From IMG/VR virus record IMGVR_UViG_3300029286_000009, positions 1 through 64,000 of that record: a stretch of DNA of 64,000 bases; one strand, 5' to 3'. Position numbers and translations under genes: made by a program. Under the pieces are notes generated by a model. The model ran no database searches. It was not told where the DNA came from and saw only the letters and a program-made list of their open reading frames with translations. Of this stretch, positions 1 through 64,000 are shown piece after piece (position 1 is the stretch's first letter; every line of letters starts with the position of its first letter).

Positions 1-325
1 CCATCAAGCAGGACCGAACGAATTTAGACCCTTTGAATTCAATAAAAAGTTTCCTATATTTATGAGTATAAAGACGCATGATTTTGCTCCTTCTCGTCTT
101 AATAAATCGTATATGCTTTGGGCGTCCCCCGGTTATACATATGACTTGTGTGTAAATTTGGTTGCAATGCCCCAGGCAACCGAAGATTTGAAAGTAGGAA
201 TATTAGCACAGAGTGCTTATCTGCAGTATAGTGAAGATGTCGAGGTAGAGGTTACATGTAATGATATGGACGGTAACGTGTTAACCTACACATGGATATT
301 TACTACCGAAGATAATCCTGAATAA
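1..325 (+). CDS. Partial hypothetical protein, probably structural (C-terminal Ig-like beta domain)
   Basis: The frame of ORF 62..325 stays open back to position 2, so the gene starts upstream of the window. The C-terminus VEVEVTCNDMDGNVLTYTWIFTT is beta-sandwich-like. Confidence 0.55.
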   Translation, partial: HQAGPNEFRPFEFNKKFPIFMSIKTHDFAPSRLNKSYMLWASPGYTYDLCVNLVAMPQATEDLKVGILAQSAYLQYSEDVEVEVTCNDMDGNVLTYTWIFTTEDNPE

Positions 326-329
326 CTAA

Positions 330-351
330 CCTGCTATTATCCAATAGCAGG
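330..351. promoter_or_regulatory. Perfect intergenic hairpin/palindrome
   Basis: CCTGCTATT-atcc-AATAGCAGG: 9-bp stem, 4-nt loop, no U-tract, upstream of the GGAGG RBS of the next gene. Confidence 0.45.
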
Positions 352-380
352 ATATCATAATAGTTTCGGAGGAAAACATA

Positions 381-1997
381 ATGGCTACTCCAAGATGGGT
401 GCAAATGTATACGGTCAGCAGTGGGATAGGTCTGACCTCTTACTTAAACGCAGGACATGTTTTAGATTATATGTATGGAAGAGGAACACCGCCCTCCTTA
501 CAAGGTACCATACCTAGCCAACTTCCGATTACTATAACCTCAACTGCGTGTAACCTGTTAATCACAATGAATGACGGGTCAGCCTCTACTTCTAAAATCT
601 TTACTCTGGCAAGTGGTGTAAATCGTGATCCACGTGTGCTTGCTAGAGATATTACAGATATGATGCACAGGGAATATCCCACTAATACGCCTATATGGAC
701 TAACGCCAATTGTGGTTGGTGGAGTAACGGATTCAAGGTGAACGCTGGTATCTGCGGGCATAATGCCTCTGTACAGATTGATTACACAGCGAACAGTGCT
801 GCTGAACTATTGGGTTTTACTCATGGTACTGTAGCGTATGGTTCAGACAATTATAGACTTCCAGACGGAGAAATTGCCGCCGGGAATAAATCTACAAATA
901 CTTGGAGTGGTTCTGTTTCGGTAAGTGGAACTTCATTTAAAGGTGCTTGGGATGAGTGGGTTGCGGTCGCGGTAAACTCAGATGGTGGTTCTGGGCAGGG
1001 CACCGCAGCCATAATTACACATGCTAGCGGAACTTATCCGGGCACAGTCACGCTGGGTGGTGTGTATAACTATAGTGATGATACTGTGTACCATGTGCAA
1101 GTTTCTGTAAGTGGTTCGGCATCTTACATGACTGGGGTAAAAGACGCTGTACCTTTGATGACTTGGTATGGTACTGGCGGAGATACTACCATGTCTGGTA
1201 GTGCAATACAACTACTTTACGCAGATCAACCGTATCCTTTAGGGAATAAAGGTTTATGGATTAAGTTTAGTAACTCTCCATTTAGTTATCCCGGTGACGC
1301 ATGGATGATTTCTGCGAGCGGTATATTAGACGGGAGTAACTATCAATGGGGCTCCGCAATGCGAAAAATTATTTGGAGCTCTCATAAAGGTGATACAGAA
1401 TGGACACAGCAATCTACCTCGACCTATGGTAATTACTTTAGAGTGGGTCGGGGTGGTGTGTATATAGCAGCAAATCAGGATTACAATGTGGCCCCTGGCG
1501 ACACACTGAGAGTAAGAGTCCCTGGTCCTGTACCTTATCTTTTTGACACTTCCTCAATAAATTTGGGGAATATAACAGTTACTACCACCTCTTCGATATT
1601 TGCGATTCGGTTTGATTTAATTGCTGGGGCAGTAGAACTCACAAATGTAAAGTACAGTTTACTTAGCAATGGAGGAATGGGATACCATGACGGTACCAAC
1701 ACAGCTTTTAGATATGGTACTGTAGGGCGGGGTAATAAGGCAACAGCTACTCTCTACGATGTTGAATGGTGGAATGGTGTAACTGCAGCAGATATGGTAC
1801 CTCCGCAACCAAGCTATCTCTACGATATAGATGCTAACTTAACGGTTGTTTCAACTGCAGATGACTCTAAGTCGATTGGCATAGATCCGTTCGACGCCCT
1901 ATGTTCTGACTATATATTCGGGGCTATACAATTGGGTGCGGATGAGTCCGGACAGAAGACAGTAGTTTATCGTTGCTATTTTGACTATTCGGAGTAA
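381..1997 (+). CDS. Putative virion structural protein (G/S/T-rich, beta-rich)
   Basis: 538-aa ORF with GGAGG RBS. Composition is typical of tail/baseplate proteins. Shares a ~90-aa domain ending in LGF with ORF 12575..19051. Confidence 0.55.
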   Translation: MATPRWVQMYTVSSGIGLTSYLNAGHVLDYMYGRGTPPSLQGTIPSQLPITITSTACNLLITMNDGSASTSKIFTLASGVNRDPRVLARDITDMMHREYPTNTPIWTNANCGWWSNGFKVNAGICGHNASVQIDYTANSAAELLGFTHGTVAYGSDNYRLPDGEIAAGNKSTNTWSGSVSVSGTSFKGAWDEWVAVAVNSDGGSGQGTAAIITHASGTYPGTVTLGGVYNYSDDTVYHVQVSVSGSASYMTGVKDAVPLMTWYGTGGDTTMSGSAIQLLYADQPYPLGNKGLWIKFSNSPFSYPGDAWMISASGILDGSNYQWGSAMRKIIWSSHKGDTEWTQQSTSTYGNYFRVGRGGVYIAANQDYNVAPGDTLRVRVPGPVPYLFDTSSINLGNITVTTTSSIFAIRFDLIAGAVELTNVKYSLLSNGGMGYHDGTNTAFRYGTVGRGNKATATLYDVEWWNGVTAADMVPPQPSYLYDIDANLTVVSTADDSKSIGIDPFDALCSDYIFGAIQLGADESGQKTVVYRCYFDYSE

Positions 1998-2000
1998 ACC

Positions 2001-2645
2001 ATGGTAAGCAGAACGTATCCTTCTGAGTGTTCTACATACAACTGCGACTATATGATTGTAAGTGCAATACGGGGGCGTATTGGAGATACTGGCGTCTTGA
2101 AAAGATACTACATTCCTACAACAGGAGATTTCTCTAGATACGTCCCGTATGACACCACATCTTTCTATGATGAGGAAACCCGATTTTGGCCTTACTACAT
2201 TAAAGTTGGAGATACTGTATGTTCTGGCACAGCAGACCCCCAAGTTATTGATTATCACTATTTAGTTTTTCAGGAGGAGAATAGGGATTTAACTGCTTCG
2301 GGGATTGATTTTTGGGTAGAATCTTTTCGAATATCTGATTACGAAATATGGACTACTTACTTGAGTGTAGATTTAACTGGATTGGTTATCAACGAAGACT
2401 GCATTTCTGAAGAGATGATTACATTAAAAGCAGCTATAGACTTAATTCCAGTTATGCGTACGTATTTAATTAACACCACATACACAGTGAGAGAGGTCAC
2501 TGATAGAGATACACGGTATCGCATGCAGTTACTATCGGGGTCAGACCCTTACAGAGATTTGTTAAATAATCTTCAAAAAGAACTAGATAAAATGATAGAG
2601 CAGTGCAACAAAACTCCGATTAATGAAGGATGGAGGCTTGAGTAA
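2001..2645 (+). CDS. Hypothetical protein, possibly head-tail connector/neck-like
   Basis: 214-aa ORF in the structural block. Helical pattern (IRGRIGD ... LKAAIDLI ... YRDLLNNLQKELDKMI) loosely resembles connector proteins; function is inference. Confidence 0.4.
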   Translation: MVSRTYPSECSTYNCDYMIVSAIRGRIGDTGVLKRYYIPTTGDFSRYVPYDTTSFYDEETRFWPYYIKVGDTVCSGTADPQVIDYHYLVFQEENRDLTASGIDFWVESFRISDYEIWTTYLSVDLTGLVINEDCISEEMITLKAAIDLIPVMRTYLINTTYTVREVTDRDTRYRMQLLSGSDPYRDLLNNLQKELDKMIEQCNKTPINEGWRLE

Positions 2646-2974
2646 TGAGTGAGTTACGTCGTGGGTGGGTTGTAAGATATAAAAGTGGAAGAGTTATACC
2701 AGAGTGGGAGTTTGGTAAACCATTTAGCCAACTCCCAGTAGATGAGGAAATTGAAGCAGTTGCTTTGGTATTAGATAACAGACACTGGGTTATACCTGGC
2801 AAAAAGCATTATTTTGCCCAGAAGCAAGAATCTATAATGCTTGGTCGTGGTGTGTTGGGCGGACGAAGGGTAGAAAGTCGTACTATAGGTTACTGGGAAG
2901 ATGGAAAAAAAATAAAAATTACAGTAGACGAAAATACGGGAGAGATACGTGGACCCTATGAAGACGGGAGGTAA
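2645..2974 (+). CDS. Hypothetical protein
   Basis: 109-aa ORF coupled to the upstream gene by a TAATG overlap. Confidence 0.6.
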   Translation: MSELRRGWVVRYKSGRVIPEWEFGKPFSQLPVDEEIEAVALVLDNRHWVIPGKKHYFAQKQESIMLGRGVLGGRRVESRTIGYWEDGKKIKITVDENTGEIRGPYEDGR

Positions 2975-2977
2975 CCA

Positions 2978-5900
2978 ATGCCTTCCAACTTCAAATATCG
3001 AATAAAGCACGCATCTGTTTCAGACAATTCTTTATACAACAGAGAGCTAATTCCTGAGGAAGCTTATCAACAGCTTGAAGACTCGGGTTATCTATCTACT
3101 TCTGACACCAATATAAAGCCTCATACTTGTACTTTCATACAAAAGATTGCTTATAACAATAGTTGGTATTACCTGTGTGGTATTAAACCACTTTCCACAC
3201 GAAGTGATTTAATTACTTCTACTACTTCTAAGCTATCTTCCTCTCCTGACACACGAGATGGTTCACTGCAAGGGCGTGTATCAGGTGCTATTGAAACAGG
3301 ATTTGACACAGACACAGAGATCGGTAAGAATTATTTTAAATGCCAATACTGTGACATGTCTACTGGTAAAGCAACGGAACGAACGATAGGTGGGCAAGGA
3401 GAAAACATTGTAGAATTCCCTATGTGTAATTGTTATAGTCCCCGCGGTGGTCTTCAAATCTCTGTTTTCGACGGAGCAGTCAAAGGGGGACTAGCTCCTG
3501 GATTTACCTATCCTTATCCTTCTGCAGAAAACCCCACTATCCTCCCTACCGTGGGTGATGCCTACAGCAAGTATGGTAAGAGCACTGGAATTTCCCCACC
3601 CCCCGATTTTGTAGGGGCTGTCCCACCTTACGTATCAACAGCATTACAAAATAAACACAAGCAACGCCCTACATCGCTGTCTATGTTACACCTCTTGTTA
3701 AATGCTCGGGCAACGGTGGTCCCTTGTTGTTGGTGGAAGCGTGCTTCAATTTTGACTTATGAACCTGGGCACTTTAGAGTAATCGACCTCGCGGTAGCAC
3801 AAAAATATGTCGAAAGTAGGATACCGGATTGGTCAGGTAAGCTTCCTAATATGTCTAACATTTTGGGTGTTAGTGATTTGGCAGACTACACTGCAATAGT
3901 AGGTGATTATTTTGCGGCAGGAGACCAGCTATTTGGGGCGGACGGCAGTCTGTACTCTATTACCGAGGAAGACGCATATATCCTAAACAGCATGTTGGGG
4001 CGTAATTATGATTACACCCTTCCTAATACTTCCAATAATAGGCGTTTTATTTATGTTCTGGACTCAGCTATTACCGGGTTACCCACTAAAAAGATTAGGT
4101 CAAGTGACTCGGGTGAGAGTCCGTCTTGTCCAACAGTGTGGCACTTTGACACCGAGGGGTGGTTTAGTCCTGCTAACTGTGGTTACCCGGATTGTAATGT
4201 AAGATATACTTGGGGACACCTATGTAATGGCGGGGGTTCATTTAGTTTAGATGAGGGTAAAGCTTGCCCATACTATGAAAACCCACTGATGGGTGATAAA
4301 GATTCAAAGCGATTCGCAAAATTGCAGAATATGTATCCCGGTGATTCAATCAATGCTGCTATGGTATTAGAATTGATGTGGTATTGTAAAGGGGGGCTGC
4401 CCTGGTCTAAAGAAGAATGGAATGATACTTGGCTTCACCCCTATATCTGGACTACACTTCCATTTAGTCCAGTAGCTTATCAAACAGATAGATTTACTAC
4501 TGATGCCGGTAATGTTGTTACTGTTCCTATGCATACAGAACATCATCTATACTCTAGGAAAGCAGAGGTCGATCCAGCTACAGGGGAGATAACCTTAAAA
4601 CCCCCTAGAGTATTACCAGGTGGTTCAGTTTCAGCATACGTTAGAAAACAAGATGCGACCTTAGAAGACGGAGTTAAAGTCCCCGATGTGCCCACATTAG
4701 TGAACAAACTTGAGTTGCATACAGCAGCCTCTATTAAGATTTTATGGCCCACTGCGGATATCAATACCTATGAACTTAGTATAACAGCTGCATCCGACTA
4801 TGCAGAGCAAATTAAAGAAGCAAAGAACAAAACGTATAACAAAGTTTTGTGGGGAAAAGACGGACTTAAAACTTTGGTTATGGGAAATGCTTCTAGGTCC
4901 GGTAACCAAGGAGTCTACTGTATCAACACAGCTTTCTTACAGGGAGGTGACTGGCAAGGTAAGCGGGTACAATTAGAAAACAAGCTAAAAAATATAGATT
5001 ATGCTACCACAGAGACTCAAAAGTTACTTAGAGATTTGTGGGAAGATGTAATAAGAGCGGATGTCGGGGGTTCGGTAGCCCTTAAAAATGCTAACATGAT
5101 GAAGACTTATCCAGATGATTATGGTCTATTTGTATTCCAAGATGTTCCGTTAAATTTGCTGGATAATCCTAATTGTATAATAGTATTTTCTTTTTCAGAA
5201 AGTGGCACTATAGATGTAGATTTTGTTTTAGTGAAACCCATTTTCTGGCGGGGCTACACATACCAAAAAGATACCTCTCTTATGACGTCATGGAAAACAG
5301 TTTGGAATGGTCGTCCATCTCTATTTATGCAGGAGAGCCACTTAAATACTATTAGACCAACTTTGGATAAAGGAAGAATACAGAAGTCAGCAGGCACGAT
5401 GTCTCTTTCTACATCTAAAACCACTTCAACAACTGCTACTAGCACAAGTACTGTTCAGACATTATACACACAAATTACTGCTACCGTTTCAGAAGCTCAG
5501 ACCTTGATTAGTAACTTGTCTGCTACGCAAGATGTAACAACTCGAGCATTAATAACACAACAGCTTACAACAAAAACGAATGAAGTAACTAGTGCATTTA
5601 AAGAGGCAGCAACTGAAGAGGAGGCAATATATACAAATAAACTTTCTTTGGTTACTACTGCAACTGAAAAGCAATCTTTGATAACCGAACTCACTAATCG
5701 CATATCTGATGTAAATAGAAATATAGCAACAGCAACCTATTTCGTGTCAATATATTCGCAATCCGGGAAGTCTAGTTCCGCTGTGCTCTATGGTAAGGTA
5801 TTATCTGGTTGGAATAGTATAAAAGCGGTTCTCAATAGTAAATTGTCTTCTACGCAAAGTCTCTCTACAGACACAACCGTAACTGATACAAGTAAGACAG

Positions 5901-8900
5901 ACGAAAAGTTGGTGAGGTATTCTTATAAAGATACATCTAAAGATGCTAAGAAAGGTGACACAGACGTGCAAGAGAATGGGGTAATAGTTACGGTTGACGA
6001 CTACGATCCAGAGGAAGGTACGGATCCGGTATCTCGCTTGTATGTACCCTACCTTTCTAACTACAGACCTAACCACCGTAATATAGACAGCTATAAGAAT
6101 GTGAATAAATTGCCCAACATAGAAACTGAAAACATTACATTAGATATCCCAGAGGACTCTGGGCTCGCAACTTGGGGGCACATAACGGTTGCACAAAATG
6201 AAACCCCAGGGATTTCGTTGCCAGCCTATTCTTTTCCATCCAAAGCAGCCAAAAAAATTGTGATTTACTCTACAAGAGAATTAGATAAACCCTCTTCTAA
6301 AGCAGTGGACGAACCATCTGGAGTAGAACTCACAAGTAAGATTGGTAGTTGGTATAAATTTCCTTCATGTTTATCTACTGTAGTCTTTGTATTGAACCCG
6401 GATATATTTAACAACTTCACCGAAGCGATGATATTTAGTATCACTGCTCTAGTAACATACAAATATAAAGATGCGAATGGTGATGAGCAGCAGTCCACCA
6501 AAACTGTGAAATTTCTGCCGATAGATTATAATCAAGTATCGCGGTCTTATCCAGGCTATACGGAGGGGAAAACCACTAGGAATTTAGGGGTAGAAGAGGT
6601 TGATGGTGTTAATTATACCAAAATAGAGATATCAGAAGATATAGCTATTTTGGAAAAGAGTGAAACGGGACGACATCCGTGGGTATTTTTTGGTATACCT
6701 GTATCAGAGGATACCCAAGTAAAAGAGTGGCGATTTTATAGTGGTTCTTTTTATCCAGAAGCAATAAACCTAAGTACAGTTGTTATACCTACACCTAAAG
6801 AAGAGGGTGATATAAAGTTCTATATAGAATATGCTTACATCGGAGAGATATATGATGAAAACGCTGCAGAGATTTATGAGTGGGAAGATGAGGAATTACA
6901 GACTAGAATATTATTTGGACACCCGCGAACTGGAATACTAAAAACAGTATTCAAGTATGAGAGTGTTACCGATAAAGTAGATGACTTTGAGGCAGTCCCA
7001 ATCGGGTCTCATTCAATGGCAACTATTTGGCCCCATGCACGAATTGCTATGCGAGACTATGAAATCACTTATATTTGGAGAGATAGTTATAAGGGAGAAG
7101 AAATTACCACGGGGAATTTGACAAATCGTACTGCGACTAACTGGGCGGCGTCGCGTGTGGCTAATAAAACCGCTGGTCAAGATAAATACTACTCTCAGAT
7201 GTGCTTGGGAGATCATGATTTAGGAACGGAATTTCAACCAAAGATTTCTTATAACACTAAGACGTCAACTAACACTACAGCGGGGATAAGATTTAAAACA
7301 ACCAGAGCAGAGTGGTCTTCAACCTTTACTGATAAGACTTCTAGTTATTTAACTAATCAAACCCCAACATATGGTTTTCCCTCTACTTATTTGACTTCTT
7401 TCATACCCCCAGATCCGGCTTCCTCGGCGGCCAGTGCTGGTGCACTTTACTACCCATACACACGAAGTGAGCCCTCTTCCGTATTTATTCCCAGGCACAA
7501 AACTTACCTTTGGGAATTTTTAGATAAGTGGAGAAACAAGTTAAATAAAACGTATTCTATGTTCGGGTGTTTTCGCTTACAAGCTACAGATTGGTGTGTT
7601 CGTGGCACTGACACCACAAGAGTACGCACGTGGAAACGACATTGGATGTATGACCCCGACCGGGAGACTCAGTTTATTGGTAGGTCTAAAACACGAGGAC
7701 CAACATTCCAACTGGAATACCGGGAATACTTCGAGATGGCTACCAAAACAGTTTATTTGCGACCATATGTTGCAAGAACCGGCGGGGATGCTGAAAATTG
7801 TTATTGTGCCTCTTGTAACAGATACTTCAAGAAAACAGATGGTATAGAATGCCAGGATTGTACTTGTCCATATAGTGACTGTGCAAAAGATGTAAAACCT
7901 ACAGATGTAACTAACTGGAATGCACATTACACTACAATGCTAGAGAAGATAGAATCTGATACTACTGAAGAGGTTACAGAAACGTTATCTACGACTGAAG
8001 AAGAGACTTTCGTGCCCAAGAACCCTGATCGCACAGATTACAATACCTGGAAAGCTCGTATGACAACACTTTATAATGCTTGGTTATCAAGTGGTAAAAA
8101 CAGTGGGTTATTGTCCATGCAAAGAGAGCAGGCCCGTGGTAGAAGACTCGGTTGGTATGCAAATATATATGGGGATATAGGCATAGAGTTTGTCACAGAT
8201 ACAACTACAACAGAGGAGACGACAACAACCTCTGGATCTGAGGTGGATATAACCACGGGCTGCGATAAGTTTGGTACAACCAAACGAATGGATCTAGGAG
8301 CATTTCAGATATCTGATGGTTATGTACCAGGTAGTGTAGACCCATATTATGGCACCGATTCCTCTTCCTCATCAGAAACAGAGTATTATACTTTGGAAGC
8401 CGAAGCTACAGCTGCCGAATCGGCTGCTGCAACAGCTAAAGCTGACACAGATAGGTATACACAGAAAGAAAAGAGCATGACGGGAAACGACTCTTACACT
8501 GAAAACGGAACTGTCTATACATTGGAGGGGCAGAGCACATACACATCAGGTGGAGCAGCAACTACTAAGCTATCCGATAAAATAGCTGAAGCACAAAAGA
8601 TACAGGATGAGAAAGAAGCCGAAGCTGAAAATAAGCGTGCAAAGGTAAAGGCACTGAATTCTAAAACTGCACGGGGGCAGGCTAGAGAAGACATAGCTGC
8701 AAAAGCTAAAGCAAAGAAGGAAGAAGTCGAAAAAAAGTGTAATCGCTATTACTCTTACTTACAACAATCCTATGGTTATAACTACCCATGGAGTCCGTTT
8801 GATTCCCCGCCCGTATTTGGTAACACTGGAAGAGAAATGTATATTGTAGAGATATGTACAATCGGATCTGTTATATCCTGGTTACCCCGTCCTGTTGATA

Positions 8901-11900
8901 AAGACATGCAAATGCCCGTTGCTAAGACAACCTACACCTCCCCAGCAATTCCGAGTTGGTGGACAGCAAGAATTCCTGAAGGAGCAGCCAAAGAGTTAGT
9001 TACACTTTTGGTACCTCCTGTTGAGTGCACCCGTGCGGTAACTGCTTTACACTCGGAAGCACAGAATCCTATGTATAATTATATTTTTGACTCACCCTTT
9101 TCTGAAACCGCTGCAACCATTGGTGATTCAGCATTCAAGACAGTTAAAGTAAGGGATATCAGGATTGCTACCAGATATAATCCAGATTATTCCGGACAAC
9201 CTTATTATAGGTCTGATGCTGGGCGTTTCGTCTTAATACCCCGTGCAGACACTAAATTGTGCGATATATATGTTACTAAAGATACTCCACTATACAAAGA
9301 TGAAACTCAAGATGAGTTTGGTGAAGTTACATCGTTTGCAGGCACCATAACTACTACTACAACGAATACAGCTACGTCGGATTCTTACATTAACGGAGAT
9401 GAAATAAAGGGGTTTTCTATTAAGGCTAGAGGAACTACATTTGTAGGAGATTATTATCCAGGATTTGAAGGTCCGTACAGTTATGGCAAATCGTTCATAG
9501 GGTTTAGAGGAGTAACAGGTGTAGGTGCTGGTACTAATATACACTGGGCATGGCCCGAACTTACACGAGACTGGTTATATCGTGCAAAAAAACTGGTAAA
9601 ATACTATCCAGACCTACTACCACCCCTCAATGTGGATGGGACAATTGATACAAGTGTTAAGTATTTGATAACCGAAAAAGAGAACGACGGAATTTGGGCA
9701 ATACCAACAGTAGAGTGTGGTCCTTATCTTAAAAAAGCAGATAGTGTTGACGACGGGCGGGAGATATCAGGCGGACCAACATTAACTGAAGGTCCAGTTA
9801 GTGACACTTCCAACAAAGAAAAGACTTTCCTTTCTTCTTATTTCTGTATAGTTGTTGAATCCGAACGTTCTCATGATGGGCGAGTACGCTCACCACTAAT
9901 TTGGGTGGAGAAAATAGACTCCTCAGACCTTACTTCGGTTCAGGAGTTCAAGGTTCCTTCTGATGATGCCCAGCCCCACCGGATAACTTCTGCCGGAGAA
10001 TTAATACCAGTTGCGATTGCGGCAGGAGACGAAGGCATTACTGATTCTTTGGGTAACCCTTCTTACAAAGATGCATTCAGTTCGGGAACGATTACTGACA
10101 TTGATAATATGGAAAATCCGTCGAGGGGTGCAAACTTGTTTACCTCTAAGGACGTTAATGAGTCTGGTTACTGGCCGGGGTTCAAAGTAGGAAATATTAA
10201 CTATAAAACCATAGGTAAAGTTTTTAATGAGAAAAGTGTAGAGCAAACTCTTCTGGATCGTACTCGGGTCATAAAAACAATTTCTGCCAACGGGCAAAAT
10301 AATCATACGTTAGTAGCACAAGTCGTCTATCCTTACTTTAATGCTAATGCAACATTCATTAAGTTGTATCTAAACAGTTTTTTTGATGATTTAAGTAGTT
10401 ACCTCACCGGCACCAATGACTCTGTAGCTCTGAAGGTTGAAGTTTATGGTACGCCCGTTCCAGGTTCTTTTTCTTCTGCCACTAAATACTCAGCTAGTTA
10501 TTTATTAAAATTACCTGTAGAAGATACATCCTCTCCTATTACACTAGATGTTGATTTTGATATAACATCAGATTTATATGTAACTATCACATTTCTAGTG
10601 GTCACTGCTGCAGATAATTTTTATACGGGACCGTGGAAGGGGGTAGAATTCACGTATGAACAACAAGAATTACCATATTATGAAAATGGTACTTACGTAG
10701 GAACCAAATTACAAACTGTACAAGTACAATTATCTGAGAACTATTGCTATCTAAGTACGCTAGTAGCGTCTATGAAATTAGGTGTTTTATCTCCAGGAAA
10801 ATGTGCCGAGGTCGTTAGGGTGGAGGAAGCAGAGTTCTTTGTAACAACGGGTGAATTATCAGAACGAAAGTCTGATACATACAACTTATTTACTGAAGCA
10901 ACTTCTGAAAGTTATAAATGTAATTGGGAAGAATATGATAAGACTTTAGACGAAACATCTGGGTGGTGGGAGGATTCAGGTAGAGTAGAAGCCTCTGACA
11001 GTTCGGGAGTTGATGAGCAGTGGGCAGTTTCAGCAGAAAAAACAATGATAGAGAATTGGCGAAGCATTGAGGGAGAAGGATCCCAAATAGGTAAGGAACA
11101 AAAAGCCTCTGTTTTTCCGAAGGCGTGTGCGGAAATACCAGAACTTCCGGTTTCTCGTTTAAAGATGAACACGTGGACTCGTCTAAATTCTAACCAGATA
11201 CCTACCGTAAAAAATGTACAAACTATGGATTTGTCGGATGCATCTATCAACAGTAGTTGGGTGCTCGGGGGAGTGTGGTCTACCCGTGTCGCTGGACCAG
11301 AATGGGTAACTGGGGATGAATTTCCTTCGAGAGACATTATTTGGTGGCCCGCCCCTGTATTTAACGAGGGTAAACTTATAATGAAAGGGCGTGCTTGGCA
11401 ATATGGTTCCTTATATAAAGATGAAGCAAAGGTTATTAGCAAAAACAAGCGTAGGGAGATAGAAGACGGGGATACTTATAACGAAAATGCATACAAATAT
11501 GAAATAAGAGGATTTGAAGCTCTTCTACAAAAGATCCAAAATGTAGAGCAGACGGGTGCTGAAGAAAGGAAGTCCGCTTCGTATCAGCGTACATATGGTA
11601 AGACTTATGCCAATAACTATAATCAAATACAATCAGTTCTGAATGGGGCCTCTTCTAATACTAACACCTCAGACTCATACATTGGACAAATAAGCAGTGA
11701 TTACTCAACAATAAATGACCAAGCCAACCTATCTTTGCAGGGTCTTGCCAACTCTATTGCTTCAAATCGTAACTACACAATTACAGACAAGCGAACATGG
11801 GTAACGCTTTCTGATTCAACTCTTGATGTGGACGCGGTTACATGGCAAAATATTAAGGAACGTGAAGAGATGCAAGCCCAGCTTTTTGAAGAAGATATAG

Positions 11901-12574
11901 CAAGCTTGAAAACCAAATTAAACCTGCAGAATGGCAGCTTATCTTTTACTGCTATTATCCCATATCATGATTGGCATGACCTATGTGACTTAACTGGGAG
12001 ATCATTAGTCAGTGACTTCGGGTTTGTGTCTCGAGGATTTACACCGTTGCAATTTGATGCTCTAGAGAAAGATACCAGAGACTGTCAGATGCGGTGGAAG
12101 ATGTGGGACTGGGATGAAATACAAAGTTTTACATTTCGTTCCGAATACAATGATCGTTATCCCAATAATGCACCGACCGGGGGGTCTGACTGGTCAAGTA
12201 TCTTGGTACGTAAGTGCGGAACTAGGTGGGTTCATAAAGATACGGAATTAGATGGTGGACAAGTATGGGACAATTACGACGAACATTGGAAGACTGTCGT
12301 AAATAGTTGGAGAGCTGCACGTAGAAAACAGCACCCTATCATAACAATAACTGATTGCAAAAAGATAGAGGGAGAAGAGAAGAATTGTATAAAAGAAACA
12401 CAGGATGTTGCGGACAATACTAAAGCTGGCGTTGAAGATAGTGCTGGATCTCTAACAACCGATCGAAGTCTATCACAAAAGTGGACGGCGAGCAAAGCCA
12501 CTGATTATCCTCCCACGGTCAGTTCTGATAAAGGTAAAACTTTTAATTATGTAGATCCTTGGTGGAGATACTAA
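2978..12574 (+). CDS. Giant (3198 aa) putative virion protein with Cys clusters, S/T-rich tracts and coiled-coil segments
   Basis: Uninterrupted 9.6-kb ORF with GGGAGG RBS in the structural block; no enzyme motif recognised. Confidence 0.65.
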   Translation: MPSNFKYRIKHASVSDNSLYNRELIPEEAYQQLEDSGYLSTSDTNIKPHTCTFIQKIAYNNSWYYLCGIKPLSTRSDLITSTTSKLSSSPDTRDGSLQGRVSGAIETGFDTDTEIGKNYFKCQYCDMSTGKATERTIGGQGENIVEFPMCNCYSPRGGLQISVFDGAVKGGLAPGFTYPYPSAENPTILPTVGDAYSKYGKSTGISPPPDFVGAVPPYVSTALQNKHKQRPTSLSMLHLLLNARATVVPCCWWKRASILTYEPGHFRVIDLAVAQKYVESRIPDWSGKLPNMSNILGVSDLADYTAIVGDYFAAGDQLFGADGSLYSITEEDAYILNSMLGRNYDYTLPNTSNNRRFIYVLDSAITGLPTKKIRSSDSGESPSCPTVWHFDTEGWFSPANCGYPDCNVRYTWGHLCNGGGSFSLDEGKACPYYENPLMGDKDSKRFAKLQNMYPGDSINAAMVLELMWYCKGGLPWSKEEWNDTWLHPYIWTTLPFSPVAYQTDRFTTDAGNVVTVPMHTEHHLYSRKAEVDPATGEITLKPPRVLPGGSVSAYVRKQDATLEDGVKVPDVPTLVNKLELHTAASIKILWPTADINTYELSITAASDYAEQIKEAKNKTYNKVLWGKDGLKTLVMGNASRSGNQGVYCINTAFLQGGDWQGKRVQLENKLKNIDYATTETQKLLRDLWEDVIRADVGGSVALKNANMMKTYPDDYGLFVFQDVPLNLLDNPNCIIVFSFSESGTIDVDFVLVKPIFWRGYTYQKDTSLMTSWKTVWNGRPSLFMQESHLNTIRPTLDKGRIQKSAGTMSLSTSKTTSTTATSTSTVQTLYTQITATVSEAQTLISNLSATQDVTTRALITQQLTTKTNEVTSAFKEAATEEEAIYTNKLSLVTTATEKQSLITELTNRISDVNRNIATATYFVSIYSQSGKSSSAVLYGKVLSGWNSIKAVLNSKLSSTQSLSTDTTVTDTSKTDEKLVRYSYKDTSKDAKKGDTDVQENGVIVTVDDYDPEEGTDPVSRLYVPYLSNYRPNHRNIDSYKNVNKLPNIETENITLDIPEDSGLATWGHITVAQNETPGISLPAYSFPSKAAKKIVIYSTRELDKPSSKAVDEPSGVELTSKIGSWYKFPSCLSTVVFVLNPDIFNNFTEAMIFSITALVTYKYKDANGDEQQSTKTVKFLPIDYNQVSRSYPGYTEGKTTRNLGVEEVDGVNYTKIEISEDIAILEKSETGRHPWVFFGIPVSEDTQVKEWRFYSGSFYPEAINLSTVVIPTPKEEGDIKFYIEYAYIGEIYDENAAEIYEWEDEELQTRILFGHPRTGILKTVFKYESVTDKVDDFEAVPIGSHSMATIWPHARIAMRDYEITYIWRDSYKGEEITTGNLTNRTATNWAASRVANKTAGQDKYYSQMCLGDHDLGTEFQPKISYNTKTSTNTTAGIRFKTTRAEWSSTFTDKTSSYLTNQTPTYGFPSTYLTSFIPPDPASSAASAGALYYPYTRSEPSSVFIPRHKTYLWEFLDKWRNKLNKTYSMFGCFRLQATDWCVRGTDTTRVRTWKRHWMYDPDRETQFIGRSKTRGPTFQLEYREYFEMATKTVYLRPYVARTGGDAENCYCASCNRYFKKTDGIECQDCTCPYSDCAKDVKPTDVTNWNAHYTTMLEKIESDTTEEVTETLSTTEEETFVPKNPDRTDYNTWKARMTTLYNAWLSSGKNSGLLSMQREQARGRRLGWYANIYGDIGIEFVTDTTTTEETTTTSGSEVDITTGCDKFGTTKRMDLGAFQISDGYVPGSVDPYYGTDSSSSSETEYYTLEAEATAAESAAATAKADTDRYTQKEKSMTGNDSYTENGTVYTLEGQSTYTSGGAATTKLSDKIAEAQKIQDEKEAEAENKRAKVKALNSKTARGQAREDIAAKAKAKKEEVEKKCNRYYSYLQQSYGYNYPWSPFDSPPVFGNTGREMYIVEICTIGSVISWLPRPVDKDMQMPVAKTTYTSPAIPSWWTARIPEGAAKELVTLLVPPVECTRAVTALHSEAQNPMYNYIFDSPFSETAATIGDSAFKTVKVRDIRIATRYNPDYSGQPYYRSDAGRFVLIPRADTKLCDIYVTKDTPLYKDETQDEFGEVTSFAGTITTTTTNTATSDSYINGDEIKGFSIKARGTTFVGDYYPGFEGPYSYGKSFIGFRGVTGVGAGTNIHWAWPELTRDWLYRAKKLVKYYPDLLPPLNVDGTIDTSVKYLITEKENDGIWAIPTVECGPYLKKADSVDDGREISGGPTLTEGPVSDTSNKEKTFLSSYFCIVVESERSHDGRVRSPLIWVEKIDSSDLTSVQEFKVPSDDAQPHRITSAGELIPVAIAAGDEGITDSLGNPSYKDAFSSGTITDIDNMENPSRGANLFTSKDVNESGYWPGFKVGNINYKTIGKVFNEKSVEQTLLDRTRVIKTISANGQNNHTLVAQVVYPYFNANATFIKLYLNSFFDDLSSYLTGTNDSVALKVEVYGTPVPGSFSSATKYSASYLLKLPVEDTSSPITLDVDFDITSDLYVTITFLVVTAADNFYTGPWKGVEFTYEQQELPYYENGTYVGTKLQTVQVQLSENYCYLSTLVASMKLGVLSPGKCAEVVRVEEAEFFVTTGELSERKSDTYNLFTEATSESYKCNWEEYDKTLDETSGWWEDSGRVEASDSSGVDEQWAVSAEKTMIENWRSIEGEGSQIGKEQKASVFPKACAEIPELPVSRLKMNTWTRLNSNQIPTVKNVQTMDLSDASINSSWVLGGVWSTRVAGPEWVTGDEFPSRDIIWWPAPVFNEGKLIMKGRAWQYGSLYKDEAKVISKNKRREIEDGDTYNENAYKYEIRGFEALLQKIQNVEQTGAEERKSASYQRTYGKTYANNYNQIQSVLNGASSNTNTSDSYIGQISSDYSTINDQANLSLQGLANSIASNRNYTITDKRTWVTLSDSTLDVDAVTWQNIKEREEMQAQLFEEDIASLKTKLNLQNGSLSFTAIIPYHDWHDLCDLTGRSLVSDFGFVSRGFTPLQFDALEKDTRDCQMRWKMWDWDEIQSFTFRSEYNDRYPNNAPTGGSDWSSILVRKCGTRWVHKDTELDGGQVWDNYDEHWKTVVNSWRAARRKQHPIITITDCKKIEGEEKNCIKETQDVADNTKAGVEDSAGSLTTDRSLSQKWTASKATDYPPTVSSDKGKTFNYVDPWWRY

Positions 12575-15500
12575 ATGGCTATTAACATCCAAGCAGAGTA
12601 TAATCTACTAAATGAATGTAAGTATATAAAGAATAAGGATAGATGCGTTCATGATACTAACCATGGATTTGAGGCTTTGTTTGGTAAAGGTAATTGTGGG
12701 TTCACCAATAACACCAATATGGACTGGTTGTGTCCATCTGGGTTATTTCTATGGGGGATAGCCTCCGCCGAAAGTTGCTACATTTCATTAGCTGACCCAC
12801 TGTCCGCAACTTTTGAAGCAGACTATTTTGGCGATTTTGAAATCGATATGCTGGTTAGGTATGACGAAGATTCTATAATTCTAGCCTCTGAGACACTGGT
12901 TGGGCGACTAGAGTGGCAGACAGAAGTTGATAGCAGCTGGGAAGATGCTGCTTATGTGGAATTAGAAATCACTCCAGATGGAAACTGGCACCGCTATACA
13001 AAAGTAATGTTTGAAAATCCGTATTGGGTAGGTAATATAACTAACTTACGTTTTTACCCGTTTACAAACGGAGTAGCAAGCGTAGAATTTATGATTAAAC
13101 GTCTTGCTTTTAGGTCTGACACCCATTACAAATGTAAATACCCGCCGTGTGCGTTTAATGATAGTTATTCTCACCCTTGTTCAGCTATTGGGAAAGCAGC
13201 TAGAGCATACAGTATAACTCGTGTCAACCAAGCTACTGTGGATGTAGACAATTTTAGGATAGGGGTTAGTCTAGACGATTATAGTATACAATATATTGAT
13301 CTGGACTTAAACCACTGTACTGATAACTACGCGATAGCCCAAGAGTTAACTATTAAAATGAATACACTGTCTTTTGGGGGCTACAAGTTTGCAGAATGCT
13401 ATTATGATGATGTAGCAGAAAACTTCAGTATTTATACTGGTACTAAGGGTAAGAACGGTTCCGTCAATATATATCATGGGGGCGATAAAGACGTTTCAGT
13501 ATCTCTTGGCTTCTTTTCTGATACAGATACACCAACATGGCGTAGTGAATCTGGAATAGATCCAGTTGATGGTTTTATCTCCGCTTATCAAAAAATACCT
13601 GCTACTGTACTTTATCGTTTACCCAATTCAGAATCACCGTTAATAACGTTTGACCCCGCAGAACCCATGGTCTATGCGGGTAGGGCTAACTTGCAGTCGT
13701 TGCCTATGGAGACGACAATCGAAGAAGGCAATGTTCCGGGGAGTCTATTCTTAGATATTTTTGGGCGGGCGAACTACGAAGGTTATATAAATCATGTCCA
13801 GTTCAAAGGAAACATTATTTCTGGACAAAGTAGAATATTCCTACTTCGCCCCATTGCAACCTTGACCTTTTCAATAATGTATATAAGTGATCTGCTCACT
13901 TCTTCTGACCTCGTAAGTGGGCAAGATTCTTTACACCAAATTGATATAAACTGGTACTTACGTCCAGGCGATATTTTTGGTTTGTATATGTGTTTACCTG
14001 CTTTAGACATTGATGACAATTCTAAAGTAAGACCAGATATGCAGTATAAATACTCGTGGATTGACCTGCGTGATACAAGTTTAGCCGTTGGAGATTCACT
14101 TACTTATACTACGGAGAATATTAAGTTCTATGGCTTTCAGGGACTACCGGTGTATGGCTACTCAGATACCTTAATTCCTGGGTATGGTATAGAAGCTGAA
14201 CTACGCTACGAGTATGGCGTTAGTCATGTAGCAATGGTGGGCACAGAGTCTAATTGTAAAGTAGACATGGATTTAATGACTTTGGATATAACAAAGGTAA
14301 GAGTGTCGAGTAATGTTACTACTGGAGACTTGCAGGATGCTCCATCTGCAGATTTATTGACTGTTTTCAGTGAAGAAGATGACCCCGATAATTGGTGGAT
14401 AGAATTTTGGTTTCCCACCTATGTGAAGTCAGTATATAAAATTGTAACTACATTTGAAGACTCAGAAAATATTCGTGGGTTTGATTGGGAGTACTATTTA
14501 AATGAAAATGACCGGGGCACTTTATCCTGGACTGAGGAATTTAAATACCCTACAGAAGCTGTGGGGGTTGGAAGTGCAGTAGGTTGGCTAAGACTCGGTC
14601 TTCCTCTCTACGTGTATTTAGATGGTTCTACTGACATGACCCAACACCCCTACATAGGACAAAATTACGTTACGGATGACCCCTATGATTATTACCCCGG
14701 AGTCACAGATCAACAAAGAATTACGCGCTTTACCAAAGCGTATGGTGTTCGTTGGAACAAACTCGAACAGATTTTTTATCCGGTTGATACCCACGGTCTA
14801 CGCTTGTACGTGTGGCGGTGGGCCAGTGCCCGTATAACCTCGGTGCAAATCTGGGCACAGCTAACATCTACAGAAACTATCCTGCACGCAATAGAAGGTT
14901 GGGGAGCAAGCGGTCCGCTAGTATTTGATACAGAACGATATAATGTTGTAGATAGAACAGGCGAACTATGGCAGTCTAGTCGTATAAGCCGTGCCAAAAC
15001 ATCGGATTATACATATGGGCTAGATTTTGACTTTCAAGACAATGATGATATGACGACTGTGGTGGCAGAAGTTGGTACTACGATGAGTCATCTAGAAATA
15101 GATTTAGTAAGTCTACCTGTGCAGATACAACAGATTAAACTTATACCACAGCACATAGCAGTGCAATTGCGAGAGGCGGATAGTAAAGAACCTATTACTG
15201 AAATATCAAACCTTTCGTGGGGGTCCCCCTCTGACGGCTCAGATTACACTTATGGCCCAGCACAACCCTATACTGTGTATAATGACACAGGATTTAGAGC
15301 TGCACTTATATTAAACATTGCAGACCCCCTAGCTGTTGACCAATCCTGTGTGTTTTATAGCACCTTAGCCTCGAGTGGTTCTTTAAGTGATCCCGCCCGT
15401 GGAACATACGCAGATATAATACGATCTCCTGATACCTACATTACTAACGACAAAGGAATTAATTACCATGCTCGTGTTTATACCCCAATAGAGGTGACTC

Positions 15501-18500
15501 CTACTGCATGGCACAGTTCTACTAATAGTGGGATTACATGGCAGACATTGACTTCGGGTAATCCGTTCACAGAAACAGTTATGTGGAATGAGCCTATCAA
15601 TCCTTACAATACTGATTGGAAGGTATATAATTGGGCTAAATCAGACTCAGTTACGATAAGTGGCGGGCTTCTTAGTATAACAACTATACCCAGGTATTAT
15701 ACAGTAGAATCTGGGGCATGGTTGGCTCCCACATACTTCCAAGATGTGGCACGTAGTGATACATTCTTACTAGAGACTCAAATTTTAGGGGGTATGACTC
15801 AACAGCCCGGTACAGACGTTTCAGCTGGTATTGTTATATTTGATAAGGAAGATAATACAAAGTCTTTCCGCATAGAACGTTATACGGGTAATAATTTGTC
15901 TACTGTATCTGGGGGGTTTAATGAAGACAATGCACACTTAAATTATGCTTTTGGTGACTACGTTCGTTGGGGACCGCAAGTTAATTTTGCAGGAGTAAGT
16001 GGGTGTAGTCCGGATTGCTTGACTACTAGTCGTTATGAATATAGCTTACTACTTAAATTGATACAGAATGGTAACGCAGTAGATGTATTTTACCGCTTAC
16101 CTTATGAAGGTTGGACTACCGTGAGTTCTTATTCTATAGTAGATTGGTCAAAAAACATTCGGATAGGTGTTTATGGGAATACACAGGCAGTATCGAAGGT
16201 AATAAATAATATTAAAGTACCCGCAACTTTTGACTATCTCTCCTATAAAGATAGTACCCCCCGCAGAGTTGAGGACTTTAACCAAGATTGTAATTTTTCG
16301 GAGCTAACTACCACTTGGAGTGGTTGGACGGCTTACAATACCGAACATACGTCTCTGTTTTGTACCTCAGCAGATGCAGAAGGTAGTTTAAAAATTCGTA
16401 AATGGGTCAATGATTCTGATTTCAAGTATTTTGATCACTATCTCCAATCTCCAGCCCTGCTAACTACGTGGGGTTCTATTACAGACTACGATGATGTTTT
16501 ATTTAGGTTGACGGGGTATGATGACCGATTAATGGTATCAGGTAGTTATTCAGCAGGGTTACTTTTGAGAGATTCCAGTGACTACAATAACAGTATAAAA
16601 TATGCTTACTGTGGTGCGAATAGGTTGGAAATCAGGGAAAATGGTGGTAATAAAAACTACTTAACAATTGATCCAGTCACTTCTACATCCGGGCTTTGGC
16701 TTAAACTTGATAAAGCATGCGGGGTAGTTGTATTAGGGTACTCCTACGACGGCTCTAATTTTGAGGTTGCCTCGGGGATTAGTCTGTGGGATTGGTCTGA
16801 GGAAGCTGAAGTTGAACTAGCAGTAGCAACTGATGTAGGAGACATTACATTTGATTACTTTCAATTTGGGCGATCTAGGTTAGACGCCACTAACATGGCT
16901 GCTTCATTTAATCCTAAGCTACCTTTGTTGAACATATATGGAACTGGGTTTGATTGGGGCACTCTCTATTATAGCACTGCATCTGGGCTAGAGAATTTTA
17001 CAACTACTAAACCCCCAGCAGTGTCCCACGTGATGTTTTTAAAAGACCAGGAAAACGATGTAGACTTTGACGCAGTAAAGTTTATTCCTGATGTAAGAGC
17101 AGCAAAGTCAGAGCATTTTTCCTTGAATATGTTCGAAATACCCCAGGCAAACCAGCAACTATTTGATTACACTGGCTCCCTTATGCTTGTTGACCCAGTC
17201 TTGACCGAATCGGGCAGTGGTTGGTCCGAGAATCTTTCCTATAAAGGAATTCCGCTATATGATTCCCCGGTGTTACTACTAGACCTACGAGAGGTGTACA
17301 ACCTTGGACGTTGCCCGTTAGCTACTAACCTCGCAACAGGTAGGTTTTCTGCCACAGATACAAACTATCCAATAGACGCAACATGGGGAGACCAGTCGTA
17401 TGAGCAAGTTGGTTTTGGTGTACAGTGCAAGTATAGCTCTAGTAACCAATGTACCTTAGACCCCTCCGCCGGGAAACCACGCATGATATATGCTGAAGAT
17501 GAGCTTCCTAAATACTATTTTCCCAACACCTGTAATGGGGTTTCAGGTACCGCTGGCGATGTGCGAAAAGTGTGTGAGTATTTTACTCCTGGATCGGCAA
17601 GGTGGGTTATGCTGGAGAGTAAAGACTTCTTATCCACGACAGCATCAGCAACAGCGATGTGGTTTCTAGGACCAACCGAAGTTAATCACATACAGAGACC
17701 AGTAGCACTCACACATGACTACAACTGGTGGTCAACTGCTTATGGTAAGACAGCATGGACTAGTGGCACCAGCGACAACTCAGATGACGCTCTTGTTTAT
17801 TTGTACCCAGGTTCTGGTATTGCGGGCACCTGTGGGTTTAATCCTACTGGAAATCCTTACTGGCGGTTCTCTACTGATCGTAATTGGACATGGGAAGACC
17901 AGTTCAGTATAGACATAAAAATGACTAACCCGGAGAATATTGATAAAATGCAGATAAAGTTGGGACGAGACCCCTACTGCTACTGGTTATTTACAGTCAC
18001 TGGCACATTGTCCACGACTTGGCAAACGCATGTCTTCCATTATAAAGAAGCAGAACGCATAATAGCCAAAGATACCGGTTTATCAGAACCAGTATACACG
18101 ACTGCTGATGCAGAATTTTACGAGGTGGATGACGCCCCATACTCACCTATGCCCTATCTAAACCATGGTTATATAGAAATGACTGTTTCGGGTTCAGATG
18201 GGACGGATGTATACATCCGTGGCTTAAAGAATGTTAGAACTAGGTTTAAAGATGGATGGATGTTTTTAGGTGTAGATGAGTCACTATATATACCTGATAT
18301 TGATTTGGTGAATACCGGGACAATTAGCTTCAACTACAAGCCCTCAGAAGCAGCGGTAAAGTTGGTAGAAGCTGACCACCGTGAATTTATGTTTGATATA
18401 CTAAACATTAGCAACTCAGAAGCAAGTATAAGTCTTGTCTTAAACCCCCAGTATGGGTGGGAGGTATTTTGTTGGGGAATACAGGAGCAACAAATTCTTG

Positions 18501-19051
18501 ATTATATACCAACTGTAAAAGAGTCCGAGTCAATACTCCCTTCGTCTTCAAATCCTGGACCTTTCGAGATAGTCCTCAGCTGGGCACCTGACCATATACC
18601 GGGACTAACTGACTCTATTGTATTATGGGTAAATGGGATTAAAGTTTGTGCTGGAGACTTCGCTTCGTTAGGCAGCTCATTCAAGACAGACGATATTAAA
18701 ATAACTTTGGGGAGGGGAGCCTCAATCATACATGACGAGGATAAAACATTGCATGCCGCCTATGCTTGGTTCTCTGACCTGAAGATATTCAAATACGCAG
18801 TTAATAAGCCTACTACTAACGTAGAGGATGCTTCTCTTATACCAGAAAATATGCTTGAGTTATCAGAGGATGGAATAGCATGGAAGTCTTTTGCTAATGG
18901 AGAACTCCCCATTCGTGTGTCTGGTGTAGAGAATAGGGAAGGTGTAACATTCTACATGCGAAATAAACGTCCCAAGAAGGATGTTAAGTTACTGCAAAAA
19001 AGAGGACAGGCGTCACTAATAGTAATGTGGGAAGTTAGCCAATCATGGTAA
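12575..19051 (+). CDS. Large (2158 aa) putative tail/baseplate protein with carbohydrate-binding and ConA/LamG-like domains
   Basis: CBM-like motif PDGNWHRY...W.GNITNLRFYP; two ConA-like units (SAGIVIFD...LKL...W...ATFDY and SAGLLL...LWLKL...TFDYF); C-terminal LamG-like GTISF...LWVNG...ITLG...FSDLKIF. Confidence 0.6.
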   Translation: MAINIQAEYNLLNECKYIKNKDRCVHDTNHGFEALFGKGNCGFTNNTNMDWLCPSGLFLWGIASAESCYISLADPLSATFEADYFGDFEIDMLVRYDEDSIILASETLVGRLEWQTEVDSSWEDAAYVELEITPDGNWHRYTKVMFENPYWVGNITNLRFYPFTNGVASVEFMIKRLAFRSDTHYKCKYPPCAFNDSYSHPCSAIGKAARAYSITRVNQATVDVDNFRIGVSLDDYSIQYIDLDLNHCTDNYAIAQELTIKMNTLSFGGYKFAECYYDDVAENFSIYTGTKGKNGSVNIYHGGDKDVSVSLGFFSDTDTPTWRSESGIDPVDGFISAYQKIPATVLYRLPNSESPLITFDPAEPMVYAGRANLQSLPMETTIEEGNVPGSLFLDIFGRANYEGYINHVQFKGNIISGQSRIFLLRPIATLTFSIMYISDLLTSSDLVSGQDSLHQIDINWYLRPGDIFGLYMCLPALDIDDNSKVRPDMQYKYSWIDLRDTSLAVGDSLTYTTENIKFYGFQGLPVYGYSDTLIPGYGIEAELRYEYGVSHVAMVGTESNCKVDMDLMTLDITKVRVSSNVTTGDLQDAPSADLLTVFSEEDDPDNWWIEFWFPTYVKSVYKIVTTFEDSENIRGFDWEYYLNENDRGTLSWTEEFKYPTEAVGVGSAVGWLRLGLPLYVYLDGSTDMTQHPYIGQNYVTDDPYDYYPGVTDQQRITRFTKAYGVRWNKLEQIFYPVDTHGLRLYVWRWASARITSVQIWAQLTSTETILHAIEGWGASGPLVFDTERYNVVDRTGELWQSSRISRAKTSDYTYGLDFDFQDNDDMTTVVAEVGTTMSHLEIDLVSLPVQIQQIKLIPQHIAVQLREADSKEPITEISNLSWGSPSDGSDYTYGPAQPYTVYNDTGFRAALILNIADPLAVDQSCVFYSTLASSGSLSDPARGTYADIIRSPDTYITNDKGINYHARVYTPIEVTPTAWHSSTNSGITWQTLTSGNPFTETVMWNEPINPYNTDWKVYNWAKSDSVTISGGLLSITTIPRYYTVESGAWLAPTYFQDVARSDTFLLETQILGGMTQQPGTDVSAGIVIFDKEDNTKSFRIERYTGNNLSTVSGGFNEDNAHLNYAFGDYVRWGPQVNFAGVSGCSPDCLTTSRYEYSLLLKLIQNGNAVDVFYRLPYEGWTTVSSYSIVDWSKNIRIGVYGNTQAVSKVINNIKVPATFDYLSYKDSTPRRVEDFNQDCNFSELTTTWSGWTAYNTEHTSLFCTSADAEGSLKIRKWVNDSDFKYFDHYLQSPALLTTWGSITDYDDVLFRLTGYDDRLMVSGSYSAGLLLRDSSDYNNSIKYAYCGANRLEIRENGGNKNYLTIDPVTSTSGLWLKLDKACGVVVLGYSYDGSNFEVASGISLWDWSEEAEVELAVATDVGDITFDYFQFGRSRLDATNMAASFNPKLPLLNIYGTGFDWGTLYYSTASGLENFTTTKPPAVSHVMFLKDQENDVDFDAVKFIPDVRAAKSEHFSLNMFEIPQANQQLFDYTGSLMLVDPVLTESGSGWSENLSYKGIPLYDSPVLLLDLREVYNLGRCPLATNLATGRFSATDTNYPIDATWGDQSYEQVGFGVQCKYSSSNQCTLDPSAGKPRMIYAEDELPKYYFPNTCNGVSGTAGDVRKVCEYFTPGSARWVMLESKDFLSTTASATAMWFLGPTEVNHIQRPVALTHDYNWWSTAYGKTAWTSGTSDNSDDALVYLYPGSGIAGTCGFNPTGNPYWRFSTDRNWTWEDQFSIDIKMTNPENIDKMQIKLGRDPYCYWLFTVTGTLSTTWQTHVFHYKEAERIIAKDTGLSEPVYTTADAEFYEVDDAPYSPMPYLNHGYIEMTVSGSDGTDVYIRGLKNVRTRFKDGWMFLGVDESLYIPDIDLVNTGTISFNYKPSEAAVKLVEADHREFMFDILNISNSEASISLVLNPQYGWEVFCWGIQEQQILDYIPTVKESESILPSSSNPGPFEIVLSWAPDHIPGLTDSIVLWVNGIKVCAGDFASLGSSFKTDDIKITLGRGASIIHDEDKTLHAAYAWFSDLKIFKYAVNKPTTNVEDASLIPENMLELSEDGIAWKSFANGELPIRVSGVENREGVTFYMRNKRPKKDVKLLQKRGQASLIVMWEVSQSW

Positions 19052-21045
19052 TTATTGTAACTGATGCTGGTTTAGAAGTGGACGGCATCTTACTTAGCAA
19101 TACTGCAGAAATACAGACATTTATTGATGTGCACACACCACAAGACTTGAATATAAATATAAGTCCGATTCCGCCTAGTGACCTAACTGCTCACATAGGG
19201 GCTCATTTACCTTTTGACTTTCCTATCGAGTTAATAGCATCATCGTATCATCCTATGTCAGACCTCTACACCTATATAAGCGTGCACGTGCCTGCTGACT
19301 TCACAACACTGGTAGGGGCACACTTACCACACAATCTGAATATTCCTATTGGTGCCCATAGTCCTCGTGATATAACGTTCGGGATGGTGGCAGTACCTTA
19401 CGTAGAGCTGGATATTATTATAGATTGGATTGTTCACCAATCCGATATTAACACCGTAGTTGGTTCTCACATACCCTATGATTTGGGGGCGTATTTTAAT
19501 GTATGGAACATATCCAATATACAGGTAAGGATAGGTACGTCTATACCAAAAGATTTGTGCTTTATTCTCAGAGCTTTCGGGCAGGGTAACAGCGATCTTA
19601 CTGTTAGAACCGCTGCAACACACACTAGTTGCCTGGATTTTAGTTATATCATGTACGTGTGGGGGGCTAAAGATTTTCAAATCACTATTGGAACAAGTAT
19701 AAAACACGATTTGTCATTGCTCATGCAAACTTGGCATATTAGAGATGTTAACGTTTGTATTGATACTGTGTTTCCTAAAACCTTAGAGATGAGTATTACC
19801 CCGATCCCAGAAGAAGGATATGACCTAAATGTGATACATCGCATACATCAAAAGGTGGCTCTTTTTGCCGAGTTTAATATTTGGGAAGGTATCTCTACTC
19901 TGAGTGCTACTTTATTGGGATTGTACCCTTACGACCTTAGTGTTGGGTTTACAATGGGTAGTTACTCACCACTGTATATTACACTGCCCATGACCACTGG
20001 GTATAAAGACTTGGTTGTTACTCTTAAATCTGCTACCCGCATTATGTCTACTATTATAACTGTATACACGATGGAGATTAAAGACTTATATGTTTCTATA
20101 AATCAAGGTTGGCCTTGTGGGTTTGGCTCGTCGTATATGCTGCTTGAGGTTGTATTAAACCCAAAATTCTTCTTGAATTTCACTGCTCTTATACGGGCTA
20201 TTGATGGTAGTGGCAGTGCAGTTATAGCAAATTATGTCAACAAACCTTATTTTGATACATTTATAGCGATACAAAAAATACAGATTAGTTTGCCGGAAGA
20301 CCAGAGCACACCAGAAGCAATTATTGTAGACAAGACTGACCTTACATACGAAAATCAATTCTATCAAACTGCACAAGATGTTGTCAGAGTAAGATTTCCC
20401 TGGCCACGTTTCCGTCGTATACCTTCTTATATAGAGTTTTCTGTCATTCTGACTCCATTTCATGGGAATACCTATGCTGATATTATGGTGTACATTCATG
20501 CTGTACGACCAGAGTCGCCTAGGATGCCTACATCACGACCTTTAATTTTGAGAGAGGGCATGGGAGCATCTGATCCAATATGGCCTGATATATTCCAGGT
20601 TAAAGAAATCGAATTGTGGTCAGACGATATGAAAGACTTGGTTAGAAAAATAGATATTACTTTTGGTGAACAAATACGAGAGTATTACTGGGTTTCAAGT
20701 GAGCAACGTGCCTATAGTAAAAATATGTGGGAAACTAAATGGACCATTTTAGGCAGAGGTTATTTACCTCATACAGAGTATAGTGGACAAATAGATTATG
20801 TTACTATGAGAGAAATAAGTGATATGAAAAAATACAACACAATAGACGAAGCTATACGGGCTCTCATTAGTAACTTTTTATATTCCGGTAAGTCTGACAT
20901 ACAAATTCTTATTGGCACCATGGGTTATTATTCTGAGCTATCTGTAATGGTAGATATTCGGGGGCGTGATCGCTTTACCAACCTTCGTGTGTATATTGAA
21001 CCAATGCGAGCATGCGACCTAACAATAACATTGCAATGCCAGTAA
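19045..21045 (+). CDS. Putative fibre-like structural protein with ~12-residue beta repeats
   Basis: N-terminal half is built of D-L-x-x-x-I-x-x-H-x-P-x repeats, e.g. DLTAHIGAHLPF, DFTTLVGAHLPH, NLNIPIGAHSPR, DINTVVGSHIPY. Confidence 0.55.
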   Translation: MVIIVTDAGLEVDGILLSNTAEIQTFIDVHTPQDLNINISPIPPSDLTAHIGAHLPFDFPIELIASSYHPMSDLYTYISVHVPADFTTLVGAHLPHNLNIPIGAHSPRDITFGMVAVPYVELDIIIDWIVHQSDINTVVGSHIPYDLGAYFNVWNISNIQVRIGTSIPKDLCFILRAFGQGNSDLTVRTAATHTSCLDFSYIMYVWGAKDFQITIGTSIKHDLSLLMQTWHIRDVNVCIDTVFPKTLEMSITPIPEEGYDLNVIHRIHQKVALFAEFNIWEGISTLSATLLGLYPYDLSVGFTMGSYSPLYITLPMTTGYKDLVVTLKSATRIMSTIITVYTMEIKDLYVSINQGWPCGFGSSYMLLEVVLNPKFFLNFTALIRAIDGSGSAVIANYVNKPYFDTFIAIQKIQISLPEDQSTPEAIIVDKTDLTYENQFYQTAQDVVRVRFPWPRFRRIPSYIEFSVILTPFHGNTYADIMVYIHAVRPESPRMPTSRPLILREGMGASDPIWPDIFQVKEIELWSDDMKDLVRKIDITFGEQIREYYWVSSEQRAYSKNMWETKWTILGRGYLPHTEYSGQIDYVTMREISDMKKYNTIDEAIRALISNFLYSGKSDIQILIGTMGYYSELSVMVDIRGRDRFTNLRVYIEPMRACDLTITLQCQ

Positions 21046-21046
21046 A

Positions 21047-21125
21047 ACTATTATTTTCGGGGGTACAATTTTCTCCGGTACACTATTATTCTCGCGGATT
21101 ACACTCCACTGAGTGTACACTATTA
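21047..21125 (+). repeat. Degenerate ~36-bp tandem repeats (iteron-like) with an internal hairpin
   Basis: Units start with ACTATTA at 21047, 21082 and 21119 (actattattttcgggggtacaattttctccggtac / actattattctcgcggattacactccactgagtgtac). Hairpin TACACTC-cact-GAGTGTA at 21100-21117. Confidence 0.55.
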
Positions 21126-21161
21126 ATATATCTCTTTTCCTTTTTCAACAAAACTAATATT

Positions 21162-21173
21162 ATTATAGTACCC
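21162..21173 (-). promoter_or_regulatory. Leftward copy of the GGGTAC-TATAAT motif with no downstream minus-strand gene
   Basis: attatagtaccc on + reads GGGTACTATAAT on -. Confidence 0.5.
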
Positions 21174-21276
21174 AAAAGTGCCTCAGAGTAGAAAAATTTT
21201 GTCTAGAACAGGCTCTAAACATAATAAGATATTATTTTTACTATAAATAAAAACTTTATGACTCTCGAGCATTTCG

Positions 21277-21288
21277 GGGTACTATAAT
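21277..21288 (+). promoter_or_regulatory. Putative phage promoter GGGTAC-TATAAT for the replication operon
   Basis: Consensus -10 box TATAAT preceded by GGGTAC, 37 nt before the dnaN ATG. The motif recurs in other intergenic gaps. Confidence 0.6.
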
Positions 21289-21325
21289 TATTATGTAAGG
21301 GAACAGAGAACTAAATGGAGGAATA

Positions 21326-22498
21326 ATGCGTGTAAAGGTTCCTACAAGTGACTTCCTACGAATGCTCACCAAATTGAAGCCGATGCGGGCTGTGTCGACC
21401 ACCGGATTTACTTTTGCAGTTTACACATTTGATGCCTATGAGGACAAATTTAGGGTTGTAGTTAGTGATAACGCTGGTGTAACAGCAACGACCGAGATAT
21501 TTGCAAAGGTAGTGACCCCTGGACGAGTTAGTGTGAATGGTACAGATTTTTTTCAGTTACTCGCGAAGATAACTCCAGCCACTTCGCAGGGTTCGGGGTC
21601 TGAGGTAATTGAATTGTACGTCGATGGTACCAAGCTTATATTGTTAACGGACAGTAAATATGGAGCTAATAAAAAGAATGTTCATCAAAGGCGCAATTTT
21701 TCGTTAGTAAAGACTGATCTTTATTTCAATCCTGACTTTCCTGTATCGCCCAATGGATTAGATGTAGTTCTGCCGGGCAGTTATCTATCAGATATATTTA
21801 GAATTTTATCTAGGTTAATTTCTAACTATACATCGGATATCGCAGGACTCTCTGGTATTTTGTTGCGGTGCGAGGACCAAAGAATTCATTTTGTTGTATC
21901 GGACGGTTTTAGGATTGTAGAAATAAATTATCCAGGGCGACTTCAAGTGAACAATTTTGACTTAATTATTCCTAAGATGAGCTGTAATATGTTGCAGTCC
22001 CTGATAGATGATGGAGACGAGGTTAGTCTTAGGGCAGATAACTATAAAGCGTTGTTCACAATAGAGAACAATGGATTAACTACAACATTAACTACCCCGT
22101 TAATTAAAGCCAATTTTCCGCCATATCATATGATATTTGATACACCTGGATTAAGCTATATCTTAGATACAAAAATCCTCTTAGACAACGTGTCGAATGT
22201 TAGACGGGCAATAGATGATGATACTTACAGATTAAGATTGTCATTTGAAAATACTGGTTTATCAGTGTCTAATTACCAGGCGGGTCACGCTGACTTTGTC
22301 AATCAAGGAATACCCTTGACTCAGTTTGAAGCACCGGCAACCCTTTTGATTAATGGTTTTCTTCTGGAAAACTCTCTCTCGTTGTTGGGTGCTGAAATGA
22401 TAAAGTTGGTAGTTCCACCCGAAGACAGACCAATCATAATTGATAATCTGGATAGTAAACTTCACGTGAGAATAGCTGTTGCACTATCCAACGAATAA
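21326..22498 (+). CDS. dnaN: DNA polymerase III beta subunit (sliding clamp)
   Basis: 390 aa. VVSDGFRI resembles VATDGHRL, LIKANFPPY resembles LIDGRFPDY, LSGILL resembles LNGVLL; GGAGG RBS. Confidence 0.8.
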   Translation: MRVKVPTSDFLRMLTKLKPMRAVSTTGFTFAVYTFDAYEDKFRVVVSDNAGVTATTEIFAKVVTPGRVSVNGTDFFQLLAKITPATSQGSGSEVIELYVDGTKLILLTDSKYGANKKNVHQRRNFSLVKTDLYFNPDFPVSPNGLDVVLPGSYLSDIFRILSRLISNYTSDIAGLSGILLRCEDQRIHFVVSDGFRIVEINYPGRLQVNNFDLIIPKMSCNMLQSLIDDGDEVSLRADNYKALFTIENNGLTTTLTTPLIKANFPPYHMIFDTPGLSYILDTKILLDNVSNVRRAIDDDTYRLRLSFENTGLSVSNYQAGHADFVNQGIPLTQFEAPATLLINGFLLENSLSLLGAEMIKLVVPPEDRPIIIDNLDSKLHVRIAVALSNE

Positions 22499-22501
22499 GG
22501 A

Positions 22502-23200
22502 ATGATTATGGGAGTTAGAAAACCTCGGAATAATAAAGGCATATTAACCGATAAGCAACAAATTAAAAGTTGTGTTGAATTTTTGAGCAGCCAAGGCTAT
22601 GCAGTTTTTAAACTGGGGGAGAATGAAACCACAGAAGAACGAGCGGGCATAGAGAAATTAAAGGCGGCTGGTTATAAGGTTGAGCATGTTCGTGATTTGA
22701 CTGTCAAAGTGGAACCCCAACGTATAAGTTCGGCAGATGATATTGCTTTGTATTTTTATGAACGTTTAAGAAGATATAATGAGAAGTGTTTAGACCCTGA
22801 CAAGCTCAAGGATGCGAAGTATCGGTTAGTAGATTGTAGTGTGATAAATTCTCTTGTTAAGTGGAGAATGGGGGAAGGGATATTAGCACTGACAGAAGCT
22901 ATTGAAGATGTGTTTATCATGATTGACGTATTATTCGAAAAAGCAAAAGAGTGGAACATCAATATTTATGGGGTAGGAATTCTGAGTGTAACGCATAATA
23001 AGCCTTTGGTGCTGACTCTCCTGAGAGAGGCTAACATCAAGCGGGATACTACACTCAGTTACGAAATAGAGTATGAGATATTTACGGATGATTCATATAA
23101 TTATATTAACTTGCTAGACGAAGCCAAAGCCAAAGTGAAGGCAGCAGAAGCGGGCAAAGCGAAACCGAGCCGCAGAAAAATAAATCTAAAGGAGAACTAA
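22502..23200 (+). CDS. Hypothetical protein in the replication module
   Basis: 232-aa ORF between dnaN and recA; no motif recognised. Confidence 0.6.
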   Translation: MIMGVRKPRNNKGILTDKQQIKSCVEFLSSQGYAVFKLGENETTEERAGIEKLKAAGYKVEHVRDLTVKVEPQRISSADDIALYFYERLRRYNEKCLDPDKLKDAKYRLVDCSVINSLVKWRMGEGILALTEAIEDVFIMIDVLFEKAKEWNINIYGVGILSVTHNKPLVLTLLREANIKRDTTLSYEIEYEIFTDDSYNYINLLDEAKAKVKAAEAGKAKPSRRKINLKEN

Positions 23201-23201
23201 T

Positions 23202-24416
23202 TTGGCAGCCAGAAAGGATAAAAAAAATGAAGAGGAAGCTAAGCTTACTAAAGGTACGAAAGGGACTGAATTTAAAAAAGAAAAAAAGGAGATAGATCCG
23301 CTAAAGGCATTTCAGATGACGTCGGCGGCGGTAGAGACCAAGTTCGCTGAGACTGCTTATCATGCGTGGCTACATGACGCTGAGAAGATGAAACAGTACC
23401 GTTTCAGTAGTGGGTCAATTAGTGTAGATACAGCCTTAGGGGGCGAGGGTTTACCGTACGGGAGAATAATCGAAGTTTGGGGACCTTCTCAAAGTGGCAA
23501 AACAAGTTGGGCGTTGGAGACCGCATGGCACTTACAACGGCGTAGACGAGAAGAAGGAAAGGGCTACGGTGTTGTATTTATGGATATCGAACATAAATTT
23601 GACCGCAGGCTACTCTACCAGTGGCGGGGTGGTTTTCTTCCAGAAGCAACCAAGTTTGAGGAACCATTTACAGGTGACGCCGCCTTTGGTATGTTACTAC
23701 ACTATGTAGAAAGTATGGGTACGTGTATGGTAATTGTGGATAGTGTGAGTGCTATACGTTCTTCTGAAATGCTAGACAAAGATGACCAGAAGACCAATTT
23801 CGGGGCACCTGCAAAACTTATTGGGGATTGGTTGCCAAAGATTTCTACTGCAGCAACGATGACTGGGGTTCCTATTATGTTTGTTAACCAGGTCAGAGCA
23901 AAATTAGACGCGGGCCCCAAAGCGATGGGGCGAGCCAAACTGCGTAAATATGGGGGCATGGCTTATGACCACTGGGTTTGTGTTAGCTTATACTTGGGTA
24001 AATCCACTGTGATAAATGACGGTCTGCGGGACTTGGGGCATATGGCGAAGATGGTAATATACAAAAATCATAGTGGACCCACTATGTTCAAGGAATTTAA
24101 GTTGAAATTAGACTATGGGAGACAGTTTGATACAACATATGAGTTAGTAGACCGTGCTACTCAGTTAAGTATAATTTCTGGTGGGGCAGGCGGGCACTAC
24201 AAAATAGGGGATGTTGCTATTCACGGTAAGGACAATTTGTATGCTGAGGTTCGTGGTAACCTTGGGCTTCAGTCTTACTTATGGGATGAAATAATGAAGA
24301 TGCAAGTGCACCAACCACTCCCAGAAACAGACCTTTCTACTACATCGTGGGCAATTGAAGATGAAGGAGTAGAAATTACTTTGGACGACCACGAAGAAGG
24401 TTTATTGGAAGAATAA
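23202..24416 (+). CDS. recA: RecA/UvsX-family recombinase
   Basis: SSGSISVDTALGGEGLPYGRIIEVWGPSQSGKT (Walker A), FMDIEH, VIVDSVSA (Walker B), FVNQVR; TTG start. Confidence 0.93.
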   Translation: MAARKDKKNEEEAKLTKGTKGTEFKKEKKEIDPLKAFQMTSAAVETKFAETAYHAWLHDAEKMKQYRFSSGSISVDTALGGEGLPYGRIIEVWGPSQSGKTSWALETAWHLQRRRREEGKGYGVVFMDIEHKFDRRLLYQWRGGFLPEATKFEEPFTGDAAFGMLLHYVESMGTCMVIVDSVSAIRSSEMLDKDDQKTNFGAPAKLIGDWLPKISTAATMTGVPIMFVNQVRAKLDAGPKAMGRAKLRKYGGMAYDHWVCVSLYLGKSTVINDGLRDLGHMAKMVIYKNHSGPTMFKEFKLKLDYGRQFDTTYELVDRATQLSIISGGAGGHYKIGDVAIHGKDNLYAEVRGNLGLQSYLWDEIMKMQVHQPLPETDLSTTSWAIEDEGVEITLDDHEEGLLEE

Positions 24417-24430
24417 TTAAGGAGAATTTA

Positions 24431-25000
24431 GTGGAAAAGGAATTAGTTGAATACAAAGAATTTGACTTTATGGGAGATAACTTAATCGCGGTTGAATACC
24501 AAGGACAATGGTATGTTTCTCCGCGACGTATATGCGATAATATAGGGATATCTTGGAGTTCTCAACTACAGAAACTACAGGCACATCCAGACAAATTCGG
24601 TTGTGCAAGGGTTAAGATGCCCGGAAAAGATGGTAAAAAGCATAGTATGTTAGGTATCCCAGAAAAGAACATTGAACAATTTGTGAAAACAGTCAACCCG
24701 AACAGGGTAGGTAATAAAAAAAATGTAGTATATTTCATTCAGATAAAAAATGGCCCAATAAAGATTGGATTGACAGGTAATGTAAAAAATAGACTTAAAT
24801 CATTATCGTGTTCTTTGCCTTATGATTTAGAATTGTTACACGTAATGCCTGGGGATGAGAAATTAGAAAAGAAACTCCATAAGAAATTTTGTAAATATCA
24901 TATACGAGGAGAATGGTTCGAATGCCACGATGGTATATTGAATTACCTAAAAAAATTACAGTCCAAGAACTCTCAAGTGGCAAAGAACATAGAGCTATGA
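24431..25000 (+). CDS. P22 antirepressor-N-like domain fused to a T5orf172/GIY-YIG-like domain
   Basis: N-terminal YVSPRRICDNIGISWSSQLQKL; C-terminal VYFIQ...IKIG.T...RL..L...E..LH..F...IRGEWF. Confidence 0.75.
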   Translation: MEKELVEYKEFDFMGDNLIAVEYQGQWYVSPRRICDNIGISWSSQLQKLQAHPDKFGCARVKMPGKDGKKHSMLGIPEKNIEQFVKTVNPNRVGNKKNVVYFIQIKNGPIKIGLTGNVKNRLKSLSCSLPYDLELLHVMPGDEKLEKKLHKKFCKYHIRGEWFECHDGILNYLKKLQSKNSQVAKNIEL

Positions 25001-25341
25001 GCGATTTTGAAGAAAGAACATATTTGTTATTGCGTGAGGCATTTCCTAAGGCTACTATAAAAACACAACACGCTATTAAATTTAAGGATGAGCTTCTAAT
25101 CTTTGACTTTTACCTACCTATGCTAAATATAGTGGTTGAGTGCCAAGGAAAACAACACTACCAATTTGTTAAGCACTTTCACGGGACGCAAAATGGGTTT
25201 AAGCATTATCAGTATCACGATAATTTAAAGATAGAATGGGCAAAGAAGAATAAAGTGAATTTGATTACTATCAGTTATAAGGAAGAACCAAAAGAAGCTT
25301 GGGAAATATTTGAATTACTTTACGAGTCAATGGAGATATAA
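24997..25341 (+). CDS. PD-(D/E)XK / Vsr-like (DUF559-type) endonuclease
   Basis: FDFYLP.LNIVVECQGKQHY...F......D..K..WA. The ATGA overlap at 24997 is the likely start (track start 24913). Confidence 0.75.
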   Translation: MSDFEERTYLLLREAFPKATIKTQHAIKFKDELLIFDFYLPMLNIVVECQGKQHYQFVKHFHGTQNGFKHYQYHDNLKIEWAKKNKVNLITISYKEEPKEAWEIFELLYESMEI

Positions 25342-25800
25342 TTGTCTAAAGAAAAAACAAAATGGTTTGTGGAGGAGTTATTAAAAGGTTATCCAGACCC
25401 GGAAGATTTAGTTGCCCGTGGATTTAGTGATGAATTTATACTGGGCATTTCCTTTATACAAGATGAATTATTGAGTATGACAATGCTGGCTTTGTCTCGC
25501 TTTCTCTGCCATATTCAGTTCTTTGGGAACCAGACGAAAGCGGGAGTAATAAATTTACGTCGAAAATTGGAAGGCACAAAATACCAAACAATTTCTTCAC
25601 TTAAAGATATAACCGATCGAAGTACTAGTGCACAAATGACTGCTAAGGCTTACGCGTCTAATCCTGATTTATACACGATGGAAAAAGAATTAGCATTGCT
25701 TGAAGAGCGTGCAGAATATTATAATTACATGCCAGAAAGAATCCAAGAGTATATACAGGTGCTTAAATACGAGATGAGGCGTAGAGAAGCGAGAAAATAA
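25342..25800 (+). CDS. Hypothetical helical protein (possible UvsY-like recombination mediator)
   Basis: 152-aa alpha-helical ORF between recA and dnaB; the UvsY idea rests on size and position only. Confidence 0.45.
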   Translation: MSKEKTKWFVEELLKGYPDPEDLVARGFSDEFILGISFIQDELLSMTMLALSRFLCHIQFFGNQTKAGVINLRRKLEGTKYQTISSLKDITDRSTSAQMTAKAYASNPDLYTMEKELALLEERAEYYNYMPERIQEYIQVLKYEMRRREARK

Positions 25801-27266
25801 TGACAGAAATAGAAAAGACTTTTGAGCATTTACATACTGAGCGGGCGATATTGGCGTGCATATTTAAGAAACCAGATCTTTTAATTGATCTGGATGGCGT
25901 AGTAGCAGTTGATGCGTTTAAGTCACCTGTAAACCGATCGGTTATGCAAGCAACTTTGGACTTATACGAACTCGGTTATTCAAAGTTAGATGCAGAGATG
26001 GTTTACAACAAGTTGTTGCTGAGCCCAGTCGCGGGGCTAGACACAGAGCAGCTTAGAATGTATCTGAACTCTCTTTACAGCGCAGAAGTATATATTGATA
26101 ACTTTAAAACCTTAGTATCGGACCTAGCTGATGTGGATGTAAAAGAACGTGTAAGGCAACTCCTGCATAGTAGTTTAGATGATCTTTATAGGACTAAGGA
26201 GCGGATATCGGCGGGGGAATTTATTGTAGATTTACAGAATAATTTGTTTACTCTTGAGGGAAAATTTAACGCAAAGAATGATGAGCCGCGTGATGTGTGT
26301 TCGGGCATCAGAGACCGGATGGTTGACCGTGTAAATCATCCCAATGACTACAGTGGCATCCCTAGTGGTATGCAGATACTTGATGACATCACAATGGGGT
26401 GGCTTAAAACCAAGTTCTATTTTGTGGCGGCACGTCCCAAAACTGGTAAGTCCTCGTTACTATCCCAGTGGGCATATCATGCTGCTTTTTTTGCCCCTCT
26501 CAGGCATTATCGGGTACTATATTTAGATACAGAGATAAAGCCCGACGAGTTTGAGTGCAGGATGGTGGGACACATTAGTGCAGTAGACCATATGCGTTTA
26601 ATGCAGGGGGATTGGTATCAAAACCAGCAAGCTTCCGAGAATATCATAACTACACTTAATTTTCTAGAGAAAAATCAGGGTATTTTATACCATAAATATA
26701 TACCCAATTTTAAGATTGCCAGTATAGTTAGTCTAATAAAAAAATATGTTTATAACCATGGTATAGATATAGTTTTTTTTGATTATATAAAGGAACCAGA
26801 TGAAGCAGGTGATAGAGCACGTTGGCAGAAAATTGGAGACCTAGCACGGGCATTAAAAAATATGGGTGGCGAACTTGATATACCTGTTTTGAGTGCTCTT
26901 CAGCAAAACCGAAAAGGAGAAGGACAAAGTAGAACTGGTGGAGAAGCATATGGGGAATCTGATGATGTATTAAAAGAATGTGACGCCGCATTTATGCTTA
27001 ACTGGAAGAGCCACAAGGAAATGCGAGATGAGACACTACGGGCTGGTACGCATCGATTTCAAATTGAGCGGGCCCGTTATGTAAAGAGCTTTTATAACGG
27101 AATAAACTTCCGGTTCTACGGGTATTGTTTGCGGTTTGTTCCGTCACCAATCCAGAATTTAGTTGACGCAATGACTATGCCAGCAGATCATAGAGAGGAA
27201 AATGTCTATTCAGCTATACCACAACTCACGGAGGAAAAAGTCGAAACCCTTGTCCTCCCAAATTGA
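25800..27266 (+). CDS. dnaB: DnaB-like replicative helicase
   Basis: ERAILAC N-terminal domain, GIPSGMQILD, VAARPKTGKS (Walker A), VLYLDTE, IVFFDYI, ELDIPVLSALQQNR. Confidence 0.92.
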   Translation: MTEIEKTFEHLHTERAILACIFKKPDLLIDLDGVVAVDAFKSPVNRSVMQATLDLYELGYSKLDAEMVYNKLLLSPVAGLDTEQLRMYLNSLYSAEVYIDNFKTLVSDLADVDVKERVRQLLHSSLDDLYRTKERISAGEFIVDLQNNLFTLEGKFNAKNDEPRDVCSGIRDRMVDRVNHPNDYSGIPSGMQILDDITMGWLKTKFYFVAARPKTGKSSLLSQWAYHAAFFAPLRHYRVLYLDTEIKPDEFECRMVGHISAVDHMRLMQGDWYQNQQASENIITTLNFLEKNQGILYHKYIPNFKIASIVSLIKKYVYNHGIDIVFFDYIKEPDEAGDRARWQKIGDLARALKNMGGELDIPVLSALQQNRKGEGQSRTGGEAYGESDDVLKECDAAFMLNWKSHKEMRDETLRAGTHRFQIERARYVKSFYNGINFRFYGYCLRFVPSPIQNLVDAMTMPADHREENVYSAIPQLTEEKVETLVLPN

Positions 27267-28275
27267 CCGTTCAAAGGTAGAGTATGTTAAGGAGATCGCA
27301 GACCCCGAGCTAGTGGCTTCTAGCTTGGGTGTTCATTTTTATGGGCACAGAGGAAGGTATTTGCGTGCAGCATGCCCGGTACATAACGGGGATAATAAAA
27401 CAGCTTTTAGTCTAGATATACAGACTGGGGCGTGGGCTTGTTTCACAGAAGGTTGTCATCATGGCTATAGTGATATAATTGGGCTAGTAGAATTGGTACG
27501 TCGGTGCAATTTTATTGAAGCAATTAAGTATATCGCCGCGTTGTCAGGTATTAATCTGGATAATTCTACATCAGACGATGTGGCGGGGGCTTTGTATCGT
27601 AAGGATGTGCGTGATTTTGTTAATAGAACAAATAAAGTTCATTCTGGGACCGATTTGGGTACTATAATTAATATAGAGGAACAAATTCATGGATGGGTTA
27701 CTTGCCGGTCCGACTATTTTACAAGGAGGGGTTACACACCAAGCATACTAGACTATTTTGAGATTGGATCATCCTATGATGCAAGAAGAACACCGCGTGA
27801 GATCATACCCATACGTGATATGAATGGTCGGGTGGTAGCTTTAGATGGTAGGCGTACGGACTCCGATGAAAATCCCCGCTATTTAATAAATCCACCGGGA
27901 TTTGCAAAGGGGGGAGTTCTATATCATTACCATAAGGCTAAAGATTACATAGCCGTTTTCCAAGGGAAGATTTTTGTGGTGGAAGGGTACAAGGCTTGTT
28001 GGTCAATGGTGCAAGCAGGTTACTTGAACACAGTAGCATGTATGGGAGCTGGATTTCATGGGCAGCAAGCAGGAGTTCTGTTACAGAACATGTCCTTACA
28101 GAAAGTGATAGTAGTTTTGGACGGAGATATTGCAGGTAGAAATGGAGCTAGAAGAACTAAAAGTGAACTTAATCATCTTTGTGAAATATCAATGGTAGAT
28201 ATGCCAGAGGGGGAAGACCCCAGTACACTACCACCAAATGTTTTACATTCACTACTATATCCGCATATTAACTAA
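27202..28275 (+). CDS. dnaG: DnaG-type DNA primase (CHC2 zinc finger plus Toprim)
   Basis: CPVH...CF..GC zinc finger, IIPIRD..GRVV...GR, VVEGY, LDGDIAG, EDP. The exact start is uncertain because of the overlap with dnaB. Confidence 0.9.
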   Translation: MSIQLYHNSRRKKSKPLSSQIDRSKVEYVKEIADPELVASSLGVHFYGHRGRYLRAACPVHNGDNKTAFSLDIQTGAWACFTEGCHHGYSDIIGLVELVRRCNFIEAIKYIAALSGINLDNSTSDDVAGALYRKDVRDFVNRTNKVHSGTDLGTIINIEEQIHGWVTCRSDYFTRRGYTPSILDYFEIGSSYDARRTPREIIPIRDMNGRVVALDGRRTDSDENPRYLINPPGFAKGGVLYHYHKAKDYIAVFQGKIFVVEGYKACWSMVQAGYLNTVACMGAGFHGQQAGVLLQNMSLQKVIVVLDGDIAGRNGARRTKSELNHLCEISMVDMPEGEDPSTLPPNVLHSLLYPHIN

Positions 28276-28295
28276 TAGGAGAAAATGCTAAAAAC

Positions 28296-28967
28296 ATGGA
28301 AGAAGTTTACAATCCTTACACACAACAGCAGACGCCAGCACAACCACAACAACAAGTAGTTTATAATCCGCAACCGAATAGCTATACTGCGGCAGGGCAA
28401 CAGCTTCCGCCACAGCAACAACAGGTGTACGTGCAGCCCCCACAGCCAGTACCGCAGCAGGTTCAACCACCTGTGTATCCGCAGAACGGGCAACTGGGGC
28501 AACAACCACAGCAAGCTAATGTTTACAATCCTTATGCTCAGGGCGGGGGGCAGCAAGCCCCAGTTCAAGCCCCACCAGCTCAGGCCCCGAGGACAGTGTT
28601 TCCGAAGTTGCCTACACAATCGGGGCAACCCATGGGTAACCGGCATCTTGTTGTAATTGATGGGTATCTTAACTCTCCTAAATATACACCTCTTGCTAAT
28701 GGTGCTCGTTTGGGTTTCTTTATTTTATGGGAGAGACAAATATGGGAAAATGGTCAGCCTAAAAGAGATCAGAACGGTATGATTGAGATACGTGATGAGC
28801 GATTCTTGTGTCAGGCATGGGGTGATTTAGCCAATGGTCTTGCTCAACTACCAGAGGGTACCCCGATCACTATCTACGGAATGGTGAACAGGTGGAATGC
28901 GGCACGACAAGGACAGCCCGATAATTGGCTCACTGATATTAGGGTAAATAAGGTTGAACTACTGTAA
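28296..28967 (+). CDS. ssb: Single-stranded DNA-binding protein with a long N-terminal Q/P-rich disordered region
   Basis: C-terminal OB fold (VVIDGYL...P.YT...FLCQAWGDLA...GTPITIYG...TDIRVNKVELL). The first ~110 aa are Q/P-rich. Confidence 0.72.
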   Translation: MEEVYNPYTQQQTPAQPQQQVVYNPQPNSYTAAGQQLPPQQQQVYVQPPQPVPQQVQPPVYPQNGQLGQQPQQANVYNPYAQGGGQQAPVQAPPAQAPRTVFPKLPTQSGQPMGNRHLVVIDGYLNSPKYTPLANGARLGFFILWERQIWENGQPKRDQNGMIEIRDERFLCQAWGDLANGLAQLPEGTPITIYGMVNRWNAARQGQPDNWLTDIRVNKVELL

Positions 28968-28973
28968 GACGAA

Positions 28974-29777
28974 ATGAATCAAGATTATTATCAGACATTA
29001 GGGGTGTCCAAGGGTGCGTCGGACGAAGAGATAAAGAAGGCATACCGCCAATTAGCGATGGAGACACACCCAGATCGAAATCCTGATGACCCCAAAGCAG
29101 AAGAGAGGTTTAAACAGATTGGGGAAGCGTATGAAGTGCTTTCTGACCCACAAAAGAGAGCACAATACGATCACCCCAATACGTTTGGGAGTTTTCCGTT
29201 TAATCATGTTTTCTCGGCGTTCGGGGGCGGATTTAATCCATTTTCCGTGGAACGCCCACCCCCTTCTCCGATCCCCCGTGGAACTATACGAGGGAGGAAT
29301 TTAGAAATAAATATTAAGGTATCTCCTTTTGATCTATTGTTGGAAAAAGAGATATTAATTAACCTACCACGGATGACGCATTGCAAGAGTTGTGGCAGTC
29401 GCGGAGCAGATTTAAAGCACTGTGAAGCATGCGGGGGTTATGGAGTTAAACGTGATGTAAAAGTTGGTGGACACCAGAGAATCGTAAGAGAAACCCCTTG
29501 TAGTGATTGTCAGGCGACTGGGATTATAAAGGAGAATATGTGTAATGATTGTGGTGGGACTGGGCTTGTGACCTCCTCTGAAATGGTTAAGATAAAATTA
29601 CAAGCTGCAGTGGGTAACACGTTAGTTCTACCTGACATGGGGCATTTTGGTCCGTATGGGGGTCCCCCTGGACAGTTAATAACTTATATTGATATTATAT
29701 TTCCAGAATCTATCCCAGATGAAGCAAAAAAGAAAATAGAGGAGGCAGTCAATTTAATTAATCAACAAGGAAATTGA
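28974..29777 (+). CDS. dnaJ: DnaJ-like co-chaperone
   Basis: J-domain DYYQTLGV...HPDRNP...AYEVLSD, G/F region, four CxxC(x)G-type zinc motifs; shortened C-terminus. Confidence 0.92.
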
Positions 29778-29778
29778 T

Positions 29779-30342
29779 ATGCGTATAGTAGCAATTGATG
29801 GGGCATTGAACCATAGTGGGTGGGTAGTATTGGATGTTGATGCTGAGAAACTAGAAAGTATTAAATCAGTAAAAAATGGGAAAATAGTGCCAAAGACAAA
29901 TATGTCTTTGGCTTCTAAACTTTTGTATATTAGACAAGAGCTCATAAAACTGTTTAGGACTTACGAGCCAGATATGATTGTGTTTGAGGACACATATGCA
30001 GGTAAAAATCCCAAGACAACTTCTCGGCTAAATAATGCAAAGGGTGTCATCCTTATGACTGCTTATGAGTGGCTGAACAAGGAACCCGCATGTGTTAAAG
30101 CGATAGAGGCGCGTGCTTGTCTGGGTTTCAAAAACGGTAAAGAGCCCAAGAGGGAACCTTGGGAGTATTTTAGGGCTAAATATAAATTAAAAATGGGTTT
30201 TAAGGCAGGGAATGATATTACAGATGCTTACACGTTAGGGTGGTGGTACGTAAAGTCAACAGGAGAAGGTTGTGTGGAACGAAAAAAGCAAAGTTTACGA
30301 CTAAAGAAGGTGGCTACCCGTGATAACAAAAGATATGGATAA
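29779..30342 (+). CDS. ruvC: RuvC-like Holliday junction resolvase
   Basis: MRIVAIDG...SGW, PDMIVFED, L..AKGVI, NDITDA. Confidence 0.82.
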   Translation: MRIVAIDGALNHSGWVVLDVDAEKLESIKSVKNGKIVPKTNMSLASKLLYIRQELIKLFRTYEPDMIVFEDTYAGKNPKTTSRLNNAKGVILMTAYEWLNKEPACVKAIEARACLGFKNGKEPKREPWEYFRAKYKLKMGFKAGNDITDAYTLGWWYVKSTGEGCVERKKQSLRLKKVATRDNKRYG

Positions 30343-30580
30343 TAAAATAACAACATTTACCAAGCCCCGCCGGATCGAAAAGACCGGTAGAACTATTTAT
30401 ATACAACAGCTGGATGGGAATAAGCTATCTGGTCGTTTAGTTGGGCATCGTTCTAATATATTTATAGTTGAGGATTCTAAAGACGGTATATTAAAAGAAA
30501 TACATAGAGCTACAATTGTAAGATTTATGTTGGTTATAGATGGTGGTAAATCGAAGATAAAAGGAGGGGAGGATGAGTGA
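30320..30580 (+). CDS. Sm/LSm/Hfq-like small protein
   Basis: TIYIQQLDGNKLSGRLVG resembles Sm1; KEIHRATI resembles the Hfq Sm2 motif YKHAI. Confidence 0.55.
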   Translation: MITKDMDNKITTFTKPRRIEKTGRTIYIQQLDGNKLSGRLVGHRSNIFIVEDSKDGILKEIHRATIVRFMLVIDGGKSKIKGGEDE

Positions 30581-31943
30581 TGATTTAACTTTAGACCAGC
30601 ATATTGTTGCATTAGAAGCAGCTGGTTATGTTATTAAGAATCCTGAGGAACCCAGGAAGAAAATAAGGCTTATATACTATGGAGACTCTCCTAGTGTAGC
30701 GACTGGTTTTGGTAAAGTTGCAAGTAATATTCTTCCCCGTTTATGGGAAACAGGTGACTATGAAATTATGTGTTTTGGTGTGAATTACTGGGGTGTTCCT
30801 CATCCTTATCCCTTCCAAATCTATCCGATGTTACCTAATCACCAAGGCGACCCTTATGGGCGAGAGAAGGTGATGCAAGTCATACCCAATATTGATTTTG
30901 ATATTGCTTTTTTCCTCCAAGACTCTTTTATCATGACCTTTATACCCCAGCTAATCGAGGAATGCAAAAAAAAGGGCAAAAATTTCAGAACCCTTTCTTA
31001 TTTTCCTATAGACGGGACCCCATGGCCTGAGTGGATTGAAGCGATGTCTGCAACGGACATCTCCGTTACATATACGGAGTGGGGTAGGAAAGAGTGTGTA
31101 AAAGCTTATCCACCTATTGGTGATAAGCTACAGGTAATACCACACGGCATTAGCTTGAAGGAGTTTTACCCAAAATCTCCTGAAGAGAGATTACAAATAA
31201 GGAAGATGCTCTTCGGGCAGTATGCAGATAAGTTTATAGTAATCAATGTGAATAGGAATCAGCAACGTAAAGATTTGCCCAGGTCAGTAATGGCGTTTAG
31301 AGAATTCAAAAAAGATTGCCCAGATAGCGTAATGTATTTTCATTGTGCAGAACAAGATGTGGGATGGAATATGCCCAGGATAGTACAACATTTAGGACTG
31401 AAGCCTGGAGAAGATGTGTTATTTCCACGGGACTTTAATGTCAATCAGGGGTTTCCTGTAGCGTGGATGAACGATTTATATAACGCCGCAGATGTGAATA
31501 TCAGTACAACCCTTGGCGGCGGGTGGGAACTTTCTAGCGTAGAAGCCCTAAGTTGCCGAATTCCTTGCATTTTTCCCAATAACTCGGCCCTGACTGAGAT
31601 TTTTGCGGATGGGCGTGGGTTCTTATGTAGGAGTGGAGATACCCCAAATATGCGCGGAGCCTTTCCCATGGATAACGACATCATACGACCTTTTACTAAT
31701 ATAGAAGACATGGTTAAATATCTTAAGCGACTTTATGAGGACAAAAAATCAGGCGGGCGGATTGCTAAGCAGATGACCGATAAAGCTTATAAATGGGTAG
31801 TGGAGAACTTACAGTGGGAGAAGCACATCGTACCAAGATTTGATGCAATGTTTAGGGCACTCTATGCTGACTTGCAGACTCCGCAGGAGAACAAGTTGAT
31901 ACAGGAAGTCGGGAAGGGCTGGAGAAAGGGAGAGGTTATCTAA
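30573..31943 (+). CDS. Glycosyltransferase, GT4-like (GT-B)
   Basis: GDSPSVATGFG, IPHG, NVNRNQQRKD, LYNAADV..STTLGGGWELSSVEALSC..P. Confidence 0.85.
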   Translation: MSDDLTLDQHIVALEAAGYVIKNPEEPRKKIRLIYYGDSPSVATGFGKVASNILPRLWETGDYEIMCFGVNYWGVPHPYPFQIYPMLPNHQGDPYGREKVMQVIPNIDFDIAFFLQDSFIMTFIPQLIEECKKKGKNFRTLSYFPIDGTPWPEWIEAMSATDISVTYTEWGRKECVKAYPPIGDKLQVIPHGISLKEFYPKSPEERLQIRKMLFGQYADKFIVINVNRNQQRKDLPRSVMAFREFKKDCPDSVMYFHCAEQDVGWNMPRIVQHLGLKPGEDVLFPRDFNVNQGFPVAWMNDLYNAADVNISTTLGGGWELSSVEALSCRIPCIFPNNSALTEIFADGRGFLCRSGDTPNMRGAFPMDNDIIRPFTNIEDMVKYLKRLYEDKKSGGRIAKQMTDKAYKWVVENLQWEKHIVPRFDAMFRALYADLQTPQENKLIQEVGKGWRKGEVI

Positions 31944-31944
31944 A

Positions 31945-33921
31945 GTGTCAAGGAAGTATACTCTAGAGGATATTAGAAGAATATTATCAGAAAAGGGATA
32001 TGAACTACTTTCTGATACTTATACTTCAGCTATGTCCCCGATTTCTATACAATGTTCGTGTGGGCACATTATTAAAATATCCCTGTCCAATTGGAAGAAG
32101 AGGGGTTGTACACGTTGTAATCAACTAGAGATTGAAAAACTTAAGCAAGAGGAGATTCAACGAGCAACTTTAGACTTAGTAAGCCACGGGTTCGATGTGG
32201 TTGTTTGTCCAGACCAAATATCTTTACCATTTACATTGCGGTGTCAACAAGGACATCAATTTTCAAAGAAGTATTGGTATGTAGTCAATGATACCTATAA
32301 ATGTATGGAGTGTGAGAAAGAAAAGAGATGGGACGAATCCAAGATCAGGTGCGTAATAGAACAAGAAGGCTATACTATAGAGTCTATTAGGGTTAGAGGT
32401 GTAAATACTTCTATTTCGGTAGTGTGTCCAGAGGGACATCATTTTACCATTAAGTTCAAATCCTGGTTGGAAGGAAAACGTTGTAGACGGTGTAAGGGTG
32501 TCCTAGTTAATTTAACAATAGGCGAGGTAAGAAAGTATATAGAGTCCGAAGGCTACCGACTGCTTTCTAACAATTTTAATGGTATACAGTCAATGCTTGA
32601 GGTCGAATGTCCAGAGGGGCATCGTTATAAAGTTAGTTGGTCAAACTGGTGGCATAACAAAAGGCGATGCAGAAAATGCTTTGGTACAGTTAAACCAGAA
32701 ATTGAATACATTAGTAAGACCTTGGAGAAGGAAGGGTATAAACTACTGTCTACAGAATATGTAAACGCCAAATCTAACTTAGAGATGATATGTCCTGATG
32801 GACACATATTTACACAGCAATGGAATACGTGGAGGAATGGTTCTCGTTGTCCTACGTGCTTCGGAACACCAAAAATTGATTTTGGTTGGTTAAAAGATAG
32901 GTTTATGGAAAAGGGTATTACAGTGATGTCCTCGCACTATGAAGTGAGCCAGTCTAAACTTGATGTTGTATGTGAGAAGGGGCATAAATTCAAATATTCA
33001 TGGGCAGACTTTAGACGTAATGGGGCTTGCCCATTTTGTAATTTTGGTTCCTCAAAAATGGAGAGAGATATTAAAGAGTATGTTGAGTCCTTGGGATTTG
33101 AAGCCGAGGCCAACAACCGGCGTGTAATTCACCCACTTGAAATTGATGTATTTATTCCAGAAATTATGGTGGGCATTGAGACATGCGGTCTTTATTGGCA
33201 TTCACAGCTGGCTGGAGAAAAAGATTACAAATATCATTTCAATAAGTTGGAAAAATGTGAGGCGGTGGGAATAAGGTTAATTACAATATTTGAGGACGAA
33301 TACTGTAATAACAAACCTTTGGTGTATAAAAGAATTGCACATATTTTAAATAAAAATTATGGCGAAAAAATATATGCCCGAAAATGCCTAGTTTCTCGTA
33401 TAGATGCAGATACGGCTAATAAGTTTGTGGAAGAGAATCACTTACAGGGTGTGGGACAAGCCAATATCCATTTAGGGGCGTTCTACAACGGAACCTTGGT
33501 TGCTGTCATGACCTTCTCCAGCAATCTTACTGTCAGGAATATACAAAATCGTCCAGGACTGTGGGAGCTAAACAGATTTTGTGGAAGCCAGGATAAGGTG
33601 GTTGTAGGAATAGCTTCAAAGATGCTAGCATACTTTGAACGGTGCTATGTTTGGAACACCATTTTATCATTTGCTGATCGTAGGTGGTCTGAAGGTCGTG
33701 TCTACAGTAGTTTAGGGTTTGAACTTCTGAAAAAAACTAAACCTGATTACTGGTATTTAATAAAATATCGTAAAAGATTACATCGTTCTAATTTGCAAAA
33801 GGATGAGAATGACGACCCTTCTCTAAGTGAATGGGAAAATAGGCAGTTACAAGGGTATGATAGGATTTGGGATTGCGGTAGTATAAAGTTCGTAAAATAT
33901 AATACCAAAGAGGTAATATAA
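31945..33921 (+). CDS. Putative homing endonuclease: six CxxGH...CxxC zinc-ribbon repeats, PD-(D/E)XK nuclease and C-terminal GNAT-like domain
   Basis: Repeats CSCGH, CQQGH, CPEGH (twice), CPDGH, CEKGH; LEIDVFIPE...GIE.CGLYWHS; IYARKC...NHLQG...WELNRFC...SFADRRWSEG...RIWDCG. Confidence 0.72.
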   Translation: MSRKYTLEDIRRILSEKGYELLSDTYTSAMSPISIQCSCGHIIKISLSNWKKRGCTRCNQLEIEKLKQEEIQRATLDLVSHGFDVVVCPDQISLPFTLRCQQGHQFSKKYWYVVNDTYKCMECEKEKRWDESKIRCVIEQEGYTIESIRVRGVNTSISVVCPEGHHFTIKFKSWLEGKRCRRCKGVLVNLTIGEVRKYIESEGYRLLSNNFNGIQSMLEVECPEGHRYKVSWSNWWHNKRRCRKCFGTVKPEIEYISKTLEKEGYKLLSTEYVNAKSNLEMICPDGHIFTQQWNTWRNGSRCPTCFGTPKIDFGWLKDRFMEKGITVMSSHYEVSQSKLDVVCEKGHKFKYSWADFRRNGACPFCNFGSSKMERDIKEYVESLGFEAEANNRRVIHPLEIDVFIPEIMVGIETCGLYWHSQLAGEKDYKYHFNKLEKCEAVGIRLITIFEDEYCNNKPLVYKRIAHILNKNYGEKIYARKCLVSRIDADTANKFVEENHLQGVGQANIHLGAFYNGTLVAVMTFSSNLTVRNIQNRPGLWELNRFCGSQDKVVVGIASKMLAYFERCYVWNTILSFADRRWSEGRVYSSLGFELLKKTKPDYWYLIKYRKRLHRSNLQKDENDDPSLSEWENRQLQGYDRIWDCGSIKFVKYNTKEVI

Positions 33922-35060
33922 TGCCGATAGAAATAAAGATAAAGGGTATAAAAATAACAGGAAATCCCTTCGATGCAAGTGGTTACGGCAGGGGCACACT
34001 TAACTGGATTAAATGCTTGCATAAATTAGGTGTTCCTATGTGGCTCAATCCTGTTACTTTTGAAAAGAGTCGCCCTGAACTTAAAGATGACTTTGAACTA
34101 TTAGATGCACTAGCTCGCTCACCTCGTCCTTACGACATTAACTTTGTGCGGTTGAGCCCAGAGGTAGGCGTCAAAGCCTTTGAAGATGGTAAGATAAACA
34201 TCCTTAGTACAGCTTGGGAAACTAGCAAGTTAGACCCCCTTTGGGTTGAATGTTGTAACCGCTTCAATGCTGTATTCGTAGAAACTGAATGGTCTAAGGG
34301 GGTATTTGTAGACTCGGGTGTTACTGTACCAGTGTTGGTAGTTCCGAATTGTATAGATGTTAATTACTATAAACCTAAAAGTGAGGTTAATACTGGACAG
34401 TATACATTCTATTCTATTCAGCAATGGATAGAACGTAAAAACGGTATAGGGCTACTCAAGGCTTATTTTAATGCGTTCTCCCCTGACGATAATGTTTTGT
34501 TGATTTTGAAAACATACATAACTAGAATGGATGATCTACAAAATCAACAAGGTATAATAAAGGGACATATCGATAATTTAAAGAAGTCTTTGAATCTGAA
34601 ACAGGGGTATCCACCGGTTTATTTAGTTACTGATAATCTAAGTGATACAGAACTAAAGGAAATGCATGAGCAATGTGATTGTTATGTGCTCCTAGACCGT
34701 GGAGAAAGTCTAGGGTTACCTTTTATGGAGGCAGCTGCAGCGGGTAACCCAGTTATAGCAACGGATTGGGGCGGTTCTAGGCAGTTTCTGCATTCAGGTA
34801 ACTCTTATTGCGTGCCGTATCAACTTACTTTCGTTGAGAATATGATGTGGAATCCATTCTATAACGGAACGCAATGCTGGGCAGACCCAAACTTACCTGA
34901 AGCGGCTAAAATAATGCGACATGTGTATGATAATAGAAATGACGCGTTTAGTATGGGTATGCGGGCACGAGAAGATATGCGTTCTAAGTTTAACGAAGAA
35001 ATAATTGCAAAGGCTTTATTGGGGGCCATTGCCGAGGTAGTTTCTGGGGTCAAAATATGA
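33921..35060 (+). CDS. Glycosyltransferase, GT4-like (GT-B)
   Basis: SGYG, AWETS, VVPN, ERKN...LLKAY, CDCYV...RGESLGLPFMEAAAAG.PVIAT.WGG. Confidence 0.87.
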   Translation: MPIEIKIKGIKITGNPFDASGYGRGTLNWIKCLHKLGVPMWLNPVTFEKSRPELKDDFELLDALARSPRPYDINFVRLSPEVGVKAFEDGKINILSTAWETSKLDPLWVECCNRFNAVFVETEWSKGVFVDSGVTVPVLVVPNCIDVNYYKPKSEVNTGQYTFYSIQQWIERKNGIGLLKAYFNAFSPDDNVLLILKTYITRMDDLQNQQGIIKGHIDNLKKSLNLKQGYPPVYLVTDNLSDTELKEMHEQCDCYVLLDRGESLGLPFMEAAAAGNPVIATDWGGSRQFLHSGNSYCVPYQLTFVENMMWNPFYNGTQCWADPNLPEAAKIMRHVYDNRNDAFSMGMRAREDMRSKFNEEIIAKALLGAIAEVVSGVKI

Positions 35061-35932
35061 TTTCTGTTATAGTTAGTATCATGGACCGCACTCATCTACT
35101 CAAGCATAGCATGGAAGCGGTGTTAGAAAACAGGAGAGCAACCCCTTGCAATGATATACTAGAAGTGAATGTATGTGATAGCGGTTCCACCGATGGACTA
35201 GAAGATTATTTAGAGGAGCTAAGCAACAAGGAATACATTGGTAGAGTAAACAAATGGTATTTGGATGAAACAAAGAGTCCTTATAAAAAGCGGTTTAATT
35301 GCCCTGCTTTGATTTACAACTGTATGGTTAATGCTTCCTCGGGTGAGTACATATTAAAAATTGACCCTGAGTTTACGTTCATAACTGATACGTTTATGGA
35401 CAAAGCTTTATTTATTTTGCGGGATGAGAACAGACCAGCAATAGTTATGCCCTTACCACATCACGTATATGATTTTGAATTTAGTAGTGTGCAGGATATA
35501 AGAGATAAATATAAAGGATATGAATACGCAACACACATCACACGAGAAACTGCTCCACGTTGCAATGTCTACTACGGGTGTATTTTCAGACGCGTCGACT
35601 ACATAAATTTAGGTGGAATAGATGTTCGCTTCTTAAATTCAGTCGGGAGTGAAGATGACCATATGATGGATAGGTGGCGGGCTGTGTATGGGGAGAATAA
35701 TGTAGTAACGTTATTAGAGGAAGAAGGAGTTCACTTGTGGCACGGTGAGTGGGGTAAGGGTGTTCCAGCCCATTTATATACTTGGGTGGATGTAGGTGTA
35801 AATCTACGAAATTCCCTTAAGCATATAAATCCCAATGATGGGAAGTTTAATTCTATAAAGTGGCCTGAATTGGTATTGGACTCGTGGCGTCAAGGCAAAC
35901 AAATCATTTCAAAAAGGGTGGTACAAGATTGA
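35057..35932 (+). CDS. Glycosyltransferase, GT2-like (GT-A)
   Basis: MISVIVS, VCDSGSTDG, YILKIDPE, LGGID.RF...GSEDD, HLWH. Confidence 0.82.
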   Translation: MISVIVSIMDRTHLLKHSMEAVLENRRATPCNDILEVNVCDSGSTDGLEDYLEELSNKEYIGRVNKWYLDETKSPYKKRFNCPALIYNCMVNASSGEYILKIDPEFTFITDTFMDKALFILRDENRPAIVMPLPHHVYDFEFSSVQDIRDKYKGYEYATHITRETAPRCNVYYGCIFRRVDYINLGGIDVRFLNSVGSEDDHMMDRWRAVYGENNVVTLLEEEGVHLWHGEWGKGVPAHLYTWVDVGVNLRNSLKHINPNDGKFNSIKWPELVLDSWRQGKQIISKRVVQD

Positions 35933-36873
35933 GAATACTAATGCATACCCCCAACTATGTCGACAGCTCGGCGTGCTCAATCGTTGACGGCTTGCTGTCG
36001 TTAGGACACGTTGTTTATAATACTCGTGGACAATTAAACTATGGGGAGGCTTATGATGGTCGGTCTCTCTATGATTTGTATCTCATGGCAGATACAGACG
36101 ATGTAATAATGGCACGTGAACTCTCCGGTAAAAAACGCCCCCGTGTAGTTATACACGCACACGATAGATGGACTGATTATTTGTATGCACCAGATAGTCC
36201 GATAAAGCCTGTCCCGAATATTGAATGTGACCTCATGTTTGTAAGGGATTTAGATGAAACAGTGTGGGGAAAGCGTTCATATCCTGTAATCTCATTAGAT
36301 TATGCCATTGAAAGACGCTACATGGAAGCTTGTGATAAATTTCGTGACCTACCACGAGAGAATAAAATGGTTTTTTATGGCACTCTTACTACCGCTCGTC
36401 GCAATTTTTACTTAGATAAAGTACGTAATGCAGGACTAAGTGTTCAGTATGGTAAGTATAAGTTTAATCAGCCAGATGATAAATGGTCACAATGGATACA
36501 CGGGCGGTATACACATGACGAGAATTACTATAAGGCTCTGTGCCAATCTATGTTCGCCTTTGCCCCGCTTGGTGCGGGGTCGAGCTGTTTTCGCCACATG
36601 GAAGCTTATGCGGCGGGGTGCATTCCTGTTATTCAGCAGTACCCAGAGGATATTGTAGGATTGTGGAAATTTGAGGACGAATTTAATTGCATTATGTGGA
36701 AGAACGAGTATGAACTTATTAGTAAGTTGGTGCATTATATGAACCACCCCGAAGAAGCAGAACAGTTAAGACAACAATGCTTTGATTACGGGCAAGAACA
36801 TTTATTATCCAAACATCTTGCTGAATATATGCTGGAGAATATCGAGGAGGTTAAGTTTTGGAATTATCGATAG
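35884..36873 (+). CDS. Glycosyltransferase-like (CgeB/exostosin-like GT-B C-terminal domain)
   Basis: Y..ALCQSMFAFAPLGAG..CFRHMEAYAAGCIP. Start is probably the TTG at 35929. Confidence 0.72.
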   Translation: MASRQTNHFKKGGTRLRILMHTPNYVDSSACSIVDGLLSLGHVVYNTRGQLNYGEAYDGRSLYDLYLMADTDDVIMARELSGKKRPRVVIHAHDRWTDYLYAPDSPIKPVPNIECDLMFVRDLDETVWGKRSYPVISLDYAIERRYMEACDKFRDLPRENKMVFYGTLTTARRNFYLDKVRNAGLSVQYGKYKFNQPDDKWSQWIHGRYTHDENYYKALCQSMFAFAPLGAGSSCFRHMEAYAAGCIPVIQQYPEDIVGLWKFEDEFNCIMWKNEYELISKLVHYMNHPEEAEQLRQQCFDYGQEHLLSKHLAEYMLENIEEVKFWNYR

Positions 36874-37661
36874 TTGTTTGTGGCTCGAATGACAATTATG
36901 GTGGAGAGATATATCGAGAAGTAGAAACTACTCCTACTTCCCCGTTTAAGGAACGTTGCCGAAGGTGTCTTTTTACAATTGACTACGCTTTTTCCTCTAT
37001 TGATTATGAAGTAATATTTGTGGTATGGAATGAAGATCCCACTAGAGAGTCTTTACTGGAATGGGATTTTCTAAGGCATCCCCGTGTGAGGGTAGTTGTT
37101 GTGCCACCTGAACTTGCTAAAAGTGTAGAATCAGATAGGCAATTCCATGAAACATGGGCTAAGAATGTGGGCATCCGGCGGGCGAAGTCGGATGTTATTC
37201 TATGTACAAACCCTGACGTTCTATGGCTGCACCCCTTTGACAGGAAAGCACTAAGTAGTTCTTCGGCAACAATAGCACACAGATGGACAGTTAACATAGG
37301 TATCTTAGATGTGGGTCTGGATATTAAAGCAATGCAGTTATATGTAAATAACCCTGCAGTAAGGCGTAATCCGGATTGGAATTCTAATGGTGATTTCACT
37401 ATGATGCCTAAGGAACTATGGTATAAGTTAGAGGGATTATCTACCCCTAAACAAGAATCAATAGCAGGCGTTGACATGTGGCAGATAGAGCGGGCGAAGC
37501 AGTTGATGGGAAACTACTTTGGGTATAAACACAGTATATGGCATGTTGAACACCCAGGAAAACCGCTTCAGAGCGGGTATGGTCAAACAATTATACATCC
37601 TAAGTGGGGCTTTCCGGATGTTAAACTAGAAGAATGGTGCGATGGAGTAAGTAATGGCTAA
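36858..37661 (+). CDS. Glycosyltransferase, GT-A-like
   Basis: LSIVVCGSNDNYGG, YEVIFV.WN, AKNVGIRRAKSD.ILCTNPD, GDFTMM, WHVEH. Confidence 0.72.
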   Translation: MELSIVVCGSNDNYGGEIYREVETTPTSPFKERCRRCLFTIDYAFSSIDYEVIFVVWNEDPTRESLLEWDFLRHPRVRVVVVPPELAKSVESDRQFHETWAKNVGIRRAKSDVILCTNPDVLWLHPFDRKALSSSSATIAHRWTVNIGILDVGLDIKAMQLYVNNPAVRRNPDWNSNGDFTMMPKELWYKLEGLSTPKQESIAGVDMWQIERAKQLMGNYFGYKHSIWHVEHPGKPLQSGYGQTIIHPKWGFPDVKLEEWCDGVSNG

Positions 37662-37944
37662 AATAGCACTAGTATTTGAAAGAATTTATGTAGATAAACT
37701 AGGAGATATATTTACACCGCATGAATTAACAATGTTATCAGGGTATTTAGAAGCTGTAAAAAAGATTGGGGATGACTATTGGTACATTATGAAAGAACCC
37801 AATAGCATTACCAATATGTTTCTTTTTATTAACGAAATGCCTAGTAGTGCTAGAGAAAATATACGAAAGATGCACATTATTAGGTATACTGACCACGCAA
37901 CTATGGCATTGAACTCGGGCGAGGTAATTACAGGAGGTTGTTGA
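37654..37944 (+). CDS. Hypothetical protein
   Basis: 96-aa ORF overlapping both neighbours. Confidence 0.55.
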   Translation: MAKIALVFERIYVDKLGDIFTPHELTMLSGYLEAVKKIGDDYWYIMKEPNSITNMFLFINEMPSSARENIRKMHIIRYTDHATMALNSGEVITGGC

Positions 37945-38753
37945 TGCTAGGAGCAATTATTGGTGATATTATAGGTAGTCCTTACGAGTGGAACTATATT
38001 AAGACAACAGAATTTCCTTTATTTTCTGACGAGTCTTACGTAACAGACGACAGTATACTAACAGTAGCCACAGCCGATGCTATACTGTCGGGTAATTCTT
38101 TTGAGAGCAAATACCGGGAGTATGTAACTAAATATCCGTACGCGGGATATGGTAGTAATTTTTATAAGTGGGCAGTTACACCTAATTCGCCTCCCGGAGA
38201 ATCTTATGGTAACGGCTCAGCGATGCGTGTTAGTCCAGTAGGGTGGGCGTGCAATTGTTACAATAAGATGCTTAGCATGGCGATTGAGAGTGCCTCTTGT
38301 TCTCACGGACATGTAGAGGGCATTAAAGGTGCGTGTTTTGTTGCACGGGCCATAATGGCAAGTGGGCATTCCGAATTATCAAAGGATGTTCTTAAAGAGT
38401 ATTTGTGTAAGCATTACCCTTCTTATGATTTGGATATATCCTTGGACGAAATTCGCCCCACATATACCATGGACGAAAGGTGTCAGGGGACTGTGCCCCA
38501 GGCTTTCCGTTGTTTCTACGAAGCCAATTCATTTGAAGAAACTGTAAGATTGGCTGTATCATTAGGTGGTGACAGTGACACACTCGCTTGCATTGCAGGG
38601 TCTATTGCTGAAACTCTTTATGAGATACCCGATGAAATTGCAACAAAGGCATATGTTATTTTTTATAAAAGGTGCCCAGAACTTAATCCGATTGTGGTCG
38701 AATTTATGAATAAATATGTTAGACCAATTAACGAGGATTGGTCTCGGAGGTAA
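37938..38753 (+). CDS. ADP-ribosylglycohydrolase (DraG/ARH family)
   Basis: MLGAIIGDIIGSPYE, TDDS, SYGNGSAMRVSP, SH.H.EG, AVSLGGDSDTLACIAG. Confidence 0.92.
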   Translation: MLMLGAIIGDIIGSPYEWNYIKTTEFPLFSDESYVTDDSILTVATADAILSGNSFESKYREYVTKYPYAGYGSNFYKWAVTPNSPPGESYGNGSAMRVSPVGWACNCYNKMLSMAIESASCSHGHVEGIKGACFVARAIMASGHSELSKDVLKEYLCKHYPSYDLDISLDEIRPTYTMDERCQGTVPQAFRCFYEANSFEETVRLAVSLGGDSDTLACIAGSIAETLYEIPDEIATKAYVIFYKRCPELNPIVVEFMNKYVRPINEDWSRR

Positions 38754-39097
38754 GAATGAAAAGAATGCAGAGAATTTATCGTTATGAATGCCCGGATTGT
38801 GGGTGGGTAGCTTTTAGGGCTGAGCTTGTAAACGGGCTGATGTGCTCAAGTTGTGGGTGTCTGGATAAACCCCTTGTGTCCACAGAAGAGCGCGCGTATG
38901 AAATACCGGATGAACAGTATCAAGAGTTTGAGAAAGCGAAAGAACTTGCCAGCAGATTGGTGGCGGGGGAGAGTATGGACGATATCACGAAAGAAATAGA
39001 TATATTAAGTGGGCTGCAAGATTTCCCCATGCCGATAAGGTGTATTAGCTCTTGTGCGGCGGCATATGTGACAGAAGCAACGAGAAAGATATACTAA
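38738..39097 (+). CDS. Zinc-ribbon hypothetical protein
   Basis: YECPDCG...CSSCG. Confidence 0.6.
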   Translation: MVSEVRMKRMQRIYRYECPDCGWVAFRAELVNGLMCSSCGCLDKPLVSTEERAYEIPDEQYQEFEKAKELASRLVAGESMDDITKEIDILSGLQDFPMPIRCISSCAAAYVTEATRKIY

Positions 39098-39204
39098 TGT
39101 TAGAAACTTTGACAAATATCTACAGATTCTTTTTTGGTGCATGTGTAACAGTCGCGGTGGTTTATCTGCTGTGGTGTATTCACCATTATTATAAGGGGCA
39201 GTGA
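39097..39204 (+). CDS. Small single-pass membrane protein (35 aa, not in ORF track)
   Basis: TAATG-coupled ORF MLETLTNIYRFFFGACVTVAVVYLLWCIHHYYKGQ fills the gap exactly. Confidence 0.5.
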   Translation: MLETLTNIYRFFFGACVTVAVVYLLWCIHHYYKGQ

Positions 39205-39205
39205 T

Positions 39206-39907
39206 ATGGATTTGGTTGAACGCGTAGATAGTTTAGTTGGAAAAGATTCTGCTATATTAGTGCACGGGATAGGTTGTCAAGAATTTATTGATTATTTGTA
39301 CGATGACCAGAATGATGTTCCTACTGATATGGTAGAGTTCGGCACAGAACTATTTAATCGCTATGCAAGAATTATTTATAGGATTACGAACTACATTAAA
39401 CCTAAAACAATCGTGGAAATAGGCACACGCGAAGGCAGGTCTACCGACGCTTTTACTAGAGTAGTAGCAACCACAGACGGGCACGTGTATAGTTTTGACC
39501 CCGTTAGACAAAAAACCTTCGTATCTGATGCTGGCAAAGCACACTGGACATTCCATGAGATGAAAGGTGAGGAAGGTTACCAGGAGCACGCCGATGGTAT
39601 AGGATTGATAGACTTGCTTTATATCGATTGTGATCCGCATTCTTTAGAGAACACTAGAATTTGGCTGAACAATTACTGGATAAAGCAGTTGCGACGCGGA
39701 GGCTATTTATTGATGGACGATGCTTGTCCTCAACATGATACGGTAGTCGCAGATAAGAATTATGACGGAGTATGGAGAATACTTAAAGATTACGGTGTTC
39801 TTAGTGGCTTATTAGAGTTCCTTGCTGGTAATAATAATATTGAATATGCGTTTACCGTTTTTAATAACCATAGAAACGGGTTTGCGGTTGTAAAAATAAA
39901 GGAGTAG
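39206..39907 (+). CDS. Class I SAM methyltransferase (Methyltransf_24-like)
   Basis: IVEIGTREGRST, IDLLYIDCDPH, LRRGGYLLMDD. Confidence 0.82.
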   Translation: MDLVERVDSLVGKDSAILVHGIGCQEFIDYLYDDQNDVPTDMVEFGTELFNRYARIIYRITNYIKPKTIVEIGTREGRSTDAFTRVVATTDGHVYSFDPVRQKTFVSDAGKAHWTFHEMKGEEGYQEHADGIGLIDLLYIDCDPHSLENTRIWLNNYWIKQLRRGGYLLMDDACPQHDTVVADKNYDGVWRILKDYGVLSGLLEFLAGNNNIEYAFTVFNNHRNGFAVVKIKE

Positions 39908-39909
39908 GA

Positions 39910-40779
39910 ATGGATAAATTTACAGTAAGAGAGGTTAGTAATAGCTATACTTTTTTTAATCCAAACCCTAAGGCAAAATATGGTTTGGCTTTTACATTTT
40001 GGTATTCAAATATTGCAGACATGATTTTTGCTTGTGAGCTAATACGGCGGGAATGGATAAATCAAGAGTTAATTGACGTATCAGTAGGTTCTTTTGCTAC
40101 TTTATCTCCGGAAGATATTGCTAGATTGAGCAAGGTGGTTAACTATATTGTCAAAGTGGATGAGGATAGGGGGCATTTTGATGGCACGTCTTCTAACTGC
40201 AACGGGGCTATGTACCCCTTGATGACTAATAACGAACTGCAGACAGTAGCTCACACTGACGCTGACGTTCCTTGGCTCAACCAGTCTTATTTTTTTGGGC
40301 TCGCGAAAATGTTAGAGGACTCAGGTAAACTGATATTAACTTCTCAGGATACATATCTTTATGATATGGAAACCTTGAAGACCTCTATCTATACAGGGCA
40401 CGACATAGACCAGCGTCGGCAGTTTGGGTCTATGTTTTTTCTTAATAGAATTAAAGCTATAGAGTCAGGATACTTTCCTTTTGTTCTGGAGGGGCATTTC
40501 GAAAGAGATAGATTTACACACTTTGAAAGGCTCGGATTCACAGTGGATAATGATGCTATCATCCTCAAGAGAGCACCAATAGATAATGACCTACCAAACA
40601 ATTTTTTATATAGTTTTGACATAAATCTAGGGGTGGTACATCAAACAAATTGCGTGGAATCGCCTGAAGAAAACGATAGAAAAATTAGACTGTTACAGCT
40701 TATGTATACAGATGCGTGGGAAGATATGACGGTGGGGTATAAACATCACTTCAATCCTAAATCACCTAGGAAGAGATAA
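39910..40779 (+). CDS. Putative glycosyltransferase (GT-A-like)
   Basis: HTDADV DxD motif after a strand-helix-strand pattern, plus cluster context. Confidence 0.5.
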   Translation: MDKFTVREVSNSYTFFNPNPKAKYGLAFTFWYSNIADMIFACELIRREWINQELIDVSVGSFATLSPEDIARLSKVVNYIVKVDEDRGHFDGTSSNCNGAMYPLMTNNELQTVAHTDADVPWLNQSYFFGLAKMLEDSGKLILTSQDTYLYDMETLKTSIYTGHDIDQRRQFGSMFFLNRIKAIESGYFPFVLEGHFERDRFTHFERLGFTVDNDAIILKRAPIDNDLPNNFLYSFDINLGVVHQTNCVESPEENDRKIRLLQLMYTDAWEDMTVGYKHHFNPKSPRKR

Positions 40780-40822
40780 TGCGTTATCCACAATTTGTTT
40801 CTAGACCAGAGATAATTACTTA

Positions 40823-41025
40823 CGGAATTATTCACTTGACAAAAGCAATCCCTCCGTAGTATATTATAGTAGAGAATGACGACGAGAGGAAATGAAAATG
40901 CTGGCTCCTTTCGTTGGAACTATCGTAAAGTTTGCGATGGTGAACGGATGATCGCTGTGATAAAAGGAGTGGCAGGAAAGAGATTGAGCTATAAACCTTT
41001 GGCTGGAGGCGGACTGAATAACTAG
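40823..41025 (+). mobile_element. IS1595-family relic: left-end-like sequence plus the C-terminal tip of the transposase
   Basis: ORF 40876..41025 encodes SFRWNYRKVCDGERMIAVIKGVAGKRLSYK, the typical IS1595 transposase C-terminus (F.FR.N.R...D.ER......GKRL.Y). Upstream CGGAATTATTCACTTGACA resembles an IS1595 left end. The DDE core and a right inverted repeat were not found. Confidence 0.65.
40836..40865 (+). promoter_or_regulatory. Sigma70-type promoter within the IS end
   Basis: TTGACA (40836-41), 18-nt spacer, TATATT (40860-65). Confidence 0.55.
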
Positions 41026-41108
41026 CTTTCTGACAGAATCAAGAACATCGCTTATTCAGAGTGTGCATAAATATCTTGACGTATCACATGAAGAGGAGGA
41101 ACTCTTAC

Positions 41109-41570
41109 ATGATTACTGCAAACGAGGTCGCTGATTATATCCTTTGTCAATTTCGAGAAAAAGGTGTGCCAATATATCATCTAAAACTTCAGAAACTCGT
41201 CTATTATGTACAGGCATGGTTCTTAGCAATATATGATGAGGCCCTGTTTGGAGAGCCCCTTCAGGCGTGGATTCATGGAGCGGTGCAACCCGATCTTTAT
41301 AAGAGGTTTAGACGCTATCAGTGGGACCCCATAGATTACACACCCGTAATCTGTCCGAATTTTGAAGACGAAGACATTCCGAAGCACATAGATAAGGTTT
41401 TAGGCGTGTATGGAGGTTACGCGGCAAGGCAACTGGAGTTGATGATGCACGATGAAGAACCGTGGAAGAATGCTAGACAGGGACTTGCTGAACTTGAAGC
41501 TGGAACCCAAGAAATATCTCATGACGACATGAAAACATATTACCGAAGAATCGGGAGAAAGCAGGGGTGA
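41109..41570 (+). CDS. Panacea-domain (DUF4065/SocA/GepA-like) antitoxin
   Basis: TANEVADYIL, LKLQKLVYYVQAW.L....LF....AW.HG.V...Y, L..M.H.EEPW. GAGGAGG RBS precedes ATG 41109 (track start 41061). Confidence 0.88.
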   Translation: MITANEVADYILCQFREKGVPIYHLKLQKLVYYVQAWFLAIYDEALFGEPLQAWIHGAVQPDLYKRFRRYQWDPIDYTPVICPNFEDEDIPKHIDKVLGVYGGYAARQLELMMHDEEPWKNARQGLAELEAGTQEISHDDMKTYYRRIGRKQG

Positions 41571-41796
41571 AATGGCGAGGAAACTTTTGAGCAGCTCCCT
41601 TTAATTCTTCGGGATGACTTACGAACTTCTGACTTCTTTTGCGGAATACAAGATGAGCTTAGAGTGCTCGCAGATGAAGTCCATAATACTATTCAAAACA
41701 ATATACCGTGAGGATACGATGAATAAGAAACAGACCAAAGCCAAGAATCGTCCATCAGCAGTCGCTTCAGCCGCGACTAGGAAGTAGAGAGGCAGT

Positions 41797-42570
41797 ATGA
41801 ATCTTGATAAATTTAGGCGTAGTTTCCACTCTAAGGTATTGTCTAAGGCTAATGAATTACAGCCCCTAACGCACATATGGGGGACGAACAGCCCGCTGAT
41901 ACAACATACTATCAACCTAGCCGTTTCGTGTCTTGAGGACGGCGAGGCTTATTTTGAAGTAGGCTGTCTTTATGGGTCGTCTTTGGCGGCGGCATGCGTA
42001 AATAATGAAGATAAATATAAGTATGCCTGGGATATAAAATACGAAAAGAATGCGTTCGAAGTAATTAATAATCAGGCTAATAGAATAAAGGCACATGAAG
42101 GAGATTTCTTTGAAGAAAACCCCCGCTTACCTTTGGAGGAGTTTATAAAGAGACCAGTAGGGGTGTATTACTACGATGCAGACCACTCACATGAGGCAAC
42201 ACTAAAGGCACTTTGCAAGATTATACCACATCTTTCAGACAATGCTCTGATTATAATGGATGATTTGGAATACGGCTCAGTCTATAATTCTTGGCGTAAA
42301 TTTGCTAGAGAGCATAGTGGTAACTTCACCGTAGTTCACGAATTTTGGACACCCGACAAGTTTATAGCTTGCACAAAGGGTTACAAAGATGAATGGTGGG
42401 ACGCATGCGGTATCATGGAGTATGAGAAAGAGTTTAAAGAGGAAGATGAGGATGTTGCTAACCGGTCGGTGCAGATATGGCACGGCATGGGTGAGTATAA
42501 AGATCGGCACGGTACTTTGCACCCGAGAGAGTTTAAATATATCCATGGAAAAGAAGAACAGAGGGCATAG
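41797..42570 (+). CDS. Class I SAM methyltransferase (Methyltransf_24-like)
   Basis: YFEVGCLYGSS, VYYYDADHS, ALIIMDD. Confidence 0.8.
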   Translation: MNLDKFRRSFHSKVLSKANELQPLTHIWGTNSPLIQHTINLAVSCLEDGEAYFEVGCLYGSSLAAACVNNEDKYKYAWDIKYEKNAFEVINNQANRIKAHEGDFFEENPRLPLEEFIKRPVGVYYYDADHSHEATLKALCKIIPHLSDNALIIMDDLEYGSVYNSWRKFAREHSGNFTVVHEFWTPDKFIACTKGYKDEWWDACGIMEYEKEFKEEDEDVANRSVQIWHGMGEYKDRHGTLHPREFKYIHGKEEQRA

Positions 42571-43104
42571 ATGACACTATTAGTGCAACCAGAAATGGGA
42601 AGGTATTCCTACGGTGCTCCCATTGTTAGAAAATGGGGCGGAGAAACAACACGATGTATAATAGGGGCTTTTTGCTCTATAGCAGAAAATGTACAGGTTG
42701 CTTTAGGTGGGAATCACACAGTAGATTGGATTTCAACATTTCCTTTTCCAGCATTTTTTGAAGGATTCGGGGGTATTTTCTACCCTGGATTAGGTACCAA
42801 AGGAGATGTGATAATTGGGAATGATGTTTGGATAGGAATCAATGTTTCTATATTATCTGGGTCGGTTGTTGGGGATGGGTGTGCCGTTGGTGCCGACGCA
42901 GTGATTGCGGGGCATATTCCTGCTTATAGTGTTGTGGTTGGTAACCCTGCCAGGGTTATTAGAAAGCGATTCACTGATGAGCAAATAGCACAGCTACTAA
43001 AAATTAAATGGTGGGACTGGGAGATAGAAAAGATTTTAGAGAATGTGCCCTTACTGTTGAGTCCAAATATAGATGAATTTATAACGAAACATCAGCTTAT
43101 GTAG
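42571..43104 (+). CDS. CatB/Vat-related hexapeptide-repeat O-acetyltransferase
   Basis: GRYSYG, IGAFCSIA, GNH..DWISTFPF, IGNDVWIG, VVGNPARVIRKRF, WWDW. Confidence 0.9.
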   Translation: MTLLVQPEMGRYSYGAPIVRKWGGETTRCIIGAFCSIAENVQVALGGNHTVDWISTFPFPAFFEGFGGIFYPGLGTKGDVIIGNDVWIGINVSILSGSVVGDGCAVGADAVIAGHIPAYSVVVGNPARVIRKRFTDEQIAQLLKIKWWDWEIEKILENVPLLLSPNIDEFITKHQLM

Positions 43105-43112
43105 AGGCAGTA

Positions 43113-44045
43113 ATGAAACCTATGATTATCGATTCTTTTTGTTTCTTTGAGCCATACCAAATTGATATGCTACTAATTAAATTCCATGTAGAAGACGCTG
43201 GTGTGGCTGAGTGGGTAATAACGGAGAATACATATTCCTTTAGGGGTGAATATAAGGGACCGCATATCCTTAATCAAATATTACAGAATGATAAACGCTT
43301 CGCCAGGTTTCTGCCTAAAATAAAGGTAATAGAAGTCGAGATTGAACGAAAGTGTACACCAGGAGTTGAGGACTGGGAGATTATATTTCTTCAACGTGAA
43401 ACACAGAAAGAATATTTATACGATAATTACCCGTCTGACAGCTGGTTACTAGTGTCAGACGCAGATGAAATTGTAGATTTTGCTAATCCAGAAAAAGCCA
43501 CGTTAATATATGACGCGATTGAACAGCATTACGGAGAGATAATTCACCCGAACCCATTCTTTTTTGTATATGATTTTGATAATACTTTCCCCACCAGTGA
43601 GTGGTTACTTCTAGTTTTGGTAGAGTTATCTTACTTTAAGAAAAAGGATGTGCGTTTGGAACAGCCGAGAATGGAACGGTTAGTCGGTTATTGCATGCCT
43701 TACGGCTCAACAGCTTACCACTACCATTCATGTATGCGTCCACGACATATATTTAGAAAGCTTTGTACTTATGGACACACAAATTTTGTTAAGGATGATG
43801 TTAACCAATGGCTTTATTATAACCATGGTATGTTTAGGTCTAAACTAGGGGAGAAGATCGAAGCCAAAGGATTTACACTGGATACTGTGAAATTAACAGA
43901 GAAAAATTCACCTTTGTATGTGCGAGAAAGTATAGAGCAGCTCAAGACTAGAAGTGTTGATACAAATTATGTTAAAAATAGGCAAGATTGGTTCGCGGGA
44001 ATTCATACGTTTCCTGACATAGTAGGAGAAGATAGTAATGTATAA
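43113..44045 (+). CDS. Glycosyltransferase, GT17-like (GnT-III type)
   Basis: IIDSFCFF...ML.I.......V..WVITE..YSF.GE.K, QRE, LLVSDADEI, K...YGH. Confidence 0.7.
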   Translation: MKPMIIDSFCFFEPYQIDMLLIKFHVEDAGVAEWVITENTYSFRGEYKGPHILNQILQNDKRFARFLPKIKVIEVEIERKCTPGVEDWEIIFLQRETQKEYLYDNYPSDSWLLVSDADEIVDFANPEKATLIYDAIEQHYGEIIHPNPFFFVYDFDNTFPTSEWLLLVLVELSYFKKKDVRLEQPRMERLVGYCMPYGSTAYHYHSCMRPRHIFRKLCTYGHTNFVKDDVNQWLYYNHGMFRSKLGEKIEAKGFTLDTVKLTEKNSPLYVRESIEQLKTRSVDTNYVKNRQDWFAGIHTFPDIVGEDSNV

Positions 44046-44673
44046 TTTTTTTGACGTGTGCAAGGAGATACAGGGTTATACCTTGATTACTCCTGACCGC
44101 CTATGGGCTTTGTGGTCATGGGTGAACGATACAGTAATGTCTCTGGAGGGAAGCATTGCTGAACTCGGTAGTTACAAGGGCGGATCTGCTAAACTTTTGG
44201 CACGGGCGATAGGTCAAAGCAGGTCACTGCATGTGTTTGATACATTTGAGGGTGTGCCTGCTTCTATGATAGATACAAAAAAAGACTATGTGATGGGGGA
44301 CCATCCCCATCTAAATATTTCATGGGCAGACGGAAAATACGAGGGTGGAGAGTGGGTAGCCGACTATGAGCATGTCAAGTCTTTTCTACAAGATTGTCGC
44401 TGTATTACTCCCCACAAAGGAATAGTGCCAGAGATATTAAAAGAAGTTGAGAACGATAAGTTTTGTTTTGTACATTTAGATATGGATATATATGAGCCTA
44501 CTGTTGCTGCATTAGAATTCTTCTGGACACGCTTGATTTCTAATGGGGTGATTATATGTGACGATTATAGGCATTTACTCGGTGTCACTAATGCTGTGGA
44601 GGAATTTGCAACGAAACAAGGTGTAAAGGTGTTGCCTACTGCTTATATGCAATGTGCCATAAGGAAACCTTAG
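44038..44673 (+). CDS. TylF/MycF/NovP-family sugar O-methyltransferase
   Basis: R...L, G.IAELGSYKGGS, FDTFEG.P, FVHLDMDIYEPT...LE, GVIICDDY, AV.EF. Confidence 0.88.
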   Translation: MYNFFDVCKEIQGYTLITPDRLWALWSWVNDTVMSLEGSIAELGSYKGGSAKLLARAIGQSRSLHVFDTFEGVPASMIDTKKDYVMGDHPHLNISWADGKYEGGEWVADYEHVKSFLQDCRCITPHKGIVPEILKEVENDKFCFVHLDMDIYEPTVAALEFFWTRLISNGVIICDDYRHLLGVTNAVEEFATKQGVKVLPTAYMQCAIRKP

Positions 44674-44674
44674 T

Positions 44675-45370
44675 ATGTCTAATTTTTTAAACTATCCAGA
44701 TAAGGATAAACCTATATTATTTTTGCACATACCTAGGACCGGCGGAACCTCATTTAGGTGGATGATGGCGGCACAATACGGCAATGAAAAGATGGGACTT
44801 ATACGTTATGACTATCTTATAGAAGCAGAAGTAATAAGTAGGCAAGAAGATTTTAAGGTTATTACCGGTCATCTTTATATAGATGACGAAGTTGTCCAAA
44901 ACCTCAATGGTACTTACAATAGTATCACTATATTACGCCACCCCCTGTATAGGGCATTGTCTTTTTATCATTATGCTACCAACTGGAAAGGAAATAATGA
45001 ACATGAAGCCATCAAAAGTTACTCTTTAGAAGAGTTTCTAATACACCCCCAATTTAGTAACATGTTGTGCAACCATATTGGCGGTAATAATTCTAATAGC
45101 GTTTATGTAGACGCGTGTAGTAATCTTTCTAGATTAACACTTTTTGGGTTTTATGAACGGTATGCAGAAATGATCGCGATTGCACAGCGGAGGTTTGACT
45201 GGGGTGGTGTGGTCATACGACGAGAAGAACACATAGATGGGGTGTCTACCCCTGAACAACTCTCTAAAGGGTTACTAGACAAGTGGGCGGAATTAAATAA
45301 AATGGATATAGATTTTTATGGATATGCCGTGACTCTCTATGAAGAACGGCGATTGAAGTGGCTGGAATAG
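44675..45370 (+). CDS. Sulfotransferase family 2 protein
   Basis: 5'-PSB motif FLHIPRTGGTS, 3'-PB motif TILRHPLYRALSFY, C-terminal N..DI.FY. Confidence 0.85.
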   Translation: MSNFLNYPDKDKPILFLHIPRTGGTSFRWMMAAQYGNEKMGLIRYDYLIEAEVISRQEDFKVITGHLYIDDEVVQNLNGTYNSITILRHPLYRALSFYHYATNWKGNNEHEAIKSYSLEEFLIHPQFSNMLCNHIGGNNSNSVYVDACSNLSRLTLFGFYERYAEMIAIAQRRFDWGGVVIRREEHIDGVSTPEQLSKGLLDKWAELNKMDIDFYGYAVTLYEERRLKWLE

Positions 45371-45383
45371 AATGGAGGAATAA

Positions 45384-46409
45384 ATGAATGTAATTGTTAC
45401 AGGAGGAGCAGGATTCGTTGGTAGCACGTTAGTAGGTAAACTATTAGATTGGATTGACTATAATAAGTATGGTATAGAGGAGTGTTTCCCAATTACAGAT
45501 GGGGTTGTGACTCACCTAGATTTACGAGATTACAGAGTAGTGGATAAACTTGTAGTGGTAGACTCGTTAGTCTTTAATCAAAATAGTTTAGGCCAATACA
45601 TGGCTGATGACAGATTTGAGTTCATTCATGGGGATGTGACAGACTTTAGTTTGATGAAACCCTTGTATGAGGAAGCAGATGTTATTATTCCTCTTTCTGC
45701 GATAGTGGGCTTTCCGGCGTGTGCAAAACACCCCGAGTTAGCGTGGAAGATAAATTATAAATCCGTAGTGGAGATGTTAAATTACGTTGGCAACAACAAA
45801 CTTATCGTTTTTCCTTGCACGAACTCTGGCTATGGTGTTTATCCAGATGGTAGATACGTGACAGAAGAAGACCCACTCAATCCCATATCAGTGTATGGCA
45901 AATCAAAGGTTGCTGCAGAAAAGGAGGTGTTACAGAATTTAGGGGTTTCGTTAAGATTAGCTACAGTTATGGGCTGGAGCTATTTTATGCGGGTGGGGCT
46001 CCTGGTAAATACGTTTTGTTGGCAAGCGGCACGACACAGAAATATTGTGCTTTATCAGAAGCAGAACAAAAGAAATTATATCCACGTGGAAGATGCGTGC
46101 CAGGCATTTTTGCTAGCTATAGAAAAGTATGACCAAATGAAGGGACAGGCTTATAACGTGGGGTTATCAACAGCCAATATAAATAAGGAGCAACTTGCTC
46201 AGAAGATTGCTAAGTATACCGAATTACATATTTTAGAAGCACCACTAATGGAAGATCCCGACCGGCGTGACTACCTTGTTTCTAATGCAAAGATAGAGGC
46301 ACTGGGTTTTAAACCTACGTGGACGTTAGACGCAACAATTAAACAACTATTGAAATTTTACGGCAGCATTTCTGAGCATTCGGCAAATGTTTATTTTGGA
46401 ACAACATAA
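45384..46409 (+). CDS. NAD-dependent SDR; GDP-D-glycero-D-manno-heptose 4-dehydrogenase-like (C. jejuni Cj1427/WcaG type)
   Basis: TGGAGFVG, IIPL.A.VG.P.C...P.LA..INY, P.TNSGYG, PIS.YG..K, RLATV, RNYIHV.D, Y..MKGQAYN.GLS.AN, EDPD.RDYLVSN.K. These match my recollection of Cj1427. Confidence 0.8.
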   Translation: MNVIVTGGAGFVGSTLVGKLLDWIDYNKYGIEECFPITDGVVTHLDLRDYRVVDKLVVVDSLVFNQNSLGQYMADDRFEFIHGDVTDFSLMKPLYEEADVIIPLSAIVGFPACAKHPELAWKINYKSVVEMLNYVGNNKLIVFPCTNSGYGVYPDGRYVTEEDPLNPISVYGKSKVAAEKEVLQNLGVSLRLATVMGWSYFMRVGLLVNTFCWQAARHRNIVLYQKQNKRNYIHVEDACQAFLLAIEKYDQMKGQAYNVGLSTANINKEQLAQKIAKYTELHILEAPLMEDPDRRDYLVSNAKIEALGFKPTWTLDATIKQLLKFYGSISEHSANVYFGTT

Positions 46410-46420
46410 GGAGATCTAAA

Positions 46421-46669
46421 ATGCAAGTTCCTTGCGATTTCAAAGAAAATAGGTGGATTAACTACCGTGGTTTAGTTAATTTACTCGACCTTGACAATAT
46501 AATTTGTTGCTACGGGGATCGGCTGCGTACAGTTAGCACTGATGCTTGTTTAACCTGCGAAAATTTACAATGGTCTTCCACGTCTTTCACTGATTACCTG
46601 CCCACTGCATCATCAGAGGGTTGCAGTGGTGGTTGCCATAGTTGCGGGGAGGATACATGCGACAGGTAG
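46421..46669 (+). CDS. Small Cys-rich protein
   Basis: 82 aa with GGAG RBS; CLTC and GCSGGCHSCGEDTC. Confidence 0.55.
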   Translation: MQVPCDFKENRWINYRGLVNLLDLDNIICCYGDRLRTVSTDACLTCENLQWSSTSFTDYLPTASSEGCSGGCHSCGEDTCDR

Positions 46670-46902
46670 ATCAGAATGTTAGCATTAGAATCATAGAAAA
46701 TACAAAGCTTACTTGTCTAACTTGTTTAGGCGGGGTGCTATTAGAGAATGAGTTGATTGGTCAGGTAGTAATTTGTCACCAGAACACAGAGGATGTGACA
46801 AAAAATATAAATGCATTTTGTTTACAGGGTATGTGGCTTGTAGAAGGGAAAGCCCGTGAGTTTAAGGAGGCGTTCAATACGCTTTACAAGGAGGAGAAGT
46901 AA
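46642..46902 (+). CDS. Hypothetical protein
   Basis: ORF coupled to the next gene by TAATG; has a CLTC motif like the upstream ORF. Confidence 0.5.
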   Translation: MRGGYMRQVDQNVSIRIIENTKLTCLTCLGGVLLENELIGQVVICHQNTEDVTKNINAFCLQGMWLVEGKAREFKEAFNTLYKEEK

Positions 46903-47903
46903 TGCAGTTAGGTGAGAAAAGAGGTATAGGCTATTTCCCCAGGATATTGATATTAGGCGACACCGGCTTCCTTGGAAGCCATCTACTCCCTGCACTACGG
47001 GAGCACTATAAGAATGCGGATATAGTATGCTCCCAGGGTACCAAATTTTTTGATTTGACACAACAAAATCACACAAAGACACTGTTTGCATCTATCGTAA
47101 ATAATCATGGTCCAATACATATTGTAATAAATTTGGCGGCATTAAGTGGTGGCATGTTTTCCAATATGGAGAAGCAAGCTACTTATTGGTATGTGAATAA
47201 TACTATTATTACTAATGTCATAGACCAGTGTGCTCTGCATAAGGTGCAGAAGTTAATCACACCAATTGGTGGGTGTAGTTATCCAAATGTAGCTTCTGGC
47301 GGGATTTTTAGGGAGCAAGACATTTGGTCGGGGTTTCCTAACAAGAACTCCTTTGGTTATTCTATGGCTAAGAAGCAGGCTATCGTGGCGGGCATGGCTT
47401 ACGAGGAGCAATTCGGGCTCAAATCTCATGTGCTCATTCCTACTAATCCGATTGGTCCGTGGGATAATTGTACGGATGAAGATGCACACGTGCCTATGGC
47501 TTTGATTAAACGATTTGTAGAGGCTAAGAATGAGGGATATTCTTCAGTTACTGTGCTAGGAAATGGAAAACCTGAACGAGATTTTCTGTACATCGGAGAC
47601 ATAGTTAAAGTGTTTCCAGCATTTATAAGCTATGGCGAGGGTGTTGGCCCAACTAATATTTCTAGTGGTGAGGCTACTACTATTGCTGAGCTAGCAGAAA
47701 CTATTGCACATGTAGTTGGGTTTACTGGAAAGATTCTCTATGATGCTAGTAAGCCTAATGGTCAGCAGAGGAAGATTTTGGACAACACAAGGCTGAGGTC
47801 ATTCTTGCAGGAGTGTGATATTGCGTGGGAACCTACACCACTAGAAGAATCAATAGGACTCACGGTGGATTGGTATGAGCAAAGAGTCGCGAAAAAGAAA
47901 TAA
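46902..47903 (+). CDS. fcl: GDP-L-fucose-synthase-like 4-keto-sugar epimerase/reductase
   Basis: G.TGFLG, LAA..GG...N, GCSYP, GY..AK, PTN..GP.DN, HV..ALI..F, G.G...RDFLY..D, D.SKP.GQ.RK. Confidence 0.82.
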   Translation: MQLGEKRGIGYFPRILILGDTGFLGSHLLPALREHYKNADIVCSQGTKFFDLTQQNHTKTLFASIVNNHGPIHIVINLAALSGGMFSNMEKQATYWYVNNTIITNVIDQCALHKVQKLITPIGGCSYPNVASGGIFREQDIWSGFPNKNSFGYSMAKKQAIVAGMAYEEQFGLKSHVLIPTNPIGPWDNCTDEDAHVPMALIKRFVEAKNEGYSSVTVLGNGKPERDFLYIGDIVKVFPAFISYGEGVGPTNISSGEATTIAELAETIAHVVGFTGKILYDASKPNGQQRKILDNTRLRSFLQECDIAWEPTPLEESIGLTVDWYEQRVAKKK

Positions 47904-50265
47904 GGTAACAACACCAGAGTTACCTAACTTTAAAGAAGCTTTCGCAGATAGTGCACAAAAACAGTTTGATGCATTTGTAAAGAGCGGGGAGTGTCTGGTT
48001 TTTCCAGTTACTCCCTGCCCTGTAGTTAGTATAGTGATTGTAACTTACAAACGCACAGCATTGGAATTTTTATGTTTACTTTCCATATTACGTTGGGCTT
48101 CTGGTGTTTGTTATGAGGTTATACTTTCCAACAATGGCAATACAGAAGATAACAAATATTTGATGGAGCATCTTAAGAACATTACGGTTCTAAGCCACGA
48201 AGAGAACTTGGGATTTGTGGAGGGAGTGAATAAGGGGGCAGCGGTGGCCAGAGGAGACTACCTTCTTTTACTTAATGATGATGCTCTGTTGTCATATCAA
48301 ACTCTTGAGAGTCTCCTAGAAGTTCTCCAAGGACAGCAGCAAGTTGGAGTCGTTGGGGCACAAATTCGGACGTTAGATAATCATATACAGGATGCGGGTG
48401 GAATTCTCTGGAACAATGGGGTGGCAGCTGAATACAGTAAAGGTAGGAATCCTGATATAGGTGATGTGAATTACCAAAGAGAAGTTGATTATGTATCGGG
48501 TGCATGTTTGATGACACGTACCAAGCTCTTCAAGGGCATGGGTGGGTTTGATGAAGTTTTTTCCCCTGGTTATTGCGAGGAGTCTGACTACTGTTGCAGG
48601 TTACGTAAAGCAGGATTTAAGATTATCTATCAGCCTAAAGCACACCTAATTCATTATGAATATGGGAGTAGTGATCCGGAATACGTGAATCGTTTAGTAG
48701 AGGTGCATACAGCTATGTTGGTGAATAAACACAAGGATTTGTTTGCAACACAAAGTTTTCATCCCACGACACCAGTGGCTTACGCCCGAACCACTACACG
48801 CTGCTGCGGGCGGGTATTAATAGTAGAAGACTTTGTTCCGCATTCTTACTATCGCTCCGAGATAGCTACTTTCATCAATAATTTACGAAGAAGAGGTTTC
48901 TTTGTTACTTATTACCCAAGATTTTCTGGGGTAGATGATTGGCAATCCGTATATGAACTTCTTGATGAAGATGTAGAAGTAATGTTGTTTGAATCTATTG
49001 ATGAGTTGCCACGGATGTTATCCGAACGCCCTCGCTTTTATGATTATTTTATATCATCCTCTTTCTCTTTTGATAGTTTACGAAGTAAGCATGCCGATCC
49101 CCTAATAGGGAAGAGGGTTATTGAGGGGAGACCATTAGATAACGAGCTCCTTAGCTATATGACTAATAAGAGGTTGTTGTGGATAGATTGGCACATACCT
49201 GAGCCGGATACCAATGCTGGTGATTATGCAGTTTACTCATATTGTAATGCTTTTAAGGATTTAGGATATAATATTTGTTATGTACCGAATGACCCGGCTT
49301 TTAGGAAACAGGACTCTTCTTACATAGAAAGATTTAGACAAGAGGAGTGGGAGATTTGGGATTTCCCATGGTCTTTTGAACAGACCATTGCGGATTTGGG
49401 GCATACGATAGACTTAGTTGTGGTTGCTCGTCCTCTAGCTATTAACTATATCGATAAAATAAGAGCATGGTCTCACGCACCGATCATTTATTATTGCCAT
49501 GACCTACACTATTTGCGGGAACAGCGTCGTGCACAACAAAATTTTGGTAAGATAGACATAGAGCAAATTGAGCAGTTACGGTTGCTAGAATATTCTATTA
49601 TTCAGAAGTGCGACTTAACTGTTACGGTAAGCCAGTTTGAAAAAGAAGAGCTATCGCGAGAATTACCACAGGCAGAAGTATCTGTATGGCCTTGGTTTGC
49701 TCCTCCTAAGGTTACAATGCGAAGCTATCCAACTTCACCTAAGTATATAGATTTTATCGGGGGCATGCAGCACACTCCCAACCAAGATGCTATTAAATGG
49801 TTTGTCTACGATATATTACCTAGGATAAGGAAAGTGTTACCTGATGTGCAGTTTAATATCATTGGGAGTGGGGTGCCAGAAGACATTCAGAAGCTACATC
49901 ATAAGGACAATATAAATGTACTTGGACATGTGAAAGAGCCCTCTCCTTTTTTCTTAGCTGATACAGTTCTAGTTGCCCCCATGCGCTTTGGGGCGGGACT
50001 TAAAGGTAAGATTGCCATGGCTATGCAACATGGGTTACCAGTAATTACAACTACGATTGGTGCAGAGGGCATGGGTCTGACAAACTTTAAGAACGTTAGG
50101 GTTGTTGACGACCCCCAACAGTTTGCTGAGGCTGTAATAGAGGTTATGCAGGAGCCGATGATTTGGGAAGAGTTATCTCGTAACTCTCTAGAGTATGCAA
50201 GGAAACATTGGTCTTTAGAATCGGTGCAAAATCAATTGGGGGTTGACATAAAATGTATAAGTTAA
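47875..50265 (+). CDS. Bifunctional glycosyltransferase (GT2 plus GT4-like domains)
   Basis: VSIVIVTY...ENLGF...N.GA...LLLLNDD...VSGACL...GGFDE.F.PGY.EESD; C-terminal FIGG..H.PN.DA..WF...APMRFGAGLKGKI..AM..GLPV.TT.IGAEG. Confidence 0.88.
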   Translation: MSKESRKRNKVTTPELPNFKEAFADSAQKQFDAFVKSGECLVFPVTPCPVVSIVIVTYKRTALEFLCLLSILRWASGVCYEVILSNNGNTEDNKYLMEHLKNITVLSHEENLGFVEGVNKGAAVARGDYLLLLNDDALLSYQTLESLLEVLQGQQQVGVVGAQIRTLDNHIQDAGGILWNNGVAAEYSKGRNPDIGDVNYQREVDYVSGACLMTRTKLFKGMGGFDEVFSPGYCEESDYCCRLRKAGFKIIYQPKAHLIHYEYGSSDPEYVNRLVEVHTAMLVNKHKDLFATQSFHPTTPVAYARTTTRCCGRVLIVEDFVPHSYYRSEIATFINNLRRRGFFVTYYPRFSGVDDWQSVYELLDEDVEVMLFESIDELPRMLSERPRFYDYFISSSFSFDSLRSKHADPLIGKRVIEGRPLDNELLSYMTNKRLLWIDWHIPEPDTNAGDYAVYSYCNAFKDLGYNICYVPNDPAFRKQDSSYIERFRQEEWEIWDFPWSFEQTIADLGHTIDLVVVARPLAINYIDKIRAWSHAPIIYYCHDLHYLREQRRAQQNFGKIDIEQIEQLRLLEYSIIQKCDLTVTVSQFEKEELSRELPQAEVSVWPWFAPPKVTMRSYPTSPKYIDFIGGMQHTPNQDAIKWFVYDILPRIRKVLPDVQFNIIGSGVPEDIQKLHHKDNINVLGHVKEPSPFFLADTVLVAPMRFGAGLKGKIAMAMQHGLPVITTTIGAEGMGLTNFKNVRVVDDPQQFAEAVIEVMQEPMIWEELSRNSLEYARKHWSLESVQNQLGVDIKCIS

Positions 50266-50837
50266 ACTGGAAAACAATTTTGAGGGCCTTGTCACCTGGG
50301 CAGCGTTCCGAAGACGTACCTTTTGATGAGCATGAGGCTTTGGAAGAGTGGGCAAAGCAGGCAGCAGATACATTTGGGGAAGGATCATTGGCACTGGAGA
50401 TAGGTGCTTATAAGGGGGCATCCACCGCGATTTTGGCACAGTTCTTTAAAGTTATTACTATAGATTTGTGGTATCCTTTAGAGAATTATGCGTATGAAAC
50501 AATGGGCGACAATTTCTCCGATTTTATGGATACCTACAAGAAGTTTGATCTCAGAGGCAGGGTGTTTCCATTGTTGGGTACCAGTGAAACTTTAACAGGT
50601 ATACTTCCTAAATTGTTTACTAAATTTTGTTTTGTTGACGGCGACCACAGTTACGAGGGCGCGAAGTCTGACTTGTATTTTTGTGATTATCATCTGGCAG
50701 ACCGGGGTTATTTAGTAGTGCATGATTATCCACGTGCGGGGACTGTTGAGCGTGCAGTAGACGAATTTGTGCAAGATAAGTCGTATGATAAGTGGGGCTG
50801 TGTGTCGGATGGTATAGTAGCTCTCAGAAAAAAATAA
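50253..50837 (+). CDS. Class I SAM methyltransferase (Methyltransf_24-like)
   Basis: LEIGAYKGAST, FVDGDHSYE....D, GYLVVHDY, V.RAVDEF. Confidence 0.85.
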   Translation: MYKLNWKTILRALSPGQRSEDVPFDEHEALEEWAKQAADTFGEGSLALEIGAYKGASTAILAQFFKVITIDLWYPLENYAYETMGDNFSDFMDTYKKFDLRGRVFPLLGTSETLTGILPKLFTKFCFVDGDHSYEGAKSDLYFCDYHLADRGYLVVHDYPRAGTVERAVDEFVQDKSYDKWGCVSDGIVALRKK

Positions 50838-50854
50838 TAACCTGGCGAACATTT

Positions 50855-50866
50855 GGGTACTATATT
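50855..50866 (+). promoter_or_regulatory. Putative phage promoter GGGTAC-TATATT
   Basis: Lies in the gap after the 50837 stop and before the GGAGGG RBS/ATG 50883. Upstream CGAACATTT resembles CGAGCATTT at the 21.27-kb copy. Confidence 0.55.
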
Positions 50867-50882
50867 TACAGTAGGAGGGTAT

Positions 50883-51077
50883 ATGCAACGCGAAAGTAAT
50901 GCACAAGTTAAACAGATGCAGGCGATGTTGGGGAAGTGTCTCAATGAAATATCTGAACTCAAACGCCGAGTTGGCACATTGGAGGACAAGGTATCTAAAA
51001 TGCCCAATACTGCATCAATCACTGCCAATCCAGTTGAAGGTATTTATGGTTCCATGGTGATAGGAGAACAAGGGTGA
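50883..51077 (+). CDS. Small coiled-coil protein
   Basis: GGAGGG RBS; heptads LNEISELKRRVGTLEDKV (track start 50853). Confidence 0.55.
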   Translation: MQRESNAQVKQMQAMLGKCLNEISELKRRVGTLEDKVSKMPNTASITANPVEGIYGSMVIGEQG

Positions 51078-51919
51078 TTGCTATTGTAGGTTATAAAGGC
51101 TTCATAGGCTCAACTTTATATCGTTATGCTCAAGAGCACATCACAGAAGAGGTGATAGGTGTTGATGTAGACAATTACAAACAGTGGGCAAAGGACTATC
51201 TTGGCTGGAGCACGCTAGTATGGGCGGCGGGGATGTCTTCAAAACCAAAGTGTAATGAGAACAAGGGCGAATGTTGGAAAGCGAACGTAGATGATTTAAG
51301 AGATGCTCTTAATGATTTTAATCCTCACAAAGTTGTGTATATCAGTTCCTATGATGTGTATGCTCCAGACTTGGAGCACCCCTCAGAGGAAGATACCGAC
51401 CCTTTTTCTGACGAGTATGTATCCAAACTTTCTTGGTATGGACGAACTAAGTTGGCGGGTGAACAGGTTGTAAAATTATGGGCAGAAGATTACCGTAAGA
51501 AATATCTCATAACTAGATGCAATGGGTTTACAGGAGCCGGTCTTAAAAAGAATGTAGTGTATGATTTGAAACAGCTTCCCCCCAAATTGTATGTAGCTTG
51601 GGATTCTAGATTTCAGTATCTACACACAGATCGATTTGCTCAAATTCTTCTAAATCTGTCTTCTACCTATAGTAATGAAGTGTTTAACGTGACAGCTATA
51701 GATTGTGTTACCCCCCTAGAAATACGTGATATGCTAGATGTGTTTGTTCCGGTGTGTACACCCCCTATCACTGAACTACCGAGGATAAACGCTGTCATGG
51801 ACACCATGAAGATGGGAATAGCACTAACCAAAATGGGTATGCAATTACCGTTATGCAAGGAGGCAATAAAAAATTGGAACCAATCTATTTTTCTAGAGGA
51901 TTTAGGTACCGTTGTGTAA
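51074..51919 (+). CDS. NAD-dependent epimerase/dehydratase/reductase (extended SDR)
   Basis: G.KGFIGS, YISS.DVY, YGRTK (YxxxK). Confidence 0.82.
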   Translation: MIAIVGYKGFIGSTLYRYAQEHITEEVIGVDVDNYKQWAKDYLGWSTLVWAAGMSSKPKCNENKGECWKANVDDLRDALNDFNPHKVVYISSYDVYAPDLEHPSEEDTDPFSDEYVSKLSWYGRTKLAGEQVVKLWAEDYRKKYLITRCNGFTGAGLKKNVVYDLKQLPPKLYVAWDSRFQYLHTDRFAQILLNLSSTYSNEVFNVTAIDCVTPLEIRDMLDVFVPVCTPPITELPRINAVMDTMKMGIALTKMGMQLPLCKEAIKNWNQSIFLEDLGTVV

Positions 51920-52182
51920 ATTGCGGAGTTGTGTGGGGTAATTCAGATTATCCGGAGGGGGATTATAGTGACGGATTGTGTAAGATTTGTTTTAGAGATA
52001 AAATCAGACCGCTTATTCATCGACGACAATTAAAGGAGGGTTTTACCCCGTGTTATGGTGACGGGCGCCAAGATTGTGACGAAGATAAATGTGAGTTTTA
52101 TATGAATTGTGTTGAAAAAAATATAAATGAATGGAAGCGATTGATAATTAGTGAGGATAACGGAAAAGAAATAGATGGATGA
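51853..52182 (+). CDS. Cys-rich metal-binding protein
   Basis: CVNC...GLCKIC plus RQLKEGFTPCYG...CDEDKC.F...C. Confidence 0.55.
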   Translation: MQGGNKKLEPIYFSRGFRYRCVNCGVVWGNSDYPEGDYSDGLCKICFRDKIRPLIHRRQLKEGFTPCYGDGRQDCDEDKCEFYMNCVEKNINEWKRLIISEDNGKEIDG

Positions 52183-52895
52183 TAATCGTCCCAGTGACCG
52201 GGGATAAATTGAGGAATGGAAAGGAAAAGGTATTCATGTTGGTTCTAAAATCAAAGAAGAGTAAGCCTGATTATAAATGGGAAACCTACTATGCAACGGC
52301 AGGTTTTATACGCATTGCCGGGTTGGATGAAGTTGGTATGTCTTCTATAGCAGGACCGTGCGTTGCGTCTGCTGTTATTCTTAGCCCAGATATGACTATA
52401 AAAGGGTTAGACGACTCCAAACGCCTCAGTCCTGAGCAACGAGAATACTTGTATGATATAATATTAAAAAACTGTGTGGACTATGGGGTTGGGATAGCGT
52501 CTGTTCAGACTATAGAGCAAAAAAATATTTATTGGGCCAGCCGGGATGCAATGATATCTGCAATTGAACAATTAGCCTCACCCCCGGATTTTTTGCTTAT
52601 TGATGGTGGGCAACCGCTAAAGTATAATATAACTCAAACGAGCATAATTAAAGGTGACACCAAGTGTGCCTCTATTGCAGCGGCTAGCATCGTGGCTAAA
52701 GTGACTAGAGACCGATTGATGTGCAGGCTACATGAACTGTATCCTAACTATGGTTGGTGCCAGAACAAAGGTTATCCGACTGATTTTCACAGAGAAGCTA
52801 TCACTAAATATGGTATTACCGAACACCACCGTAAAGGGTTTGCTGGTGTAATTAAGAAGGGAAAGTGGAAGACGCACCAAGGGTTAGGGGAGTAA
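52179..52895 (+). CDS. rnhB: Ribonuclease HII
   Basis: IAGLDEVG...AGP, LDDSK.L, LLIDG, IIKGD....SIAAASIVAKVTRD, NKGYPT..H, HR. Start may be the ATG at 52236. Confidence 0.92.
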   Translation: MIIVPVTGDKLRNGKEKVFMLVLKSKKSKPDYKWETYYATAGFIRIAGLDEVGMSSIAGPCVASAVILSPDMTIKGLDDSKRLSPEQREYLYDIILKNCVDYGVGIASVQTIEQKNIYWASRDAMISAIEQLASPPDFLLIDGGQPLKYNITQTSIIKGDTKCASIAAASIVAKVTRDRLMCRLHELYPNYGWCQNKGYPTDFHREAITKYGITEHHRKGFAGVIKKGKWKTHQGLGE

Positions 52896-52946
52896 CTATG
52901 GTAGAAGAAATACCACAAAACATTTTGGACCAAGGAGGTAGAAAGA

Positions 52947-53156
52947 ATGAACAACCGGCAGTACGAGCAAGAAAAGAAGAATAGAAAAGAGATGATTCTG
53001 GCTCTAAGCCTTATTTTTGGTGTTTGGTGGGGTATTCCTATTTTGCTTACTTTAATTGGTTATTTCTTTTATCCACCTCTTTTTGAGGTAGGTCCTATTT
53101 TATGGGGAGTTCTTACTGTGATTGGTGTGGGTATTGCGGCAAGCGGGGGTAGATAA
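52947..53156 (+). CDS. Small membrane protein (two TM helices)
   Basis: GGAGG RBS; two hydrophobic segments. Confidence 0.6.
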   Translation: MNNRQYEQEKKNRKEMILALSLIFGVWWGIPILLTLIGYFFYPPLFEVGPILWGVLTVIGVGIAASGGR

Positions 53157-53590
53157 TGGGAGAGTGGGTGGAGGCGTATATTGAGAGTAAAGATGCAGAG
53201 TGGGATCAAGGATTTCGCAGTGGAGATACGTCACCTTATTTTTCAAGCACAGACGATTACGAACGTCGAGACTGGCAAGATGATGATCTGCCAGATGATT
53301 TTATAACTCCGCGTAAAAATTCTTGCTGGGGTTGTAAAAACAATTGGTTCTTGTCAGGATATTGTAGACGAGATTTTTCGATAGCTTTGTTTGATTGGAG
53401 CTATACATGCAAGCATTTCGAAAAGGACGGTAGCTATGAATGGAGGATAGTTTGGAGTATGTTATACATGGCTTGGAGACACCACTTTAGTGGTAATGAT
53501 CTTGGGTTTAAGAGATGGATGAAAACTGAAGAGGGTAAGAAATATTATGCGGCTGGAAAGACTTTCCTAAAAGAAAAAGGGATACTGTAA
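53156..53590 (+). CDS. Hypothetical protein
   Basis: TAATG-coupled ORF; CWGC...C...C.HF motif. Confidence 0.55.
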   Translation: MGEWVEAYIESKDAEWDQGFRSGDTSPYFSSTDDYERRDWQDDDLPDDFITPRKNSCWGCKNNWFLSGYCRRDFSIALFDWSYTCKHFEKDGSYEWRIVWSMLYMAWRHHFSGNDLGFKRWMKTEEGKKYYAAGKTFLKEKGIL

Positions 53591-53943
53591 TGGAAGCGTA
53601 TATTAAGGGTAAAGACCGAAGAAGGACGGCAATATTGGAACTCAGCAAAAGAGTACAGAGAATCAAAAGGAGTAACAAAATGAAAATAATTGGAAAGACT
53701 AATTTAGGTAATATTACGGCAGGTACAGAGACCACTTACAAATTTATGGTTGTCAGTGACGATGGTAAACCCGTAGGTTCCCAAGTCAAGATTATACCCG
53801 TGGTAACAAAAGGAAAACTCAGTATCAATCCGCTCAAGATTGAAACAGACGAGCACAGTATAGGTGAATGTAAATTGTATCTTCCTATCGATGCCAGTGG
53901 TGTTTGTAGATTTGAGATGATTCCTGTTGGCATGGGGCTCTGA
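53590..53943 (+). CDS. Hypothetical protein (Ig-like beta sandwich)
   Basis: AG....KFMVV.DDGKPV...TDE..IG.C pattern resembles Big-1/Ig-like domains. Confidence 0.45.
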   Translation: MEAYIKGKDRRRTAILELSKRVQRIKRSNKMKIIGKTNLGNITAGTETTYKFMVVSDDGKPVGSQVKIIPVVTKGKLSINPLKIETDEHSIGECKLYLPIDASGVCRFEMIPVGMGL

Positions 53944-54037
53944 TAGGCGACGATAGACTTATGGGGGATAGAACAAGATATAGCTGTTGGAAAGGTATAG
54001 ATTATGAGGTTCCAGAGAGTTGGTGGGGAGGATGTTA

Positions 54038-54781
54038 ATGGATGCAATAATCATTGCAGGAGGAACTGGGAGTCGTGTTAGAAGCATCACAAAAGATGAA
54101 TATCCAAAAATACTAATTCCTGTTAATGGCAAAGCTTTTATTGAGTATCTTTTGGAAACGTTGTATTCTATGGGTGTAAGACACATAACTTTTGCGGCGG
54201 GGTTTAAATGGGATGTGCTCGCAGGCTATATGAAACGAAGGGATGACATTAACACCAGATACTTAGATTGGACACTTTGTTACGAGTGGGAGCCCAAAGA
54301 CACTGGAGGAGCTATCTTAAATGTGCTTTCATCCAGAAGTGCTCGTCCACATAGTGATCCATTTTTGGTGTTGAACGGAGACACTCTAATATTTCCTGAG
54401 AAGGGCGTTGATTGTTACGAAGAGTTATATTATACAGAACCACAATGGGGCAAACCCGCGTGTGCTATGTTTACATGCCATACCCACCACAATGGGCAGT
54501 ATGATACGCTACTGATTGATTACGAAGATTGGGTAACAAAGATAGAACCAGGTAGAAGAGAGACACTTACTAGTTCTTTTGTAAGTTGCGGTTGGTATTT
54601 TCTCCGCCAGGAATTTTTTAAGAACTACCCCAAAGTAGAAAAACTATCCTTTGAGAAAGATATGCTTCCTGCTTATTTGGAAGAGGCACAAGTAATTAAG
54701 CCTATAATTATAGACGAAAAACAATTCATAGAAATTGGGACACCAGAAGCACTTGTTGCTGCCCAGAAAAGATTATCTTAG
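54038..54781 (+). CDS. hddC: Heptose-1-phosphate guanylyltransferase-like nucleotidyltransferase
   Basis: AIIIAGG.GSR......PK.L.PVNGK.F.EY, E....TGGAI, VLNGDT, SFEKD, FIEIGTPE; adjacent to hddA and gmhA (track start 54020). Confidence 0.78.
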   Translation: MDAIIIAGGTGSRVRSITKDEYPKILIPVNGKAFIEYLLETLYSMGVRHITFAAGFKWDVLAGYMKRRDDINTRYLDWTLCYEWEPKDTGGAILNVLSSRSARPHSDPFLVLNGDTLIFPEKGVDCYEELYYTEPQWGKPACAMFTCHTHHNGQYDTLLIDYEDWVTKIEPGRRETLTSSFVSCGWYFLRQEFFKNYPKVEKLSFEKDMLPAYLEEAQVIKPIIIDEKQFIEIGTPEALVAAQKRLS

Positions 54782-54811
54782 AAATTTAAAGTATATTGAT
54801 AGGAGTCCGAT

Positions 54812-55804
54812 ATGATTATAGTTTCTTCCCCTACACGTGTGAGTCTTGGCTCCTCAGATCATAGTCCTTTTTCTGAGCGGTTTAATGGGGTTGCATTATC
54901 TATCTGCATAAACAAACGTGTTTATGTTATTCTGCGGAACCGTAGTGGTCTGGAAGAAACTAAATTTAGAGTTTCCTATTCTAAGACGGAGTTGTGCAAC
55001 ACTATTGATGAGATACAGTTGAGTATAGCACGGGCGGCATTAAGTAAAACGGATTTCACGGATCCCCTGGAAATCATTTACGCATCGGACGTACCTGCCC
55101 AAACTGGCTTAGGCACTAGTAGTGCTTTTGCCTTAGCTTTGCTTAAAGGGTTACTCATTTATAAAAATGTAGGTATATCTAACGAGATATTGTCTGAGTG
55201 GGCTTACACGTTAGAGCGAATAGATTTAAATGAAAAGGGCGGGTGGCAAGACCAATATAGTTTAGCTTTAGGGGGGATCAACTACCTGACGGGTAAACCA
55301 TTTAATGTGAAACGAGAGCCAGTTATGCTTAGTCCTGATAAGGCTAAGCTACTTGAAGATCACTTGTTGTTAATATATACTGGTAAACAAGGTAGTTCGC
55401 ATAAAATGATTGCAGACCAATTAGCGAGGTTAGAAGTAAATAAGACGCTTGAGGAGACACTTCAAATAAAGAAAATAGTTGAAGAGATGCACAAATTGCT
55501 TATTAGTCCTGACTTCCACCCCACCCATTTAGTCTATCCTATGCGAGAAACGTGGGACTTGAAGAAACGGTTATCCAGTGGAATGACAAACGAAGCGGTG
55601 GACGACTTAGAGCGAAGAGTGATGGATGTAAATTCCAAGGCGGCAGTGCGATTAGTCGGTGGTGGTGGGGGGCGAGGAACGTTGTTAGTATTGACCGCCC
55701 CGGAATGTAAGGAAGAGATATGCAGAGCGGTTAAGCCGCTACAGTGTGTAGATGTTCGTATAGACTGGGAAGGTGTAAGGGCAAGGAGGATTTTTAGTGA
55801 TTAA
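54812..55804 (+). CDS. hddA: D-glycero-alpha-D-manno-heptose-7-phosphate kinase (GHMP family)
   Basis: P.RVSLG..D, SYSKTE, DVPA.TGLGTSSAF, ER......GG.QDQY..A.GG.N, YTG, W.LK. Confidence 0.82.
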   Translation: MIIVSSPTRVSLGSSDHSPFSERFNGVALSICINKRVYVILRNRSGLEETKFRVSYSKTELCNTIDEIQLSIARAALSKTDFTDPLEIIYASDVPAQTGLGTSSAFALALLKGLLIYKNVGISNEILSEWAYTLERIDLNEKGGWQDQYSLALGGINYLTGKPFNVKREPVMLSPDKAKLLEDHLLLIYTGKQGSSHKMIADQLARLEVNKTLEETLQIKKIVEEMHKLLISPDFHPTHLVYPMRETWDLKKRLSSGMTNEAVDDLERRVMDVNSKAAVRLVGGGGGRGTLLVLTAPECKEEICRAVKPLQCVDVRIDWEGVRARRIFSD

Positions 55805-56366
55805 GGAATCGTTACGTTATACCATAGATGCACTGAGGTTAGTTATTCAAGACGAAGTTCTACTTAGAAAGATTAAATTACTTACAGACAAAATCGTGTC
55901 TACTTATAAAAATGGTGGGACAGTTTTTACTTGTGGTGTAGGGGGGAGCTTATCAGATCATCTCAACGCTGAACTCATGAACCGCTTCTCTTTACACAGA
56001 GAATTCCCTATGAATGCCATAGAGTTATCAGGCAACACCGCTTTGATAACAGCTATTAGTAATGACTACGGGTTTGAATATATATTTTCTAAACAGATAG
56101 GAGCTCTAGGACGACCAGGAGATTTGCTCATTGGTATCTCCACATCGGGTAGAACGGAAGCAGTTTTGCGGGCGGTAGTTAAAGGGAATATACTGGGTAT
56201 GAATACAGTTTTGGTTACTGGGGCAGCTGGACCTCTGGTTGAATCTACCATTCATCTGCAGCTACCTGCTTGGGAAACTGGGCGTATTCAAGAACTGTGG
56301 CTCAGTATCTTACATGCAATTTGTAGGGAGATCGATCAGTATAACTTGAAGGAAAATGTTTTGTGA
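55797..56366 (+). CDS. gmhA: Sedoheptulose-7-phosphate isomerase
   Basis: CG.GGS..DH..AEL..RF, TAISNDYGFE.IFS.Q..ALG..GD.LIGISTSG, T.RIQE...ILH.IC. Confidence 0.88.
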   Translation: MIKESLRYTIDALRLVIQDEVLLRKIKLLTDKIVSTYKNGGTVFTCGVGGSLSDHLNAELMNRFSLHREFPMNAIELSGNTALITAISNDYGFEYIFSKQIGALGRPGDLLIGISTSGRTEAVLRAVVKGNILGMNTVLVTGAAGPLVESTIHLQLPAWETGRIQELWLSILHAICREIDQYNLKENVL

Positions 56367-56719
56367 AAGTGTACAGTTATCAAAATAATGTGGTAAGAAC
56401 AGCACTCGGGGATGTAGAGTTTATCATCAAAGACATAAAAGGATATGATGAAAAATTATTGTGTGTGGGTATATGGTTGGTATATCCTGATTGCAAGTGC
56501 AGAAAAGATGCAGTAGTTTATGTAAACCGCGAGTGGTTCACACCAGAATTTATCTTTAGGCGTATTGGTTACGAAACTGCGGTCTTGCTAGCTCAGGGGT
56601 TTATAATAGACTGTGAAACGTGTCCTAAGTGCAAAAAGCTGAACAGAATAGCTAGAGACACAAAGTTACTGGGTATAAACCTAATTCGGTATTCAGATAT
56701 AAATCATTGGAGAAATTAA
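56363..56719 (+). CDS. Hypothetical protein
   Basis: 118-aa ORF overlapping both neighbours; Cys motifs. Confidence 0.5.
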   Translation: MKVYSYQNNVVRTALGDVEFIIKDIKGYDEKLLCVGIWLVYPDCKCRKDAVVYVNREWFTPEFIFRRIGYETAVLLAQGFIIDCETCPKCKKLNRIARDTKLLGINLIRYSDINHWRN

Positions 56720-57627
56720 TGCAAAATGTTTCTATTTGTCTGACGTTACGGAATAGAGCAAATTTATTAAAGTGGTGCTTAGAAAGTATTACACGACAGG
56801 ATTGTGACCTTTCTAAGGTGGAAGTGTGTATTACAGATGGTGGGTCAACCGATAATCTTTTGACTACGATTGACCAATTCTCAGAGAAACTTACTTTTCG
56901 TTTTTGTGTAGCTGATAGAAGGAAGGCTTACATCCCTGTGGCTTCTAATTGTCCTGCGAATGAGATTAACTTGGCAACGAAATTCGTAGCTACGTCTGAC
57001 TACATAATCAAGACAGACCCAGAGATAGTGTTTAGAGACCCATGGGTAATTTCTGAGATAGTATCGTGTTTAGAACGAGATGACTCCTGTATGTATAATG
57101 CCCGCACACACTTTACTAGAGAAGATGGGTGGTTCTCTTCTTACGATGATATTATAAGAGATTATGAGAAGCATTATGTTGTAGCTGAGAACTCGTTATT
57201 TCACAGATCAAAATTTTACTTCTGTTCTGGGTTTTCTCGTCAGCGATTTGTAGAAATGGGTGGGGTAGAAGAGTTAATGGGGCTGGGTGTTGGATATGAT
57301 GATACACTATATCGTGAAGTATTTCGGAACAGATATGGTTCCTATGAGAAAGAAATCACGGGACAAGCTATCCATTTGTGGCATGGGGCTAACCAATCAC
57401 GCTCTACGTGGGAAGTAGCCAATAGCCGTATATTTGATTATCTAAAGTATGATGTAATCTCTAATGTGGTTAGGTTAGATGGGCAGGGGCATCTCATACG
57501 TCTGCCTGAGCCGCAGTGGGCTAATCCAGAAATGCTAAGTAAAATTTATACGATTAAGAACGGGCAGATTACAAAGGTGGATGATGTTAATGATGGAAGC
57601 TCTAGAGAACTTGAGTTACCTTTTTAG
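56707..57627 (+). CDS. Glycosyltransferase, GT2-like (paralogue of 35057..35932)
   Basis: NR..LL...LESI..Q, EVCITDGGSTD, NCPA..N, YIIKTDPE, MGG..E....GYDD, HLWHG. Confidence 0.82.
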   Translation: MEKLMQNVSICLTLRNRANLLKWCLESITRQDCDLSKVEVCITDGGSTDNLLTTIDQFSEKLTFRFCVADRRKAYIPVASNCPANEINLATKFVATSDYIIKTDPEIVFRDPWVISEIVSCLERDDSCMYNARTHFTREDGWFSSYDDIIRDYEKHYVVAENSLFHRSKFYFCSGFSRQRFVEMGGVEELMGLGVGYDDTLYREVFRNRYGSYEKEITGQAIHLWHGANQSRSTWEVANSRIFDYLKYDVISNVVRLDGQGHLIRLPEPQWANPEMLSKIYTIKNGQITKVDDVNDGSSRELELPF

Positions 57628-57641
57628 GAGTAGGAGGGGAT

Positions 57642-58664
57642 GTGTATAACCATATAATTCAAATGTTAGAGCCGCATGCCGATAAGGTATCTTATTTGTC
57701 TCGCATGCGTCAAACCCAAGCGTTCTTTGAAGAGGCGGGGATAATTGATATTATAAATAAACCTCACGTAGAGGAACCATTGTCAATAGTATGGGCATTG
57801 AGCACCCAGGCTGGAGAGGTTTTTGATGCCCAGTTAAGATGTTTATTGCAACAGTCTAGCATCTTACAAGATCATGATCAAATTGTGTTGGTCGCTGAGA
57901 AAGAACGCAGGCAGGAGGTTACTAGTGTGGTTAGTAACCTGGCTGAATTCGTTGATATCAAAGTTATTTATATAGACAGACATTGTGTAGGAGACCGTCC
58001 TACATTGAATTGGGATATCGGGTTAAACTACGCAAAATATAACAGAGTTTTGTTTCTTAGGGACTTATGTCTCTTTTTTAATCCATGGAACCTGATTAAA
58101 GAGGCTAGGGAAGTTTCTATTACCAATCGTATTACTAACATGAGTGTGATTTTAGGTCCTACTCTAAGTAGATATACAGACCAGTGGGCTTACTTAGTTC
58201 ACCCCTTTTATTCGCCCACGCCATTTTTGTTTGCTTTTGTAGCAAGCCGCGACGATGTAAAGCGAATAGGGGGGTTTGACCCTGTATTTGCTCGTGGATT
58301 TGATCATGCAGGTGAGTTAGACTTTATGATACGATGGGCGATGAAGAACAATACTTACGATATCAATGGTGACATAACTGTATTGCATCCTGGAATTCCG
58401 ACAACAAGAGCGTCTCTCGAAGAAATGCAATTTCATTCTACAGTGAACCGCCGCTATTTCTACGATCGTTACGGGGAAGAATTCATAAACAAATTGAAGC
58501 CGCCACTGAAGCTGGATCTGCCTTTGATAGAGGTTAACCACGCACTCACACTGTCTCCATTTATGGTTAAACCGTTGGACGACCAGTTCGTAGATTTACA
58601 ACCAAAAGCATTTGATTTTATGAAACGACCACTAGATTATTATGTGGTAGAGGAAACCCAATGA
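57642..58664 (+). CDS. Divergent GT2-like glycosyltransferase
   Basis: RIGGFD..F..G....E.DF..RW. The expected DxD position reads LRDL. Confidence 0.62.
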   Translation: MYNHIIQMLEPHADKVSYLSRMRQTQAFFEEAGIIDIINKPHVEEPLSIVWALSTQAGEVFDAQLRCLLQQSSILQDHDQIVLVAEKERRQEVTSVVSNLAEFVDIKVIYIDRHCVGDRPTLNWDIGLNYAKYNRVLFLRDLCLFFNPWNLIKEAREVSITNRITNMSVILGPTLSRYTDQWAYLVHPFYSPTPFLFAFVASRDDVKRIGGFDPVFARGFDHAGELDFMIRWAMKNNTYDINGDITVLHPGIPTTRASLEEMQFHSTVNRRYFYDRYGEEFINKLKPPLKLDLPLIEVNHALTLSPFMVKPLDDQFVDLQPKAFDFMKRPLDYYVVEETQ

Positions 58665-58894
58665 TACAATATAATATTGAGACGGGTTGTGGTGGTGGTA
58701 TACGTAGGGTATATGTAACCCCTGATAATTATTTACCTACAGTAGCGACAGGTATACATACCTATATAGTAGAAGCTGAAGACCCGGAAGATGCAGTAAG
58801 TGTGCTAAGAGACTATTATAATCCAAATTTAATTTGTAGTGTATACGAATGGCATAATTATCCCCAACCATTGCGGAGAAAGTATAATGGGTGA
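58661..58894 (+). CDS. Hypothetical protein
   Basis: 77-aa ATGA-coupled ORF. Confidence 0.5.
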   Translation: MIQYNIETGCGGGIRRVYVTPDNYLPTVATGIHTYIVEAEDPEDAVSVLRDYYNPNLICSVYEWHNYPQPLRRKYNG

Positions 58895-59276
58895 CCTTAT
58901 TATCCAGCGGTTAATTGACGACACTCTGGGGGGACTAGCTAAATGGGAGTTTGTATGGGGCTTCTTTACTCCTGCCAAATATTTCTTCCCCATGTTTATT
59001 GGTAAAGATGGAAATGGGCAAAGCTTAAAAATAGTGCCTGAGTTTATAGTCGCTCCTGATCAACCGATGTTTGCAGTGATGCTTTATGTAGGAGACGATG
59101 CTTACTGGAGTGACACAGAGGAATTTCTTATAGAACAAGGGATGGATTTATGGGTATCGGTAGAAAATAAGTGCACTAACAATGAATTTTTTATGAGTGA
59201 GATGCAAAAGAGGGTAGCAGAAGCACAACAAGGCAGGAAGTACCCAACGGTAGACACAGAGGGGGCACAAACGTGA
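58839..59276 (+). CDS. Hypothetical protein
   Basis: ORF in the operon; start is probably the internal ATG (MGDLII) after GGAG. Confidence 0.55.
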   Translation: MYTNGIIIPNHCGESIMGDLIIQRLIDDTLGGLAKWEFVWGFFTPAKYFFPMFIGKDGNGQSLKIVPEFIVAPDQPMFAVMLYVGDDAYWSDTEEFLIEQGMDLWVSVENKCTNNEFFMSEMQKRVAEAQQGRKYPTVDTEGAQT

Positions 59277-59440
59277 CAGACTGGTTTGTCTACGATAAGT
59301 ATGACTCGAGACCGATTTATGGATATCATTGTGAAGTTTGTGGGTGTCCTTTTGGAGATAATCCTGCCTTTTGCGAACTTTGTGGGGTACCGCTATTTGA
59401 TCCGGAAGAAACTTTACCAGACGAAGACTTATTTATATAG
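59273..59440 (+). CDS. Small zinc-ribbon protein (55 aa, not in ORF track)
   Basis: GTGA-coupled ORF containing HCEVCG...FCELCG; fills the gap before 59448. Confidence 0.6.
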   Translation: MTDWFVYDKYDSRPIYGYHCEVCGCPFGDNPAFCELCGVPLFDPEETLPDEDLFI

Positions 59441-59447
59441 GTGAAAA

Positions 59448-59750
59448 ATGGAAAAAGATTTAGAAGACAAAATTGCAAATTACATATACGAGAGTTATCT
59501 AGCAGGAAATGTAGTTGACATATTAAAACCAAACGTCGCTTCAGATATTCTTACTGCGAGGATAAGAACAAACAATTTACTTATTCAGATCAATCGGAGT
59601 CCCACGGCGTCATTTGGGGTGAATGGTATATGGATTACAAGTCCTTATGCTGCACAGATTTATAACGGATGGATGGAAGAACAGCGATACATTGAGACTA
59701 CACGTAGACAGCAACTTTTGAAGGAAGTCGCTGTGATTTGTGGGTTATAA
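59448..59750 (+). CDS. Hypothetical protein
   Basis: 100-aa ORF in the operon. Confidence 0.55.
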   Translation: MEKDLEDKIANYIYESYLAGNVVDILKPNVASDILTARIRTNNLLIQINRSPTASFGVNGIWITSPYAAQIYNGWMEEQRYIETTRRQQLLKEVAVICGL

Positions 59751-60615
59751 AATGGAATGGTATGTAGCATCTGGAGCGTTAGGTTGGGATGGGCGGGGCT
59801 GGTTTTGGGAAAAACCTTTAGTATGGTCAGGTATTATAGACCCTGCCCTGTTTACAGTCACAACCAAGACATTAACATTAAACCCCAATAAAGGAAATTG
59901 GTTTGCCGTCTGTCCTGTTCGTGGCGGCGTTTGGAATAATATGGGGTTACCGAATAAAGGATTGCGGTGGTGGTTGGATAATTACTATTTGAAGAACAAA
60001 GCTGTGTATAAGAGCCCGTGTCATAATATACACCGAGGAACTTTACCCTACAAGACACTACTTTCTCTTGCTCCTTCTACACCTGAAGAAGCAGTAGCAA
60101 TGATGAATCTTTTGGATGACTATGATGTAATATGGGATTGGAATTTTAAAGGGCTTGAATTAAATGTCTCATGCCCAAACGTCCACAACATTGAATTTGA
60201 ACAAATAAGTGAAATAATTGATGCTTGCAATGAAACTGTAGCAAGTAATACAAAAGGAAATGGAGTGGTGCGGTTACGAATGACTATCAAGCTGAATCGT
60301 TCTCAAATAAGATTTGGGTATAGAAAATTACAAGAACTCGTTCCTAAGTGTAAAGCAGTGTCATTAAATTCTGTACCAGATACTTATGGTAATGGGGCAT
60401 GGTCAGGTAAGAGAGCACAGCTGGGAAACTGGTCTGCTGCGGCGTTACTTCAGCATATGGGTTTCAAAGTAATTTGGCCTTCTATTTGGGAGTATGGGGA
60501 TATACAGAGAGCGATTGATGGGGGAGCCCAAGCCATATCTTTTGGTGCGGTGCATCTGTTACGTTCCTGGGCACCCTCAATGTGGGTGCGCCGGTATATG
60601 AAGGAGAGAGTATGA
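59740..60615 (+). CDS. pyrD: Dihydroorotate dehydrogenase-like FMN enzyme
   Basis: ASG, TTKTLT..P.KGN, N.MGLPNKG, ELNVSCPN (class 1 catalytic Cys), IKL, SG, GA.A. Confidence 0.7.
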   Translation: MGYKMEWYVASGALGWDGRGWFWEKPLVWSGIIDPALFTVTTKTLTLNPNKGNWFAVCPVRGGVWNNMGLPNKGLRWWLDNYYLKNKAVYKSPCHNIHRGTLPYKTLLSLAPSTPEEAVAMMNLLDDYDVIWDWNFKGLELNVSCPNVHNIEFEQISEIIDACNETVASNTKGNGVVRLRMTIKLNRSQIRFGYRKLQELVPKCKAVSLNSVPDTYGNGAWSGKRAQLGNWSAAALLQHMGFKVIWPSIWEYGDIQRAIDGGAQAISFGAVHLLRSWAPSMWVRRYMKERV

Positions 60616-61502
60616 GTGAATTTATTTGTGCATATGGGGTCGTCATCGAACCTCTTGTGGGGCGACTTCCAGTTCATGAGAGCATTCAGAGTATATATGA
60701 TGCGGTGGATCGGATAATTATCTTAGACCAATCCAAGTATGACAGAATTGACTTATCAATGTACGGAAAAGTAGAACACATTAAAGGTGTATTTAATACG
60801 TTTGATAACCCGATTGGATCTGCTTATAATAGTGCTTTAAAACGAGCATCTATATATGCAGACCTACTTTTATTTTTAGATCTTGACGAAATTTTTGAAT
60901 TCAAAAATGAAAGTCTAAAAGACATAGCTAAGCATTATCCTTTAGAGTCGGGGGCTGGTATTGCTTTTAGTTTGGTAAATTACTACTGTAGTAGAAATTT
61001 TGTAATAGATGGATGTAGTAGTAAAGGTTCCCATTTATTTCGTAACTCAGACAATTTATTCCATGACTTGTTACAAGGGCACTGGACACCGCACAGCCAG
61101 ATTAGAAGAACTAACGTAGAACCAGATTTAAACGACGGAGTACGTCTGGGTGACCAGGTGGGTAGACCTATGGCACACTACCCCCCTATTCCTGCAGAGG
61201 ACGTTACGGTGCATCACACAAGCCATCTTGATCCAATCGGAAAGATGGTTAGAAGTGCTGTGCAGTTTAATCATGTAGCTACGATTGACCTACCACTCTT
61301 TTCTCCTTATGATATGCGGTTGACACCAGAAGCAGCAGCACGCATTTATGAATTAGGGGAGAAGAAGATAAAGGATAAGAACTTAGTTCTATGGGGTAAC
61401 CCGGTCCCGTTTGAGTACGTTCCGAATAAGCTATTAGAACAGTATATTCAGCGATGTAATATCACAGAATTTGATCCCACAGATTTTTTCGTTCAGACGT
61501 AA
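60612..61502 (+). CDS. GT2-like glycosyltransferase
   Basis: ESIQSI.D.VDRIIILD, N.AL..A...LLFLDLDE, LFRN, HH (track start 60582). Confidence 0.7.
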   Translation: MSEFICAYGVVIEPLVGRLPVHESIQSIYDAVDRIIILDQSKYDRIDLSMYGKVEHIKGVFNTFDNPIGSAYNSALKRASIYADLLLFLDLDEIFEFKNESLKDIAKHYPLESGAGIAFSLVNYYCSRNFVIDGCSSKGSHLFRNSDNLFHDLLQGHWTPHSQIRRTNVEPDLNDGVRLGDQVGRPMAHYPPIPAEDVTVHHTSHLDPIGKMVRSAVQFNHVATIDLPLFSPYDMRLTPEAAARIYELGEKKIKDKNLVLWGNPVPFEYVPNKLLEQYIQRCNITEFDPTDFFVQT

Positions 61503-61506
61503 ATGT

Positions 61507-61518
61507 GGGTACTATACT
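61507..61518 (+). promoter_or_regulatory. Putative phage promoter GGGTAC-TATACT
   Basis: In the 45-nt gap before the nuclease gene, upstream of a GGAGAGG RBS. Confidence 0.55.
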
Positions 61519-61547
61519 TATAGTAGAGCGAAAACATAGGAGAGGTA

Positions 61548-62717
61548 ATGGCAACTAAGACAGAGAAGAATTTGCGACCAAGGAGTTTAAGTCCAACTTG
61601 TATTGAAGCCTTTTTACAATGTACTTTGAAATTCTGGTACCGGTATCATACTAAAGAACCAGAAGTAGGGGACACTACAGCACTAAGGTTTGGGAGTGCA
61701 GTCCACTCTGCCTTAGAAGCATTTGCTAAAAAATTGCAGGCAGGTGCCGTGTTGGACACTGATTTATGTGAGAGTATCGCACAGAATGAGTTTATGTCTG
61801 CCGCCGCCGAAAACCGTATAATTGACCCTGCCCTTATTAAGGAGGGGCAGGATATGATGCGGGCGCGATACAACAGACATAACCCAACATATCCAATTGT
61901 AGCAGTAGAATTAAACTTCAGCAAAATGAAAATGACCACAGACAAAGGTGTGCCTATAAATGGTATTATAGACTTAGTTCAAGAAATGACGCCGGACATG
62001 GCACTGATTGTGGACTACAAGACTTCTCGGCGGGCTAAGACCCCGTCAGAAGCTCAGAGTGATGTGCAGTTGTCCATGTATGACTTGTTAATCTCTAAGA
62101 AGTACCCCAAATACAGCAAAGTATGGTTGGCTTTGGAGTTTCTTAGAAGTGAAGCTGTCATTTCTGACCGGGTAGTTGCTGATAGGGTTTCTTTTGAGCG
62201 TTGGTTGAATGAACTCTGGGTAAATATGGGGGACCAGCACGAGAAAGATGTTAAGCCGACAATAAACCAGTATTGTCCTTGGTGCGGTTATAAGCATCTT
62301 TGTCACGCATTTAAACATGTGTTGGATGCTGATATCCAGTTAATCCCAACAGCGTCATTAGACTCAACGACAGTATTTACTGAAGAGTGGAAGAAAGCCA
62401 AGGCATTAGAAAAAATTGCTTCCGAAAGGATACTAGAGCTGAAAGCGTGGGCGAATAATGCGGTGGAACTGGAGGGGCTATTTAAATTTGAGGATGATAC
62501 CTCAGTGTTATCCTGGAACCAGAGCAGCCGTACATTTTATGATGCAAAAACTTTACTACCCCATATCCCCCTGGATGACTTGGCAAGGATAGTTTCCATT
62601 AAGAATGAAGCATTGCTAACTTATGTAAATAATGAACGCCCCGACCTCAAACCAGTAGTAGACGCAGCTACACGGTCAACAGTAATGGGAGCAAGAATAA
62701 CCACAAGGAAGAAGTGA
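61548..62717 (+). CDS. PD-(D/E)XK Cas4/RecB-like exonuclease
   Basis: LSPT....F.QC, FGSAVH.ALE, E, G.ID, IVDYKT, QL.MY, CPWC.Y...C (four Cys of the Fe-S staple). Confidence 0.85.
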   Translation: MATKTEKNLRPRSLSPTCIEAFLQCTLKFWYRYHTKEPEVGDTTALRFGSAVHSALEAFAKKLQAGAVLDTDLCESIAQNEFMSAAAENRIIDPALIKEGQDMMRARYNRHNPTYPIVAVELNFSKMKMTTDKGVPINGIIDLVQEMTPDMALIVDYKTSRRAKTPSEAQSDVQLSMYDLLISKKYPKYSKVWLALEFLRSEAVISDRVVADRVSFERWLNELWVNMGDQHEKDVKPTINQYCPWCGYKHLCHAFKHVLDADIQLIPTASLDSTTVFTEEWKKAKALEKIASERILELKAWANNAVELEGLFKFEDDTSVLSWNQSSRTFYDAKTLLPHIPLDDLARIVSIKNEALLTYVNNERPDLKPVVDAATRSTVMGARITTRKK

Positions 62718-62733
62718 TCCTGAGGAGAAGATA

Positions 62734-63654
62734 ATGAGGTGGCTACTTATTGGCGGAGGTGGTTTTATAGGAAGTCACCTCACTTCTTTCTTGCTTAAAA
62801 ATAAACAGGAAGTAATAGTATATGATAATAACTCATTTTGCTTACCAGGAGATTTAATTGCAACAAACTTCCACCGGTATTTAGGTGACGTATCTAATAC
62901 GACCACTTTAGCTACTGTGGTAAACGTGCATAACCCAGAAGTAGTATGCTGGTTAGTGGCGTTTCATGCCTATGATGCGGGTGAAAATCCATTTATCAAG
63001 GTGTCTTGGCTGAACTACACATTGAATAATGTTTTACCAGTGGTTGCTACAGCCCCCCGCAAATTTGTTTTATTTTCTTCAGAAGCAGTTTACGTTCCAC
63101 AACAAGAACTTATAGTAGAAGAGAGCCCTTTAAGGTGGGGGCACCCTAGAACGGAAATTCAAGGGCACATAATCACTGAATGGTACACCAGGAGTTTATG
63201 TGGACACCTAAAAATACCCTATATGATTTTAAGACTTTCAAATACAATAGGTAAACGACAATTTTATCACCCAGTAGTAGACCGGCTTTCTTTTATGATA
63301 GACCATATTTTACTGAAGAGTCCTACTCTAATAATTACAAACCCTAACCAAGCCCGAGACTACTTATACATAAATGACGCAATTCCAATGATATATAAAA
63401 TCATTCGTAACGGGCAAGGAGGACAAGTATACAACATTGCGAGTGGGATAGGTGTTACGAATGATGAGCTATTACAGGAACTTATAGAGCTTACCGATCC
63501 GAGTCATTTACCTAAGGTGGTAGACAGTAAAGAGGCGAATATTGTATTGTCAACTGCCAAATCCGCCCCAATTGCTAAGGGTAAGATTACCCCCATCAAT
63601 CGGATATTACCTGGATTAGTAAACTATCGCAAAGAAATACTAGGAGGCTTTTAG
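62734..63654 (+). CDS. NDP-sugar epimerase-like SDR lacking the catalytic YxxxK
   Basis: GGGGFIGSHL, VYDN, SS.AVY, LR.SN..G, Q.RDYLY..D, YNIASG. The YxxxK position reads TEIQGH. Confidence 0.75.
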   Translation: MRWLLIGGGGFIGSHLTSFLLKNKQEVIVYDNNSFCLPGDLIATNFHRYLGDVSNTTTLATVVNVHNPEVVCWLVAFHAYDAGENPFIKVSWLNYTLNNVLPVVATAPRKFVLFSSEAVYVPQQELIVEESPLRWGHPRTEIQGHIITEWYTRSLCGHLKIPYMILRLSNTIGKRQFYHPVVDRLSFMIDHILLKSPTLIITNPNQARDYLYINDAIPMIYKIIRNGQGGQVYNIASGIGVTNDELLQELIELTDPSHLPKVVDSKEANIVLSTAKSAPIAKGKITPINRILPGLVNYRKEILGGF

Positions 63655-63656
63655 AT

Positions 63657-64000
63657 TTGAACACTTTGTATGACTTCTTACAAACGGATGCACAAATAAG
63701 TGTAGCACTAGAATATTTCATTAATGCACCAATAATTACCATAGATACAGAAACAAACGGACTAGATCCGCATACTAATCGGGTGTTATTAATACAGATG
63801 TCTATAGGAAATTATACCGTCATCATAGACATGACTACATCTAATAGCTTGGCTCAACGGGATATGGATTCTAAAGTTTGGAGAATGATGGTCGCCATAC
63901 TGACCAGCTCCGCATTAAAAATCGGGCACAACATAGGGTTTGATTTCAAAATGTTGCGGGCGTGGTTTGGTTGTGACATGACCAATATGTATTGTACGAT
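63657..64000 (+). CDS. polA: Partial DNA polymerase I-type protein (3'-5' exonuclease domain), runs off the window
   Basis: TTG start after GGAGG; translation contains IDTETNGLDP..NRVLLIQ (ExoI) and KIGHNIGFDFKML (ExoII). The polymerase domain is not visible. Confidence 0.75.
   Translation, partial: MNTLYDFLQTDAQISVALEYFINAPIITIDTETNGLDPHTNRVLLIQMSIGNYTVIIDMTTSNSLAQRDMDSKVWRMMVAILTSSALKIGHNIGFDFKMLRAWFGCDMTNMYCT

What the first reader, a model, noticed from the sequence alone, without database searches (positions are those of the whole stretch)
45384..56366. Campylobacter-capsule-like modified GDP-heptose pathway in a phage
Seen: hddC-hddA-gmhA (54038-56366), an SDR matching the Cj1427 GDP-manno-heptose C4-dehydrogenase motifs (45384-46409) and an Fcl-like enzyme (46902-47903). 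The Fcl-like protein keeps Cys (GCSYP) and His (AHV) at the GDP-fucose-synthase epimerase acid/base positions. No Gmd 4,6-dehydratase, RmlC-type epimerase or GmhB phosphatase is visible. Known: C. jejuni uses GmhA, HddA, GmhB and HddC, then Cj1427/Cj1430/Cj1428, to make epimerised capsule heptoses. Inference: the phage converts host sedoheptulose-7-P into a rare epimerised, probably O-methylated GDP-heptose, with the Fcl-like protein doing both epimerisation and reduction and GmhB supplied by the host or elsewhere in the genome.
Basis: partly seen in the sequence, partly recalled or inferred. Interest (0 to 1): 0.8.

Follow-up and report, generated by a model that had tools for sequence, protein, structure and literature searches.

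The report
Jumbo-phage modified GDP-heptose sugar island
An uncultured freshwater jumbo phage carries its own genes to make GDP-heptose and reshape it with three related oxidoreductases inside a large sugar-transferase island. It is a new variant of a bacterial pathway, and what the sugar is attached to is still unknown.

Summary
The window is the first 64 kb of a 260-320 kb lake phage. It encodes intact but divergent HddC-, HddA- and GmhA-like enzymes, a close relative of the C. jejuni GDP-heptose C4-dehydrogenase Cj1427 (PDB 6vo6, E 1e-76), and an Fcl-like protein. That protein keeps Cys109, His179, Tyr136 and Lys140 of E. coli GDP-fucose synthase. No Gmd, cupin epimerase or GmhB is present.

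The interpretation needs correcting in three ways.
- **Lost Ser107.** The Fcl-like protein has Gly at the catalytic-triad Ser107 position. All 42 of its closest homologues share this, and they form one clade.
- **A third SDR.** Canonical Fcl-like neighbours of bacterial Cj1427 homologues never have this partner (0 of 31). The likely scheme is oxidise (SDR1), epimerise (SDR2), reduce (SDR3). This is inferred, not shown.
- **Bacterial origin.** The same SDR1-SDR2-SDR3-HddA(-GT2-MT-HddC) operon occurs in bacteria, so the module is not specific to Campylobacter.

The pathway sits in a roughly 28 kb island with about 11 glycosyltransferase domains, five methyltransferases, an acetyltransferase and a sulfotransferase, and no membrane export genes. 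The acceptor (virion protein, host envelope or DNA) is unresolved. Verdict: a new variant of a known kind, of moderate interest.

The parts
55797..56366 (+). GmhA-like sedoheptulose-7-phosphate isomerase (189 aa)
   Evidence: NCBIfam PRK13936 3.1e-40, 138 bits against a cut-off of 276. PDB 1tk9 1.2e-30. Catalytic His/Glu/Gln/His and the STSG loop are conserved against E. coli GmhA.
54812..55804 (+). HddA-like GHMP kinase (D-glycero-D-manno-heptose-7-P 1-kinase), 330 aa
   Evidence: NCBIfam HddA 3.7e-23. PDB 3k85 2.3e-26, 4usk and 4n3o, with the GLGTSS motif kept. A homologue lies within 8 kb of 62 of 80 bacterial Cj1427 homologues.
54038..54781 (+). HddC-like sugar-1-phosphate guanylyltransferase (247 aa; alternative TTG start at 54020)
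   Evidence: Pfam NTP_transferase. NCBIfam HddC 1.6e-23. PDB Yersinia HddC 6jq8 2.8e-20, with the GGxGxR motif kept.
45384..46409 (+). SDR1: Cj1427-family NDP-heptose C4-dehydrogenase (341 aa), with a roughly 30-aa insertion after the first beta-alpha unit
   Evidence: PDB 6vo6 9.7e-77. TNSGYG and YGxxK are invariant in the family alignment. The phage-type proteins form one clade.
46902..47903 (+). SDR2: Fcl-derived enzyme of the 'GGC' clade (333 aa). Cys125, His196, Tyr153 and Lys157 are kept; Gly stands at the Ser107 position
51074..51919 (+). SDR3: short extended SDR (281 aa) with GxxGxxG, SS and YGxxK; candidate C4 reductase
   Evidence: Pfam Epimerase 2.9e-16. Alignment. Model pLDDT 89.7. 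Foldseek hits to GalE-type epimerases, Rmd and RmlD. It follows GGC-type SDR2 in L005, L053, L075, L089 and L090.
56707..57627 (+). GT2 glycosyltransferase linked to hddA; candidate transferase for the modified heptose
   Evidence: Pfam Glycos_transf_2 4.2e-9. A GT2 directly follows the kinase in the phage relatives and in bacterial operon L089.
57642..58664 (+). GT-A-like protein (340 aa, no Pfam hit)
   Evidence: ESM Atlas: features score 0.97 and structure TM about 0.6 to GT2 clusters. Conserved after the GT2 in relatives. This is a lead, not proof.
47875..50265 (+). Two-domain GT2 + GT4 glycosyltransferase (796 aa)
   Evidence: Pfam Glycos_transf_2 1.2e-15 and Glyco_trans_1_4 4.5e-22.
50253..50837 (+). 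Class I SAM methyltransferase (Methyltransf_24)
   Evidence: Pfam 3.7e-12.
44675..45370 (+). Sulfotransferase
   Evidence: Pfam Sulfotransfer_2 8.9e-8. PHROG galactose-3-O-sulfotransferase 1e-4. Relative L005 has an APS kinase beside its sulfotransferase.
44038..44673 (+). TylF-type sugar O-methyltransferase
   Evidence: Pfam TylF 1.7e-18.
43113..44045 (+). Possible glycosyltransferase (weak GT17 match)
   Evidence: Pfam Glyco_transf_17 5.1e-5, below the cut-off.
42571..43104 (+). Hexapeptide-repeat acyltransferase
   Evidence: Pfam Hexapep 1e-9.
41797..42570 (+). SAM methyltransferase (Methyltransf_24)
   Evidence: Pfam 4.1e-11.
39206..40779 (+). SAM methyltransferase (39206-39907) followed by a GT-A-like protein (39910-40779)
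   Evidence: Pfam Methyltransf_24 1.1e-10. ESM Atlas GT-A-like lead.
33921..36873 (+). GT4 (33921-35060), GT2 (35057-35932) and a GT47/Glyco_trans_1_2-like transferase (35884-36873)
   Evidence: Pfam. PHROG 2170 glycosyltransferase. Syntenic in relatives.
30573..31943 (+). GT4 glycosyltransferase; left edge of the island
   Evidence: PHROG 2170 2.1e-46. Pfam Glycos_transf_1.

Best explanation
The window belongs to an uncultured freshwater jumbo phage of 260-320 kb. It carries a conserved glycan-biosynthesis island of about 28 kb (30.6-58.7 kb), and the finding is the nucleotide-sugar part of that island.

Proposed route:
1. GmhA turns host sedoheptulose-7-P into D-glycero-D-manno-heptose-7-P.
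2. The HddA-like GHMP kinase makes the 1,7-bisphosphate.
3. A GmhB phosphatase removes the 7-phosphate. None is encoded here, so it is presumably the host's LPS-core enzyme or lies elsewhere in the genome.
4. [quoted passage not shown] A three-SDR module then remodels the sugar. SDR1 (Cj1427 family) oxidises C4. SDR2 is derived from Fcl. It keeps the Cys/His acid-base dyad but has lost triad Ser107, and it epimerises C3 and/or C5 of the 4-keto sugar. SDR3 has an intact Ser-Tyr-Lys triad and reduces C4. The product would be an L-configured heptose (L-gluco or L-galacto type).
6. The product, together with host nucleotide sugars, is used by soluble glycosyltransferases. The hddA-linked GT2 at 56707 is the first candidate. 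Methyl-, acetyl- and sulfotransferases tailor the glycan, which is built in the cytoplasm on a soluble acceptor.

What is shown: gene identities, conserved catalytic residues, the clade-wide Ser-to-Gly change, the SDR2-SDR3 pairing, synteny in related phages, and the same operon in bacteria.

What is inferred: the substrate, the division of labour among the three SDRs, the stereochemistry, the source of GmhB, and the acceptor. My leaning for the acceptor is virion proteins, as in giant viruses, but this is weakly supported.
For: - Gene identities and residues.
- SDR1 is specifically related to Cj1427: E 1e-76 against 3.5e-16 for the next PDB hit.
- In 80 bacterial genomes a Cj1427 homologue lies within 8 kb of an HddA-like kinase in 62, an HddC-like gene in 34 and a GmhA in 13. 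This ties the family to heptose activation.
- SDR2: all 42 closest homologues read G-G/A-C...Y...K...H, and the more distant ones read S/T-x-C. The Gly-107 proteins form one clade, SH-aLRT 97.
- SDR3-type genes follow GGC-type SDR2 in the window, L005, L053, L075, L089 and L090 (6 of 6). They follow none of 31 canonical S/T-x-C Fcl-like neighbours.
- SDR3 keeps GxxGxxG, SS and YGxxK. Its model resembles C4-acting SDRs, including Rmd and RmlD.
- Bacterial operons L075 and L089 read SDR1-SDR2-SDR3-HddA(-GT2-MT-HddC).
- The island is syntenic in two related jumbo-phage contigs.
- No multi-pass membrane protein, flippase, polymerase or priming transferase occurs among the island ORFs.
- Literature: in Fcl, Ser107/Tyr136/Lys140 carry out the reduction and Cys109/His179 the epimerisations. 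The Campylobacter reductases lack the dyad and have no epimerase activity (PMC7949155). The Cj1427 chemistry is described in PMC10680097.
Against: - No enzyme was assayed.
- All five pathway proteins fall well below NCBIfam's curated cut-offs.
- The GGC clade keeps the glycine-rich cofactor motif, Tyr and Lys. It also has a co-varying Asn133-to-Ser change that could relocate the lost hydroxyl, so SDR2 may still reduce.
- Foldseek cannot tell whether SDR3 is a 4-reductase or a 4-epimerase.
- L064 has an AGC-type SDR2 without an SDR3.
- In the window SDR3 is 3.2 kb from SDR2, not adjacent.
- Related phages lack gmhA next to hddA.
- GmhB was not found, and about 75% of the genome could not be searched.
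- Many bacterial Cj1427 homologues sit beside aminotransferases, radical-SAM and E1-type enzymes, so the family serves several pathways.
- Nothing identifies the acceptor.
Confidence: 0.55

Rival explanations
1. The Cj1427-like enzyme oxidises C4 and the Fcl-like protein alone does both the C3/C5 epimerisation and the C4 reduction. SDR3 does something else, for example a C4 or C6 epimerisation of the product, or work on a different sugar.
For: SDR2 keeps Cys, His, Tyr, Lys and the cofactor glycines. The clade-wide Asn133-to-Ser change might replace Ser107. The two-enzyme arrangement of SDR1 plus a full-triad Fcl-like protein, without SDR3, is common in bacteria: 31 loci. One AGC-type SDR2 (L064) has no SDR3.
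Against: Triad Ser107 is Gly in the phage protein and its 42 closest homologues and in L053 and L075 (Ala in L064). In Fcl this Ser is part of the reducing triad (PMC7949155). The clade is paired with an extra triad-complete SDR in 6 of 6 loci, and the canonical Fcl-like proteins never are.
Confidence: 0.25
2. The module does not act on a heptose. The kinase and nucleotidyltransferase activate another sugar, for example mannose or fucose salvage, and the SDRs convert GDP-mannose or a GDP-hexose without dehydration. GmhA would be an unrelated auxiliary gene.
For: The HddC-like protein scores as well against mannose-1-P guanylyltransferase as against HddC, and the kinase also hits fucokinase at 6.4e-19. 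Related phages have no gmhA in the island. All scores are below the equivalog cut-offs.
Against: The best PDB hits for all three activation enzymes are heptose enzymes, by 9-14 orders of magnitude. gmhA overlaps the end of hddA in the same operon. Cj1427, the only characterised relative of SDR1, acts on GDP-heptose (PMC10680097). HddA-like kinases accompany 62 of 80 bacterial homologues.
Confidence: 0.1
3. The island hypermodifies the phage DNA. The modified heptose and other sugars are attached to a hydroxymethylated base, as in the phage clusters that put heptose on 5hmC.
For: Phage clusters that install mono- and di-heptose on 5hmC are known (bioRxiv 10.1101/2023.12.21.572611). The island lies among replication genes: clamp, UvsX, DnaB, primase, RNase HII, PolA. 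GT4/GT-B enzymes are the class used by DNA glycosyltransferases. A Mom-like ORF sits between the two GT4 genes. All transferases are soluble.
Against: No dCMP/dUMP hydroxymethylase or TET/JBP dioxygenase was seen in the window or in 16 kb downstream. The phage has ThyX, a C5-methylase next to an R.HinP1I-like nuclease and three Dam-like methylases, which suggests ordinary C, T and A with methylation. About 11 GT domains plus O-methyl-, acetyl- and sulfotransferases far exceed the mono- to trisaccharides known on DNA. The Mom-like ORF is absent from a related phage.
Confidence: 0.1
4. The island remodels a host envelope glycan (LPS, capsule, S-layer or EPS) during infection, using the host's lipid carrier and export machinery. 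The purpose could be to block superinfection, as is proposed for LPS-type genes of cyanophages.
For: HddA-like kinases and Fcl-like genes are annotated in T4-like cyanophages and Caulobacter phage Cr30. The heptose module is shared with bacterial surface-glycan operons. Cytoplasmic-face transferases of such pathways are also soluble. Sulfated glycans fit some freshwater hosts (own knowledge).
Against: No priming phosphoglycosyltransferase, flippase, polymerase or ABC exporter is in the island. The island is conserved in order inside the replication module of divergent relatives. That looks more like a core phage function than a moron.
Confidence: 0.25

Closest known systems
[quoted passage not shown]
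   Same: It has the same activation enzymes (best PDB hits). It has the same C4-dehydrogenase family (6vo6, E 1e-76). The logic is the same: oxidise C4, epimerise next to the keto group, reduce C4 (PMC10680097).
   Different: There is no cupin (RmlC-type) epimerase and no Cj1428-type reductase. Instead there is an Fcl-derived protein with the Cys/His dyad plus a separate short SDR. There is no gmhB and no capsule export genes. The proteins are only about 25-48% identical to the Campylobacter ones.
GDP-L-fucose synthase (Fcl / GMER / GFS), E. coli and human
   Same: SDR2 is full-length homologous (NCBIfam 1.2e-51; PDB 3.6e-41). It keeps Cys109, His179, Tyr136, Lys140 and the cofactor glycines.
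   Different: Triad Ser107 is Gly and Asn133 is Ser in the whole clade. The score is 176 bits against a cut-off of 500. There is no Gmd partner. The upstream enzyme is a non-dehydrating C4-dehydrogenase, so the likely substrate is a 6-hydroxy heptose rather than a 6-deoxyhexose. The protein is paired with an extra SDR.
Uncharacterised bacterial operons SDR1-SDR2(GGC)-SDR3-HddA(-GT2-MT-HddC), e.g. L075 (Vicinamibacterales MAG) and L089
   Same: They have the same three SDR families in the same order, with the same kinase, nucleotidyltransferase and GT2.
   Different: The identities are 28-44%. The bacterial loci are compact operons, whereas the phage version is spread over 11 kb. The phage version is interleaved with more transferases, tailoring enzymes and RNase HII, and it has its own gmhA.
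Phage gene clusters that glycosylate 5hmC in DNA, including heptose (bioRxiv 10.1101/2023.12.21.572611)
   Same: Both are phage-encoded supplies of an activated heptose plus soluble GT-B transferases, set among DNA-metabolism genes.
   Different: Those clusters use a HAD/APH kinase-phosphatase and a cytidylyltransferase, with one to three transferases. They sit beside a C5-methylase plus TET-type oxidase or a hydroxymethylase. None of these hallmarks was found here.
Virus-encoded glycosylation machineries of giant viruses (chloroviruses, mimiviruses; Chem Rev review PMC9614988) and glycosylated mycobacteriophage virions
   Same: Many soluble, sometimes multi-domain, glycosyltransferases are combined with sugar methyltransferases and the virus's own nucleotide-sugar enzymes. 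They act in the cytoplasm without lipid-carrier export genes.
   Different: Those viruses infect eukaryotes, or, for mycobacteriophages, have only one or two transferases. No heptose pathway is known there to my knowledge. No acceptor protein is identified here.

Membership tests
GmhA (sedoheptulose-7-P isomerase) | SIS fold, with the catalytic Glu65/His180 pair and the Ser-Thr-Ser phosphate loop (E. coli numbering; residues from own knowledge of the GmhA structural work) | tested here: met
   Alignment with E. coli K-12 GmhA: the H61, E65, STSG, Q172 and H180 equivalents are invariant. PDB 1tk9 1.2e-30.
GmhA (sedoheptulose-7-P isomerase) | Score above NCBIfam's curated equivalog cut-off | tested here: not met
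   138 bits against 276 (PRK13936) and 127.8 against 209.45 (TIGR00441). It is a divergent member.
HddA (D-glycero-D-manno-heptose-7-P kinase, GHMP) | GHMP kinase fold and ATP-binding motif, with heptose kinases as the closest characterised relatives | tested here: met
   Pfam GHMP_kinases_N. PDB 3k85, 4usk and 4n3o at 2e-26 to 2e-17, against fucokinase at 9e-12; the GLGTSS motif is kept.
HddA (D-glycero-D-manno-heptose-7-P kinase, GHMP) | NCBIfam equivalog cut-off; phosphorylation of heptose-7-P at O1 (alpha) | tested here: not met
   82.5 bits against 600. The activity itself cannot be tested with these tools.
HddC (heptose-1-P guanylyltransferase) | NTP_transferase fold with GGxGxR, and HddC as the closest relative | tested here: met
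   PDB 6jq8 and 5xhw at 3e-20, against 1e-9 for GMPPB.
HddC (heptose-1-P guanylyltransferase) | NCBIfam equivalog cut-off; GTP and heptose specificity | tested here: not met
   83.5 bits against 300, and the score is tied with mannose-1-P guanylyltransferase. Specificity cannot be tested here.
Cj1427-type GDP-heptose C4-dehydrogenase | Extended SDR with GxxGxxG and a Thr/Ser-Tyr-Lys triad, and specific sequence kinship to Cj1427 | tested here: met
   6vo6 at E 9.7e-77, about 48% identity over 272 aa. TNSGYG and YGxxK are invariant.
Cj1427-type GDP-heptose C4-dehydrogenase | [quoted passage not shown] | not testable with these tools
   Only context is available: gmhA, hddA and hddC lie in the same island, and HddA-like neighbours accompany 62 of 80 bacterial homologues.
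GDP-L-fucose synthase (Fcl/GMER) | Cys109/His179 acid-base dyad for C3/C5 epimerisation (PMC7949155) | tested here: met
   Cys125 and His196 align with E. coli Cys109 and His179.
GDP-L-fucose synthase (Fcl/GMER) | Ser107-Tyr136-Lys140 reducing triad (PMC7949155) | tested here: not met
   Tyr and Lys are present. Ser107 is Gly in the phage protein, its 42 closest homologues, L053 and L075, and Ala in L064.
GDP-L-fucose synthase (Fcl/GMER) | Works after a Gmd 4,6-dehydratase; NCBIfam equivalog cut-off | tested here: not met
   No Gmd is in the window. The score is 176 bits against 500.
C. jejuni heptose-modification set (Cj1427 + cupin epimerase Cj1430 + reductase Cj1428) | RmlC-type cupin C3/C5 epimerase and a dyad-less Cj1428/MlghC-type reductase | tested here: not met
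   No cupin or dTDP_sugar_isom family turned up in any scanned ORF. SDR2 matches Cj1428 (7m13) only at 1.5e-13, against 3.6e-41 for Fcl.
GmhB (heptose-1,7-bisphosphate 7-phosphatase, HAD) | HAD fold with the DxDx(T/V) motif | tested here: not met
   There is no HAD Pfam hit. The motif scan hit only a helicase and a transferase. tblastn with E. coli GmhB gave a best E of 1.8 in the window and nothing listed in L087 or L088. The rest of the genome was not searched.
Phage DNA-glycosylation gene clusters (5hmC/5hmU based) | Neighbouring C5-methylase plus TET/5mYOX, or a ThyA-like hydroxymethylase, supplying the acceptor base | tested here: inconclusive
   None was found in 80 kb. A C5-methylase lies 8 kb past the window but is paired with an R.HinP1I-like nuclease. 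About 75% of the genome was not examined.

The most novel reading that the evidence does not exclude
A lineage of freshwater jumbo phages makes a rare L-configured, tailored heptose from host sedoheptulose-7-P. It uses a previously unrecognised three-SDR route in which an Fcl descendant has become a dedicated 3,5-epimerase. The phage then uses the sugar in a giant-virus-style cytoplasmic glycosylation system of about 11 transferase domains, plus methyl, acetyl and sulfate tailoring, to decorate its own virion proteins.
Probability: 0.25. Interest if true: 0.75.

Novelty: new variant of a known kind. Interest (0 to 1): 0.55.

Why it matters
If confirmed, it would add three things.

1. **A third enzymatic solution for heptose remodelling.** The known ways of epimerising and reducing 4-keto sugars are the cupin-plus-reductase pair of Campylobacter and the one-enzyme Fcl solution. 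Here an Fcl-derived protein lacking the triad serine is paired with a small reductase-like SDR. This route is shared by diverse uncultured bacteria and a phage lineage. It could be useful for enzymatic synthesis of rare GDP-heptoses.

2. **An unusually self-sufficient phage glycan toolkit.** It runs from a central metabolite to tailored sugar to many transferases. It is conserved inside the replication module of a jumbo-phage clade. This suggests that glycosylation of a phage component may be a core function, as in giant viruses.

3. **A caution for annotation.** JGI labels this Ser-less clade 'GDP-L-fucose synthase', and it probably is not one.

Tried and rejected
- **Phage database searches.** Megablast of the 11 kb region against 50,697 phage records found nothing. 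tblastn with the clamp protein found nothing, and DnaB gave at most 27.5% identity. No cultured relative exists. tblastn of SDR1 against phages found only distant SDRs (31% or less), so no isolate phage has a Cj1427-type gene.
- **GmhB.** Pfam, a HAD motif regex and tblastn with E. coli GmhB were all negative. I tried to reach the rest of the genome. The DNA search returns only about 6 kb past a match and the look-up of encoding contigs only 10 kb.
- **Unannotated ORFs.** PHROGs and Pfam on the giant ORFs and the unknown island ORFs gave nothing.
- **SDR3.** The PDB sequence search gave no hit. The Foldseek search of its model gave generic C4-acting SDRs and could not separate reductase from epimerase.
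- **SDR1 tree.** The phage clade is distinct, but the bacterial three-SDR operons are scattered, so no donor can be named.
- **Further SDR3-family members.** Three were looked up for context. Two lie on contigs too short to judge, and one has an Fcl-like gene directly upstream.
- **Small ORFs 46421-46902.** I considered whether they are a split cupin epimerase. They have no family hit and are not conserved in L005, so I rejected this.
- **SDR4 (62734-63654).** I considered it as a hidden Gmd. It lacks the Tyr-x-x-x-Lys motif, so I rejected this.
- **Cj1427 papers.** The structural and kinetic papers (PMC7509852, PMC7500870) are not held. Residue-level comparison with its active site was therefore limited to the triad.

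Full report
**What the window is.** The window equals bases 1-64000 of JGI contig Ga0247841_10000060 (259,732 bp; IMG/VR UViG 3300029286_000009). The same phage is assembled as a 320,389 bp ENA contig. The 4.9 kb tested (45384-50265) occurs in lake and freshwater metagenomes from several studies. The window encodes a sliding clamp, UvsX, DnaB, primase, DnaJ and RuvC. Just past the window lie PolA, NrdD/G, ThyX, an NAD-dependent ligase and several DNA methylases. There is no nucleotide match to any of 50,697 phage records. Replication proteins match cultured phages only distantly or not at all. It is an uncultured jumbo phage with 41% GC, and all of its genes are on the + strand.

**Checking the observation.** The three activation genes are real.
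- The NTP-transferase at 54038-54781 is closest to HddC: PDB 6jq8 at 2.8e-20, against 1.3e-9 for GDP-mannose pyrophosphorylase.
- The GHMP kinase at 54812-55804 is closest to heptose-7-P kinases: 3k85 at 2.3e-26, WcbL, and C. jejuni HddA.
- The SIS protein at 55797-56366 is a phosphoheptose isomerase: NCBIfam 3.1e-40, 1tk9 at 1.2e-30. The equivalents of E. coli GmhA His61, Glu65, the STSG loop, Gln172 and His180 are conserved.
- Nucleotide-binding and catalytic motifs are intact in all three. All score far below NCBIfam's equivalog cut-offs, so 'divergent' is a fair description.

The SDR at 45384-46409 matches the Cj1427 structure 6vo6 at 9.7e-77. The next PDB hit is 3.5e-16. My hand count of the printed alignment gives about 48% identity over 272 residues.

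The protein at 46902-47903 is Fcl-like: NCBIfam 1.2e-51, and PDB Fcl/GFS entries at 3.6e-41 to 1.6e-33. It is much further from the Campylobacter C4-reductases, at 1e-13 to 1e-23. I took E. coli K-12 Fcl from the annotated genome and aligned it. Cys109, Tyr136, Lys140 and His179 are all conserved in the phage protein.

The claimed absences also hold. No Gmd, cupin epimerase or HAD phosphatase turned up in the Pfam scans, which covered most ORFs of 100 aa or more. A HAD motif scan gave nothing usable. tblastn with E. coli GmhB against the window plus 16 kb downstream gave a best E of 1.8.

1. In the phage protein the residue aligned with Fcl Ser107 is Gly ('GGCSYP' against 'SSCIYP'). In Fcl, Ser107, Tyr136 and Lys140 form the reducing triad, and Cys109 and His179 carry out both epimerisations (PMC7949155).
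2. This is not an oddity of one sequence. All 42 closest homologues (39% identity or more) read G-G/A-C...Y...K...H, and more distant ones read S/T-x-C.
3. On a maximum-likelihood tree the Gly-107 proteins form one clade, SH-aLRT 97. This clade is separate from canonical Fcl, including the E. coli enzyme.
4. The clade keeps the cofactor glycines. It shows one further clade-specific change, Asn133 to Ser, three residues before the catalytic Tyr.
5. There is a third SDR at 51074-51919 (281 aa) with invariant GxxGxxG, Ser-Ser and Tyr-Gly-x-x-Lys. It has no sequence hit in the PDB.
6. Its AlphaFold model is confident (pLDDT 89.7). It resembles C4-acting extended SDRs: GalE-type epimerases, GDP-4-keto-6-deoxymannose reductase Rmd, and RmlD.
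7. Its family is small: 285 representatives at E of 1e-30 or better among 1.84 billion.

**The SDR2-SDR3 pairing.** An SDR3-type gene follows a GGC-type SDR2 in every locus where I could read both. These are the window, the related phage L005, and bacterial loci L053, L075, L089 and L090. In the five loci other than the window the two genes are adjacent. A further SDR3 relative has an Fcl-like gene overlapping its start.

I also examined 36 Fcl-like genes that lie within 8 kb of bacterial Cj1427 homologues.

| Type at the Ser107-Cys109 position | Loci | SDR3 partner |
|---|---|---|
| S/T-x-C with Y, K/R, H | 31 | none |
| GGC | 2 | both |
| AGC (L064) | 1 | none |
| Cys/His dyad missing | 2 | none |

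These counts are not phylogenetically independent, but the pattern is clean.

It suggests two bacterial solutions downstream of a Cj1427-type oxidase, neither of which uses a cupin epimerase. The other is a three-enzyme version in which the Fcl descendant has lost the triad serine and a small SDR is added. The phage has the second version. The simplest reading is that SDR2 epimerises and SDR3 reduces. The retained cofactor motif and the Asn133-to-Ser change mean residual or relocated reductase chemistry in SDR2 cannot be excluded.

In the 80 best loci, the following lie within 8 kb.

| Neighbour type | Loci out of 80 |
|---|---|
| HddA-like kinase | 62 |
| HddC-like gene | 34 |
| GmhA | 13 |
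| GmhB-like gene | 7 |

Loci L075 and L089 read SDR1-SDR2-SDR3-HddA(-GT2-methyltransferase-HddC). Most of these operons borrow GmhA and GmhB from the LPS-core pathway. This makes host supply of GmhB to the phage plausible. It also explains why the related phages have the kinase but no gmhA beside it. The phage's own gmhA, which overlaps the end of hddA, is the most heptose-specific evidence.

Other frequent neighbours of bacterial Cj1427 homologues are DegT aminotransferases (51 loci), B12-radical-SAM enzymes and E1-type dehydrogenases. The family therefore feeds several 4-keto-sugar pathways, and substrate identity still needs an assay.

**The wider island.** The pathway genes are scattered through a block of about 28 kb (30573-58664).
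- Transferases: GT4, GT4, GT2, a GT47-like transferase, a weak GT17-like protein, a GT2+GT4 fusion and a GT2. Two further proteins look GT-A-like only by ESM Atlas.
- Tailoring enzymes: four Methyltransf_24 enzymes, one of which is TylF-type. A fifth methyltransferase count arises when the pair at 39206 is included. There is also a hexapeptide acyltransferase and a sulfotransferase.
- Gene order is conserved in two related jumbo-phage contigs of 210 and 256 kb. This includes the RNase HII between SDR3 and hddC. One relative adds an APS kinase beside its sulfotransferase.
- The GT2 that follows hddA is also linked to the kinase in the relatives and in bacterial operon L089. This makes it the first candidate for the heptosyltransferase.

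A hydropathy scan finds no multi-pass membrane protein in the island. Pfam finds no flippase, polymerase, ABC exporter or priming phosphoglycosyltransferase. Assembly is therefore cytoplasmic, on a soluble or host-provided acceptor.

**What is glycosylated?** This is unresolved.
- DNA is a serious candidate in principle, because phage clusters are known to put heptose on 5hmC (bioRxiv 10.1101/2023.12.21.572611). Those clusters sit next to a C5-methylase plus TET-type oxidase or a hydroxymethylase. They use one to three transferases and activate heptose with a HAD/APH enzyme and a cytidylyltransferase.
- Here I saw none of these in 80 kb. The phage has ThyX, a C5-methylase paired with an R.HinP1I-like nuclease, and three Dam-like methylases, which suggests ordinary bases. 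The Mom-like ORF between the two GT4 genes is missing from a relative.
- Host-envelope remodelling is possible, but it lacks any export or priming gene.
- Glycosylation of virion proteins, as in giant viruses (PMC9614988), fits three features. The transferases are soluble and multi-domain. O-methyltransferases are abundant. The position inside the core replication module is conserved. No acceptor is identified, so this is a leaning and not a finding.

**Comparison and novelty.** The system works like the C. jejuni heptose-modification pathway up to the 4-keto intermediate. It then departs from both known solutions, cupin plus reductase and single Fcl. It fails membership tests for bona fide Fcl: no Ser107, no Gmd partner, and a score below the cut-off. 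It also fails for the Campylobacter Cj1430/Cj1428 pair.

HddA-like and Fcl-like genes are already annotated in cyanophages and in Caulobacter phage Cr30. No isolate phage in the collection has a Cj1427-type gene. I found no paper describing a phage GDP-heptose modification module.

I rate it a new variant of a known kind, of moderate interest. The enzymology is a tidy and testable hypothesis that reaches well beyond this phage. The biological role of the island is the more exciting part, but also the less supported one.

**Limits.**
- Nothing was assayed.
- About three quarters of the genome could not be reached with the capped tools.
- The gene-neighbourhood counts rest on the 80 bacterial loci most similar to the phage protein.
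- The Cj1427 structure papers were not available for residue-level checks.

Noticed in passing
window 31945-33921 (+): A 658-aa ORF sits between the two GT4 genes. It matches PHROG 559/3339 ('HNH/homing endonuclease', 5.7e-127) and has a C-terminal Mom-like DNA-modification domain (Pfam Mom 1.2e-9). In a related phage the two GT4 genes are adjacent without it, so it looks like a mobile insertion.
   Followed up: partly
window 62734-63654 (+): A fourth SDR (306 aa) lies between a PD-(D/E)XK nuclease and DNA polymerase A. It keeps GxxGxxG but has no Tyr-x-x-x-Lys at the catalytic position (Ile/His instead). It is probably not a classical redox enzyme and not part of the heptose pathway.
   Followed up: partly
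window 2978-12574 and 12575-19051 (+): Two giant ORFs (3198 and 2158 aa, 17-19% Ser+Thr) have no Pfam or PHROG match at all. They are followed by a 666-aa ORF that is also unmatched. They could be virion or fibre proteins and possible glycan acceptors, but nothing supports this yet.
   Followed up: partly
L088 10001-20789 (ENA contig, about 6-16 kb past the window end): The phage carries an apparent restriction-modification pair: a C5 DNA methylase next to an R.HinP1I-like endonuclease. It also carries three Dam-like methylases and an N6/N4 methylase. Its ThyX appears split into a 262-aa ORF and a 66-aa Thy1 fragment.
   Followed up: no
window 37938-38753 and 41061-41570 (+): An ADP-ribosylglycohydrolase (4.2e-30) and a SocA/Panacea antitoxin-like protein (4.6e-18) are embedded in the sugar island. 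They are possible counter-defence genes.
   Followed up: no
L005 1-1016 and 9489-9998 (related 256 kb phage contig): The relative has a 667-aa SDR whose Epimerase/GDP_Man_Dehyd domain is interrupted by a LAGLIDADG segment, possibly an intein or homing-endonuclease insertion. It also has an APS kinase next to its sulfotransferase, which implies phage-encoded PAPS supply.
   Followed up: no
bacterial loci L006-L085: Bacterial Cj1427 homologues are often flanked by a DegT-type aminotransferase (51 of 80 loci), a B12-binding radical-SAM enzyme (37) and E1 dehydrogenase alpha/beta subunits. This hints at uncharacterised 4-amino or branched heptose pathways.
   Followed up: partly
window 52179-52895 (+): An RNase HII gene sits between SDR3 and hddC, at the same place in both related phages. 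The sugar genes and replication genes are thus interleaved in a conserved order.
   Followed up: partly
window 52947-53156 (+): A 69-aa ORF with two strongly hydrophobic segments is one of the few membrane-like products in the window and the only one with two strong segments. Its function is unknown.
   Followed up: no
window 24431-25000 (+): An ORF with P22 AR N-terminal and T5orf172/MUG113 (GIY-YIG-like) domains lies inside the replication module. It is probably a mobile nuclease or regulator.
   Followed up: no
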